Source: Azoarcus sp. DD4 (lineage in GTDB: Bacteria > Pseudomonadota > Gammaproteobacteria > Burkholderiales > Rhodocyclaceae). From it: 24,000 bases of DNA. This document shows positions 1 through 24,000 of the stretch, piece by piece; position 1 is the first letter of the stretch, and each line of letters starts with the position of its first letter. The stretch covers positions 2,342,700 to 2,366,699 of the forward strand of contig NZ_CP022958.1 in assembly GCF_006496635.1 (NCBI RefSeq). The letters run 5' to 3'. The notes under the pieces were generated by a model. The model had not been told where the DNA came from. It did no database searches and saw only the letters and a list, made by a program, of their open reading frames with translations. A program made the translations under genes and the position numbers.

Positions 1-489
1 CGAGCTCACCATCAGCACCGGCTTGGCGTCGTCGATGCGGGTGGCCAGCGACCCCGCGGCGAAGCCGCCGAACACCACCGAGTGGATCGCGCCGATGCGC
101 GCGCAGGCCAGCATGGCGAAGGCCGCCTCGGCGATCATCGGCATGTAGATCAGCACCCGGTCGCCGCGCTTGACCCCGAGATCCTGGTAGATCGCCGCCA
201 TGCGCTCGACCTCGCGCTGCAGCTCGGCGAAGGAGTAGACCTTCTCCTCGTCCGTCTCGGTGGAGACGTAGATCAGCGCGCGATCGTTCGGGCGCGTGGC
301 GGCGTGGCGATCGACCGCGTTGTAGCAGAGGTTGGTCTCGCCGCCCTTGAACCACTTGACGAACGGCGGGTTGGAGAAATCGCAGATCTGTTCCGCCGGC
401 TTGTTCCAGTGCACGAGCCCGGCCTGCTCGGCCCAGAACTCTTCACGCTTGTCGATCGAGTGGCAGTGAAACTCCCGATACCTAGTCAT
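1..489 (-). CDS. prpE: propionate--CoA ligase (acetyl/propionyl-CoA synthetase family), N-terminal 163 codons; the 3' end runs off the window
   Basis: Absent from the ORF track because it is open at the window edge. My reverse-complement translation from the ATG at 489-487 gives MTRYREFHCHSIDKREEFWAEQAGLVHWNKPAEQICDFSNPPFVKWFKGGETNLCYNAVDRH...LIYMPMIAEAAFAMLACARIGAIHSVVFGGFAAGSLATRIDDAKPVLMVSS. This is collinear with the PrpE N-terminus as I remember it (FWAEQA, NPPFxxWF, TNLCxNAxDR, MPMIAEA, LACARIGAIHSVVFGGFA, RIDDAKPVL). The + strand ORF 82..522 is its antisense artefact. Confidence 0.8.
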   Translation of the reverse strand, partial: MTRYREFHCHSIDKREEFWAEQAGLVHWNKPAEQICDFSNPPFVKWFKGGETNLCYNAVDRHAATRPNDRALIYVSTETDEEKVYSFAELQREVERMAAIYQDLGVKRGDRVLIYMPMIAEAAFAMLACARIGAIHSVVFGGFAAGSLATRIDDAKPVLMVSS

Positions 490-548
490 ACATCCTCTCC
501 CTCAAAGTTGTCCTACAGTTGAAAAAGTCCAGCAGCATGGTGAGAAAC

Positions 549-782
549 TCATGCTTCCTGCCGGAACTTACCCCTTCCGCACGTTTTTTTCGGCACCGGA
601 AGCGCGCCGTCACCCGTCCTGCCGGGCGTATGCAAACCGATTTCGTCGAACAGCCCGCTCATGTTGCCCAGGATCACCTCGACGAGCCGGCGAAGCCGGC
701 GCAGCCGGTGGTCCTGCGGTACGCGGTCCTCAACGCTGATGTAGGTGGACATCGACGCTTGGGGATCTTCTCGTCCGCGCAT
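549..782 (-). pseudogene. relic of an IS5/IS1182-type transposase (N-terminal DUF772-like segment only, about 77 of about 450 aa)
   Basis: Inside ORF 549..872(-): MRGREDPQASMSTYISVEDRVPQDHRLRRLRRLVEVILGNMSGLFDEIG. This follows the usual N-terminal pattern of these transposases (MRG....LFSYV.LE.RVP.DHPLR.IR..V...L..MS..F...Y). The similarity then degrades (GRTGDGALPVPKK where GRPSIPPEKLLRA is expected) and the ORF stops. No DDE domain follows. Confidence 0.55.
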
Positions 783-886
783 GGTTCGGGGGGAAGAGTA
801 GGGACCGGGATTCATCCCGCAGTGCGCCTCAAGGTCCAAGCCCCGCAAGGGATCAGAGTTTCTCACCATCATGCTGCGCTACTAGA

Positions 887-1621
887 CTAGGCCGTCGGGG
901 ATGCCGGCATTCGAGCGAGGATGTGCCGAAACAGCTTCGTCACCAACCATCCGGTGTTGGTGGTCCATGCGGCGATCACCACCCAGTAGGCAACGAGGTA
1001 GTCGATCGCATCCGGGTCGAACGAGTGGATCAGCTGTTGGACGTCGATCACGGGTAGGAAAACGAACGGTCCGACAGCGACGATCATGAAGTGGTGGAAA
1101 TTGAGGTGGGCGAAGCGGCGCAGCCGTGCCCGTGCGTATGCGTGAGCGCCTCCGCCGGCCAGGATGTAGGCCGGTATTGCGGAAACATAGGTCACCACGT
1201 GGCCGGGGCTCGTCACCTCACTCGCCCCGGTTGCAGCATCCCGCCACGGCGTGTCGATGGCGCCCAGGGCCGCGGTGGTCACGAGCACAGCCAGAATGTG
1301 AAGCGCGAGCCACGCCACGAGGACCAGGCTGCGCCTGACCTCCTCGGCGGCCGATAGCTCGACCGCCGGGTCGCTGCTCCTTCGAATCCGGCTCCACAGC
1401 GCCAGCGCGAAGCCGCCTTCCGCAAGCCAGACCGGGATGAGCCGCAGCAGTGAGATCGACGGAACGCCGGTGGACAGCTCCGCGCCGAGAGCCCCGAACG
1501 AGCTGGCCAGGTAGAGGCCGACGGCAAACATTGCTGTTACCGCGGCCGCTGCGGCGATGACAGGGCCGGCCTCGGTTGCCCACAAACGAGCTGCAGCGAT
1601 CACGAGTGGGTTCGTGTTCAT
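887..1621 (-). CDS. hypothetical polytopic integral membrane protein (244 aa from MNTNPL...)
   Basis: ORF 887..1828(-). Only the part from the ATG at 1621 (MNTNPLVIAAARLWATEAGPVIAAAAAVTAMFAVGLYL...) looks like real protein, with several hydrophobic helices. The upstream 69 codons are Arg/Ser/Cys-rich junk and would collide with the preceding gene. I recognise no family. Confidence 0.5.
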   Translation of the reverse strand: MNTNPLVIAAARLWATEAGPVIAAAAAVTAMFAVGLYLASSFGALGAELSTGVPSISLLRLIPVWLAEGGFALALWSRIRRSSDPAVELSAAEEVRRSLVLVAWLALHILAVLVTTAALGAIDTPWRDAATGASEVTSPGHVVTYVSAIPAYILAGGGAHAYARARLRRFAHLNFHHFMIVAVGPFVFLPVIDVQQLIHSFDPDAIDYLVAYWVVIAAWTTNTGWLVTKLFRHILARMPASPTA

Positions 1622-1718
1622 CTCTTTGCGCGACCTGGAGTCAGGATGCGAACGCTTTTCACGCCTCAGCGGGGCGAAGCGCCGAGCAGCCCTTCGCCCA
1701 TTCCCCGAACCGGCCGAG

Positions 1719-3047
1719 TCAGTACAATCGGCGCGGCAACAGACCGCACTCGCGAGCCTGTCTCTCCAGGAGTTCGCGGTCGTCGGGATGCGCGATGGAT
1801 ATGAGCGCGCGCACCCTGTCTGGGACACTCTTGCCCTTGAGATTGACGATTCCGTACTCGGTGACCACGTACATCACGTCAGTACGCGGCGTAGTCACCA
1901 CCGTGCCGGGGGCGAGCCCGGAGACGATGCGCGAGCGCGGCTCGCCGCCCTTCAAGTAGCGCGACGACAGGCAGATGAACGACTTGCCGCCCTCCGACAT
2001 GAAGGCGCCGCGCACGAACTGGAGTTGGCCGCCGGTGCCCGTGCAATGCTTGAACCCGGCGCTCTCAGAGGCGACTTGTCCCATGAGGTCGATCTGCATG
2101 GCGTTGTTGATCGACACCACACCGCGGTTGCGGGCAATGTTCTCGGTGAGGTTGGTCTCGTCCACGGGCAGGCTCAGGCACATCTCGTTGCCGTCGATGA
2201 AATCGTAGGTCCGGCGGGTACCGAGGGCGAAGGTGAAGGCGATCTTGCCGCGGAACGTGCTCTTCCGCCACCCCGTGATCTTGCCTGCTTCGGCCAGGTC
2301 CACCATGCCGTCGACGAACATCTCGGTGTGTATGCCGAGGTCCTTGACCGGGCCCGTAGCCAGCGCTGAGCACACCGCGTTGGGCATGCCGCCGATGCCA
2401 ATCTGCAGGCAGGCACCGTCATCGATTTCCGGCAGAATGAGTTCCGCCACGCGGCGGTCGATCTCGGAAATCGGCGCATTCGGCAGCTCGGCGAGTGGGG
2501 CGTTGTCACCCTCGATGACGAAATCGACCTCGGAGATGTGCACAGCATTCTCGACACCGGAGCACCGCGGCATCGCCGTGCTGGTTTCCACCACGATGCG
2601 TCGGGCAGTGTCGCACGCTGCCCGGAGGTAGCTGTTGCTGGCGCCGAAATTGAAGAATCCGTGATGATCCATGGGAGTCGTCTTGATCACCAGCAGATCC
2701 GTGTCGAGGTGCTGCCTGTACAGCCGCGGCCCTTCACCGAAGTTGAATGGGATGTAACTGGTGAGGCCGTCGTCGTGCTTGCGCCTGTCGTAGCCGGAGA
2801 AGTGCCAGTTTTCGACGTGAAAGTGGTGCTGCTCGCGGTCGAGCTCGATCACTTGGCGCGGCTTGACCGAAAGCGCGTTGCGCACGCGCACGTTGCACAG
2901 CTCGTCCTTGCGCGCCGCCAAGGCGGCGTCAAGGAGGTCGGGCTGGCTGATTGCAAATCCATAGTCGACAGTCCAACCGCTCTGCACGAGAGCCGCAATT
3001 TCGTCTGCGGCCGCGGTTTTCTCGGATAGCATCTGTTCGAGATTCAT
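1719..3047 (-). CDS. acetyl-CoA hydrolase/transferase family protein (4-hydroxybutyrate/short-chain acyl-CoA:acetate CoA-transferase-like), 442 aa
   Basis: ORF 1719..3455(-) trimmed to the ATG at 3047 (MNLEQMLSEKTAAADEIAALVQSG...). Family-typical blocks are present: LQIGIGGMPNAV, GIHTEMFVDG, VVSINNAMQIDLMGQVASES, GTGGQLQFVRGA, PRTDVMYVVTEYGIVNLKGKS. The 136 upstream codons are low-complexity Arg/Ser/Pro. Confidence 0.85.
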   Translation of the reverse strand: MNLEQMLSEKTAAADEIAALVQSGWTVDYGFAISQPDLLDAALAARKDELCNVRVRNALSVKPRQVIELDREQHHFHVENWHFSGYDRRKHDDGLTSYIPFNFGEGPRLYRQHLDTDLLVIKTTPMDHHGFFNFGASNSYLRAACDTARRIVVETSTAMPRCSGVENAVHISEVDFVIEGDNAPLAELPNAPISEIDRRVAELILPEIDDGACLQIGIGGMPNAVCSALATGPVKDLGIHTEMFVDGMVDLAEAGKITGWRKSTFRGKIAFTFALGTRRTYDFIDGNEMCLSLPVDETNLTENIARNRGVVSINNAMQIDLMGQVASESAGFKHCTGTGGQLQFVRGAFMSEGGKSFICLSSRYLKGGEPRSRIVSGLAPGTVVTTPRTDVMYVVTEYGIVNLKGKSVPDRVRALISIAHPDDRELLERQARECGLLPRRLY

Positions 3048-3147
3048 TTCTTGTTTCCAAACTCCATGCTTGAATTCAACGCTTCTCCCGCCGTCGCCAC
3101 GCACGTCGCTGCGGGCGCTGCCGGCGAGCGTTTTTCGGATGCCCGTC

Positions 3148-4836
3148 TCAGGTGAGCTCGGGAAAATCCTCGTACCAGAACTCGGTCGCCCCGCGACACG
3201 AGGCATCCTTGCGCTGCTGCTCCTTCTGGCGCAGCTCGACGCGGCGGATCTTGCCGGAGATGGTCTTGGGCAGATCCGTGAACTCGAGGCGCCGCACGCG
3301 CTTGTAGGGCGCGACCTTGTCGCGGACGAAGCGGAAGATCTCGCACGCCGTGTTGCGGTCCGGGGCACTACCGGCGCGCAGGACGACGAAGGCCTTCGGG
3401 ACCGACAGTCGCACGGGGTCGGGGCTGGGCACCACCGCGGCTTCCACCACCGCATCGTGCTCGATCAGCAGGCTCTCGAGTTCGAAGGGGCTGATGCGGT
3501 AATCCGAGGACTTGAACACGTCGTCGGCACGTCCGACGTGCCAGAGGTAGCCGTCCTCGTCGATGCGTGCCACATCTCCGGTGTGGTAGTGGCCGTCGCG
3601 CATCACTTCGGCGTTCTTGGCCTCATCGCCCTGGTAGCCCTCCATTAGCCCTAGTTGCCAATGGGCGAGGGGGAGGCTCAACTCGCCCTCGACGCCGGGT
3701 TGTCCGTCGGTATCTAGCAGGACAGCGCGATAGCCCGGAAGTGGGCGGCCCATGGAGCCGTAGCGGATTGGCTGGCCTGGCGGGTTGCCAACCTGAGCGG
3801 TGGTCTCCGTTTGGCCGTAGCCGTCGCGGATGGAAAGGCCCCACGCCCTTTTCACCTGCTCGATCACTTCTGGATTGAGCGGCTCACCCGCGCTCGCGAG
3901 TTCCCGAAGCTTGACCGGCCAGTCCGCGAGATTTTCCTGTATCAGCATGCGCCACACGGTGGGTGGCGCACACAGGCTGGTCACCCCGTAGCGGGTCAGC
4001 ACGTCCAGAGTTGCCCCGGTGTTGAAGCGGGCCGCGCTGTAGACGAAGACCGTCGCCCCCGCGTTCCAGGGCGCGAAGAAGCAGCTCCAGGCATGCTTGG
4101 CCCACCCCGGCGAGCTGATATTGTAATGGAGGTCGCCGGGTTTGAGGCCAAGCCAGTACATGGTCGACAGATGGCCGACCGGGTAGCTCTGATGGGTGTG
4201 GAGCACGAGCTTGGGTTTCGAGGTTGTGCCCGAGGTGAAGTAGAGCAACAAGGGGTCGGTGGCCCGGGTTACACCGTCCGGCACGAAGCTGCTCTCTGCG
4301 TCGCGCGCACCTTCGAATTCGACCCAGCCGTCCGCCGAGCTGCCCACACAGATGCGCGTGAGCCCTTCAGCCAAGCCGGCGAATTTGTGCGTATCCTGGG
4401 CGGCGCAAAGGATGTGTGCGATGCGACCTCGGTCGATACGATCACGCAGGTCCTCCGGGGTGACCAGGGTGGTGGTCGGAACCACGACCGCCCCGAGCTT
4501 GATCGCCGCGAGTGTGGCTTCCCACAGGGGCACGACGTTGCCGAGCATGATCAGGATGTGGTCTCCGCGCTTGACACCCAAGGCGCGCAGGAAGTTGGCG
4601 ACTTGGTTCGATCGCTGCGACATCTCGCTGAAGCTGATCTTCGTCTGCGCCCCCGACTCGTCCACCAGTAACAGCGCGGTTCCGCCGGTGCGGGCCAGAC
4701 TGCCGTCGAAGTAATCGAGCGCCCAATTGAATTCATTGAGCACGGGCCAGCGAAAATCGCGATATGCGGCGTCGTAGTCGGTCCGGTGCGTCAGGAGAAA
4801 ATCCCTTGCCTCATGAAACGATTGTATCGAGTCCAT
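3148..4836 (-). CDS. AMP-dependent acyl-CoA synthetase/ligase, medium/short-chain type, 562 aa
   Basis: ORF 3148..4836(-). It carries the AMP-binding signature LLYFTSGTTSKPKLVLHTH, then DGYGQTETT, YHTGDVARIDEDGYLWHVGRADDVFKSSDYRISPFELES and the C-terminal LPKTISGKIRR. A good SD (GGAGAGGAAGG on the coding strand) precedes the ATG at 4836. Confidence 0.9.
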   Translation of the reverse strand: MDSIQSFHEARDFLLTHRTDYDAAYRDFRWPVLNEFNWALDYFDGSLARTGGTALLLVDESGAQTKISFSEMSQRSNQVANFLRALGVKRGDHILIMLGNVVPLWEATLAAIKLGAVVVPTTTLVTPEDLRDRIDRGRIAHILCAAQDTHKFAGLAEGLTRICVGSSADGWVEFEGARDAESSFVPDGVTRATDPLLLYFTSGTTSKPKLVLHTHQSYPVGHLSTMYWLGLKPGDLHYNISSPGWAKHAWSCFFAPWNAGATVFVYSAARFNTGATLDVLTRYGVTSLCAPPTVWRMLIQENLADWPVKLRELASAGEPLNPEVIEQVKRAWGLSIRDGYGQTETTAQVGNPPGQPIRYGSMGRPLPGYRAVLLDTDGQPGVEGELSLPLAHWQLGLMEGYQGDEAKNAEVMRDGHYHTGDVARIDEDGYLWHVGRADDVFKSSDYRISPFELESLLIEHDAVVEAAVVPSPDPVRLSVPKAFVVLRAGSAPDRNTACEIFRFVRDKVAPYKRVRRLEFTDLPKTISGKIRRVELRQKEQQRKDASCRGATEFWYEDFPELT

Positions 4837-5008
4837 TCCCTTCCTCTCCTCTCTCTGTATGAACTTTCTTGTGGTGTTTGCGACCTGCGACCGGAAGGCG
4901 CGCCCGTTCTCTGCCGGATAGCCGTTGTCACCGCCGCCTCGGGCGCGATCCTCGCCGCGCGACTGCAGAGTTCACGCCGTGTTTTTCTTCCCCTCGGCAT
5001 CCTCCAGG

Positions 5009-5998
5009 CTACGCGTCAGGCGGCTTGCGCAAGACGTGAAGGTAATAGGCGCCGAGACCTAGGTCGAAAACGGCCAGCTGCGAAAGACAAGCGGCGACGA
5101 AGCGACGCGCGTGATTCGGCGAGCCGAAACCGAGGGAGCTCAACAGGCGGCCAATACCTGGCAGCGATGCGACCTGAGTGAGGGGGAGCAGTGCGTAACG
5201 AGCGATGGCGGCAATCCGGCGTGCCGAATCGTAGACGGAGCGCGTCACGTCGCGCTGCTCCACCATCTCGAATCCCGCCTGGATGGCAAGCTCGCGAAAC
5301 TCGTCGGGTGTGCATGGCGCGGGAAATGTCCAGCCCGCCAGGACGTCTCTCACGTAGCCGCGCTCCTCTTCATTCTGTGGCGCGCGGCATGTGCAACCGT
5401 CCATTACGACCATCCGGCTGCCAGGCCGAAGAAGACGGTGGAGCTCGGCAAACAGCGCCGGCCGCTCGTTGGCCGGGGTGTAGCACAACGACTCGATGGC
5501 GTAGATGCCGTCGAAGGAGCAGTCGTCGAAGGGCGTAGCGAGATAGTTTCCGTGGCAAAACGTCGCATTACGGAGCGCCAATGCGTCGGCGCGACGGCGG
5601 GCCGTTTCGACTTGGGCCCGGACCACGGACATTCCGATTACTTCGCAGTCGGGCCGCAACAGGGCGATGTCGGTCGCCGCGCCGCCGATGCCACATCCCG
5701 GCTCGAAGATCAGCGGGGCGGAGACTTCTCCGACATTCAACAGGTCGAACGCCCGGCGGGTTGTGTCGCGAATCGCGTCATCGAGGCTCGCCGCGCTCGC
5801 CAAATCCCAGCCGTAGTGCAACTGCGCGGGGTGGTCACAGCCCGCCCAGCCCAGGACGATGGCAGCCAGCACCGAGCTCGGACTTGCCCACATCTTGTAG
5901 AGTCCGCCACCGATGTCGTAATGGAGGTCGAGTAGCTCTCCCGCCTTGATCGAGGCGACCGAATCGTACCCACCGTGGGGAGCGGCGTTATTTCCCAT
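5009..5998 (-). CDS. class I SAM-dependent methyltransferase, about 329 aa
   Basis: ORF 5009..6205(-). Motif I is LIFEPGCGIGGAATDIAL and post-I is EVIGMSV. FDGIYAIESLCY and LLRPGSRMVVMD follow. The start is placed at MGNNAAPHGG (ATG at 5998) because the upstream 69 codons look non-protein. The start is uncertain. Confidence 0.75.
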   Translation of the reverse strand: MGNNAAPHGGYDSVASIKAGELLDLHYDIGGGLYKMWASPSSVLAAIVLGWAGCDHPAQLHYGWDLASAASLDDAIRDTTRRAFDLLNVGEVSAPLIFEPGCGIGGAATDIALLRPDCEVIGMSVVRAQVETARRRADALALRNATFCHGNYLATPFDDCSFDGIYAIESLCYTPANERPALFAELHRLLRPGSRMVVMDGCTCRAPQNEEERGYVRDVLAGWTFPAPCTPDEFRELAIQAGFEMVEQRDVTRSVYDSARRIAAIARYALLPLTQVASLPGIGRLLSSLGFGSPNHARRFVAACLSQLAVFDLGLGAYYLHVLRKPPDA

Positions 5999-6797
5999 CG
6001 CGCCTTTGACTACCGCGTGGCCTGATCTGTTTGTCAAGAATTCGGTCCTTGTTTGTCCGCTGTCCCAACGAGTCGAGGGGCCGTGACTGATCACGCCGAT
6101 TGTGGTGGGTCGGCCGGCCACCCGCGCGGACGAGCTCGCCTCCTTGCTTCGCCGTGCCCTGAAGCAGGACCACGGTCGCGAGGGCGTCATGCAATGCGGC
6201 TTCACGAGTAATGGCCGCGCCTTCCCGCACTATCACAGCCTCGTTCCAGACGAACCAGTGGAAAAGGATGTCCTCTTCCGCAATGCCAGCCCGAAGTGGA
6301 CCCTGATCAAAAACATATTCGACATTCATCCTCAAGCTCGCTCGTTGTCCCGTCCCGTGCGCCGCAATATGCGCCTGGTCCGCTATCTGGGCCGCTTGTT
6401 GATGATTTCGAGTTCGCCCGTCGAATTCCTGTGACACCGCGGGCAGCGGCCTTCTCTATTGACGGAAAGCATGAGTCGTACCACGTGCGCTTCCCTATGC
6501 CGGAGCGCGGGCCTCTATATCGAGGTACTCCTGAGTCGTCAATAAGATCTCGGAAGCGGGGAAAAAGCTCGAGTCAGGCAGGCGGCTAGGCGTAGCGTCC
6601 TTCGCCGGAGAAACAGTTGGGCGAACAAGCGCGGCCGTGTGTTGCAGATTGATGCCGCTACGTAGCGGTTTGAAACAGCGCAACCGCTGGCCCTGTTACA
6701 CGTGCATGCCAACCGAGCTGTAGCGTACATCCCATTGCTTACGCTGATTTCGGCCCCGGTCGCCGTTTGGCAGTTGCGCGAACGGCTCCTACCTGTT

Positions 6798-7900
6798 TAT
6801 TAAGCCGGCAAACAAAAAGAATCTAGTATGATTCGGGGATGAAGAAAATCGACGCCCGCGGCCTGTCCGCCGAATCCCTGGAACTGCTTCGCCGTCAGGC
6901 GCTGACACTGCGCCGAGAGACGGCGCTCACCTGGGCCGAGATTGCCAAGGTGTGCGGCGTGTCGATCTCGACGGTGATGAAGTGGTCGCGCTGGTTTGCC
7001 GGTCAAGGCGAGGCGGCGTTTGTGCCCAAGCGGCGCGGGCTCAAGCATGGCTCGGGCCGCACGCTCACGTTGGCCCAGGAGTTGAAGCTGCGCGAGACGA
7101 TCCTTGCCGGCAATCCCGGCCAACTGAAGTTGCCGTTTGCGTTGTGGAATCGTCGCGCCGTACAGGATGCGGTGCGCCGACTCTTCGACATCGAGATGCC
7201 GATCCGCACCGTGGGCGAGTACCTGCTGCGCTGGGGTTTCACGCCGCAGCGGCCCGCACGCCAGGCGATCGAGCGTAACGACGCGGCGCTGCGCGCCTGG
7301 ATGGACCTGCACTTTCCCGAGTTGGTCGAGCGCGCCAAGCGCGAAGGCGGCGAGATCTACTGGGCCGACGAGACTGCGGTCAAACAGGACGGGCACTGGG
7401 TGCGCGGCTATGCGCCGGCCGGCCAGACCCCGGTGCTGGCGATGTCGGCGCGCTGGACGTCGATCTCGATGATCTCGGCCATCACCCAGAAGGGACTGGT
7501 GCGCTTCGCCTTCCATGAGGGCGCGATCAACAGCGACCGATTCATCACGTTCCTCGAGGCGCTCATCGCCGATGCCGGGCGCAAGGTGTTTCTCATCGTC
7601 GACAACCTCAAGGTGCACCACAGCAAGCCGGTCAAGGCCTGGGTGGCCGAGCGCGCCGAGAAAATCGAGCTCGTCTATCTGCCCTCGTACTCGCCCGAGG
7701 CGAATCCCGACGAGTATCTCAACCGCGACTTCAAGACGAACCTGCGGCAAGGCCCCGTGGCTCGAACAACCGAGCAACTGCTCAAGCTCGCCACGGGCTT
7801 CATGCGTCAGCTGCAGGCCGTCCCGGGGCGAGTCGTTTCGTACTTCAAGCACCCGGCCGTCTCGTATGTCCATATTTCCTAATTGATTGCCGGTTTAATA
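6798..7900 (+). mobile_element. IS630-family insertion sequence, apparently intact (about 1.1 kb) with imperfect terminal inverted repeats and flanking TA
   Basis: The left end is TATTAAGCCGGCAAACAAAAAG (from 6798). The reverse complement of the right end is TATTAAACCGGCAATCAATTAG (ending at 7900). They match at about 19 of 24 positions, and TA is the outermost dinucleotide on both sides (6798-6799 and 7899-7900), as expected for IS630/Tc1 TA target duplication. A single DDE transposase ORF lies inside. Confidence 0.85.
6839..7882 (+). CDS. IS630-family DDE transposase, 347 aa
   Basis: N-terminal HTH region (TWAEIAKVCGVSISTVMKWSRWF), then WNRRAVQDAV, the FTPQRPARQA linker, and catalytic blocks YWADETAV, FLIVDNLKVHHS and LPSYSPEANPDEYLN. 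The antisense ORF 6800..7873(-) is an artefact. Confidence 0.93.
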   Translation: MKKIDARGLSAESLELLRRQALTLRRETALTWAEIAKVCGVSISTVMKWSRWFAGQGEAAFVPKRRGLKHGSGRTLTLAQELKLRETILAGNPGQLKLPFALWNRRAVQDAVRRLFDIEMPIRTVGEYLLRWGFTPQRPARQAIERNDAALRAWMDLHFPELVERAKREGGEIYWADETAVKQDGHWVRGYAPAGQTPVLAMSARWTSISMISAITQKGLVRFAFHEGAINSDRFITFLEALIADAGRKVFLIVDNLKVHHSKPVKAWVAERAEKIELVYLPSYSPEANPDEYLNRDFKTNLRQGPVARTTEQLLKLATGFMRQLQAVPGRVVSYFKHPAVSYVHIS

Positions 7901-8126
7901 GCGGGTCGCGGGTTGGAAAGAGCTCGGACCGTTGGCCAACGTTTCGTGCTGTGTCAGCAGATGCCCCAATTCATCATGGGAGAACGACTGACGTAGCTAG
8001 CTACCACGGGCGATCCAACCGCGGGCTGCGCCGCGGGTTCGCCGTGCAAAATCGTTGCGGTTTGCGGTGCTCGCTGCTTTCGTCGCAGTGCGCCCGGAAA
8101 GCCTGCTGCCTCATCTCTGGCCGCTG

Positions 8127-9023
8127 TCACGGGCGGCGCTGACTAGCGGTCAGCCGCTGCGCCGGAGGGCTGCGTCTTGTCACCAAGCGCAGGAGTTCGT
8201 GGGCTCGCTGGGGGTCGAGCTGGTTCCCTGAGAAGCCGTCCGCGCGGCCGGACGACCGTTCGCCTTGCTGGCCGTCGAGTTGCTGTTGGCGACCGGCGTC
8301 GATAGCGGCGAGGTGTTTCATGTCCATGATGGTGATCGAACGTTGGTCGACCCTGATTACCCCGGCATCCCTGAGCTCCCGCAATGCGCGGGAGAAGCTT
8401 TCGTGGCTCATGCCCAGTAGGCGAGCAACGACCACCTTCGAAGTAGGCATCACCACCGTCCGCTGGGTGTTCTTGCCGTCACAAGGGATCTGGTCGAGCA
8501 AATATGCCGCGATTCGCTCCGTTGCGCGGCGGCCCGTGATAGCCCGGATGTGGCCAACCAGAGAATGAAGCGCCGTCGACAAGGCCTCAAACAAGACAGA
8601 CGCAAAGCGGTCGTCGGTGATCATGGCGGCCTGCACCGCACGCATTTGGATGCAAATCAGGGCCGTATCGCACTCGGCTTCTGCCAGGAGTCCAGCAGAC
8701 GGTGCCGCAAATAAGCACGCCGGCCAAAGGAGGCCTCCCGCCTGCACTATCTCGACGATCTTGGCTGGGCCGCGCAGGCCCAGTACAGCCACAAGCATCA
8801 CACCGCGACCAACCAAAATCAGTTGCTCGCGGAGTGGCCCGGTGGGCAGCAAGCACGATCCCTTGGCGACCACGCGGACGTCGGCGTGACTCGCCAGCAA
8901 GTCCAGTGTGTCAGCGTGCAGGTTCTGGAAGAGAGGCGACGTGGTCAGGGCGCCGGCAATATCGCAAAGGCCCGCGGCGGCCAACGCAGTCGACGTCCGA
9001 GTCTCATGGCAGAACAATTCCAA
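8127..9023 (-). CDS. Crp/Fnr-family transcriptional regulator (cNMP-binding-like domain plus C-terminal HTH), 298 aa with an extra Gln/Arg-rich tail
   Basis: ORF 8127..9023(-). SPLFQNLHADTLDLLASHADVRVVAKGSCL opens the effector domain. The HTH is VARLLGMSHESFSRALRELRDAGVI. There is no Fnr-type N-terminal Cys cluster. It is divergent from the CuMMO cluster across a 636-bp spacer. Confidence 0.85.
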   Translation of the reverse strand: MELFCHETRTSTALAAAGLCDIAGALTTSPLFQNLHADTLDLLASHADVRVVAKGSCLLPTGPLREQLILVGRGVMLVAVLGLRGPAKIVEIVQAGGLLWPACLFAAPSAGLLAEAECDTALICIQMRAVQAAMITDDRFASVLFEALSTALHSLVGHIRAITGRRATERIAAYLLDQIPCDGKNTQRTVVMPTSKVVVARLLGMSHESFSRALRELRDAGVIRVDQRSITIMDMKHLAAIDAGRQQQLDGQQGERSSGRADGFSGNQLDPQRAHELLRLVTRRSPPAQRLTASQRRP

Positions 9024-9404
9024 TTGGATCTCCGGCTCAATGATTAGTCTCTCGGTCCGAGTGGTAGAGGGCGCGACTCACCGAGGAGGAGGGCGCGGTC
9101 TGTTGCGAAAGCCATCGCCGATGCCGGTCCCTGAGATCGGTACGCTGGCTGCCTATGGGGCTCCAGAGAGCCGAGAAGGCATCACGAACCCCATGCCTGG
9201 CGCCTCGGGTCTTTCGCCCACTGCGCACTCGGCCCAAGTTTGCCGCATGGTGCTCGCTGGGCGGTAAATGGCCTAGCCGCAAGATCCGAGCCAACGGCCC
9301 CTGGAGATCAAGCAATGATTGAGTAACCGCAACAGTAAGCGGGCGCTTTCATTCGACTCACGGATAAGAAGCGGCACCCTCGCCGGCAGTCACGCCGCGG
9401 TACT

Positions 9405-9420
9405 TGGCATGGTGCTTGCA
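9405..9420 (+). promoter_or_regulatory. candidate sigma54 (RpoN) -24/-12 promoter TGGCATGGTGCTTGCA, reading toward the FadL-like gene and the CuMMO genes
   Basis: TGGCAT-N5-TTGCA has exact GG-N10-GC spacing and matches the consensus TGGCAC-N5-TTGCW at all but one specified position. It lies in the large intergenic region about 240 nt upstream of the ATG at 9660 and is correctly oriented. Confidence 0.55.
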
Positions 9421-9519
9421 TCTTGCCTCGCGTGCATCGCCAGCGAATTCGCAACAATGTACGTAAGTAGGGCTGATGTGACTCAGCTGGGTGTTTCACG
9501 ATACACATGTGGCGCAGCC

Positions 9520-9563
9520 TGTTACAGAAATGAGCGTGAGAATGTTACAGCCCCGCTGTTACA
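9520..9563 (+). repeat. three direct copies of TGTTACA (9520-9526, 9543-9549, 9557-9563) in the leader/promoter region of the FadL-CuMMO cluster
   Basis: The sequence reads cc-TGTTACAG-aaatgagcgtgagaa-TGTTACAG-ccccgc-TGTTACAT. This is an AT-rich heptamer in a GC-rich genome, clustered three times within 44 bp. One more copy is at 6694-6700. Confidence 0.5.
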
Positions 9564-9659
9564 TATCGCGGGCAAGACATTGGTGGCGTGCGGAAGGCAT
9601 TCGACGGCTGCAGGGAGGCCAGTATGTTTGCATCTGAGTCAAAGGAGAGAGGAGTAAAG

Positions 9660-11087
9660 ATGGGACAAAAACAGAAGAAGGCGATCATTGGCCGTCGCGC
9701 CGGACGACTCGCTGGCTTGAAGACAAGCGGCGCGGGGAGGATTGTGGCGGCGGCCGCCCTCACGTGCGCCACCGGAGCAGCCCACGCGCTTAATACCGGC
9801 ACGGACATGAATTTGTCCTTTAAGCCGGCCTCGGGGGGTATGGCGGGTGCTGCGTACACGAAGCCACAAGAGCCGTCGGCCGCCGTATTCGGTAACCCTG
9901 CGACGATGACTCAGCTCCGCGGAACGAATTTCGGCATCGGGGCTGCCTTTCTCGTTCCCGATGTGGATGTACATCAGAGCGGCGCGGGTGGCTCGCGCAC
10001 ATCGAGCAGTGATGCCCGGAACTATGTCATTCCCGACACCGCCGTCACCCATGAAATCGGTGGCGGCTGGTTCCTCGGTGGCGGTATCGAGCTGGATGCT
10101 GGAATTGGCGTCGACTATAGGGATGATCCCATCACCGTGCCGAGCGTCAGTACCGATCCGGGCGTGAGCGGACTGCCCCTGCTGGTCGAGCTCATTTCGT
10201 TCAACGCCAATGTCGCGGCGGCGAAGCAGGTGACGGAGCGGACCGCGGTTGGCGCGGCGCTTACGATCGGCTTCGGTTTGGCCCAGCTCGGCACCTCCGG
10301 CCCATCCGGGTCGTTTGGAGGGTTGCTTGGACCAGCCGGTTGCGAACCCGCGACGGCGGGTTCGTGCGGATTCGACGGCAACACTTCCAGCGTGCATGAC
10401 GTCGGATTCGGCGCATCGATCGGCCTGACTCACCGCCTCACGTCGGCGCTGACCTTGAGCGCAGCGCTGAAGAGCCCCGTGAAGTACAAATTCAAGAATA
10501 TTCTCCACCAGAGCGCAGTCGGCTCGCCGGGATTCCAGGACCTCACCGTCGAGCAGCCGTTGGAGGCGATCGTCGGTATGGCGTACGACGTCACCCCAAA
10601 CTGGATGGTCGAAGCCGACGTCGTATGGAAGAACTGGAGCAGCGCCGAGACCTACCAAGACGTCTATGACGATCAATACCTGGCCCTCGTCGGCACGCAG
10701 TACCGGACGGGGCCATGGAGTCTGCGCTTCGGCTACAGCTATGCCGAGGATATCCTGCGGGATACCCCCAGCAACACGCTCGGCAACCTGCGCGGGCTCG
10801 GTCCCATTCCGCTCGGGGCGGCTGCAGGTTCCCTCGGTACGGATGTCGTCAAACTGGTCCAGATGACCCTTGTCCCCGTCATCTGGCAGCACACGATTGC
10901 TGCCGGCGTCGGGTTCGACCTCACTTCCAACGTTCGCGTCGACGCATTCGGCGCCTACGGTTTCAAGAACGAAGAGCAGCGGACGACCTCCATCGGCGCG
11001 GCGCTCGCCGGGCCAGTGGGACCGGAAACTTACGAGGCCGAGGTCAGCGCGTGGGCGGTCGGAGCGGGAGTGAATTTCAGGTTTTAG
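9660..11087 (+). CDS. outer-membrane transport protein of the OMPP1/FadL/TodX family (hydrophobic-compound channel), about 475 aa
   Basis: ORF 9588..11087 trimmed to the ATG at 9660, which follows AAAGGAGAGAGGAG. The signal peptide ends ...ATGAAHA. The mature N-terminus has the family-type segment SGGMAGAAYTKPQEPSAAVFGNPATMTQL. The sequence is Gly/Ala-rich in beta-strand pattern and ends ...WAVGAGVNFRF, with the aromatic C-terminus typical of beta-barrel OMPs. Confidence 0.8.
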   Translation: MGQKQKKAIIGRRAGRLAGLKTSGAGRIVAAAALTCATGAAHALNTGTDMNLSFKPASGGMAGAAYTKPQEPSAAVFGNPATMTQLRGTNFGIGAAFLVPDVDVHQSGAGGSRTSSSDARNYVIPDTAVTHEIGGGWFLGGGIELDAGIGVDYRDDPITVPSVSTDPGVSGLPLLVELISFNANVAAAKQVTERTAVGAALTIGFGLAQLGTSGPSGSFGGLLGPAGCEPATAGSCGFDGNTSSVHDVGFGASIGLTHRLTSALTLSAALKSPVKYKFKNILHQSAVGSPGFQDLTVEQPLEAIVGMAYDVTPNWMVEADVVWKNWSSAETYQDVYDDQYLALVGTQYRTGPWSLRFGYSYAEDILRDTPSNTLGNLRGLGPIPLGAAAGSLGTDVVKLVQMTLVPVIWQHTIAAGVGFDLTSNVRVDAFGAYGFKNEEQRTTSIGAALAGPVGPETYEAEVSAWAVGAGVNFRF

Positions 11088-11238
11088 ACGGGGAGGGGTA
11101 TTCGACCCAGGATAGTTGCGTCTGTAGCGGACTGGAACGGTGAATCAAACGACACAGAGTCATTCGCCTGCGCATCGAGCGTGGGTCGATTGAAGAGCGA
11201 AGCCACACAGGTTTCACCCAGGAACAGGAGGAAGGATT

Positions 11239-12039
11239 ATGGGTATCATGCAAGCGGAAGTGGACCAGCCGGCCCGTCAGGTCGATGGGGGAGCGAGCCG
11301 GCCCTCGGCCCGGGCGGATTTTTCGACGGGTGCTATCGCGCCGATTCGCACAACCGCCCTTGGCGTTATCGGCATCCTCGTGCTGATGATCGCGTACAGA
11401 ATCTACCAGCAGGTCTTCGCCTGGTCTGCGGGGCTGGATTCCACGGACCCCGCGTTCGACACCTATTGGATGGGTTTGCTGCAGTGGCAGCTCCCAGCCA
11501 TTGTTGCGAGTTGGGCGGGCTTGTGGTCGTACCTTTTCGTGACGCGTGACCGACACCTCGACAAGCTGGAGCCACGCGAGGAGCTGAAGCGCTATTTCAG
11601 ACTGATCGGTTTCATCTTCCTTTACGCCTTCGCGGTCTATTGGGCGGCGAGCTTCTTTGCAGAGCAGGATGCGGCCTGGCATCAGACGGTGGTGCGCGAT
11701 ACGAGTTTTACACCGAGTCACATCGTGCTCTTCTATGGGACGATGCCGTTCTACGTGCTCTTCGGTGTCGGTTCGCTCCTGTATGCGATGACCCGGCTGC
11801 CGAGATTTGCTGAGCAGCTCTCGATTCCCTTCGTGCTGGCGGTCGCGGGCCCCTTCATGATCCTCCCGAATCTCGGATACAACGAGTGGGGTCACGCTTT
11901 CTGGATGATGGAGGAGTTCTTCTCGGCGCCGTTGCACTGGGGTTTCGTGGTCCTCGGGTGGAGCGTGCTTGCTCTCGGCGGCCTGCTCGTTCAGATCGTC
12001 CAGCATATGACGGAGCTCTTCCGCCGCTGCGACGCATGA
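11239..12039 (+). CDS. amoC: copper membrane monooxygenase subunit C (AmoC/PmoC family), 266 aa
   Basis: FFAEQDAAWHQTVVRDTSFTPSHIVLFYG, LYAMTRLP, GPFMILPNLGYNEWGHAFWMMEEFFSAPLHWGFVVLGWS. Both ligand triads are present: D144-x3-H148-x12-H161 and N215-x3-H219-x13-H233. AGGAGGA precedes the ATG. Confidence 0.96.
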   Translation: MGIMQAEVDQPARQVDGGASRPSARADFSTGAIAPIRTTALGVIGILVLMIAYRIYQQVFAWSAGLDSTDPAFDTYWMGLLQWQLPAIVASWAGLWSYLFVTRDRHLDKLEPREELKRYFRLIGFIFLYAFAVYWAASFFAEQDAAWHQTVVRDTSFTPSHIVLFYGTMPFYVLFGVGSLLYAMTRLPRFAEQLSIPFVLAVAGPFMILPNLGYNEWGHAFWMMEEFFSAPLHWGFVVLGWSVLALGGLLVQIVQHMTELFRRCDA

Positions 12040-12110
12040 GTAAACCCACGGCGGCGGCACCCCTCGTCGGTGGGATGTCGCCACCCGTTTTCGAATAGGT
12101 AACTTCCAAA

Positions 12111-12935
12111 ATGACAAACATTGCTGCATCGGAACAAGTGCGGATCTACGGAGTAACATGGTCGAAATGGTCAGCGGCGCTTTCGAGAAGATTTGACATC
12201 ATGGTTGCGGTGATTCTTTTCCTCGCGATCACTTCCGCCTTTCACCTCCATTTCATGCTGCTCGCCGGCGACTGGGATTTCTGGACCGATTGGAAGGACC
12301 GGCAGTACTGGGTGACGCTGACGCCGATCGTGGCGATCACATTTCCAGCGGCGCTGCACTATGTGTTTTGGGAGAAGTTCAGGCTCCCCTTTGGGGCAAC
12401 CTTTGCGATCGTGTGCCTCATCTTCGGCGAATGGATGAACCGATACTTCGGCTTCCATGTGTGGTCGTACTTCCCGTTCAGCGAGATCTGGCCCGCCACG
12501 ATGATTCCGGGCGCCATCGTCTTGGACGTCGTGTTGCTGCTCACGGGCAATTTCTTCCTTACGGCGGTGATCGGCGGAATAGGATTCGCATTGCTGTTCT
12601 ATCCGGCAAACTGGCCAATGCTCGCGGCCTACCACCTGCCGATGGAAGTCATGAACTCGGTGGTTTCGGTGGCCGACTACATCGGCTACACGTTCACACG
12701 GACCGCCACGCCCGAGTATCTCAGATTCATCGAACGCGGAACCCTGCGTACTTTCGGTGGCCACTCGGCTTGGGTCGCTTCGTTCTTCGCTGGATTCGTG
12801 TGCATGCTTATGTATTTCGCTTGGTGGTATCTGGGCATGCTCCTTACCAAGGTCGTCACCGTCCCGAACAAGTTCAAGCAGTTAATGGGGCTGAAGAAGG
12901 ATCCTCGGCCGTCGAGTGAGCAACTCGCCGTCTGA
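12111..12935 (+). CDS. amoA: copper membrane monooxygenase subunit A (AmoA/PmoA family), 274 aa
   Basis: HFMLLAGDWDFWTDWKDRQYWVTLTPIV, FGATFAIVCLIFGEWMNRYFGF, MIPGAIVLDVVLLLTGN, RTATPEYLRFIERGTLRTFGGHS and WWYLG are hallmark AmoA/PmoA blocks. The SD is weak, so the exact start is slightly uncertain. Confidence 0.96.
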   Translation: MTNIAASEQVRIYGVTWSKWSAALSRRFDIMVAVILFLAITSAFHLHFMLLAGDWDFWTDWKDRQYWVTLTPIVAITFPAALHYVFWEKFRLPFGATFAIVCLIFGEWMNRYFGFHVWSYFPFSEIWPATMIPGAIVLDVVLLLTGNFFLTAVIGGIGFALLFYPANWPMLAAYHLPMEVMNSVVSVADYIGYTFTRTATPEYLRFIERGTLRTFGGHSAWVASFFAGFVCMLMYFAWWYLGMLLTKVVTVPNKFKQLMGLKKDPRPSSEQLAV

Positions 12936-12982
12936 GACCCCGAACAGAACCAAGGGATACACGAATCAAAGGACGAATTTTC

Positions 12983-14239
12983 ATGATTTCGACATTCGGA
13001 AAATGTGTAGTACGGTTGACTTACGCAGTATGGTTCGGAGTACTGCTGTCGCTGTGCGGAAACGCGCTTGCACATGGAGAGCGCAACCAGGAACCCTTCT
13101 TGCGCATGCGCACGGCCCATTTCTATGACTTGCACTGGAGCACGACCAAGACGGAGGTGAATGGCGACATCGTCGTCACTGGCAAGTTCCGTCTGTTCAG
13201 CGACTGGCCAAAGAACCTGCCGGCTCCGGAGCGCTCGTTCCTCGGTAACGGCACGCCGGGTCCGGTTCTCGCACGCACGGAAAGCTGGATTAACGGCGAG
13301 CCGGCGATTCAGTCCGGCCGGCTCGAACTCGACCGCGACTACGAGTTCAAAACCGTGCTCAAGGGGCGCATCCCAGGCAAGCACCACGTGCACCCGATGA
13401 TCAACGTCGAAGGGGCGGGTCCGCTGCTCGGTCCCGGCAGTTGGCTGGAGGTAACGGGTAACGCCGCCGACTTCAAGTTGCCGGCGACGACAATCGACGG
13501 TACTCAAATCGAGAATCTCGAGACGTGGGGCATGGGGACCGTGAAGACCGTCCACATCGGCTGGTACATCGCCGCCCTGGTATTCATGCTGTGGTGGCTG
13601 CGCAAGCCGTTGCTGATGCCGCGTGCGGTTGCTCTGCAAGCCGGTAACGAGGAGGAGCTGGTTACCCGCGGGGACCGTCTCTGGGGTGCGGCTTTCGGCA
13701 TCGCGACCGTGGTCGTCGTGATTTGGGGCGCGAACTGGGCCGAGGCGACCTACCCCCGGACGATCCCGCTCCAAGGAGGCGAGTTCAACGTCGAGCCACT
13801 GCCGATGGACAACCGTACCGTCAGCGTCCGTGTCAGGCGTGCGACGTACGACGTCCCCGGACGTTCCATGAAGCTGAAGCTCGAGCTCACCAACGACGGC
13901 GACAAGCCCGTGTCAATCGGCGAATTCGCAACCGCGGGCCTGCGGTTCATCAACAAATCGGTTCCCGCCGCGGTCGCTGCGATCGATCCGACTTTCCCGA
14001 TGGATCTGGTGCCGCCCAGCGGACTGCAGGTGGCAGACAGCAGGCCGCTCGCACCGGGTGAGACGCGGCTGATCGAGATGGAAGCGACCGATGCAGCTTG
14101 GGAAGCCGAGCGGCTGACCAGCCTGCTGAACGACCCGGACAACCGGGTCGGCGGCCTGCTGTTCCTCTACGACGCTGACGGCGAACGTGTGATCGCCAAT
14201 GTGTCGGGTCCGATCGTGCCAGTGTTCACCAAGTCCTGA
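12983..14239 (+). CDS. amoB: copper membrane monooxygenase subunit B (AmoB/PmoB family), 418 aa
   Basis: The signal peptide ends ...GNALA, and the mature protein starts HGERNQEPFLRMRTAHFYDL. Other blocks are GRIPGKHHVHPMINV, two internal TM helices, ATYDVPGRSMKL, GEFATAGLRFIN and the C-terminal GPIVPVFTKS. The CuB-type ligands H31, H135 and H137 are present. Confidence 0.96.
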   Translation: MISTFGKCVVRLTYAVWFGVLLSLCGNALAHGERNQEPFLRMRTAHFYDLHWSTTKTEVNGDIVVTGKFRLFSDWPKNLPAPERSFLGNGTPGPVLARTESWINGEPAIQSGRLELDRDYEFKTVLKGRIPGKHHVHPMINVEGAGPLLGPGSWLEVTGNAADFKLPATTIDGTQIENLETWGMGTVKTVHIGWYIAALVFMLWWLRKPLLMPRAVALQAGNEEELVTRGDRLWGAAFGIATVVVVIWGANWAEATYPRTIPLQGGEFNVEPLPMDNRTVSVRVRRATYDVPGRSMKLKLELTNDGDKPVSIGEFATAGLRFINKSVPAAVAAIDPTFPMDLVPPSGLQVADSRPLAPGETRLIEMEATDAAWEAERLTSLLNDPDNRVGGLLFLYDADGERVIANVSGPIVPVFTKS

Positions 14240-14262
14240 GCTCCGGGCTCGGATCGTGATGC

Positions 14263-14288
14263 GCGCGGGACCATTCTCGGTCCCGCGC
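14263..14288 (+). terminator. perfect 10-bp GC-rich stem-loop (GCGCGGGACC-attctc-GGTCCCGCGC) just after amoB; possible attenuator or mRNA-stabilising hairpin, no U-tract
   Basis: Read directly from the sequence, 24 nt after the amoB stop and 3 nt before the SD (GGAGAG) of the next ORF. The missing T-run argues against a strong intrinsic terminator. Confidence 0.35.
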
Positions 14289-14301
14289 CACGGAGAGCTT
14301 C

Positions 14302-14916
14302 ATGCATTGTTGGTTTAGATCCAGGCTATTTGCGTTGTTGGCCGTTGGCTTGTGGGGGGGGATCGTCCCCCTTCAGGTCCAGGCTCATGGTGGGCTCAGC
14401 CTGGAGGAAGATAAGTGCAGGCTGACCATCGGCCCGTATTCGATGCACTTCACCGGTTACCAGCCCGAGGCGACCGGGACCAAGGAGTTTTGCGAGGATA
14501 TTCCCGAGACGGGTCACACCGTCGTGGCACTGGACGCCATCGACGAGCAGTTGAGACACCTGCCAATCGAGGTGCGGATCATTCGTGATACCGGTGACGA
14601 GAGCAACATCGACGCTGTGACCGTACTGCATCTGAAGCCCAAAACGTATCCTACGGGGAGCCTCTCCCTTGAGCACGATTTTCCGCAGCCGGGCAGGTTC
14701 GTCGGATTGGTTACCGCGGTTGGGGACAAGGAGACCTACGTCTCCCGGTTTCCCTTCAGTGTCGCCAGCACGTCGGCGGCACTGGCGAAGTACGTCCCGA
14801 TGGTTGGCGTCGTCTTGGCGGGCATCCTGCTCTACCTGTACTCCGGCCAGCGGCGCGGCAGGGAAGCGAGAAAGACGCGCGGTGTAGGCCCGAAGGCAGG
14901 CGGTTCGACCTCGTGA
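14302..14916 (+). CDS. exported single-pass membrane protein in the position, and with the architecture, of PmoD/AmoD/AmoE (signal peptide, about 130-aa periplasmic domain, C-terminal TM helix), 204 aa
   Basis: The signal peptide ends ...LQVQA, and the mature N-terminus is HGG. The Cys/Met/His cluster C39-RLTIGPYS-M48-H49 is followed by FC64EDIPETGH72. The C-terminal TM is YVPMVGVVLAGILLYLY, followed by a basic tail. SD GGAGAG precedes the ATG. The family assignment rests on position and architecture, not on an alignment. Confidence 0.55.
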   Translation: MHCWFRSRLFALLAVGLWGGIVPLQVQAHGGLSLEEDKCRLTIGPYSMHFTGYQPEATGTKEFCEDIPETGHTVVALDAIDEQLRHLPIEVRIIRDTGDESNIDAVTVLHLKPKTYPTGSLSLEHDFPQPGRFVGLVTAVGDKETYVSRFPFSVASTSAALAKYVPMVGVVLAGILLYLYSGQRRGREARKTRGVGPKAGGSTS

Positions 14917-15863
14917 AACGACAATCGAAGCGACTGAATTCGGGAGTCGCGGGGCTGTCGATCGATGGGGCATTCAAGCGAAAGTTCGCCTGGTCGCTCT
15001 GTTCTGTGCTGATTGTCATCGGACTCGGAGCGTGCTCGGGGGCATCAGATGCCGAGATTGCCGCGACACAGCGGGCCTTTGATTATTCGAAGAGCGAGCG
15101 GGAGGCTATCTGTGCGCCGGGCGACAAGTCCGGGGAGATGTTCAAGAACAATGAGAAATCGGCGGACGGAATCCGCTACAACATTCGAGCGCCGGCGAAT
15201 TACGATCCGACGGTCGGACATCCGCTACTGGTCGTGTATGCCGCAGGCGGCTCGAGCGCGGAAAGAACCGAGGCGCTGACGGGCTTCACGCCGGTGGCGA
15301 CAAAGAGGGGATACATCGTGGTTTATCCGGACCACCGTCCCATGTCGGTCGCCACGATTCACCGACTGGCGAGGATTCCAAGCGAAGTCGCGGACCATTG
15401 GTGTGTCGACCGAACGAAGATCTATGCAAGCGGGCACTCTGACGGCGGCACTGTGGCGACCGCGGTTGCGCTATTGGCCGAAACGAAAGGGACGTTGGCT
15501 GCGATCGCCCCCAGTGCCGCGGGCTTTTCCGCAGCAGATCTAGATGGCTTCGAGTGCCCTTCGCCCACGCCGGTAATGGTGATGCATGGCAGCGGGGACT
15601 TGGTCTTTCCCGGCTGGGGAGCGGCGGCTGCCAAGTGGTGGGGTAAGTGTAACCGATGTGACATATCCGTTGGAGCCGAGGAGGTGGGTAGCGGATGCGT
15701 TGAATTCAAGGGCTGCGCGGCGGGCGGCCAGACTCGGTTTTGCAGTTGGGAAGGATCCCATAGACAGTGGCCTGGAATGGAAGGGGAGGTGGTCAATTTT
15801 TTCGATGCTCGTTGGGGCGCCGCGATGAGTTCTTCTGCTCCGGTTCCGGCGCTTGTGAAGTAG
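14913..15863 (+). CDS. lipoprotein alpha/beta-hydrolase, PHB-depolymerase/LpqC-type esterase family, 316 aa
   Basis: The GTG start overlaps the upstream stop (GTGA at 14913-14916). Lipobox is VIGLGAC-SG. Family layout: IRYNIRAPANYDPTVGHPLLVVYAAGG, RGYIVVYPDH, nucleophile elbow YASGHSDGG, PVMVMHGSGDLVFP and a Cys-rich C-terminal part (WWGKCNRC). Confidence 0.75.
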   Translation: MKRQSKRLNSGVAGLSIDGAFKRKFAWSLCSVLIVIGLGACSGASDAEIAATQRAFDYSKSEREAICAPGDKSGEMFKNNEKSADGIRYNIRAPANYDPTVGHPLLVVYAAGGSSAERTEALTGFTPVATKRGYIVVYPDHRPMSVATIHRLARIPSEVADHWCVDRTKIYASGHSDGGTVATAVALLAETKGTLAAIAPSAAGFSAADLDGFECPSPTPVMVMHGSGDLVFPGWGAAAAKWWGKCNRCDISVGAEEVGSGCVEFKGCAAGGQTRFCSWEGSHRQWPGMEGEVVNFFDARWGAAMSSSAPVPALVK

Positions 15864-15881
15864 GTCCAGGACCGGCGTTTG

Positions 15882-15921
15882 GGGGAGGATGCACTACAGA
15901 CAGTCGTCTTCCCCTTTTTTT
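15882..15921 (+). terminator. candidate rho-independent terminator after the esterase gene (GGGGAGGA ... TCTTCCCC followed by T7)
   Basis: An 8-bp stem (one G-U pair), a long 17-nt loop, then TTTTTTT at 15915-15921, 19 nt after the stop. The large loop lowers confidence. Confidence 0.4.
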
Positions 15922-15945
15922 CTTTAACCAGCAAAGGGAAACATC

Positions 15946-16269
15946 ATGAGTGGAGCGAAGCTGATTGTGATCTATCCGATGCCGACGGATGTTGCGGCGT
16001 TCGAAGAGGTGTATCGCGACGAACACGTGCCGATGGCGATGGAAAAGCTCAAGGGAGCAACCAAGATCGTAGCCTCGAGAGTAGTCGGGGCGCCTGACGG
16101 AAACCCGGCCTTTCACAGAATTGCGGAGGTGCATTTCCCTTCTATGGTCGCGTTGGGAGAGTGTGCGGCCTCCGAAGGGGGGCAGCAGACCATCGACCAC
16201 GCGAGGCGGATCTCGTCCGGTGGCGCTCCCCTCTTCCTGGTCGCGGAGGAAGCAACGGTCGTTCTTTGA
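15946..16269 (+). CDS. EthD-family protein (TIGR02118-like small dimeric alpha/beta-barrel protein), 107 aa
   Basis: AKLIVIYPMPTDVAAFEEVYRDEHVPMAMEKLKGATKIVASRVVGAPDGNPAFHRIAEVHFPSMVALGECAASEGGQ... follows the EthD/TIGR02118 pattern as I remember it (K.v.lY..P.D...Fd.yY...H.pl......g.......y.....l.F.s.eal...l.s.eg). Confidence 0.8.
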   Translation: MSGAKLIVIYPMPTDVAAFEEVYRDEHVPMAMEKLKGATKIVASRVVGAPDGNPAFHRIAEVHFPSMVALGECAASEGGQQTIDHARRISSGGAPLFLVAEEATVVL

Positions 16270-16456
16270 GGGGGGCGCGGGGGGCCGCTGTGCTGTGTGC
16301 GTGCCGTTCCCGTGTGGCTACCGGTACGCACTCGTGGCATCGGGTTGGGGCCCCACGTTATTGCTGAGAGGCGGCGGCGTTCGGCCTGGAAGGCGCCGCG
16401 CCGTAGAGACGGCCCTGGAATTTTTCACGTTCCGGGGGCATGAGGAGGACGAAAAG

Positions 16457-16861
16457 ATGCCGAAGCTGGCTGGGTGGATCGCTCGCAGGGGAATCGCGTT
16501 CGGTTTGGCCGTGTTCTGTGCGGGGATGCTGCCGCTCGACGCCAGCGCCCACGCCCGCCTGGTGAAAGCGGAGCCGGCGCGGCGGGCGGAGCTGTCGGAA
16601 GCGCCGGGCATGATCAGAGTGTGGTTCAACGAGGAACTCGAGGCCGCATATGCCAAGCTCGTGGTCGAAGAGGCGTCAGGGCGGGCGGTGACCGAGTCGA
16701 AGCCGCAATTGGCCCCCGACGACGCGAAGTCCCTGATCCTTCCGTTGCCCGCTCTTGGGCCGGGAAAGTACCGCGTGAGATTTCGGGTTCTTTCAGTGGA
16801 CGGCCACGTCGTCGAGTCCGCTTATGACTTCACTGTGAAAGGGGGAGTTTCGACTCGATGA
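16457..16861 (+). CDS. copC: periplasmic copper-binding protein CopC (Cu(II)-site-only type), 134 aa
   Basis: ORF 16121..16861 trimmed to the ATG at 16457, which follows GAGGAGGA. The signal peptide ends ...LDASA, and the mature protein starts HARLVKAEPARRAELSEAPGMIRVWFNEELE. GKYRVRFRVLSVDGHVVES provides the D-x-H motif. There is no Met-rich Cu(I) loop. The stop overlaps the copD start (ATGA). Confidence 0.9.
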   Translation: MPKLAGWIARRGIAFGLAVFCAGMLPLDASAHARLVKAEPARRAELSEAPGMIRVWFNEELEAAYAKLVVEEASGRAVTESKPQLAPDDAKSLILPLPALGPGKYRVRFRVLSVDGHVVESAYDFTVKGGVSTR

Positions 16862-18876
16862 TTGAAGTGGTCGGTGCCGTCGCCCACTGGATACAGCTGG
16901 CAGCCAACATGGTGCTGGTTGGCAGCAGCTTCTTCCTCGGTTTCATAGGATATGACAACGAGAGGTGCACGAATCCTTGGCTGGGGCGGCTTGAGCGCGT
17001 TCTTCCGTGTCTCGGGGCTGTGGTCCTGCTTGGTCTGATCGGTGTCGTCTCGACCTCCACGGCGCGCATCACGGCCGACGTGACAGCCGCCTGGCAGCCG
17101 GACGCCTGGATCGGTGTGATGCGCGATACCCGGGTGGGGCAGGTGTGGGCAATCAGAGGGGGGCTGGCGCTGGTGGTGATGGTGGCCGCGGTTTATGTCC
17201 GGCGGGCACGGGCAAGGTCATGGAATTACTTCGCTTGTGGAGGATTGGCGGGCGTCGCGCTAGCTTTCAGTTCGTTCGCGGGCCATGCCGCAGCCGATGA
17301 CTCACCGTGGTTGACGATCCCCCCTCACACACTGCACCTCCTTGCGGCGAGTCTCTGGTTCGGTAGCTTGCCGGCGTTTCTCGCGTCTGCGTCGGGGGGC
17401 GCCGGTGCCGCGGAGGCGGAGAAGTGCTTTTCCATTCGCGCGCTCAACCGCTTTTCCATGGTCGCGTTGCCGATCATGATCGTCGTCGTCGTCAGCGGCA
17501 TTGTCGTTGCCTACTATCAGGTCGCGCCCGCCTTCGGAGGGCTGGTAGCGACGAGGTACGGATGGCTTCTCCATGGAAAGCTCGCCTTGCTGATCGCTAT
17601 TCTCGCCATTGCAGCGCGAGCTCGATTTCGATGGCTACCTGGGCTCTCCGGCAATTGCGAAATCGAGGAGGCGCAATGTGCGCGACGCCTGCGCACCTGG
17701 GTAGGCGTTGAAGTCGGGTGCGCGACCCTTCTGCTACTTGTCGCGAGCGTGCTGGCGGCCACGGTGCCGGCCAAGCACGAGGGCATCGACGCATGGCCGT
17801 ATCCTTTTCGTTTCTCCATCGCCGCCACCTGGGACGAGCCGGGTACGCGGACCCTCGTGCTCGTCGGCGGCGCGTTGCTGATCGCCGGTGGAGTGGCTGC
17901 GCTGGTCGGGCGGCGCCAGCGGTGGAGGCGTTCAGCCGTTGTCGGCGCCGCCGTCGCCTTCGTACTGCCCGGGACAGCATTGCCGCTCTACGCGATCGCA
18001 ACCCCGGCCAGCGAGTATACCTACCGGCCCAGCACGGTTCCTTTCGACGCCATCTCGATTTCGCGGGGCAGCGCGCTGTTCGAAGCCAATTGTGAGCAAT
18101 GTCATGGCCCCCAAGGCATGGGGAATGGGCCACTGGCGAAATCGCTGCGCAAGCCGCCAATCGATCTTCTTACCGAACCGCATACCGCCAGGCACACTGC
18201 CGGAGATTTCTTCAACTGGATCACCACCGGCTTTCCCGACAGCGGAATGCCGGCATTCGGCGATCGGTTTTCGGAGGACGATCGGTGGGACCTGGTGAAT
18301 TTCATCCACGCGCTGTCGCGCGGCTACCAGAGCCGCCCCCTAGGTGCCGCCGTCATTCCGGACAAGCCTGCAGCGACGCTCGGCGCTCCCGATTTTTCGT
18401 TCGTGAGCTACAAGGGCGAACAAGGAACGCTGAAGGATCACCGCGAGCGCGAGGCTGTCCTGCTGGTGTTTTTCTCCTGGCCGGAATCCAAGGACCGGCT
18501 GGACCAATTGGCCGCCACATACCGGTCGATCCGGGCACGAAGTGCTCAAGTCATCGCTGTTCCGTGGAAGGGCGCGGCCTCTGCCGTTGATCAATTGGCC
18601 GGTTATCCATACCCGATTGTGGCCGATGGCGCGCGGGGAATCGGGCGAACCTACGAGGCGTTCAGGCGAACTCTATCGGACCCGGACCTGTTCGGCAGGG
18701 GCAAGCGACCCGGTCATATGGAACTTCTCGTCGACCGCTTCGGTTACCTGCGTGCGCGCTGGATTCCGGATCAAGACGTTCGAGGTTGGAGAGACGGAGC
18801 GATGCTGGCTGAACAACTGGAACGCTTGCGCGCGGAAAGACAGATCCTGCCGCCGGCGGAGGAACACGTCCACTAG
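16858..18876 (+). CDS. copD: CopD-family inner-membrane copper transporter fused to a mono-haem c-type cytochrome domain and a C-terminal Cys-less thioredoxin/AhpC-TSA-fold domain, 672 aa
   Basis: The N-terminal 300 aa or so are polytopic and CopD-like, and translationally coupled to copC. Further TM helices follow. Then comes FEANCEQCHGPQGMGNGPLA (CxxCH, aa 412-416, nt 18091-18105) with downstream SGMPAFG and DRWDLVNFIHAL, typical of class I cytochrome c. The last 170 aa or so resemble redoxins (FSFVSYKGEQGTLKDHREREAVLLVFFSWPESKD...VIAV...YPIVAD...YEAF) but contain no cysteine. Confidence 0.85.
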   Translation: MIEVVGAVAHWIQLAANMVLVGSSFFLGFIGYDNERCTNPWLGRLERVLPCLGAVVLLGLIGVVSTSTARITADVTAAWQPDAWIGVMRDTRVGQVWAIRGGLALVVMVAAVYVRRARARSWNYFACGGLAGVALAFSSFAGHAAADDSPWLTIPPHTLHLLAASLWFGSLPAFLASASGGAGAAEAEKCFSIRALNRFSMVALPIMIVVVVSGIVVAYYQVAPAFGGLVATRYGWLLHGKLALLIAILAIAARARFRWLPGLSGNCEIEEAQCARRLRTWVGVEVGCATLLLLVASVLAATVPAKHEGIDAWPYPFRFSIAATWDEPGTRTLVLVGGALLIAGGVAALVGRRQRWRRSAVVGAAVAFVLPGTALPLYAIATPASEYTYRPSTVPFDAISISRGSALFEANCEQCHGPQGMGNGPLAKSLRKPPIDLLTEPHTARHTAGDFFNWITTGFPDSGMPAFGDRFSEDDRWDLVNFIHALSRGYQSRPLGAAVIPDKPAATLGAPDFSFVSYKGEQGTLKDHREREAVLLVFFSWPESKDRLDQLAATYRSIRARSAQVIAVPWKGAASAVDQLAGYPYPIVADGARGIGRTYEAFRRTLSDPDLFGRGKRPGHMELLVDRFGYLRARWIPDQDVRGWRDGAMLAEQLERLRAERQILPPAEEHVH

Positions 18877-18955
18877 GACACTTGGACGCAACCTGAGGAG
18901 CTCAAGCCTCTGCTCTGTAAACAGAGGCTACCTATCAAATGGGAGGATGGTAATC

Positions 18956-19429
18956 ATGAAGAGACTTTCCCTTGTCGCACTGCTTGCAGCGGTGCTTGCC
19001 GCATCCGTACCGGCGGCTGCGCATACCGATGAGTATCTAGAGGCGGTGAAGGCGCCTCACGGCGGGCGGTTGCGGATGTCGGGCCCATATCACCTTGAAC
19101 TGGTGGTTAAGGACCGCGACATCCTCGTGTATGTCACGGATCATGGCGACAAGGAGATCGCTACGGCGGGAGGTGAGGGCAAGGTCGTCTTGCAGCGTGG
19201 ATCGAGCAGGGTGTCCGTGCGGCTGGAGCCGTCAGGAGGCAACGTCCTGAGAGGGAAGAGCGAATCTGGGATTACTCCGAGCACGAGCGCGGTTGTCTTT
19301 GTGAAGCTGCCTGGGCAGGACGCCTACTCGGCGCGCTATCCTGCACCAAAGCCTGTAGATCCCCAGCCGGCCGCGCATCGCGGAGGGGCTGCCAGCCAGC
19401 ACGACGGGCATCACATGATGCATCACTAG
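18956..19429 (+). CDS. small secreted His/Met-rich protein, putative periplasmic metal (copper) binding, 157 aa
   Basis: ORF 18542..19429 trimmed to the ATG at 18956, which follows GGGAGGA. The signal peptide MKRLSLVALLAAVLAASVPAAA is followed by the mature N-terminus HTDEY. Other features are HGGRLRMSGPYHLELVVKDRDILVYVTDHGDKE and the C-terminus QHDGHHMMHH. I cannot name a family. Confidence 0.7.
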   Translation: MKRLSLVALLAAVLAASVPAAAHTDEYLEAVKAPHGGRLRMSGPYHLELVVKDRDILVYVTDHGDKEIATAGGEGKVVLQRGSSRVSVRLEPSGGNVLRGKSESGITPSTSAVVFVKLPGQDAYSARYPAPKPVDPQPAAHRGGAASQHDGHHMMHH

Positions 19430-19751
19430 GCACACGGCTGTCTCTTCGGAGACGCGGGGCGCTTGGATGGCCACTCTTCCCGCGGACGTCGTCGTCGCGT
19501 ATTGAGGAATACCGTTCGCCGTCGCCCCGGCGGCGGGCGGTTTCGCGATCCAGGTTGGGGCTCAAGTGGCGCCCAAAATGAACGTAGTCGTCTCGGTTTT
19601 CCCTTGGTCGATGACGCAGCGAAAAGGCTAAAGCGTACATGCAGCGGATTGTGGCGCTGCCCGACAATTTGCGGTCGTACTTCAGCCATGAGGCGGTCCG
19701 CCAGGCGCAGTAGAGAATCTTTTTGGCTGGCTGATTTTAGTTGAACCCGAC

Positions 19752-20216
19752 GTGATCCGAATCAAGTTCCTCCGCAGGCTCACCGCCTGGATTGCCAGCT
19801 ACGCGATCCTGCTGGGCGCGCTCGCACCGGCCGTGACCCAAACCTTGGCGTGGTTGGAACGCGGGAGTGCAGACAAAGCCACATCGTTGGAGGTTTCGGC
19901 GGCCGCCGACATCCTCACGTCCGTGGGGGCAGAGGAGGACGGCCATGAGGCCTGCGAGTCCCACGAAGGCCACGCGGGTCACCAGGACCAGGGCCTCGAG
20001 GGTCATGAAGGGGGCGGTCACGAGGCCGCGGGCAGCGGGCATTGTCCCTTCTGCGGCACCCACGCCGGTTCCTTTGGCCTGCCGCCCACCGAACGGCCTG
20101 CGGCGGCGCAGCCCGCCGGGACGCATGCTTTCCGTCCCCATCTCTACGATCACGCCCCGCGTCCGCTCTTCGCCTGGGCGGCCGCCCATCCTCGCGCACC
20201 GCCTGTCCGCGCCTGA
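19752..20216 (+). CDS. DUF2946-like protein (N-terminal TM/signal anchor, His/Glu-rich linker, HCPFC motif), 154 aa
   Basis: GTG start. MIRIKFLRRLTAWIASYAILLGALAPAVTQTLAW, then EEDGHEACESHEGHAGHQDQGLEGHEGGGHEAAGSGHCPFCGTHAGSFGLPP. The architecture, the CPxC motif and the position just upstream of a TonB-dependent receptor are typical of DUF2946 as I recall it. Confidence 0.65.
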   Translation: MIRIKFLRRLTAWIASYAILLGALAPAVTQTLAWLERGSADKATSLEVSAAADILTSVGAEEDGHEACESHEGHAGHQDQGLEGHEGGGHEAAGSGHCPFCGTHAGSFGLPPTERPAAAQPAGTHAFRPHLYDHAPRPLFAWAAAHPRAPPVRA

Positions 20217-20392
20217 TCCCGATCGATGAGCCGGTATTCCCCTGCACGGTGGTCCGGCTCAATTTCAACCCGATCCGTTAGCCCCGACTGTTCCGTTGAA
20301 TCGTCGCCGTCCCGATGAGGCCGGCGGCTGCCGCGCGCTGCCAGCGCCGGCCGGGATCGGGGCTCCGGGATGTCTCGTCGTGGACCCGAAAT

Positions 20393-22675
20393 ATGAAGCT
20401 CAACTGCAAACCCCTCGTGCTCGCGGTCCTGGGGGCCCTTTCCTCCGGGGCGCTCGCGGAGCAGACGTCAAATAAGGATGGCGATACCGCCATTCAACTC
20501 GACGAAGTCGTGATTACCGGCGGCGCGCCGTCGCCCCTGCCGCCCACGGTGCAGGCAGTGGTCGAGGGGGTGACGGCCGAGACCATGGCCGAGTCGATCA
20601 ACGTGGTGAACACCGAGGACGCGCTCAAGTACCTGCCCAGCCTGCAGATCCGCAAGCGCTTCATCGGCGACACCAACGGTATCGTGGCCTCCCGTTCGTC
20701 GGGCACGCTCGCCAGCGCGCGCGCCCTCGTCTATGCCGACGGCCTGCTGCTCTCGAACCTGCTCGGCAACTCCTTTGCCTATCCGCCGCGCTGGGGCCTG
20801 GTGACCGCCGAGGAGATCGCCCGCATCGACGTCCTCTATGGGCCGTTTTCCGCGCTTTATCCGGGCAATTCGATGGGTGCGCTGATCCACATGACGACGC
20901 GGATGCCCGACAAGCTGGAGGCGCACGTCAAGGCGCAAGCCTTTACGCAGGACTTCCGTCTCTACGGCACCGACGAGTCCTTCTCCGGCCATCAGCTGGC
21001 CGCCGCGTTGGGTAGCCGCAGCGGGGCGTGGTCGTGGTGGTTCAACGCCAGCCGCTTGGACAGCGAGGGCCAGCCGATGGGCTTCGTCACCAGGCCCGCC
21101 TCGTCCACGCCGGCCGAGGCCGGCGACACTGTGGCGACGGGGGCGCGGCATGACCGCGATCCGCGCGGCAGCAAGCGCGTGGTGCTGGGCGCCACGGGCA
21201 TGGCGCATACCGTGCAGGATCATGCCAAGCTGAAGCTCGCCTACGACTTCTCCCCGGCGGTGCGCGCCACCTACACCGTCGGCCTGTGGCAGAACGACGC
21301 CGACAACGGCGTCGCCTCCTACCTGCGAGATGGGGCCGGGCGGGCGGTCTACAGCGGCACGGTGAATGTTGACGGCCGGCGTTATACGCTCGCCGCAACC
21401 GACTTCAGCCCTAGCCGCGCCGAGGCCGAGCACTGGATGCATGGTCTCGCGCTGAAGACGAGCACCGGCGGCGAGTGGGACGGCGAGGCGGTGGTTAGCG
21501 TGTACGACTACGGCAAGGATCTGCTGCGCTCCCCGGGCGCTGCGCTGCCGGCCGCCGGACGGGGCGGCAGCGGCCAGATCGCCGACCTCGAGGGCACCGG
21601 CTGGACCGCCGTCGACCTGCGGGGCGTCTGGCGTGCGGCCGGCGCCCACGAGCTCTCCTTCGGCTACCACGGCGACCACTACAAGCTGCGCACCCTCGTT
21701 TCCAATACCTCCGACTGGATCGACGGCGGCGCCCGAAGCCGCAAGTCGGCCTTCACCGGGGACACCGAGACCACCGCCCTTTACCTGCAGGAGGTGTGGC
21801 GCTTCGCGCCCGCCTGGAGCGCCACCCTGGGTGGCCGCTGGGAGCGCTGGGAGGCGCACGACGGCTCGATCTCGAACGCGACCACGACGCTGCGCTTCGG
21901 CGAGCGCGAGGAACACTTCTTCTCGCCCAAGCTGGCGCTTGCTTACCGCCCGGCGCCGGAATGGATGCTGCGCGCCGCCCTCGCTCGCGCCTACCGCATG
22001 CCTACCGTGGCGGAGCTCTACCAGGGCTCGATCAGCGCCAACACCATCGTGCGGAACGATCCCGGCCTCAAGCCGGAGAAGGCTCTCGCCGCCGAGCTCA
22101 CCGCCGAGCGCGACCTCGGCAACGGCCTCGTGCGCCTCTCCCTGTTCGAGGAGGACGCCGAGGACGCGCTGTTTTCCCAGACCGACGTCACCGTCACGCC
22201 TAACGTCACCAACATCCAGAACATCGACAAGATCCGCACCCGCGGCGTCGAACTCGCGTACCAGGGGGTGGATGTTGGGCTGCGCGGACTGGATCTCGCT
22301 GCGAGCCTGACCTACGCCGACTCGGAGATCCTCGCCAACCGCCGCAACCCGGCGAGCGTCGGCAAGAAGCAGCCGCGCGTGCCCGACTGGCGGGCGGTGC
22401 TGTCGGCCACCTATCGCCAGAGCGAGCGCCTCGCCTACGCCCTCGGCGTCCGCTACAGCGGCCGTCAGTACGGCGAACTCGACAACGGCGACGTCAATGG
22501 CGACACTTACGGCGGCGTGGGGCGCTTCTTCGTCGTCGATGCGCGCGTCAGCTACAAGCTCGCCCGCCAGTGGACCGCGGCGCTCGGCGTCGACAACCTC
22601 AACGATCAGAAGCACTTCGTGTACCACCCCTATCCGCAGCGCACCTGGGTGGCCGAGCTGAAGGCCGATTTCTGA
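20393..22675 (+). CDS. TonB-dependent outer-membrane receptor (possibly a copper/chalkophore-type transporter), about 760 aa
   Basis: ORF 20315..22675 trimmed to MKLNCKPLVLAVLGALSSGALA-EQ. TonB-box-like IQLDEVVITG. Plug-domain blocks NTEDALKYLPSLQIR, GIVASRSSG and ARIDVLYGPFSALYPGNSMGALIHMTT. A long beta-barrel ends ...TWVAELKADF (terminal Phe). The antisense ORF 20468..22735 is an artefact. Confidence 0.9.
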   Translation: MKLNCKPLVLAVLGALSSGALAEQTSNKDGDTAIQLDEVVITGGAPSPLPPTVQAVVEGVTAETMAESINVVNTEDALKYLPSLQIRKRFIGDTNGIVASRSSGTLASARALVYADGLLLSNLLGNSFAYPPRWGLVTAEEIARIDVLYGPFSALYPGNSMGALIHMTTRMPDKLEAHVKAQAFTQDFRLYGTDESFSGHQLAAALGSRSGAWSWWFNASRLDSEGQPMGFVTRPASSTPAEAGDTVATGARHDRDPRGSKRVVLGATGMAHTVQDHAKLKLAYDFSPAVRATYTVGLWQNDADNGVASYLRDGAGRAVYSGTVNVDGRRYTLAATDFSPSRAEAEHWMHGLALKTSTGGEWDGEAVVSVYDYGKDLLRSPGAALPAAGRGGSGQIADLEGTGWTAVDLRGVWRAAGAHELSFGYHGDHYKLRTLVSNTSDWIDGGARSRKSAFTGDTETTALYLQEVWRFAPAWSATLGGRWERWEAHDGSISNATTTLRFGEREEHFFSPKLALAYRPAPEWMLRAALARAYRMPTVAELYQGSISANTIVRNDPGLKPEKALAAELTAERDLGNGLVRLSLFEEDAEDALFSQTDVTVTPNVTNIQNIDKIRTRGVELAYQGVDVGLRGLDLAASLTYADSEILANRRNPASVGKKQPRVPDWRAVLSATYRQSERLAYALGVRYSGRQYGELDNGDVNGDTYGGVGRFFVVDARVSYKLARQWTAALGVDNLNDQKHFVYHPYPQRTWVAELKADF

Positions 22676-22753
22676 TCGAGGCGGCGGGCCGCCGGCCCGC
22701 CATCCGCTCCTGCCCGGGTCGCGCGGCCCCGGCACCGACAGGGAACATCAACG

Positions 22754-23977
22754 ATGTCGAAAACTGGAAGCCCGACCGAGGATCGCGACGACCGCGGCCG
22801 CTGGGCTGCTCGTGCCGGGGCAGTCGTCCTCGCCTTCGCAGCGGTGGTGCACGCCGAGGCCGCACCGGGTACGGACGGACACGCGGGGACCGCTCACGCC
22901 GCTCGGGCGGAGCTCGGCGCGAGCGCCGCCTTCGCCCCGGACGGCACCCTCCACGCCGTGGTGAAGCGCGGCGGGCACATCCTCCTCTACCGCAGCTCCG
23001 ACGCGGGCCGCAGCTGGGACGCGCCGGCCACGGTGAATGCCACTCCCGAGCCGATCTCTGCCGACGGCGAGAACCGGCCCAAGATCGCCTTTGCCGCCGA
23101 CGGTGCGGCGTTGGTGTCATGGACGCGCCCGCTCGCCAAGCGCTTCAGCGGCGAGATCCGCCTTGCCCGCGGCGACGGGCGGGGCGGCTTCGCTGCGCCC
23201 ATCACCGTGCACCGCGATCGCCGCGAGATCACCCACCGCTTCGACAGCCTGCTGGTCGCCGGCGACGGCCGCGTGGTGGTGGCATGGATCGACAAGCGCG
23301 ACCTGGAGGCCGCTGGCGCGGTCGGCCGCGAATATCGCGGCGCCGCCCTCTACGCCGCGGTTTCCGACGACGGCGGCAAGAGCTTCCGGCCCGAGGTGAA
23401 GATCGCCGACCACTCCTGCGAGTGCTGCCGCATCGCCGTCGCGACGGACGCCGACGGCGCACCGCTCCTCCTCTGGCGCCACGTCTTCGCGCCCAACGAG
23501 CGCGACCACGCCCTCGCCCGCCTCGCCGCCGACGGCGCGCCGCTCGCCGTGGAGCGCGCCACCTTCGACCGCTGGCGCGTCGACGCCTGCCCCCACCACG
23601 GGCCTGCGCTCGCCGTGGCTGCCGATGGCACGCGCCATGCGGTGTGGTTCAACGAGCGGGACGGCGAGGGCCGCGTGTTCTACGGCCGGCTGCGTAACGG
23701 AACGGTGGAGGGGCAGCGCCCGCTAGGTGGCGAGCGCGCGGCCCATGCCGACGTCGCCGCTGCCGGTGGCCGGGTAGCGCTGGTGTGGAAGGAGTTCGAC
23801 GGCGAGCGCACGCGCCTCTACGCCGAGCTCTCCGCGGACGGCGGTGGGAGCTTCCGCCGCACTGAGCTGGCGGCCACCACCGGCGCTTCCGATCAGCCGC
23901 GCATCCTCAGGCGCGGCGACGACTTCTTCGCCTTCTGGCATACGGCGGGCGAAGGCCTGCGGGGGTACGCGTTGTAA
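22754..23977 (+). CDS. secreted BNR/Asp-box repeat (sialidase-like beta-propeller) protein with Cys/His clusters, 407 aa
   Basis: Asp-box motifs SSDAGRSW, SDDGGKSF and SADGGGSF are spaced as propeller blades. The signal-like N-terminus is AGAVVLAFAAVVHA. Unusual clusters are ADHSCECCR and DACPHHGP. Confidence 0.7.
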   Translation: MSKTGSPTEDRDDRGRWAARAGAVVLAFAAVVHAEAAPGTDGHAGTAHAARAELGASAAFAPDGTLHAVVKRGGHILLYRSSDAGRSWDAPATVNATPEPISADGENRPKIAFAADGAALVSWTRPLAKRFSGEIRLARGDGRGGFAAPITVHRDRREITHRFDSLLVAGDGRVVVAWIDKRDLEAAGAVGREYRGAALYAAVSDDGGKSFRPEVKIADHSCECCRIAVATDADGAPLLLWRHVFAPNERDHALARLAADGAPLAVERATFDRWRVDACPHHGPALAVAADGTRHAVWFNERDGEGRVFYGRLRNGTVEGQRPLGGERAAHADVAAAGGRVALVWKEFDGERTRLYAELSADGGGSFRRTELAATTGASDQPRILRRGDDFFAFWHTAGEGLRGYAL

Positions 23978-24000
23978 TGAAAGTCCTGACCTTGTTGTTC
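23977..24000 (+). CDS. start of a further co-oriented ORF (MKVLTLLF..., signal-peptide-like), truncated by the window end
   Basis: The ATG overlaps the preceding stop (TAATG at 23975-23979). Only 8 codons are visible. Confidence 0.3.

Follow-up and report, generated by a model that had tools for sequence, protein, structure and literature searches.

A stretch of 24,000 nucleotides from Azoarcus sp. DD4 (the window) encodes a copper membrane monooxygenase (CuMMO) that most likely oxidizes small hydrocarbons, not ammonia or methane. With a probability of roughly 0.6, the locus can be read from its sequence as a functional three-subunit CuMMO (XmoCAB) accompanied by dedicated genes for copper supply and maturation, serving short-chain hydrocarbons; the physiological substrate would most likely be a C2–C4 alkane, possibly an alkene. 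The enzyme is not a new discovery, as "a copper membrane particulate monooxygenase" is mentioned in the 2019 genome paper on DD4. By sequence comparison, it is a member of a widespread branch of the ammonia/methane monooxygenase family.

The xmoCAB operon and its host

The forward-strand genes xmoC (11239–12039; PF04896, E 4e-96), xmoA (12111–12935; PF02461, E 2e-99), and xmoB (12983–14239; PF04744, E 7e-142) form a complete C-A-B operon (11239–14239) in which all CuB, CuC, and CuD ligands are intact. XmoB is 100% identical to the NCBI entry 'AmoB [Azoarcus sp. DD4]'. In AMO numbering, its CuB histidine brace comprises H31, H135, and H137, with H31 becoming residue 1 after cleavage of the signal peptide between ALA and HGE. 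XmoC supplies D144, H148, and H161, plus D154, for CuC, and N215, H219, and H233, plus E226, for CuD. The bis-His site of XmoB is incomplete, with H46 kept and the second His replaced by R70. An earlier note on this DNA had described a complete CAB operon with the expected metal ligands, and the Pfam matches and ligand residues bear this out.

Azoarcus sp. DD4 is a cultured propanotroph and diazotroph that is not described as a nitrifier, and the statement in that note that the genomic context fits neither a nitrifier nor a methanotroph agrees with a host known as neither. For sequencing, DD4 was cultured with propane as the sole carbon source; toluene also supports its growth. Propane oxidation has been attributed to the di-iron enzymes TmoABCDEF and PrmABCD; growth on propane may thus not require the CuMMO. 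CuMMOs of Bradyrhizobium, Solimonas, Rhodoferax, and Polaromonas are recognized in the literature, which gives their function as unknown. No multiheme HAO-type gene lies within ~20 kb around any relative examined, and the flanks of most relatives consist of housekeeping or unrelated genes. In the genomes of ammonia-oxidizing bacteria (AOB), too, hao is not known to lie beside amoCAB, so its absence from the window carries little weight.

Relationship to characterized copper monooxygenases

Every motif quoted in the note proved correct when compared with solved AMO and pMMO sequences. In XmoC, RDTSFTPSH, YAMTRLP, NEWGHAFW, and SAPLHWGF are identical in AmoC of N. europaea and Nitrosospira briensis, whereas PmoC of M. 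capsulatus Bath has RDTDFTPSH, YAKTRLP, GHTFW, and APLHYGF. XmoA displays the AmoA states RTFGGH and WWYLG (RTFGKD and WHFIG in Bath), and XmoB the AmoB states HGER.QEPFLRMRT, YDVPGR, TAG.RF.N, and PVFTK. These AMO-like states run throughout the Xmo clade of Rhodocyclales and Gammaproteobacteria MAGs and are partly present in Bradyrhizobium.

Globally, the proposed label "beta-AOB-type" does not hold. Across 826 concatenated C+A+B columns, the DD4 enzyme shares 47.7% of its residues with AMO of N. europaea, 47.4% with pMMO of M. capsulatus Bath, and 49.1% with Pxm of Methylomagnum; of 430 columns in which AMO and pMMO disagree, 111 carry the AMO state and 104 the pMMO state (p = 0.68). Bit scores are nearly tied for XmoC (260 each to AmoC of Nitrosospira briensis and PmoC of OB3b) and for XmoA (289 and 278 to AmoA of N. 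briensis and N. europaea, 277 to Bath PmoA), and XmoB scores best in the PDB against PmoB of gamma-MOB (379 and 375, versus 363, 344, and 336 for AmoB). The CAB phylogeny suggested earlier, run as neighbor-joining (NJ) trees, puts the DD4 enzyme in a separate clade (100% bootstrap) with MAGs labeled Rhodocyclales and Gammaproteobacteria, the CuMMOs of cultured Bradyrhizobium being the next relatives. Within this clade, DD4 pairs with the Rhodocyclales MAG L001 (93–96% bootstrap; XmoA 77–80% identical), and no more than 50% of the NJ bootstrap replicates have AMO adjoining the Xmo group. The idea of an uncharacterized CuMMO lineage is in line with the separate clade; the operon's presence had been published before.

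Among non-nitrifying, non-methanotrophic Proteobacteria, the xmoCAB(D) operons of Bradyrhizobium and Solimonas (Khadka et al. 2018) and, by published description only, of Rhodoferax and Polaromonas (Rochman et al. 2020) likewise have CAB followed by a PmoD homologue in a heterotrophic, hydrocarbon-using host. Cultured Bradyrhizobium species, with XmoB 62% identical, also carry CopC and CopD-cytochrome c genes downstream. DD4 and L001 differ from these operons in an extra EthD gene, and DD4 alone has a FadL/TodX gene behind a predicted sigma-54-type promoter. With the AMO of beta-AOB (N. europaea 9CL6, Nitrosospira briensis 9PXF, N. halophila 9LEG), DD4 shares the complete set of copper ligands along with D154 and E226 of the second sphere, near-identical CuC/CuD surroundings, the A and B motifs with the PVFTK C-terminus, a Cx8MH AmoD-type partner, and downstream CopC and CopD. 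Identity to these enzymes, however, is only 52–55% (A), 52–53% (C), and 42–43% (B), and the DD4 cluster is without an AmoE gene, contains additional esterase and EthD genes and a CopD fused to cytochrome c, has His46 in XmoB where AOB sequences have Gln, and resides in a heterotrophic propanotroph.

The pMMOs (M. capsulatus Bath, M. alcaliphilum 20Z, Methylosinus/Methylocystis) and Pxm share the three subunits and copper sites at an overall identity on par with that of AMO. The CuC/CuD motifs of pMMO differ (RDTDF, YAKTR, GHTFW), Pxm is arranged ABC (pxmABC on a Methylomagnum plasmid) rather than CAB, and DD4 is not a known methanotroph. The actinobacterial hydrocarbon/butane monooxygenase (HmoCAB of Mycolicibacterium chubuense NBB4; Rhodococcus sp. 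ZPP) is comparable as a CuMMO in non-methanotrophic, non-nitrifying growers on short alkanes or alkenes; its genes likewise run CAB, and an AMP-binding gene is close by. It is nevertheless far more distant (A 42%, C 38%, B 32%; 36.8% concatenated), and no PmoD/CopCD module is annotated downstream of Hmo.

Accessory and neighboring genes

Downstream of xmoB on the same strand, xmoD (14302–14916) encodes a PmoD/AmoD-family cupredoxin with a signal peptide and a C-terminal membrane anchor (phmmer against PDB 6cpd PmoD, E 9e-21; hydrophobic segments 8–28 and 158–181). Its motif C39-x8-M48-H49...C64 corresponds to the AmoD-type Cx8MH in the classes of Fisher et al. 2018, and a homologue lies immediately 3′ of B in every relative examined. 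The next gene (14913–15863, +) encodes a lipoprotein carboxylesterase of the PHB-depolymerase/CE1 alpha/beta-hydrolase type (lipobox LGAC; weak NCBIfam match to scl-PHA depolymerase), in which six Cys and the residues S176, D229, and H283 show no variation among 26 homologues. Top folds for its AF2 model (pLDDT 85.6) are feruloyl and acetyl-xylan esterases and PHB depolymerase. The gene is kept in the clusters of L001, L003, L005, L007, and L010/11, and the family also occurs apart from CuMMO genes, in Nitrospira. An EthD-family small protein follows (15946–16269, +; TIGR02118, 45 bits, cutoff 30.5); among the first seven relatives' loci (L001–L007), its gene is found in L001 only, at 71% identity.

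CopC, a periplasmic copper-binding protein (16457–16861, +; PF04234, E 2e-20), has a signal peptide cleaved between ASA and HARLV, leaving His as the mature N-terminal residue. The adjoining gene (16858–18876, +; PF05425, PF00034/PF13442, PF00578) fuses a CopD membrane domain to a c-type cytochrome and a cysteine-free thioredoxin-fold domain, with eight hydrophobic segments, a single heme motif (CEQCH, residue 412), and no Cys beyond residue 490; this architecture also stands directly after CopC in L011–L015. A small exported protein (18947–19429, +), for which a Pfam search returned no family above threshold, is a putative periplasmic copper binder judging by its His/Met-rich C-terminus (HDGHHMMHH), and homologues follow CopD in L001, L002, L003, and, weakly, L007. 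The module conserved across relatives comprises CAB, AmoD-type PmoD, the esterase lipoprotein, CopC, CopD-cytochrome c, and the His/Met-rich periplasmic protein. The order noted earlier (CAB, small exported protein, copC-copD) does recall AOB, but three genes separate B from copC (those for the PmoD homologue, the esterase lipoprotein, and the EthD-like protein), and CAB-D-copCD is no mark of beta-AOB, since pmo operons of alpha-MOB also carry pmoD-copC-copD.

Upstream, a sigma-54-type −24/−12 element, TGGCATGGTGCTTGCA (9405–9420, +), matches TGGCAY-N5-TTGCW exactly and is a predicted promoter 240 nt 5′ of the FadL/TodX start. The pattern occurs once in the window against 0.04 expected, and at least once in 4 of 100 shuffles; no enhancer-binding protein gene lies within the window, and the element is absent at the relatives' loci. 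The FadL/TodX neighbor named in the note was recovered as a distant member of this family of outer-membrane channels for hydrophobic compounds (9660–11087, +; PF03349 Toluene_X, 75 bits, E 5e-21), with no sequence-level match in the PDB. Among the relatives' loci, it is not kept beside the operon; in L011, an OmpW-family gene takes its position 5′ of CAB. A Crp/Fnr-family regulator (8127–9023, −; PF13545; FtrB-like at 75 bits, below cutoff) is divergent from the FadL-xmo genes; it was not found at the relatives' loci, and any tie to the xmo operon is putative.

A minus-strand set for short-chain acyl-CoA formation (1–4836) is linked to the xmo operon by proximity alone. It consists of prpE, truncated at the window edge (1–489; best NCBIfam match propionate-CoA ligase, 281 bits, profile positions 1–163), a butyryl-CoA:acetate CoA-transferase-like gene (1719–3200; 493 bits, below the cutoff of 675), and an acyl-CoA synthetase (3148–4836), with a degenerate AmoC-like ORF (887–1621, −) in the same region. 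All three had been named as neighbors and were confirmed, but they lie 5–11 kb away on the opposite strand, separated from the operon by a methyltransferase, an IS630 transposase (6839–7882), and the Crp/Fnr regulator. The L011 cluster has a PrpE-like ligase, an acrylyl-CoA reductase, and an aldehyde dehydrogenase beside it. As for base composition, the high-GC description needs qualifying: GC is 63.7% over the window and only 55.8% in xmoA, under the DD4 genome value of 66.7%.

Proposed function and alternatives

In the proposed pathway, the FadL/TodX channel, probably transcribed with sigma-54, would carry a hydrophobic substrate over the outer membrane. Exported XmoB would hold the CuB brace, and XmoC the neighboring CuC and CuD, which in pMMO and AMO are the place of O2 activation and substrate hydroxylation. 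CopC, the CopD-cytochrome c fusion, and the His/Met-rich protein may take up, reduce, and deliver copper, with XmoD as the membrane-anchored AmoD-type cupredoxin; the genes are probably co-transcribed, and activity would depend on copper. The alcohol formed, converted to aldehyde and acid, could feed the propionate-CoA ligase, the CoA-transferase-like enzyme, and the short-chain acyl-CoA synthetase, giving DD4 an additional copper-dependent route beside its soluble di-iron monooxygenases.

Arguing for a short-chain hydrocarbon are the CuMMO identity, intact ligands, propanotrophic host, neighborhoods without HAO, and conserved module, together with the FadL/TodX (DD4) or OmpW-family (L011) gene 5′ of CAB, the C3/C4 acyl-CoA genes in the window and beside the L011 cluster, and the placement among Rhodocyclales/Gammaproteobacteria MAGs with cultured Bradyrhizobium next. 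The study by Rochman et al. reportedly tied its CuMMOs to ethane and propane. Counted against a short-chain hydrocarbon are the published assignment of propane oxidation in DD4 to Tmo and Prm, the position of the CoA genes, on the other strand and behind an IS element, the unrelated flanks of most relatives, the AmoC-like copper-site surroundings of XmoC, and the esterase and EthD-like genes, for which this reading gives no role.

The earlier note left the physiological substrate open, and we agree. Those last two genes might instead process the product of another small hydrophobic or oxygenated substrate, such as an alkene (by epoxidation), acetone, an ether, or a monoaromatic, an unlikely though not negligible reading. 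CuMMOs are promiscuous, a pMMO homologue of Methylacidiphilum (PMO3) oxidizing acetone; the periplasmic esterase is kept in the module with its triad intact; the EthD family is named for a protein of an ether-degradation cluster; and the pairing of a FadL/TodX channel with a sigma-54-type promoter is reminiscent of operons for aromatic catabolism, in a strain that grows on toluene. The sequence favours none of these substrates, however, and members of the esterase family turn up among unrelated housekeeping genes as well; EthD recurs in one further relative only. Ammonia is very improbable as the substrate, whether DD4 were a heterotrophic nitrifier handling hydroxylamine elsewhere or merely co-oxidized NH3. 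If the AOB-like residues reflected substrate preference, the CuC/CuD blocks, the XmoA/XmoB motifs, the Cx8MH motif of XmoD, and the adjoining position of AMO, as the characterized lineage, in half of the NJ replicates would favor it; yet those motif states belong to the whole MAG clade, the enzyme as a whole is no closer to AMO than to pMMO or Pxm, no HAO-type gene occurs in any neighborhood examined, DD4 is known for growth on propane, and a FadL/TodX channel is pointless for NH3.

Short-chain hydrocarbon oxidation must also be set against the rather improbable case of a horizontally acquired, largely cryptic island of minor importance to DD4 under known conditions, since hydrocarbon oxidation is already provided for by five di-iron monooxygenases and a CYP153, with propane activity credited to Tmo and Prm. 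GC3 is 0.67–0.79 in the cluster versus 0.88–0.89 in right-flank genes, and the GC of xmoA is low as well; an IS630 transposase lies 1.8 kb 5′ of the FadL/TodX gene, and the degenerate AmoC-like paralogue is nearby. The Bradyrhizobium homologue sits within a conjugative element, and the L001 module is flanked by housekeeping genes. Against this reading, 11 of 11 genes are intact, with ligands, signal peptides, and catalytic residues all kept, and the module order is the same in distant hosts, which argues for selection on function.

The operon and its accessory genes

The plus-strand gene run was counted at eleven genes, ten of which are itemised here from the ORF listing and Pfam scans. A FadL/TodX-family outer-membrane protein recognised with Pfam (9660-11087, +), which gave no sequence-level match in the PDB, precedes subunits C (11239-12039, +; PF04896, 322 bits), A (12111-12935, +; PF02461, 333 bits) and B (12983-14239, +; PF04744, 474 bits) of a copper membrane monooxygenase (CuMMO), termed Xmo. 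The corresponding Pfam gathering scores are 27, 27 and 23 bits, and the E-values span 4e-96 to 7e-142. When ligand positions were mapped onto those described for the residues of the Nitrosomonas halophila ammonia monooxygenase (AMO), the CuB ligands of subunit B (H31, H135 and H137) were found intact, and subunit C displays the residues of both CuC (D144, H148 and H161, with D154) and CuD (N215, H219 and H233, with E226). The bis-His site of subunit B is incomplete, with H46 kept and R70 at the position of the second His. Three Pfam matches above the gathering scores and the full set of CuB, CuC and CuD residues bear out the earlier note, which had described a complete C-A-B operon with the expected metal ligands. 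From these contiguous genes and ligands, 11239-14239 is predicted to encode a member of the superfamily comprising AMO, methane monooxygenase (pMMO) and XMO.

The operon was already known from its GenBank annotation and from a mention in the genome paper. Subunit B is 100% identical to the NCBI entry "AmoB [Azoarcus sp. DD4]", and the esterase and the AmoC-like ORF described below are likewise proteins of DD4, whereas an exact look-up of subunit A gave no record. The genome paper describes strain DD4 as a propanotroph and diazotroph from activated sludge and, in addition to five soluble di-iron monooxygenases and a CYP153, reports "a copper membrane particulate monooxygenase".

Directly after subunit B lies a gene for an exported, membrane-anchored PmoD homologue of 204 aa (14302-14916, +), residues 38-152 of which match PDB entry 6cpd (E 9e-21). 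PmoD/AmoD proteins are defined by a signal peptide, a periplasmic cupredoxin domain in which two Cys are conserved, a transmembrane helix at the C-terminus and either Cx7MxH or Cx8MH as a motif. With hydrophobic segments at 8-28 and 158-181, C39-x8-M48-H49 and C64, the predicted product belongs to this cupredoxin family, and its Cx8MH...C motif is that of the AmoD-type class (Fisher et al. 2018). The next gene (14913-15863, +) encodes a lipoprotein alpha/beta-hydrolase of 316 aa, in which S176, D229 and H283, together with six cysteines, do not vary among 26 homologues. By fold, its confident structural model (pLDDT 85.6) comes closest to PHB depolymerases and to feruloyl and acetyl-xylan esterases, and the nearest homologues of the protein lie on contigs with CuMMO genes. 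A role for this esterase as a CuMMO accessory shared with comammox Nitrospira was considered and rejected, since the Nitrospira homologues, which are more distant, sit amid housekeeping genes for KDO and phospholipids.

An EthD-family protein of 107 aa (15946-16269, +) follows; among the first seven relatives' loci, the gene is present only in that of a groundwater Rhodocyclales MAG (L001). CopC (16457-16861, +) and a 672-aa protein that joins CopD to a c-type cytochrome and a thioredoxin fold (16858-18876, +) come next, and in every one of the relatives' longer loci CopC and the CopD-cytochrome c fusion are found downstream of the operon. The thioredoxin-fold domain is free of cysteine, so that a redox role for it is predicted to be unlikely. 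The last itemised gene encodes an exported protein of 160 aa ending in HDGHHMMHH (18947-19429, +), a homologue of which was detected in L001 and two further related loci (L002 and L003) and, weakly, in a more distant one (L007).

Relationship to AMO, pMMO and other CuMMOs

The DD4 subunits were compared with the solved AMOs of N. europaea (9CL6), Nitrosospira briensis (9PXF) and N. halophila (9LEG) and with pMMO structures. The motifs quoted in the earlier note all match the solved sequences, including RDTDFTPSH, YAKTRLP, GHTFW and APLHYGF of Methylococcus PmoC, and in the real alignments every quoted motif of the window takes the AMO state. That choice of motifs was, however, one-sided. In PDB searches, subunit B scored higher against gammaproteobacterial methanotroph PmoB (379 and 375 bits) than against AmoB (363, 344 and 336 bits). 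Subunit A gave 289 and 278 bits with AMO and 277 bits with the pMMO of Methylococcus capsulatus Bath, and subunit C gave 260 bits with both N. briensis AmoC and OB3b PmoC.

Over 826 concatenated columns, identity is 47.7% to N. europaea AMO, 47.4% to Bath pMMO, 49.1% to Methylomagnum Pxm (the pxmABC-type enzyme) and 36.8% to the hydrocarbon monooxygenase (HMO) of Mycolicibacterium chubuense NBB4. Among the 430 columns that separate AMO from pMMO, the window shows the AMO state in 111 and the pMMO state in 104 (p=0.68); a previous tally from a larger set of reference sequences returned 92 AMO and 75 pMMO states, with 128 columns matching neither (p=0.22). The charge of mature subunit B was discarded as a discriminator, as net charge and pI neither separate AMO from pMMO nor set the window apart.

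Phylogenetic placement was obtained from neighbor-joining (NJ) bootstrap trees built on related loci from genomes and metagenomes with few reference sequences. In the concatenated CAB tree, DD4 falls outside the AMO, pMMO, Pxm and HMO references. Its closest partner is the groundwater Rhodocyclales MAG (76% concatenated identity, 93-96% bootstrap), and this pair joins Gammaproteobacteria MAGs at 72% identity with 100% bootstrap. The CuMMOs of many cultured Bradyrhizobium strains are further relatives (62% identity in subunit B). The DD4 subunits did not fall inside the Nitrosomonas/Nitrosospira clade in the NJ trees, nor did these trees give bootstrap support for a grouping with methanotroph pMMO or Pxm. 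In 72% of NJ replicates the Xmo groups stand apart from AMO, pMMO, Pxm and HMO, and in 50% AMO lies on the Xmo side of a split from Pxm, HMO and Bath pMMO; these figures come from distance trees with few reference sequences, which cannot settle the deep branching order. A search of a 50%-identity representative library with subunit A returned mostly unnamed or fragmentary proteins, which were therefore used only as tree background, and cluster look-ups for these matches yielded few additional names.

The "beta-AOB-type" label of the earlier note, which likened the enzyme to that of betaproteobacterial ammonia-oxidising bacteria (AOB), is thus not upheld: concatenated identities to AMO, pMMO and Pxm are nearly equal, AMO and pMMO states are almost balanced at the diagnostic columns, and the clade stands apart from AMO. 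Of the amoCABED-copCD layout, the AmoD-type gene and copC-copD are present, amoE is missing and two extra genes are inserted. A layout similar to the CAB-D-copCD of DD4 is also found in alphaproteobacterial methanotrophs. Pxm differs in its ABC gene order, and the actinobacterial HMO/BMO subunits are the most distant of the references, a group to which DD4 does not belong. By its CAB order, the PmoD homologue that follows and its residence in a hydrocarbon-using heterotroph, the DD4 enzyme fits the Xmo-type CuMMOs of proteobacteria that are neither nitrifiers nor methanotrophs. The clade is a recognised group of CuMMOs of putative function, and the operon itself had been published. Overall, the initial observation holds, and the interpretation put on it in the earlier note holds in part.

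Physiological substrate

We envisage a copper-dependent membrane monooxygenase that would have its own copper supply and would be served by an uptake channel for its hydrophobic substrate. The physiological substrate is most likely a C2-C4 hydrocarbon, to which we assign a probability of roughly 0.6. This reading draws on the physiology of the host, on the C3/C4 acyl-CoA genes nearby, and on the distribution of the clade, which occurs in Bradyrhizobium and in MAGs of Rhodocyclales and Gammaproteobacteria and not in known nitrifiers or methanotrophs. Literature on related Betaproteobacteria points in this direction too. A later review, which also presents DD4 as a subject of gene-function studies, credits the propane activity of the strain to TmoABCDEF and PrmABCD. 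Our literature search found no paper testing the DD4 CuMMO and no expression data for the operon.

The AMO-like copper-site sequence is the sole real support for ammonia oxidation by the DD4 CuMMO, which we regard as unlikely. No hao or cycAB genes occur within the window; that hao is missing is of little weight, since AOB genomes are not known to have hao linked to amoCAB. A different substrate is possible, as is a largely cryptic island. A more far-reaching proposal is that the DD4-containing Xmo clade is the closest surviving relative of betaproteobacterial AMO, retaining both an AMO-type subunit C copper-site sequence and a partner of the AmoD type in a heterotroph that oxidises hydrocarbons; we hold this to be quite improbable. 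Were it true, DD4 would exhibit the enzyme state behind the recruitment of betaproteobacterial ammonia oxidation, or the enzyme may itself oxidise ammonia efficiently, and this cultured, genetically tractable strain would provide an experimental handle on CuMMO substrate choice.

CuMMOs drive methane and ammonia oxidation, and the functions of a large set of their relatives in ordinary heterotrophs (Bradyrhizobium, Rhodocyclales and Gammaproteobacteria MAGs) are putative. Cultured and propane-grown, DD4 is a practical host in which to find what this heterotroph branch oxidises, and the gene-function studies on it reportedly used knockout and heterologous expression. The strain is suited to testing the effect of the AMO-like copper-site residues on substrate choice and could reveal the roles of the AmoD-type cupredoxin, the esterase lipoprotein, the CopD-cytochrome c fusion and the His/Met-rich protein. 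In bioremediation, the strain is employed against 1,4-dioxane and chlorinated ethenes, and there a copper-dependent co-oxidising enzyme beside its di-iron monooxygenases could alter the effect of copper on field performance.

Flanking DNA and related loci

At a distance of 240 nt, the FadL/TodX start is preceded by a perfect sigma-54-type -24/-12 element, TGGCATGGTGCTTGCA (9405-9420, +), of which 0.04 occurrences are expected per window. The window contains no gene for an enhancer-binding activator, and the relatives' loci have no equivalent element. Generic sigma-70 and terminator scans stayed at background level, and Rfam gave zero matches.

Upstream, the minus strand carries genes for an acyl-CoA synthetase and a butyryl-CoA:acetate CoA-transferase-like protein, accompanied by a degenerate AmoC-like ORF and by prpE, the latter truncated at the left edge of the window. 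A methyltransferase gene, an IS630 transposase gene and one for a Crp/Fnr regulator intervene between this set and the operon. The IS630-family DDE transposase (PF13358; 6839-7882, +) is located between the short-chain acyl-CoA genes and the regulator and xmo genes; no clear terminal inverted repeats were seen around it in 6400-8200. The AmoC-like ORF (NCBI hypothetical protein CJ010_10910; 887-1621, -; 244 aa) has the CoA-transferase gene on one side and prpE on the other; it gives a 55-bit match to PF04896 and shares about 25% identity with xmoC. Its CuC histidine is gone (WR for WH), as are the Asn and last His of CuD, and a word-based search of 5.8 billion proteins retrieved only the ORF itself.

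GC3 values of 0.67-0.79 within the cluster contrast with 0.88-0.89 for the genes on its right flank. Directly after the cluster, a DUF2946 gene and a TonB-dependent receptor (19752-22675, +) form a pairing often tied to copper uptake; over this interval GC3 climbs from about 0.69-0.77 to 0.89, so that an island boundary may lie here. Together with a Bradyrhizobium conjugative element and the housekeeping flanks of L001, the GC3 contrast suggests that the xmo cluster would be a mobile, self-contained module. On the Bradyrhizobium contig concerned (L012, 1783-21323), xmoCAB-PmoD-CopC-CopD lies amid relaxase, coupling-protein and type IV secretion genes and an IS66 fragment, a setting that hints at spread by conjugation. 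DNA and protein searches of a plasmid collection found no close relative and retrieved only the reference Methylomagnum pxmABC and actinobacterial hmoCAB.

Several related loci display features of their own. In one of them (L011), an OmpW-family gene precedes CAB, and a PrpE-like ligase, an acrylyl-CoA reductase and an aldehyde dehydrogenase are encoded nearby; its 'Zn-ADH' proved to be that acrylyl-CoA reductase (AcuI), and the claim of an adjoining alcohol dehydrogenase was dropped. Subunit B of a more distant Alphaproteobacteria/Bradyrhizobium MAG clade (L005 and L007; locus positions ~10001-11190) lacks the CuB histidine brace, with ALGEK for AHGE and WHLQPE for HVHPM, in a retained CAB-PmoD-CopC-CopD layout. 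In a Gammaproteobacteria MAG (L013), the CuMMO cluster is preceded by a small ORF and by genes resembling MbnB/TglH and HvfC (6002-7909, -), an arrangement reminiscent of copper- or metal-binding-peptide operons. In L001, two extra PmoD paralogues lie directly upstream of xmoC (6667-7960, +), giving three PmoD genes around the one operon.

Follow-up and report, generated by a model that had tools for sequence, protein, structure and literature searches.

Copper membrane monooxygenases (CuMMOs) are also found in orphan clades outside the nitrifiers and methanotrophs, to which, to our knowledge, no substrate has been assigned. In Azoarcus sp. DD4, a relative of the butane-eating Thauera butanivorans, the first gene of a CuMMO cluster encodes an outer-membrane channel of the FadL/TodX type, which raises the question of whether channel and enzyme belong together and what the channel would carry. 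An earlier note on this DNA had taken the pairing to argue for a substrate that is bigger or more hydrophobic than either ammonia or methane, or alternatively for the export of a hydrophobic product. Here the gene and its surroundings are considered within the window, that is, the whole stretch of 24,000 nucleotides that was analysed, and in comparison with related genomes.

The channel gene (fadL) has an ATG start, preceded by a Shine-Dalgarno-like AGGAG that is also kept in T. butanivorans, and encodes 475 amino acids. Its assignment to the OMPP1/FadL/TodX family, made in the earlier note, is confirmed by a score of 75.1 bits against the Pfam model PF03349 (Toluene_X; cut-off 29.7); the locus scores 64.6 bits with this model in a six-frame search of the genome. 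Structure prediction, which had been proposed as a check, gave a FadL-type fold, the AF2 model (pLDDT 87, pTM 0.83) being a monomeric beta-barrel of 14 strands that carries a plug at its N-terminus. In a Foldseek search with this model, ranks 1 to 24 are FadL, TodX, TbuX, CymD and P. aeruginosa FadL (E 3e-37 to 6.5e-25). A search of the PDB with the single channel sequence found no relative, and only a profile of the subfamily gave matches: CymD at 9e-25, TodX at 7e-24, TbuX at 1.5e-18 and E. coli FadL at about 1e-8. Foldseek, with TM-scores of 0.65-0.79, puts E. coli FadL first, contrary to this ranking. By profile, the channel thus appears to be nearer to the hydrocarbon branch of TodX, TbuX and CymD than to the fatty-acid FadL.

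Members of the FadL family work by lateral diffusion, in which a kink in strand S3 plays a part, and even toluene depends on such a channel for efficient passage through the outer membrane (PMC7728783). The NPA motif of the plug (residues 79-81; positions 9894-9902) shows no variation across all 68 homologs aligned and lines up with that of CymD; FadL mutants in the PDB (N33A, P34A and delta-NPA) mark it as the plug motif. The putative S3-kink glycine, G148 (10101-10103), is unchanged in all 69 homologs and aligned to CymD G105, and the AF2 model has a broken strand at residues 148-173. A putative signal peptide of approximately residues 1-43 ends in AHA immediately before L44 (pLDDT is below 50 over residues 1-46), and the C-terminal residue is Phe, so that signals for both export and outer-membrane insertion are present.

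The channel gene is preceded by the only sigma-54 type -24/-12 motif found when the whole window was scanned with TGGCAY-N5-TTGCW, at most one mismatch being permitted. This motif has 0 mismatches, lies 240 nt 5' of the channel ATG, and agrees with the earlier suggestion that the channel and monooxygenase genes share the sole strong promoter candidate upstream. It recurs at the aligned site 5' of the T. butanivorans channel ortholog and the motif 5' of bmoX belongs to the same type; in T. butanivorans a perfect -24/-12 motif is found 5' of both bmoX and fadL. Two of the three TGTTACA repeats in the leader are retained there as well. When the bmoX and fadL promoters were searched for a shared upstream activator sequence, the only candidate was a GC-rich palindrome of T. 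butanivorans, which DD4 does not conserve; we count this against the BmoR-controlled reading given below. On the other side of the gene, the distance from the channel stop to the co-oriented xmoC is exactly 151 nt, as had been read, and a consensus scan of positions 8800-14400 found neither a terminator on the + strand nor a sigma-70-like promoter separating the two genes. The spacer shows no more tendency to fold than shuffled sequence does (z = -0.5), Rfam gave no match in 9000-11400, spacer included, and its first 70 nt are kept in T. butanivorans as far as the deletion junction described below. This operon anatomy suggests that fadL and xmoCAB would be co-transcribed, and the 151-nt gap could hide a promoter of a type outside the scans' models.

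Table 1. Features of the channel locus and the CuMMO cluster, numbered from the first nucleotide of the window
Feature	Coordinates	Strand	Evidence or remark
Crp-like regulator, divergent	8127..9023	-	Pfam HTH_Crp_2
Sigma-54 type -24/-12 promoter motif TGGCAT-N5-TTGCA	9405..9420	+	Sole match in the window
Three TGTTACA repeats in the leader, candidate operator	9520..9563	+	Read in sequence
FadL/TodX-family outer-membrane channel	9660..11087	+	Pfam, AF2, Foldseek, profile against PDB, motif conservation
fadL-xmoC spacer, 151 nt, with AGGAGG ribosome-binding site before xmoC	11088..11238	+	
Block missing in T. butanivorans NBRC 103042	11158..15845	+	blastn and junction alignment
xmoC, CuMMO subunit C	11239..12039	+	Pfam AmoC, 321.6 bits
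xmoA, CuMMO subunit A	12111..12935	+	Pfam AMO, 332.8 bits
xmoB, CuMMO subunit B	12983..14239	+	Pfam Monooxygenase_B, 473.6 bits
PmoD/AmoD-position protein, 204 aa	14302..14916	+	Position after subunit B; no Pfam match
Esterase / PHA-depolymerase-like protein, 316 aa	14913..15863	+	Weak NCBIfam match
copC, then copD fused to cytochrome c and thioredoxin-like domain	16121..18876	+	Pfam CopC, CopD, Cytochrom_C, AhpC-TSA

Most of 80 metagenomic CuMMO loci, and four Burkholderiales genomes, have the gene in the PmoD position right behind that for subunit B, the esterase gene recurs in related xmo clusters, that of a Vitreoscilla MAG among them, and a gene for a TonB-dependent receptor lies in the same cluster as copCD. 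A beta-AOB-type label for this CuMMO was rejected: the NCBIfam AmoA/B/C_BACT cut-offs are exceeded, yet in the tree XmoA groups with sequences of the Bradyrhizobium niftali type and falls outside the PmoA/AmoA/Pxm clade. With its place first before xmoCAB and a subunit A outside the AmoA/PmoA clade, the channel gene would lie inside a hydrocarbon-oxygenase operon, in keeping with the hydrocarbon branch of its family. The Crp-like regulator is not conserved in T. butanivorans, where an AraC-type gene occupies that position. An IS630 transposase is found 2 kb upstream of the channel region, and beyond it, on the opposite strand, are genes for an AMP-binding acyl-CoA synthetase and an acetyl-CoA hydrolase/transferase.

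The wider neighbourhood holds genes linked to butane oxidation. The DD4 genome encodes a soluble butane monooxygenase (BmoX, 92% identity) 27 kb from the channel locus and BmoR (84% identity) about 16 kb upstream of it, the T. butanivorans BmoX and BmoR identities being confirmed through cluster names; in T. butanivorans the channel gene has bmoR about 3 kb and bmoX 8 kb away. BmoR responds to alcohols and activates the sigma-54 promoter Pbmo (PMC6366067; PMC8899819). The channel ortholog of T. butanivorans NBRC 103042 (WP_068635409, OmpP1/FadL family transporter) is intact and 89% identical over 475 amino acids, with a dN/dS of 0.105, and the literature searched reports no function for it. 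In this strain xmoCAB, the pmoD-like gene and most of the esterase gene are missing, with about 35 nt in their place. Since the final 18 nt or so of the esterase gene survive, the difference is a deletion in T. butanivorans and not an insertion in DD4, which shows that the type strain once possessed a particulate monooxygenase as well as its soluble one and later lost the former. Nucleotide identity between the two genomes is 83.6% in fadL and 97% in the copC remnant. We count an intact fadL near bmoR in a strain without xmoCAB in favour of an uptake role.

The adjacency of channel and CuMMO is rare, and in the comparison, which the earlier note had proposed as a check, it did not prove to be a conserved feature of CuMMO operons. 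HMM and phmmer scans found no channel next to the CuMMO in any of 31 metagenomic loci with enough upstream DNA (including six of DD4's own clade with at least 1.5 kb upstream), nor was there one in four non-AOB Burkholderiales genomes with the same xmoCAB-D-esterase-copCD set or at 11 Methylococcales FadL loci examined. Among the other coordinate pairs listed for Methylococcales no contig carries both FadL and CuMMO, Toluene_X is not among the 25 commonest Pfam families listed for 60 ORFs upstream of CuMMO genes, and our literature search found no paper tying FadL to CuMMO. The lack of adjacency in the 31 loci and four genomes indicates that in most lineages the enzyme functions with no channel next to it. 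The sole other case verified is the Vitreoscilla MAG, in which a gene of the same subfamily stops 73 nt before xmoC and, upstream of it and divergently oriented, there is a regulator gene whose product has a BmoR-like sensor domain; identity to DD4 is 75% for RpoB, 49% for XmoA and 50% for FadL. This independent recurrence also counts for an uptake role. The nearest FadL homologs are 52-86% identical to the channel. For FadL P0156 and XmoA P0004 the longest Logan contig is 11,231 nt in each case, and the two may be on one contig.

The same channel subfamily is also found in other settings. In nine methanotroph genomes (type-Ib-like) it heads a cluster of FMN reductase, ACAD-like and luciferase-like monooxygenase genes far from pmoCAB, and in Cycloclasticus and UBA2780 its neighbours are genes for an acyl-CoA synthetase and an IcmF-like mutase; in every one of these settings it appears to work for the operon around it. 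Because canonical methanotrophs carry the subfamily in a different operon, its presence says nothing about methane either way. No member was found in nine nitrifier-family genomes, five of them with amoA. At the genome level the subfamily co-occurs with CuMMO in six of eight genomes, and in 22 of 25 in Methylococcales (a count of 112 of 151 takes in one unpublished genome, G108). We discount this co-occurrence as support, since the Methylococcales background is 71% and the methanotroph gene heads a flavin-monooxygenase cluster.

It is possible to imagine that the channel imports another hydrophobic nutrient, such as fatty acids of short or medium chain length, alcohols or esters that feed the same pathway, and that its position reflects pathway clustering and not the supply of substrate to the monooxygenase. 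The esterase conserved in the xmo cluster and the retention of the channel gene without a CuMMO in T. butanivorans would agree with this, as would the acyl-CoA genes in the window and those adjoining the subfamily, with the IcmF-like mutase, in Cycloclasticus and UBA2780; the acyl-CoA synthetase genes near the channel here and in Cycloclasticus fit a fatty-acid role, and we count them against the uptake of the CuMMO's substrate. However, the acyl-CoA genes of the window are on the other strand and past the transposase, the profile matches the fatty-acid transporter FadL much less closely than CymD, TodX and TbuX, the FadL equivalog model of NCBIfam (NF007988) gives 24.6 bits, far below its cut-off of 585, and DD4 has a separate canonical FadL elsewhere in its genome (362 bits). 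We regard this explanation as unlikely. It also seems to us quite unlikely that the adjacency is positional only, with fadL and xmoCAB transcribed and regulated apart and joined by the mosaic history of the island. The 151-nt gap has no terminator or promoter motif, the sole promoter motif is 5' of fadL and conserved, and the subfamily stands before a very divergent xmoC in the unrelated Vitreoscilla MAG; set against this are the lack of pairing in most CuMMO loci examined, the mosaic character of the region, with its IS630 transposase and the unequal identities of fadL and the copC remnant, and the deletion that parted the two in T. butanivorans.

Channels of the FadL type are passive, so that flux is possible both ways (PMC7728783), and a hydrophobic or toxic product, an alcohol or an epoxide, might leave the cell through this one. 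This is very improbable, as the products are a carbon source, butane being converted to 1-butanol and then butyrate in T. butanivorans (PMC4085564), all characterised members of the family known to us are uptake channels, and the operon has no efflux-type partner; for the export considered in the earlier note we found nothing in support. A non-transport role, either as a BamG-like accessory of outer-membrane biogenesis or in copper acquisition, is in our view extremely improbable. It would draw on the match to the NCBIfam BamG model (NF053685), on Bacteroidota FadL-like BAM subunits at Foldseek ranks 25-27 and on the copCD and TonB-dependent receptor genes in the cluster, but the BamG match is weak at 23.3 bits (cut-off 250), the BAM structural matches are much weaker than those to FadL and TodX, and the subfamily was not found in the nine nitrifier-family genomes, which share CuMMO and copper handling.

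We therefore lean towards the view, which we hold to be fairly probable, that the protein is a passive uptake channel for the hydrophobic substrate of the CuMMO, probably C2-C9 alkanes, and our results suggest that the substrates of this CuMMO are short-chain alkanes and not ammonia or methane. The earlier interpretation is thus partly supported: its family assignment, operon-like placement, shared upstream promoter and hydrophobic-substrate direction stand, while a conserved pairing and the product export are not supported; the clade of XmoA, the nearby bmoX and bmoR and the CymD/TodX/TbuX-like profile agree in pointing to a larger or more hydrophobic substrate. On the sequence evidence, fadL would lead a sigma-54-driven unit fadL-xmoCAB-pmoD-esterase(-copCD), and the alcohol sensor BmoR probably turns this unit on along with the soluble butane monooxygenase encoded nearby. 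The substrate, most probably C2-C9 n-alkanes such as butane, would pass the lipopolysaccharide barrier through the predicted plugged 14-stranded barrel, leave it sideways into the membrane at the predicted S3 kink, and reach the inner-membrane CuMMO by way of the outer membrane or periplasm.

Gaseous alkanes are generally taken to cross membranes unaided, and we know of no FadL-family channel demonstrated for C2-C4 alkanes. The present finding questions the assumption that small alkanes cross the outer membrane in this way, and a hydrophobic channel leading an operon beside the bmo regulon is a direct, testable clue to short-chain alkane oxidation by this CuMMO clade. With its ortholog in T. 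butanivorans, a cultivable model, the gene is easily approached by genetics. More tentatively, and with considerable doubt, we speculate that the DD4 channel is the founding example of a 'gas-alkane' FadL branch, needed for high-affinity C2-C4 uptake and co-regulated through BmoR with the soluble (sBMO) and CuMMO butane monooxygenases of one Rhodocyclaceae genome, T. butanivorans having lost the particulate half. If this is true, the sBMO/CuMMO pair parallels the sMMO/pMMO pair of methanotrophs.

Several known systems bear comparison with this locus. Rochman et al. (2020) reportedly connected the use of ethane or propane with alkane-type xmoCABD clusters in Rhodoferax and Polaromonas; we take these hosts to be, like DD4, non-nitrifying, non-methanotrophic Betaproteobacteria, and a 63%-identical homolog of the DD4 channel carries the name of Rhodoferax ferrireducens. 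The T. butanivorans ortholog has the same sigma-54 motif and leader and the same bmo neighbourhood, but is followed by a deletion scar where DD4 has xmoCAB. E. coli FadL shares the family and the lateral-diffusion architecture and provides the top Foldseek matches, whereas it is a weak profile match and DD4 has a canonical FadL besides. TodX and CymD of P. putida F1 and TbuX of R. pickettii are channels for monoaromatic hydrocarbons of the same Pfam family and predicted fold. The DD4 channel differs from them in that it is only about 18-20% identical in structure-based alignments, that its partner is a copper membrane monooxygenase and not a dioxygenase or diiron enzyme, that its presumed substrate is a short-chain alkane and not an aromatic, and that its gene has predicted sigma-54 promoter control. 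It shares with them the NPA motif and the S3-kink glycine, they are its best profile matches among solved structures, and its gene likewise sits with an oxygenase operon whose substrate it would import.

The channel protein can be placed in the FadL/TodX family, as the earlier note had proposed. It scores 75 bits against Pfam Toluene_X (cut-off 29.7) and 24.6 bits, far below the cut-off of 585, against the E. coli-type FadL equivalog. A single-sequence search found no PDB relative. In an AlphaFold2 model built with 69 homologs (pLDDT 87, pTM 0.83), residues 1-46 are predicted to be disordered, which is consistent with a signal peptide; short helices (the plug) come next, then a long run of strands. 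Foldseek ranks 1-24 are occupied by FadL, TodX, TbuX, CymD and P. aeruginosa FadL (best E 3e-37, TM-scores up to 0.79). The subfamily profile matches CymD (9e-25), TodX (7e-24) and TbuX (1.5e-18), and E. coli FadL far more weakly (about 1e-8). The NPA motif of the plug (N79-P80-A81) is invariant in the homolog alignment. G148 is also invariant and aligns with the S3-kink glycine of CymD, G105; the S3 kink has a role in lateral diffusion (PMC7728783). The source genome, complete at 5.4 Mb and ~63% GC, encodes two further proteins of this family: one is a canonical FadL (362 bits), the other is TodX-like (170 bits). The gene for the latter has a diiron hydroxylase gene ~4 kb away (the pair being at G000:C1:2478183-2479397 and 2483093-2484283, both on the minus strand), a classic channel-plus-monooxygenase arrangement in the same genome.

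The position of fadL before xmoC, the gap of exactly 151 nt, the absent terminator and the upstream promoter candidate were all borne out by coordinates and consensus scans. Between the two genes the scans find neither a plus-strand terminator nor a sigma-70-like promoter, and the spacer is not unusual in its folding (z = -0.5) and has no Rfam match. The sole sigma-54 -24/-12 match in the window, at 9405-9420, lies 240 nt 5' of the fadL ATG. This arrangement suggests that fadL and xmoCAB are co-transcribed. Further 5' are a divergent Crp-like regulator, an IS630-type transposase, a methyltransferase, an acyl-CoA synthetase, an acetyl-CoA hydrolase/transferase and a 313-aa ORF (887-1828, minus strand) whose Pfam AmoC match is weak yet over threshold (54 bits, profile positions 72-203); lying 9 kb from the operon, it is an orphan AmoC-like membrane protein of very divergent sequence. 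The genes after copCD (Table) may belong to the copper-supply set.

Features of the window (G000:C1:2342700-2366699) and bmoX in the DNA upstream of it (L109)
Feature	Coordinates	Strand
IS630-family transposase (DDE_3), 2 kb upstream of fadL	6839-7882	+
FadL/TodX-family gene	9660-11087	+
xmoC	11239-12039	+
xmoA	12111-12935	+
xmoB	12983-14239	+
PmoD-position ORF	14302-14916	+
esterase / PHA-depolymerase-like ORF	14913-15863	+
copC	16121-16861	+
copD-cytochrome c fusion	16858-18876	+
DUF2946 protein and TonB-dependent receptor, after copCD	19752-22675	+
bmoX	G000:C1:2323820-2325430 (L109 7815-9410)	-

The nearest channel homolog (89%) is from Thauera butanivorans NBRC 103042; since their RpoB proteins are 92% identical, the source genome is from a related member of the Rhodocyclaceae. 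T. butanivorans can use C2-C9 alkanes for growth (PMC4085564). Its fadL ortholog has bmoR 3 kb and bmoX 8 kb away, and cluster names confirm what both of these genes encode. BmoR responds to alcohols and activates the butane monooxygenase operon from its sigma-54 promoter (PMC6366067; PMC8899819). In T. butanivorans bmoX and fadL are each preceded by a perfect -24/-12 motif, that of fadL aligning with the motif of the window. In the source genome BmoX (92%) and BmoR (84%) are encoded 27 kb and about 16 kb upstream of fadL, with an RND efflux pair (AcrB-like and CusB/HlyD-like; L109 10814-16340) where T. butanivorans has IS21 (istAB) between bmoR and bmoX. The gene neighbourhood points to alkanes as the substrate. 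A soluble butane monooxygenase and a CuMMO (11239-14239) are found within about 30 kb of one genome.

Only two segments of the window, 9470-11157 (83.6% nucleotide identity) and 15844-16479 (97%), have a counterpart in the T. butanivorans locus (L005). About 35 nt connect them in T. butanivorans, the scar being at L005 11495-11534 versus 11158-15845 in the window. The final codons of the esterase gene are still present there, and copC, cut off near residue 118, continues in frame into a PAS-histidine-kinase/receiver gene, to which it is fused. We therefore conclude that xmoCAB-D-esterase has been lost in T. butanivorans. Its fadL is intact (dN/dS 0.105, dS 0.53). The unequal divergence of the two segments points to a mosaic, recombinant history of the island.

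The CuMMO set is the only one in the source genome, and none was found in the 6 same-genus or 36 same-family genomes sampled. The closest XmoA sequences are metagenomic (up to 81% identity), and named relatives are Bradyrhizobium niftali (67%), Haliea ETY-M (59%), the ethane oxidisers ET-HIRO and ET-SHO, and Cycloclasticus. A maximum-likelihood tree groups the window XmoA with B. niftali and metagenome sequences in a starred clade, apart from both the PmoA/AmoA/Pxm and the ET-HIRO/Cycloclasticus clades. The esterase / PHA-depolymerase-like gene is regular in non-nitrifier xmoCAB-D-copCD clusters (also L006 7142-7771 in Vitreoscilla sp. MAG_67, and four Burkholderiales loci, L118-L121). In the Vitreoscilla MAG, genes for aldehyde dehydrogenase and acetyl-CoA transferase come after it, a possible hint of an ester intermediate formed by sub-terminal oxidation.

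Conservation of the pairing across genomes, a check raised by the earlier note, proved rare. Subfamily FadL was found in none of 80 metagenomic CuMMO loci (tblastn, subfamily HMM, phmmer with the two paralogs); in 31 of these loci, six of them belonging to the clade of the window, the sequence before the first CuMMO gene is 1.5 kb or longer. Toluene_X is absent among the Pfam families listed for 60 ORFs upstream of CuMMO genes. Ten of 401 sampled Burkholderiales genomes have a CuMMO: the source genome, five of the nitrifier family and four others. In these last four, xmoCAB-D-esterase-copCD is present and the 4-9 kb upstream contain no FadL-family gene. The one confirmed second case is Vitreoscilla sp. 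MAG_67, where fadL (50% identical) ends 73 nt 5' of xmoC in the order fadL, xmoCAB, esterase, pmoD, aldehyde dehydrogenase, acetyl-CoA transferase. Its divergent upstream regulator has a BmoR-like sensor domain without an AAA+ domain, and its XmoA, only 49% identical, forms a long branch elsewhere in the tree. A FadL homolog (P0156) and an XmoA homolog (P0004) are a possible third case.

The channel subfamily is itself rare. Beyond the source genome it occurs in 1/400 Burkholderiales genomes (a weak match), in 2/399 scored Gammaproteobacteria (one weakly), in the Vitreoscilla MAG alone among 201 genomes of its family, and in none of 9 nitrifier-family genomes, 5 of them with amoA. It is present in 25/151 Methylococcales, 22 of these with a CuMMO; this co-occurrence is uninformative, the background rate in the order being 71%. 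A count of 112/151 from the same search takes in one unpublished genome, G108. No FadL match lies near an A-subunit gene among the Methylococcales coordinates listed, and a CuMMO gene is a conserved neighbour in 0/11 loci fetched. In nine of these methanotrophs (L122-L130; e.g. L125 6656-15000) the channel gene heads a one-strand cluster of FMN reductase, ACAD-like, OsmC-like, luciferase-like monooxygenase, second ACAD-like and ribBA genes, an Ssu/Sfn/Dsz/LadA-like cluster. In Cycloclasticus and Methylococcaceae UBA2780 (L007 9917-20639 and L008 4371-11467) its neighbours are an acyl-CoA synthetase gene and a fused IcmF-like (MeaB plus B12 mutase) gene; three tandem copies of the channel gene occur in one Cycloclasticus genome. 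In one MAG it adjoins a full-length BmoR homolog (35% identity). These contexts suggest a subfamily that various catabolic operons have recruited, and the local operon is therefore the best guide to the channel's substrate.

We consider it probable that the protein serves the CuMMO as a passive uptake channel for its substrate, probably short-chain alkanes; fadL would be transcribed together with xmoCAB from the sigma-54 promoter, under an alcohol-sensing activator. Of the two possibilities raised by the earlier note, a hydrophobic substrate is thereby preferred; the other, product export through the channel, we regard as a minor and very improbable rival. Import of another hydrophobic nutrient is unlikely. 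Adjacency of a purely positional kind, to which the rarity of the pairing might be referred, is slightly less likely still, the terminator-free junction and the Vitreoscilla case standing on the other side. A non-transport role is the most improbable of all.

No paper linking FadL to CuMMO was found in the literature searched, in which the fadL-xmoCAB arrangement looks undescribed. The soluble butane monooxygenase and CuMMO of the source genome resemble the sMMO/pMMO pair of methanotrophs, and set against TodX/TbuX the fadL-xmoCAB arrangement is a mechanistic variant of a familiar theme.

Follow-up and report, generated by a model that had tools for sequence, protein, structure and literature searches.

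In the Methylocystis sp. Rockwell PmoD (Met49242_1452, PDB 6CPD), the CuA ligands are Cys41, Met49 and His51; Cys65 is no CuA ligand and, in the crystal, is linked to Cys41 by a disulfide (PMC6189053). Members of the PmoD family have been sorted into motif classes (PMC6189053). The Cx7MxHxnC class, which holds the in-operon PmoD of alpha-methanotrophs together with AmoE, forms CuA, and CuA formation is confined to it; the Cx9H, Cx8M and CxnC classes bind copper and form no CuA. All of the classes tested (Cx7MxH, Cx8M, Cx9H and CxnC, with Cx8MHxnC outside them) bound copper. The Cx8MHxnC class corresponds to AmoD, makes up 13.4% of the family and is operon-associated. In N. europaea AmoD (NeAmoD), two of the three CuA ligands were found to be conserved by Musiani et al., who modelled the site in AmoE alone and, because only two ligands are conserved, modelled none in NeAmoD. 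A delta-pmoD strain showed a copper-dependent growth defect (PMC6189053), and PmoD has been read both as a copper chaperone and as an electron carrier, both readings standing in the literature. According to a 2026 review, AmoD itself has barely been studied, and cryo-EM structures of AMO or pMMO have not revealed a bound AmoD/PmoD. PmoD-family genes have also been catalogued in CuMMO operons outside methanotrophs and nitrifiers (Solimonas aquatica, Bradyrhizobium sp. ERR11, 'cabdcd' context).

The DNA analysed here, referred to below as the window, is a stretch of 24,000 nt from Azoarcus sp. DD4 (contig NZ_CP022958.1, positions 2,342,700 to 2,366,699 of the forward strand), and all positions are those of the window. 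Judged by its sequence, the product of the gene at 14302-14916 is an orthodox AmoD (orf5-type) of the PmoD/AmoD family and of a published motif class. The gene is largely ordinary, its product being about 65% identical to nitrifier AmoD. The occurrence of the family in non-nitrifiers has been catalogued already.

The amoD gene and its operon

The amoD open reading frame runs on the + strand from ATG 14302 to a TGA stop at 14914-14916 and encodes 204 aa (ORF list). The + frame was identified as the coding frame by 974 homologues at E ≤ 1e-3, the top ones being 53-66% identical to the amoD product; together with the ORF list and the Shine-Dalgarno sequence, these homologues show that the ORF reported at this place by an earlier, model-made reading of the letters (the sequence-only reading) is real. 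An antisense ORF at 14326-14973 (215 aa) was rejected as a high-GC artefact. In the genome's own annotation, amoD starts at Met48 and encodes 157 aa, a call that drops the signal peptide, H29 and C39 from the product. This start was rejected, as homologues align across the A/HGG...C region upstream of M48 (the slash marks the predicted cleavage site) and a GGAGAG Shine-Dalgarno lies ahead of ATG 14302. The gene is present in a single copy in the genome.

The features of the locus are collected in Table 1. The products of amoC, amoA and amoB (CuMMO, 11239..14239) matched PF04896, PF02461 and PF04744 with E values between 1e-96 and 1e-142 and also scored above the cut-off for NCBIfam AmoC/A/B_BACT. 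The gene order downstream of amoD is repeated in Rhodocyclales, Alphaproteobacteria and Hyphomicrobium MAGs, nitrifiers having amoD-copC-copD instead, and xmoCAB-amoD-...-copC-copD synteny was found in dozens of loci.

Layouts were compared by tblastn with all window proteins. The layout in beta-proteobacterial nitrifiers is amoCAB-amoE-amoD-copC-copD (amoE 31-39% and amoD 50-63% identical to window AmoD, with 71% in one partial match), that in comammox Nitrospira is amoE-amoD1-amoD2-copCD (amoD1 50-59%), and that in other hosts is xmoCAB-amoD-(esterase)-(EthD)-copCD (amoD 53-63%). Nitrifier and comammox AmoD (NE0941/NE2060 of N. europaea, Noc_2500 of Nitrosococcus oceani) resembles window AmoD in its architecture, in the H1 + C-x8-M-H-x14-C motif, in clade and, among nitrifiers, in gene position after amoB and ahead of copCD. 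Unlike nitrifier loci, the window has no amoE paralogue ahead of amoD and carries genes for an esterase-like lipoprotein and an EthD-like protein between amoD and copC, and its host is not of a recognised nitrifier lineage.

Table 1. Features of the amoD locus in the window and the basis on which each was called
Feature	Position	Strand	Basis or remark
amoC	11239-12039	+	Pfam/NCBIfam
amoA	12111-12935	+	Pfam/NCBIfam
amoB	12983-14239	+	Pfam/NCBIfam
GC hairpin in amoB-amoD spacer, perfect 10 bp, loop 6, no T-tract	14263..14288	+	sequence
Shine-Dalgarno GGAGAG	14292..14297	+	4 nt upstream of ATG 14302, read from sequence
amoD (orf5-type PmoD/AmoD family gene)	14302..14916	+	homologues, PDB 6CPD match, AmoD-clade placement
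Signal peptide, residues 1-28, predicted cleavage VQA/HGG	14302..14385	+	n, h and c regions; helix 3-20
Periplasmic cupredoxin-like beta-sandwich, residues 29-160 (~130 aa)	14386..14781	+	AlphaFold2, Foldseek
H29 (column 'H1' in Fisher et al.), first residue of predicted mature protein	14386..14388	+	invariant in 79 homologues; 91% of 127 representatives
C39 (C1), counterpart of PmoD Cys41 (thiolate that bridges CuA; disulfide-bonded in crystal)	14416..14418	+	6CPD alignment
M48-H49; H49 (H2) equivalent to PmoD His51, M48 at C1+9	14443..14448	+	alignments to 6CPD
C64 (C2), equivalent to PmoD Cys65, within most conserved motif EFCEDIP	14491..14493	+	146/147 representatives
C-terminal TM helix, ~residues 164-182	14791..14847	+	hydrophobic stretch YVPMVGVVLAGILLYLYSG; model helix 158-193
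Basic cytoplasmic tail QRRGREARKTRG	14848-14913	+	directly C-terminal of AmoD TM stretch
Esterase-like lipoprotein gene	14913-15863	+	family match
EthD-like gene	15946-16269	+	family match
CopC gene	~16454-16861	+	family match
CopD-cytochrome c-thioredoxin-like fusion gene	16858-18876	+	family match

In the sequence-only reading, amoD was said to follow amoB immediately, and a GTGA overlap with the esterase start was taken to suggest tight co-expression. The gene is indeed the next one after amoB, and 'immediately' is slightly loose for a gap of 62 nt, from amoB stop to amoD start, that contains a hairpin. Folding of the RNA of 14240-14310 gave -37.3 kcal/mol (z -3.0), with an outer stem that pairs the amoD Shine-Dalgarno. 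No terminator was called between amoB and amoD by a scan for intrinsic terminators; strong post-amoB hairpins, some with T-tracts, occur in many relatives and in nitrifiers. Because the strong spacer hairpin pairs the Shine-Dalgarno and hairpins recur after amoB, AmoD is probably expressed at a lower level than AmoCAB, whether through transcription that ends in part or through a ribosome site that is occluded. The sequence does contain the GTGA overlap (esterase GTG at 14913, amoD TGA at 14914-16), and no canonical start other than GTG 14913 lies upstream of the lipobox (LGAC) of the esterase. Relatives have gaps of 58-82 nt at this junction, so the overlap is not conserved and is specific to the window genome. 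Tight co-expression would apply at most to AmoD and the esterase in this genome, the pair being divided from amoB by the strong hairpin.

Family membership, architecture and clade

BLASTP aligned the amoD product with 6CPD PmoD over 128 columns at 40% identity (E 1e-27). When a profile built from 20 homologues was run against the full set of PDB sequences, Methylocystis sp. Rockwell PmoD (6CPD) was its sole match (E 1.8e-30). When the structural model was compared with the PDB by Foldseek, 6cpd_B was placed first (E 1.4e-13, TMt 0.85, rmsd 1.9 Å, 37% identity). The matches to 6cpd_B and 6cpd_A together had E ~1e-13, TM 0.82-0.85, rmsd 1.9-2.2 Å and 37-38% identity; every match after these chains had an E of at least 2e-4, the next one being nine orders of magnitude weaker. 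The cupredoxin-like fold surmised from the sequence was thereby borne out, and the core guess of a PmoD/AmoD-type protein in the PmoD position was confirmed by the BLASTP match, the TM of 0.85 and 62-70% identity to nitrifier AmoD. The qualification of the protein as a 'divergent' or 'distant' relative had to be dropped, given 40% identity to 6CPD PmoD and 62-70% to the mature domain of nitrifier AmoD.

Scans of the amoD ORF against Pfam-A and NCBIfam gave no match. Controls (the 6CPD sequence, Nitrosovibrio AmoD and Nitrosovibrio AmoE) were likewise without a Pfam or NCBIfam match, and because even the crystallised PmoD matches nothing, the null result is uninformative on membership. PmoD had no protein family at the time of Fisher et al. 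2018 (PMC6189053). For want of a PmoD/AmoD model in Pfam and NCBIfam, the gene carries the annotation 'hypothetical'; an HMM check of membership, proposed earlier together with the fold search, succeeded with the homologue profile and had no model to draw on in these two libraries.

Window AmoD and 6CPD PmoD are alike in the cupredoxin-like fold (TM 0.85, 37-40% identity), in the equivalent residues Cys41/C39, His51/H49 and Cys65/C64, and in possessing a signal peptide and a C-terminal anchor. They differ in that Met42 and Met44, which are copper ligands in the crystal, are replaced by Arg and Thr in window AmoD, in the N-terminus (EGG, without an N-terminal His, in PmoD; HGG in window AmoD) and in a 7-residue insertion that PmoD carries after IIRD.

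The architecture of the PmoD/AmoD family (signal peptide, periplasmic domain, C-terminal TM helix, 150-250 aa) is present in the 204-aa product. So are the family's two strictly conserved cysteines, as C39 and C64, and the gene has the setting usual for the family, a CuMMO-encoding genome in which it stands close to xmoCAB and copCD. The signal peptide and TM helix were read from sequence features plus the model helices flanking the beta domain, and sequence and AlphaFold model agree with the earlier description of a signal peptide, a periplasmic domain of ~130 aa and one C-terminal TM helix. The signal peptide comprises R6/R8, a core of hydrophobic residues (LFALLAVGLWGGIVPL) and the predicted cleavage site VQA/H29GG. 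Its A-x-A/H-G junction is kept among superfamily representatives (A28 in 111/127, H29 in 115/127, G30 in 123/128), and the conserved junction is in keeping with the predicted mature N-terminus H29-G-G that had been proposed. At the other end of the protein, the hydrophobic stretch and the basic tail would agree with a C-terminal anchor whose end is cytoplasmic. The AlphaFold2 model, built on a 79-sequence alignment, had a mean pLDDT of 88, with blocks over residues 41-150 at 86 or higher and a weak N-terminal segment (55-73 for residues 21-40); its secondary structure consists of helix 3-20, beta strands within 33-154 and helix 158-193.

Relatives were collected by a genome scan with one genome per species, the window's own genome being omitted, and 512 were found. 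The best 79 of these 512 loci came from nitrifiers (Nitrosospira, Nitrosovibrio, Nitrosomonas, comammox Nitrospira) and from heterotrophs and MAGs (Rhodocyclales, Sterolibacterium, Bradyrhizobium, Nevskiaceae, Polycyclovorans, Acidovorax, Rhodoferax, Hyphomicrobium, Methylibium). The mature periplasmic domain is 62-70% identical to every AmoD examined (Nitrosospira, Nitrosovibrio, Nitrosomonas, Nitrosomonadaceae, comammox Nitrospira), and the top identity in the trimmed tree alignment was 72%, to Nitrosospira sp. 56-18. Identity to AmoE is 28-39%. In the ML tree, an AmoD clade (40 rows) and an AmoE clade (14 rows) each received 100/100 support; the window protein fell inside the AmoD clade and not with AmoE, its place within the AmoD clade not being settled by this tree. 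AmoE (orf4; beta-proteobacterial nitrifiers and comammox) shares the superfamily, the architecture and the A/HG mature N-terminus with window AmoD, and is set apart by its own clade and by a Cx7MxH motif, or Cx9H in clade B comammox; no AmoE is present in the window.

Motif residues and the candidate copper site

The motif of window AmoD reads H29...C39-x8-M48-H49-x14-C64, with Ser47 at C+8. This is the motif class, H1 + Cx8MHxnC, of NE0941/NE2060 and Noc_2500 (Suppl. Data 2 of PMC6189053), and by motif the protein is of the Cx8MHxnC (AmoD) class and not of the CuA-forming Cx7MxHxnC class. Residues H29, G30, D37, C39, G44, H49, F50, P55, F63, C64, D66 and P68 are invariant in the 79 close homologues, in which M48 is at least 90% conserved. 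An exhaustive profile search yielded 797 cluster representatives; superfamily counts, made on the best 150 of them, gave C1 in 139/139, C2 in 146/147, H1 (H29) in 115/127, H2 (H49) in 110/147 and Met at C+9 in 96/147; H29, at the predicted mature N-terminus, is thus more conserved across the superfamily than H2 or Met. Of the ligands listed in the sequence-only reading, C39, M48, H49 and C64 stood on these counts from the close homologues. H72 did not: this position holds R/P/E/K/Q in the superfamily, and the residue was rejected as a ligand because it varies among homologues. The canonical CuA motif Hx34Cx3Cx3Hx2M of CcO subunit II and N2OR is impossible in mature AmoD, which has two Cys, 25 residues apart; this motif of the canonical CuA cupredoxins is missing from PmoD also. 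An N-terminal residue cluster of the AmoD sandwich comprises H29, D37, C39, H49 and, within EFCEDIP, C64.

The reading we prefer, and hold to be very probable as the whole explanation, is that window AmoD would be an AmoD-family copper-handling accessory of the CuMMO with a mononuclear, non-CuA site. On export, the signal peptide would be cleaved, and the one C-terminal helix would anchor AmoD to the inner membrane, on its periplasmic side. There, to judge from published homologues, it would bind copper and be required by the neighbouring membrane monooxygenase for copper-dependent function; with CopC and CopD, it would serve to load the metal sites of the CuMMO or to maintain them. A copper-handling role is suggested by the delta-pmoD phenotype, by copper binding in every tested class and by the persistent linkage to copC/copD. 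The site would be mononuclear and non-CuA because the CuA Met ligand of PmoD is not at the equivalent position. Against this stands the high conservation of M48 beside H49, on which a variant Cys/Met/His site may be built instead.

We regard as rather unlikely, and still as the strongest of the alternatives, a physiological copper site on the free N-terminal His29 (amine plus imidazole), which would be mononuclear and either histidine-brace-like or His/Cys. H49, the Cys pair or both would complete such a site, which would resemble those of PmoB CuB, CopC and LPMOs. It is favoured by the A/H-G after the signal peptide, which is invariant in the 79 homologues and kept in 115/127 diverse representatives, and by the presence of H1 in AmoD, AmoE and most paralogues. 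H1 was not probed by the published biochemistry, because the constructs (PMC6189053) had Ser-Met added and the chain in 6CPD starts ~3 residues ahead of Cys41. Fisher et al. tabulate the position as the 'H1' column of Suppl. Data 2 and do not discuss it (PMC6189053), and no pairing of 'PmoD' with 'histidine brace' was found in the literature searched. Cleavage before H29, on the other hand, is only predicted, and the N-terminal arm has low confidence in the model (pLDDT 55-73). The CuA-forming PmoDs of alpha-methanotrophs have Glu in place of H1 (LRA/EGGAG...NMCMVM) and yet support copper-dependent growth, and the presence of H1 is uncoupled from that of H2 (counts 89/26/8/4, odds ratio ~1.7). 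Foldseek matches to LPMO/AA10 proteins (ranks 9-15, TM ~0.3, rmsd >6 Å) were set aside as a generic beta-sandwich likeness that is no evidence of a histidine brace. The proposal has a wider form, of the same doubtful standing: in AmoD-type proteins, the majority of the PmoD/AmoD superfamily, the physiologically relevant copper site would be built on the N-terminal His. Published work would have missed this site because the one member studied well, alpha-methanotroph PmoD, is naturally without H1 and the constructs were all N-terminally extended.

A homodimeric, mixed-valent CuA centre as in Methylocystis PmoD, with AmoD acting as an electron-transfer partner of the monooxygenase, is less probable again. 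Two of the three PmoD CuA ligands are at equivalent positions, C39 aligning exactly with Cys41 and H49 with His51, and the adjacent M48 is highly conserved (at least 90%); some comammox AmoD1 have Met at both C+8 and C+9 (YMMHF), and the published spectroscopy covered classes other than Cx8MHxnC (PMC6189053). The position of the third ligand, Met49 (C1+8), a residue that CuA formation requires, is however taken by Ser47, the Met being shifted by one residue, and C+9 is Leu in Nevskiaceae and Panacagrimonas. M48 and H49 are adjacent on predicted beta strand 46-53 and, as neighbours on a strand, should point their side chains to opposite faces. The restriction of CuA formation to Cx7MxHxnC proteins (PMC6189053) and the decision of Musiani et al. 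to model no CuA site in NeAmoD, with two of the three ligands conserved, argue in the same direction. A PmoD-type CuA centre is thus unlikely in window AmoD, because the Met is one residue off and, in the model, M48 and H49 would be strand neighbours.

Very improbable is a structural or assembly factor, binding no metal, of the CuMMO complex or of membrane arrays, in which the Cys pair would form a structural disulfide. The C41-C65 disulfide of the PmoD crystal (PMC6189053) would suit such a factor, as would 62-70% identity across CuMMO clades of presumably different substrates, of the kind expected of a protein-protein interface. It is opposed by copper binding in every tested PmoD class (PMC6189053), by the conservation of His and acidic residues near the Cys pair, by the persistent linkage of the gene to copC/copD and by the absence of the protein from AMO/pMMO cryo-EM maps (2026 review). 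The last alternative, an 'analogous non-homologous' copper protein, as the sequence-only reading had allowed, or an unrelated family in the same operon position, has next to no probability, since the missing Pfam and NCBIfam match on which it could lean comes from libraries that hold no PmoD/AmoD model, and PmoD is matched directly and unambiguously in both sequence and fold, which refutes it.

Distribution of amoD and its bearing on CuMMO operons

A search with amoD alone found no PmoD/AmoD-family member in 40 relatives, six of the same genus included, and for this reason amoD probably arrived together with the CuMMO cluster. Window AmoA is 71-81% identical to AmoA of Rhodocyclales, Alphaproteobacteria, Hyphomicrobium and Baikal-Gammaproteobacteria MAGs, 45-48% to that of Bradyrhizobium and Nevskiaceae, and 42-53% to that of nitrifiers. 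Across all of these the AmoD periplasmic domain keeps an identity of 62-70%, while that of the enzyme subunits falls to 41-53%. Because the AmoD domain is conserved to this degree across CuMMO clades in which AmoA is far more diverged, the copper-handling accessory favoured above probably has a role that is independent of the enzyme substrate, in copper or electron handling.

The catalogued loci of Solimonas aquatica and of Bradyrhizobium sp. ERR11 resemble the window in the Cx8MHxnC motif, in the order xmoCAB-D-copC-copD and in a heterotrophic host. They differ in that the window CuMMO belongs to another subclade, as the AmoA identities to Bradyrhizobium and Nevskiaceae (45-48%) indicate. A search for PF13447 (hydroxylamine oxidoreductase) gave no match in the window's own genome and none in the control genomes either, and is uninformative for that reason.

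AmoD is carried along when copper monooxygenase operons pass into heterotrophs. If the copper site of AmoD-type proteins were built on the N-terminal His, CuA would be derived and lineage-specific rather than the ancestral function of the family; the invariant N-terminal His is in any case a cheap and well-defined experimental target in a family of open function. The practical value of the present assignment is in annotation, as about a thousand similar genes are labelled 'hypothetical'.

Conservation of AmoD and its paralogues

AmoA, AmoB and AmoD, encoded within window positions 11239-14916, were compared by identity with those of loci L001-L071, which carry amoD relatives in other genomes. 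The periplasmic domain of AmoD was 62-70% identical to its counterparts in every clade, a flat profile set against a range of 42% to 81% for AmoA and 41% to 74% for AmoB. Among close relatives the enzyme was more conserved than AmoD, whereas among distant relatives AmoD was more conserved than the enzyme. This pattern suggests that AmoD combines a large invariant core with positions that saturate quickly.

The database protein for amoD (P0001, 157 aa) begins at Met48 and lacks the signal peptide, His29 and Cys39; as these are cut off, its start is mis-called.

Further AmoD paralogues were observed in other loci. In a Rhodocyclales MAG (GCA_016235025; L004/L007, about 1273-2545), amoC is preceded by two more, whose identities are 52% and 44%; one of the two has a 16-residue insertion between the second His (H2, His49 in the window's AmoD) and the second Cys (C2, Cys64). 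In comammox AmoD2 paralogues (e.g., L018, 6728-7228; L028, 6755-7282) the N-terminus is shifted (AQA|QH(G/F)HEL), so that the second and fourth residues of the mature protein are His rather than the first, and some of these paralogues lack H2 (MYF).

The amoB-amoD spacer and neighboring genes

The spacer between amoB and amoD folds at -37.3 kcal/mol (z -3.0), with the amoD Shine-Dalgarno sequence paired in the outer stem. Strong hairpins also follow amoB in L001, L004 (with a T-tract), L017, L036 and L045 and in nitrifier loci.

Features at and around amoD (window positions)
Feature	Position	Description
amoB-amoD spacer	14240-14310	predicted RNA fold
amoD	14302-14916 (+)	204 aa
P0001	14443-14916	database call for amoD
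Esterase-like lipoprotein	14913-15863	PHA-depolymerase-like alpha/beta hydrolase; lipobox LGAC; directly 3' of amoD
Small secreted protein	18953-19429	His/Met-rich; downstream of copD

In many CuMMO clusters of non-nitrifiers (L001, L004, L008, L009, L011, L017, L036, L045 and L075), the gene immediately after amoD encodes an esterase-like lipoprotein; this gene was not found in any examined nitrifier or comammox locus. The small secreted protein, for which no Pfam family scored above threshold, is conserved at 40-53% identity in nitrifier and non-nitrifier clusters (L001, L004, L045, L059, L066, L071 and L078).

Host distribution and origin

A CuMMO-amoD-copDC cluster was also seen in two MAGs labeled Klebsiella pneumoniae (L015, L040), with AmoA about 72% identical to that of the window; these labels are almost certainly wrong.

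AmoD is present in a single copy in its own 5.4-Mb genome, and a search of 40 related genomes, six of them from the same genus, recovered it in none (0/40). Single copy and absence from all 40 relatives fit horizontal acquisition of amoD, probably together with the CuMMO cluster.

What the first reader, a model, noticed from the sequence alone, without database searches (positions are those of the whole stretch)
16858..18876. Three-part fusion: CopD transporter plus c-type cytochrome plus cysteine-free thioredoxin-fold domain
Seen: one 672-aa ORF, start-overlapped with copC (ATGA), contains three parts. The first is a CopD-like polytopic region. The second is a CEQCH haem-binding motif with a downstream Met (SGMPAF) in a class I cytochrome c-like segment. 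The third is an AhpC/TSA-like tail of about 170 aa in which the usual redox Cys position reads FFSWPESKD; the whole tail has no Cys. Established: CopC binds Cu(II) through its N-terminal His, and CopCD pairs are implicated in copper import. They neighbour CuMMO operons in nitrifiers and methanotrophs. Inference: a covalently attached haem domain could reduce CopC-delivered Cu(II) to Cu(I) at the transporter mouth. The degenerate redoxin fold might then serve as a docking or metal-binding module rather than an oxidoreductase.
Basis: partly seen in the sequence, partly recalled or inferred. Interest (0 to 1): 0.7.

Follow-up and report, generated by a model that had tools for sequence, protein, structure and literature searches.

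The report
Long CopD with haem and thioredoxin-like domains
This gene encodes a real, widely conserved copper-transporter protein that carries a haem domain and a cysteine-free thioredoxin-like domain on its periplasmic end; it is the Azoarcus version of the "CopD" found beside ammonia-monooxygenase genes in nitrifiers, its architecture has already been noted in print, and its function remains untested.

Summary
ORF 16858-18876 (672 aa) overlaps copC by ATGA. It contains a CopD membrane domain, one class I cytochrome c domain (CEQCH, Met464) and a thioredoxin-fold tail without cysteine.

It is not a frameshift artefact. More than 300 full-length homologues of about 640-700 aa share all three parts.

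Hydropathy, charge bias and a natural CopC-CopD fusion place the last 288 residues in the periplasm.

The window is Azoarcus sp. DD4. The gene is the orthologue of the long "CopD" in amo/CuMMO clusters of Nitrosomonas (including N. europaea), Nitrosospira and comammox Nitrospira. In 79 of the 80 closest genome loci copC sits directly upstream. More distant members (NC10/Methylomirabilota, Rokubacteria and others) have no CuMMO nearby.

A 2025 paper already states that about 4% of proteobacterial CopDs carry a cytochrome domain plus a Sco1/thioredoxin-like domain. The architecture is therefore known, but its function is not.

New details found here:
- Both His residues needed for import in E. 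coli YebZ are conserved.
- An invariant His620/Glu622 lies in the former redox pocket.
- The C-terminus is a near-universal His-x-His.
- His442 matches the copper-to-haem relay His of a solved cytochrome c552.

Redox-coupled copper hand-over is plausible but unproven.

The parts
16457..16861 (+). copC: periplasmic Cu(II)-binding partner. It has a signal peptide, a mature N-terminal His (ASA/HARLV), a DGH motif, and only one Met in the mature part.
   Evidence: Pfam CopC E 5.3e-21. NCBIfam CopC 78 bits, below the equivalog cut-off of 95. A homologue lies directly upstream of the fusion gene in 79/80 loci.
16858..18876 (+). Whole 672-aa ORF: CopD, two extra TM helices, cytochrome c, thioredoxin-like tail. 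Its start overlaps the copC stop (ATGA).
   Evidence: 100% identical to NCBI protein CJ010_10980 of Azoarcus sp. DD4.
16858..17769 (+). CopD core, TM1-TM8 (aa 1-304). Invariant His143 and His160 lie at the periplasmic ends of TM4 and TM5.
   Evidence: NCBIfam CopD covers aa 8-304. BLASTP against E. coli YebZ aligns H143 with H135 and H160 with H154. 99-100% conserved in 310 sequences. Helices in the AF2 model.
17767..17850 (+). Family-specific periplasmic loop after TM8 (aa 304-331): PAKH307...W313-PYPFRFS. E. coli YebZ ends before this segment.
   Evidence: H307 99%, W313 100%, R318 97% conserved. YebZ alignment ends at P304.
17851..18009 (+). Two extra TM helices, TM9 and TM10 (aa 332-384), joined by the cytoplasmic RRQRWRR loop. 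They return the chain to the periplasm.
   Evidence: Hydropathy and K/R counts. AF2 helices 328-354 and 358-379.
18019..18324 (+). Monohaem class I cytochrome c domain (aa 388-489). CEQCH is at nt 18091-18105; the axial Met464 at 18247-18249; His442 and His446 sit in the TEPHTARHT segment.
   Evidence: Pfam. Best solved relative is cytochrome c552 7o9u/9vr0, E about 1e-14. C412/C415/H416/M464 are 100% conserved, H442 96%, H446 97%.
18370..18837 (+). Cys-free thioredoxin-fold domain (aa 505-660). FFSWPESKD (nt 18469-18495) sits at the CxxC/peroxidatic-Cys position. His620 (nt 18715-18717), Glu622, Asp626, Arg632 and Arg634 are in the GHMELLVDRFGYLRARW strand pair.
   Evidence: AF2 tail model pLDDT 88.7, pTM 0.87. 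Foldseek best matches are ResA/DsbE/Bcp/AhpE, E 7e-9, target-normalised TM 0.73-0.77. Conservation. Pfam AhpC-TSA 29.4 bits for the tail alone.
18838..18873 (+). Flexible C-terminal extension ERQILPPAEEHVH, ending in His670-Val-His672-COOH.
   Evidence: 303 of 310 full-length family members end in HxH. H670 98%, H672 99% conserved. Low pLDDT in both models.
11239..14239 (+). Context: CuMMO subunit genes C (11239-12039), A (12111-12935) and B (12983-14239).
   Evidence: Pfam AmoC, AMO and Monooxygenase_B. NCBIfam AmoB_BACT 529.9 bits.
14302..14916 (+). Context: 204-aa membrane-anchored protein at the AmoD/PmoD position.
   Evidence: A homologue lies upstream of copC in 68/80 loci. No Pfam or NCBIfam hit. 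Operon layout from PMC6189053.
18956..19429 (+). Context: 157-aa predicted periplasmic protein with a His/Met-rich C-terminus (HDGHHMMHH), directly downstream.
   Evidence: A homologue lies directly downstream of the fusion gene in 33/80 loci. No curated family.

Best explanation
Identity. This is the Azoarcus sp. DD4 orthologue of the long-form CopD encoded next to copC in the amo/CuMMO gene clusters of betaproteobacterial ammonia oxidisers and comammox Nitrospira. It is one polypeptide with 10 transmembrane helices and about 288 periplasmic residues. The periplasmic part is a monohaem class I cytochrome c followed by a thioredoxin-fold domain. That domain has lost its cysteines but keeps an invariant His/Glu pocket and ends in a flexible His-x-His tail.

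Proposed mechanism: redox-coupled copper hand-over at the mouth of a CopD importer.
1. CopC brings tightly bound Cu(II).
2. The copper is received at a His-rich periplasmic site. This site is built from the thioredoxin-like pocket (His620/Glu622), the C-terminal His670/His672, and possibly His442 beside the haem.
3. The tethered haem passes one electron, giving Cu(I) and loosening CopC's grip.
4. The ion moves to His307 and the His143/His160 pair of the CopD core and is transported.

What is shown: the gene is real; the three domains and their conservation; the predicted periplasmic topology; conservation of the two YebZ-type import histidines; linkage to copC; and linkage to CuMMO in this clade.

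What is inferred: haem attachment, copper binding by the tail, the direction of electron flow, and the final destination of the copper.
For: - One gene, conserved as a unit. 780 hits were found; the best 120 are all about 673 aa with 100% coverage and the same three Pfam domains. All 76 full-length representatives of 50%-identity clusters align end to end.
- Import core intact. H143 and H160 align with YebZ H135 and H154. Mutation of those residues reduces or abolishes copper uptake in E. coli (PMC11923076). They are 99-100% conserved in the family.
- Periplasmic location. Ten hydrophobic segments are found. The K/R-rich loops RARARS, RFRW...RRLRT and QRWRRS fall on one side. P0012 carries a CopC domain fused to the N-terminus. 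The AF2 helices agree.
- Haem site. CxxCH and Met464 are 100% conserved; 309 of 310 members have exactly one CxxCH.
- Nearest solved cytochrome is T. paradoxus CytC552 (E 1e-14). It accepts electrons from a tricopper enzyme. Its His83 hydrogen-bonds a haem propionate and is the proposed copper-to-haem relay (PMC9456337). His83 aligns with His442 here (alignment).
- Tail. The thioredoxin-fold model is confident. H620 is 98%, E622/D626/R632 are 100% and H670/H672 are 98-99% conserved. A weak profile alignment puts P542 and K545 on the Sco CxxxC cysteines and H620 on the Sco copper-ligand His.
- Partner and context. copC lies directly upstream in 79/80 loci, with AmoD-like and CuMMO genes alongside. 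In other clades the neighbours include CopC, CusF, Sco1 and PCuAC.
Against: - No experiment bears on haem attachment, copper binding or reduction.
- Ordinary 8-TM CopDs such as YebZ import copper without any fused redox domain, and the oxidation state of the transported copper is unknown. A reductase step is therefore not obviously required.
- A copCD mutant of M. trichosporium OB3b, whose CopD has this architecture, was reported as not critical for copper uptake or the copper switch (review PMC7558416).
- The His442/His446 pair also occurs in a free-standing cytochrome, so it may serve haem chemistry rather than copper binding.
The spatial proximity of the haem, H620 and the tail to the channel mouth is therefore unverified.
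- The electron could flow in the opposite direction (Cu(I) oxidation).
Confidence: 0.45

Rival explanations
1. Periplasmic metallochaperone or insertase. The soluble half loads copper into periplasm-facing cuproenzymes: CuMMO here, other enzymes elsewhere. The haem sets the copper oxidation state, in the way Sco, TlpA and PCuAC serve cytochrome oxidase. The CopD part supplies or anchors the system; net import would not be its main role.
For: The gene sits inside CuMMO clusters with AmoD/PmoD-like copper proteins in the closest clade. Elsewhere, Sco1 and PCuAC genes are neighbours (L086). The fold is closest to ResA/DsbE-type maturation factors. There is a weak Sco-like alignment that keeps the His. 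The OB3b copCD mutant is not defective in bulk copper uptake.
Against: The import histidines of YebZ are strictly kept, which argues that transport is still the core function. Family members occur in genomes and loci with no CuMMO nearby, so any target would have to be generic. No interaction data exist.
Confidence: 0.25
2. Electron-transfer accessory. The tethered cytochrome passes electrons between the respiratory chain and CuMMO or another periplasmic copper protein. The copper-transport homology of the membrane part would then be secondary.
For: The physiological reductant of AMO/pMMO is unresolved (general knowledge). The gene is embedded in the CuMMO cluster. The nearest solved cytochrome is a redox partner of a copper enzyme.
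Against: The family is common where no CuMMO is nearby. Strict linkage to CopC (79/80 loci) and conserved CopD histidines point to copper handling. According to PMC6189053, gammaproteobacterial pmo/amo operons lack copCD, so the protein cannot be a universal CuMMO reductant.
Confidence: 0.1
3. Copper sensing or gating. The haem/thioredoxin-like module senses periplasmic redox state or copper and opens or closes the CopD channel, or protects it by oxidising stray Cu(I). It would not process the transported ion.
For: A conserved flexible HxH tail and a His/Glu pocket could act as a regulatory metal site. Canonical CopDs work without the module.
Against: There is no precedent in the material examined. 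Such strong conservation of haem ligands and pocket residues across phyla fits a catalytic or relay role at least as well.
Confidence: 0.1
4. Artefact or decay: two or three genes joined by a sequencing frameshift, or a degenerate peroxiredoxin remnant with no function.
For: The AhpC-TSA score on the full-length protein is marginally below the Pfam cut-off (25.8 against 26), and the catalytic Cys is absent.
Against: The protein is identical to the deposited complete-genome protein. More than 300 full-length homologues from several phyla have the same order and length. Tail residues are 98-100% conserved. The AF2 fold is confident.
Confidence: 0.01

Closest known systems
Long-form CopD (CopD, cytochrome c domain, Sco1/thioredoxin-like domain) of CuMMO-containing bacteria. 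Examples are the copD of the amoCAB-amoE-amoD-copCD clusters of Nitrosomonas/Nitrosospira and the M. trichosporium OB3b CopD; noted in PMC11923076.
   Same: Same three-part order and the same length (about 670 aa). 43-54% identity over the full length to Nitrosomonas (including N. europaea, L062), Nitrosospira and comammox Nitrospira proteins. The same copC partner and the same AmoD-like and CuMMO neighbours.
   Different: The host is a heterotrophic propanotroph, not a nitrifier or methanotroph. The cluster also carries FadL, esterase and EthD genes. The literature gives the architecture one sentence and no function.
E. coli YebZ / Pseudomonas CopD / PcoD (8-TM CopD copper importers) with CopC/YobA
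   Same: Homologous membrane core (26% identity to YebZ). Both functionally required histidines are conserved. A copC gene is adjacent.
   Different: This protein has an extra conserved periplasmic loop (H307, WPYPFRFS), two extra TM helices and a 288-aa periplasmic haem plus thioredoxin-like extension. It scores below the NCBIfam CopD equivalog cut-off (120 against 195 bits).
Thioalkalivibrio paradoxus cytochrome c552 (PDB 7o9u), electron acceptor of the tricopper thiocyanate dehydrogenase
   Same: It is the best solved relative of the haem domain (E 1.2e-14). It shares CxxCH, the axial Met, and the His83/His87 pair, which aligns with His442/His446.
   Different: It is a soluble stand-alone protein with His-rich disordered termini. 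It is not fused to a transporter or a thioredoxin fold.
ResA / CcmG / DsbE / TlpA extracytoplasmic thiol-disulfide oxidoreductases and Bcp/AhpE peroxiredoxins
   Same: Same fold (Foldseek E 7e-9, target-normalised TM about 0.75). Pfam AhpC-TSA and Redoxin matches. Periplasmic location.
   Different: No CxxC and no peroxidatic Cys: P542 and K545 occupy those positions, and 294 of 310 family members have no Cys at all in the domain. Thiol chemistry is therefore excluded. Only 17-20% identity.
Sco1/SenC copper chaperones (a thioredoxin fold binding copper through CxxxC plus His). From my own recollection, not checked here, Sco-cytochrome c fusions have been reported in Pseudomonas.
   Same: Thioredoxin fold used in periplasmic copper handling. 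A weak alignment keeps the His ligand position (H620). PMC11923076 describes the domain as Sco1-like.
   Different: Both Sco cysteines are absent. No tail matches Pfam SCO1-SenC even at E <= 1. The profile alignment to a Sco1 is weak (probability 4%, E 0.009).
Eukaryotic Fre/STEAP metalloreductase plus Ctr1 copper uptake (functional analogy only; from general knowledge)
   Same: The logic is the same: reduce Cu(II) to Cu(I) with haem at the membrane surface, directly before transport.
   Different: The proteins are unrelated. They use b-type haems fed from cytoplasmic NADPH, and the reductase and the transporter are separate polypeptides.

Membership tests
CopD family (PF05425 / NF033808) | Match to the family HMM above the curated threshold | tested here: met
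   Pfam CopD 76.4 bits against a cut-off of 32.1. The NCBIfam equivalog model aligns over aa 8-304 but scores 120 against a cut-off of 195. It is therefore a family member, not an equivalog of the canonical CopD.
CopD family (PF05425 / NF033808) | Two conserved periplasm-side histidines (YebZ H135 and H154) required for copper import | tested here: met
   BLASTP aligns H143 with H135 and H160 with H154. 99% and 100% conserved in 310 homologues. Their requirement is taken from PMC11923076.
CopD family (PF05425 / NF033808) | At least 8 transmembrane helices, with a copC gene adjacent | tested here: met
   10 predicted TM helices. copC overlaps the start codon and lies upstream in 79/80 related loci.
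CopD family (PF05425 / NF033808) | Copper transport activity | not testable with these tools
   Needs uptake assays in cells or proteoliposomes.
Class I c-type cytochrome | CxxCH haem-attachment motif with a distal Met ligand about 40-50 residues downstream, and a match to the family HMM | tested here: met
   C412-E-Q-C415-H416 and M464. Pfam Cytochrom_C 51 bits (cut-off 21.3) and Cytochrome_CBB3 48.4 bits (cut-off 27). 100% conservation.
Class I c-type cytochrome | Located on the periplasmic side, where haem is attached | tested here: met
   Prediction only: an even number of TM helices with the N-terminus outside, the positive-inside rule, and a natural CopC N-terminal fusion.
Class I c-type cytochrome | Covalently bound haem | not testable with these tools
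   Needs haem staining or mass spectrometry of the expressed protein.
Peroxiredoxin (AhpC/TSA, PF00578) | Match to the family HMM | tested here: inconclusive
   25.8 bits on the whole protein, just under the cut-off of 26. 29.4 bits when the tail is scanned alone. All 19 tails match.
Peroxiredoxin (AhpC/TSA, PF00578) | Peroxidatic cysteine in the active-site motif | tested here: not met
   No Cys after residue 415. The position reads SWPES. 294 of 310 homologues have no Cys in the domain. It is not a peroxiredoxin.
TlpA/ResA/CcmG thiol-disulfide oxidoreductases | Thioredoxin fold with extra N-terminal strands | tested here: met
   Foldseek best hits are ResA, DsbE and a Bacillus thiol-disulfide oxidoreductase; E 7e-9 to 5e-8, target-normalised TM 0.70-0.77.
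TlpA/ResA/CcmG thiol-disulfide oxidoreductases | CxxC redox motif | tested here: not met
   Absent here and in nearly the whole family.
Sco1/SenC | CxxxC plus His copper site; match to PF02630 | tested here: not met
   No Cys. No SCO1-SenC hit at E <= 1 for any of 19 tails. The hhalign match to a Sco1 is weak (probability 4%, E 0.009) although H620 lands on the Sco His.
CopD-cytochrome-Sco1/thioredoxin-like subgroup described in PMC11923076 | A CopD membrane domain followed by a cytochrome c (cbb3-type Pfam) domain and a thioredoxin/Sco1-like C-terminal domain | tested here: met
   The domain order is shown. The description in the paper is quoted. Whether the OB3b protein itself groups with this one was not tested directly.

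The most novel reading that the evidence does not exclude
The haem domain, the Cys-less thioredoxin pocket (His620/Glu622) and the C-terminal His-x-His together form a previously uncharacterised type of bacterial periplasmic cupric reductase or copper redox gate, built onto a CopD importer. It would strip Cu(II) from CopC by one-electron reduction and pass Cu(I) into the channel, or on to CuMMO. If so, it would be the dedicated copper-supply step for ammonia and hydrocarbon monooxygenases in all betaproteobacterial nitrifiers and comammox Nitrospira.
Probability: 0.3. Interest if true: 0.7.

Novelty: new member of a known kind. Interest (0 to 1): 0.4.

Why it matters
How copper reaches ammonia, methane and hydrocarbon monooxygenases is still unclear. 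This protein is encoded in the monooxygenase gene cluster of essentially all betaproteobacterial ammonia oxidisers and comammox Nitrospira examined here. Papers on those organisms that were read here simply call it "CopD" without mentioning the extra domains.

A defined set of conserved candidate ligands now makes a redox-coupled copper hand-over directly testable by mutagenesis. The set is His143/160/307 in the membrane part, His442/446 beside the haem, His620/Glu622 in the thioredoxin-like pocket and the terminal His-x-His. Azoarcus sp. DD4 is a fast-growing, cultivable heterotroph that would be a far easier host than a nitrifier.

The find itself is an orthologue in an already noted architecture, so its value is as a tractable model and not as a discovery of a new kind.

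Tried and rejected
- Frameshift or gene-fusion artefact: rejected. Full-length homologues are found in several phyla.
- Peroxiredoxin or thiol-oxidoreductase activity: rejected. There is no Cys in the tail, here or family-wide.
- Sco1 membership: rejected on the Cys motif and the HMM test, although the His position is suggestive.
- "Architecture tracks CuMMO" as a general rule: rejected. Six of six loci from deeper clades lack CuMMO within 8-10 kb.
- PDB sequence search: found nothing for the CopD core or the tail, only cytochromes.
- Model coordinates are not exposed to the scripting tool, so distances between the haem site, H620, the tail and the channel mouth could not be measured.
- Promoter and terminator scan of 15800-19800: nothing above shuffled expectation.
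- The hairpin just after the stop codon is no more stable than shuffles (z = -0.13).
- A tail-only word-index search returned mostly gene fragments from short contigs and no distant Cys-containing relatives.
- Lawton et al. 2016 (the CopC family paper) is not held in the library.
- A literature search for Sco-cytochrome c fusions found no relevant paper. That precedent rests on my own recollection only.


Full report
**1. The observation**

The window encodes, on the + strand, a 672-aa ORF at 16858-18876. Its ATG overlaps the TGA of the preceding gene in the sequence ATGA.

The preceding gene (16457-16861) is a CopC (Pfam E 5e-21).

Pfam finds three domains in the 672-aa protein:
- CopD at aa 194-299, E 2.5e-21.
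- Cytochrome c at aa 402-486, E 3.7e-13, with the cbb3-type model at E 1.2e-12.
- AhpC/TSA at aa 510-605, E 1.1e-5, 25.8 bits against a cut-off of 26.

Scanned alone, the 178-aa tail passes the cut-off (29.4 bits), and all 19 tail homologues tested match the same model. NCBIfam's CopD model aligns over aa 8-304.

CEQCH is at residues 412-416 and the SGMPAF methionine is Met464. The last cysteine in the protein is Cys415, so the tail is indeed Cys-free.

**2. Source and surroundings**

The protein is 100% identical to CJ010_10980 of Azoarcus sp. DD4. This organism is a propanotroph. Its genome note mentions one copper membrane monooxygenase (PMC6696649).

The window holds that cluster, in this order:
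- a FadL/TodX-type outer-membrane channel (9588-11087);
- CuMMO subunits C, A and B (11239-14239);
- a 204-aa membrane-anchored protein (14302-14916);
- an esterase;
- an EthD-family protein;
- copC;
- the long copD;
- a 157-aa His/Met-tailed protein (18956-19429);
- a DUF2946 protein;
- a TonB-dependent receptor.

**3. Not an artefact, and not rare**

A search of 5.8 billion proteins gave 780 hits. The best 120 are all about 673 aa, cover 100% of the query at 45-54% identity, and carry the same Pfam domains.

A profile of the tail alone was searched against 1.84 billion cluster representatives. It found 152 clusters at E <= 1e-30 and 442 at E <= 1e-10. The match is almost always at the C-terminus of 640-700-aa proteins. 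All 76 full-length representatives align with the window protein over CopD, cytochrome and tail.

In a joint alignment of 310 full-length members:
- 309 have exactly one CxxCH;
- 294 have no cysteine in the tail;
- 303 end in His-x-His.

The "frameshift" refutation condition is thus excluded, and the Cys-free state is a family trait.

**4. Topology**

Ten hydrophobic segments are present. The three short loops rich in Arg/Lys (116-121 RARARS, 256-280, 354-359 QRWRRS) all fall on one side. This places the N-terminus and the C-terminal 288 residues on the opposite, periplasmic side.

Three further points agree with this:
- One homologue (P0012) has a signal-peptide-bearing CopC domain fused directly to the N-terminus. 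That requires an outside N-terminus.
- The AlphaFold helices match the ten segments.
- His143 and His160 fall at the periplasmic ends of TM4 and TM5, the side assigned to the equivalent YebZ residues in the literature.

The "cytoplasmic CxxCH" refutation condition is therefore not met, as far as prediction can tell.

**5. The membrane part**

BLASTP against E. coli YebZ aligns H143 with H135 and H160 with H154. Replacing these two histidines lowers or abolishes copper import by YebZ (PMC11923076). They are 99-100% conserved in this family.

YebZ ends right after TM8. The long form continues with a strongly conserved periplasmic segment (H307 99%, W313 100%, WPYPFRFS). Two further TM helices then bring the chain back out.

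**6. The haem domain**

C412, C415, H416 and M464 are 100% conserved.

The nearest solved structures are cytochrome c552 entries 7o9u and 9vr0 (E about 1e-14). Entry 7o9u is the T. paradoxus cytochrome that accepts electrons from the tricopper thiocyanate dehydrogenase. Its His83 hydrogen-bonds a haem propionate and is the proposed relay from copper to haem (PMC9456337).

In the HMMER alignment, His83 and His87 align with His442 and His446 of the window protein. These are 96-97% conserved in the family. This is circumstantial support for haem-copper electron exchange. It also warns that these two histidines may serve the haem and may not bind copper.

**7. The tail**

Modelled with 41 aligned sequences, the tail gives a confident thioredoxin fold (pLDDT 88.7, pTM 0.87). 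Foldseek against the PDB puts ResA, DsbE-type oxidoreductases, Bcp and AhpE on top (E 7e-9 and up, target-normalised TM 0.66-0.77, 17-20% identity).

A weak profile alignment to a Sco1 puts P542 and K545 on the two Sco cysteines, and H620 on the Sco copper-ligand histidine (E 0.009, probability 4%). A TlpA-like redoxin aligns somewhat better (E 9e-5). No tail matches the Sco Pfam model.

Conservation in and around the former pocket is extreme: R547 99%, H620 98%, E622 100%, D626 100%, R632 100%, R634 99%.

After the last helix comes a proline-rich extension of low model confidence. It ends in H670-V-H672-COOH (98-99% conserved).

The domain is therefore under strong selection but cannot do thiol chemistry. 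A His/Glu pocket plus a mobile His-x-His terminus is what one would expect of a metal-receiving site. That reading is an inference.

**8. Distribution and linkage**

A scan of one genome per species found 346 genomes encoding a relative. The best 80 are Nitrosomonas (including N. europaea, L062), Nitrosospira, Nitrosovibrio and comammox-type Nitrospira. A few are Rhodocyclales, Alphaproteobacteria and Hyphomicrobium MAGs.

tblastn with the window's proteins gave these counts over the 80 loci:
- copC directly upstream in 79;
- a homologue of the 204-aa protein upstream in 68. This is the AmoD/PmoD position in the operon layout described in PMC6189053;
- CuMMO A, B or C genes in 24, 25 and 18 loci. 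Many contigs break there;
- the 157-aa protein directly downstream in 33.

Four MAG loci (L001, L002, L004, L025) share most of the DD4 layout, including the esterase, with CuMMO subunits 62-77% identical.

A second search seeded with divergent members found the same three-part protein in NC10/Methylomirabilota, Rokubacteria, Udaeobacter and Binatia. JGI's pipeline already names these [quoted passage not shown]. In six of six long contigs from these clades there is no CuMMO gene within 8-10 kb. CopC is adjacent in five. CusF, Sco1 and PCuAC appear in some.

The association with CuMMO therefore holds for the clade containing this gene, not for the architecture as a whole.

**9. What is known**

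PMC11923076 (2025) surveyed about 50,000 CopD sequences. [quoted passage not shown] No function was tested.

Papers on nitrifiers and comammox that were read here call the gene simply copD. A review reports that an OB3b copCD mutant is not critical for copper uptake or the copper switch. The oxidation state of the copper moved by YebZ is unresolved.

**10. Most likely mechanism**

The evidence fits a CopD importer with a built-in periplasmic redox and receiving module. The proposed steps are:
1. CopC delivers Cu(II). This CopC is of the Cu(II)-only kind by sequence: mature N-terminal His, a DGH motif, no Met-rich site.
2. The thioredoxin-like pocket and the His-x-His tail receive the copper.
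3. The tethered haem, possibly through His442, reduces it.
4. Cu(I) passes through His307 to the His143/His160 pair and is transported.

I put about 0.45 on this. A chaperone role towards periplasmic cuproenzymes, here CuMMO, is the main rival (about 0.25). Electron delivery to CuMMO and a sensing or gating role follow (about 0.1 each). All four would be distinguished by the experiments listed under next steps.

**11. Verdict**

However, the protein is an orthologue in a large family whose architecture has already been noted in print. The mechanistic proposal is reasonable but unproven.

The additions made here are the family-wide conserved ligand set, the terminal His-x-His, the link to a copper-partner cytochrome, the predicted topology, and the clade-limited CuMMO association.

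Interest is moderate. The family is understudied and sits at an open question, copper supply to AMO and pMMO-type enzymes. This instance is not itself a new kind of thing.

Noticed in passing
window 18956-19429 (+): A 157-aa predicted periplasmic protein. It has a signal peptide, the mature end probably begins with His (AAA/HTDEY), and the C-terminus is HDGHHMMHH. It matches no Pfam or NCBIfam family. A homologue sits directly downstream of the long copD in 33 of 80 related loci (beta-AOB and DD4-like MAGs). It is likely another copper-handling component of the cluster.
   Followed up: partly
window 14302-14916 (+): A 204-aa protein with a signal peptide, a C-terminal TM helix and a C39-x8-M-H motif, at the AmoD/PmoD position. 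Homologues (50-70% identity) lie upstream of copC in 68 of 80 loci. It has no curated family hit.
   Followed up: partly
window 9588-16269; loci L001, L002, L004, L025: The DD4 CuMMO cluster (FadL channel, C-A-B subunits, AmoD-like protein, esterase, EthD) has a beta-AOB-like operon order. Its B subunit passes the NCBIfam AmoB_BACT equivalog cut-off (529.9 against 336 bits), although the host is a heterotrophic propanotroph. Most of the layout recurs in Rhodocyclales, Alphaproteobacteria and Hyphomicrobium MAGs at 62-77% identity. This suggests a horizontally shared hydrocarbon-type CuMMO island.
   Followed up: partly
window 19752-22675 (+): A DUF2946 protein (19752-20216) followed by a TonB-dependent receptor (20315-22675) lies immediately downstream of the copper genes. 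This may be an outer-membrane uptake step for the same pathway.
   Followed up: no
window 6839-7882 (+): A DDE_3 transposase with HTH domains lies about 1.7 kb upstream of the FadL gene at the start of the CuMMO cluster. This is consistent with a mobile or acquired region.
   Followed up: no
loci L082 (14666-15070), L083 (6639-7055), L084 (9252-9629), L085 (7443-7895), L086 (6984-7196): A small rhodanese-domain gene lies next to or near copC and the long copD in five of six loci from clades that have no CuMMO nearby. The recurrence is unexplained.
   Followed up: no
protein P0012 (810 aa, metagenome): A natural four-part fusion (CopC, CopD, cytochrome c, thioredoxin-like) exists. It supports both the CopC partnership and the outside location of the N-terminus.
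   Followed up: partly
alignment A1, columns about 340-365 (window residues about 181-186): Nitrosospira-type members carry a 20-25-residue insertion in the predicted cytoplasmic loop between TM5 and TM6. The insertion is absent from DD4, Nitrosomonas and Nitrospira versions.
   Followed up: no
protein P0201 (666 aa representative): One family member has two cysteines around the former active site (VFCAQPQCEQRL, aligned to residues 539 and 544). It is a rare exception to the Cys-free rule.
   Followed up: no
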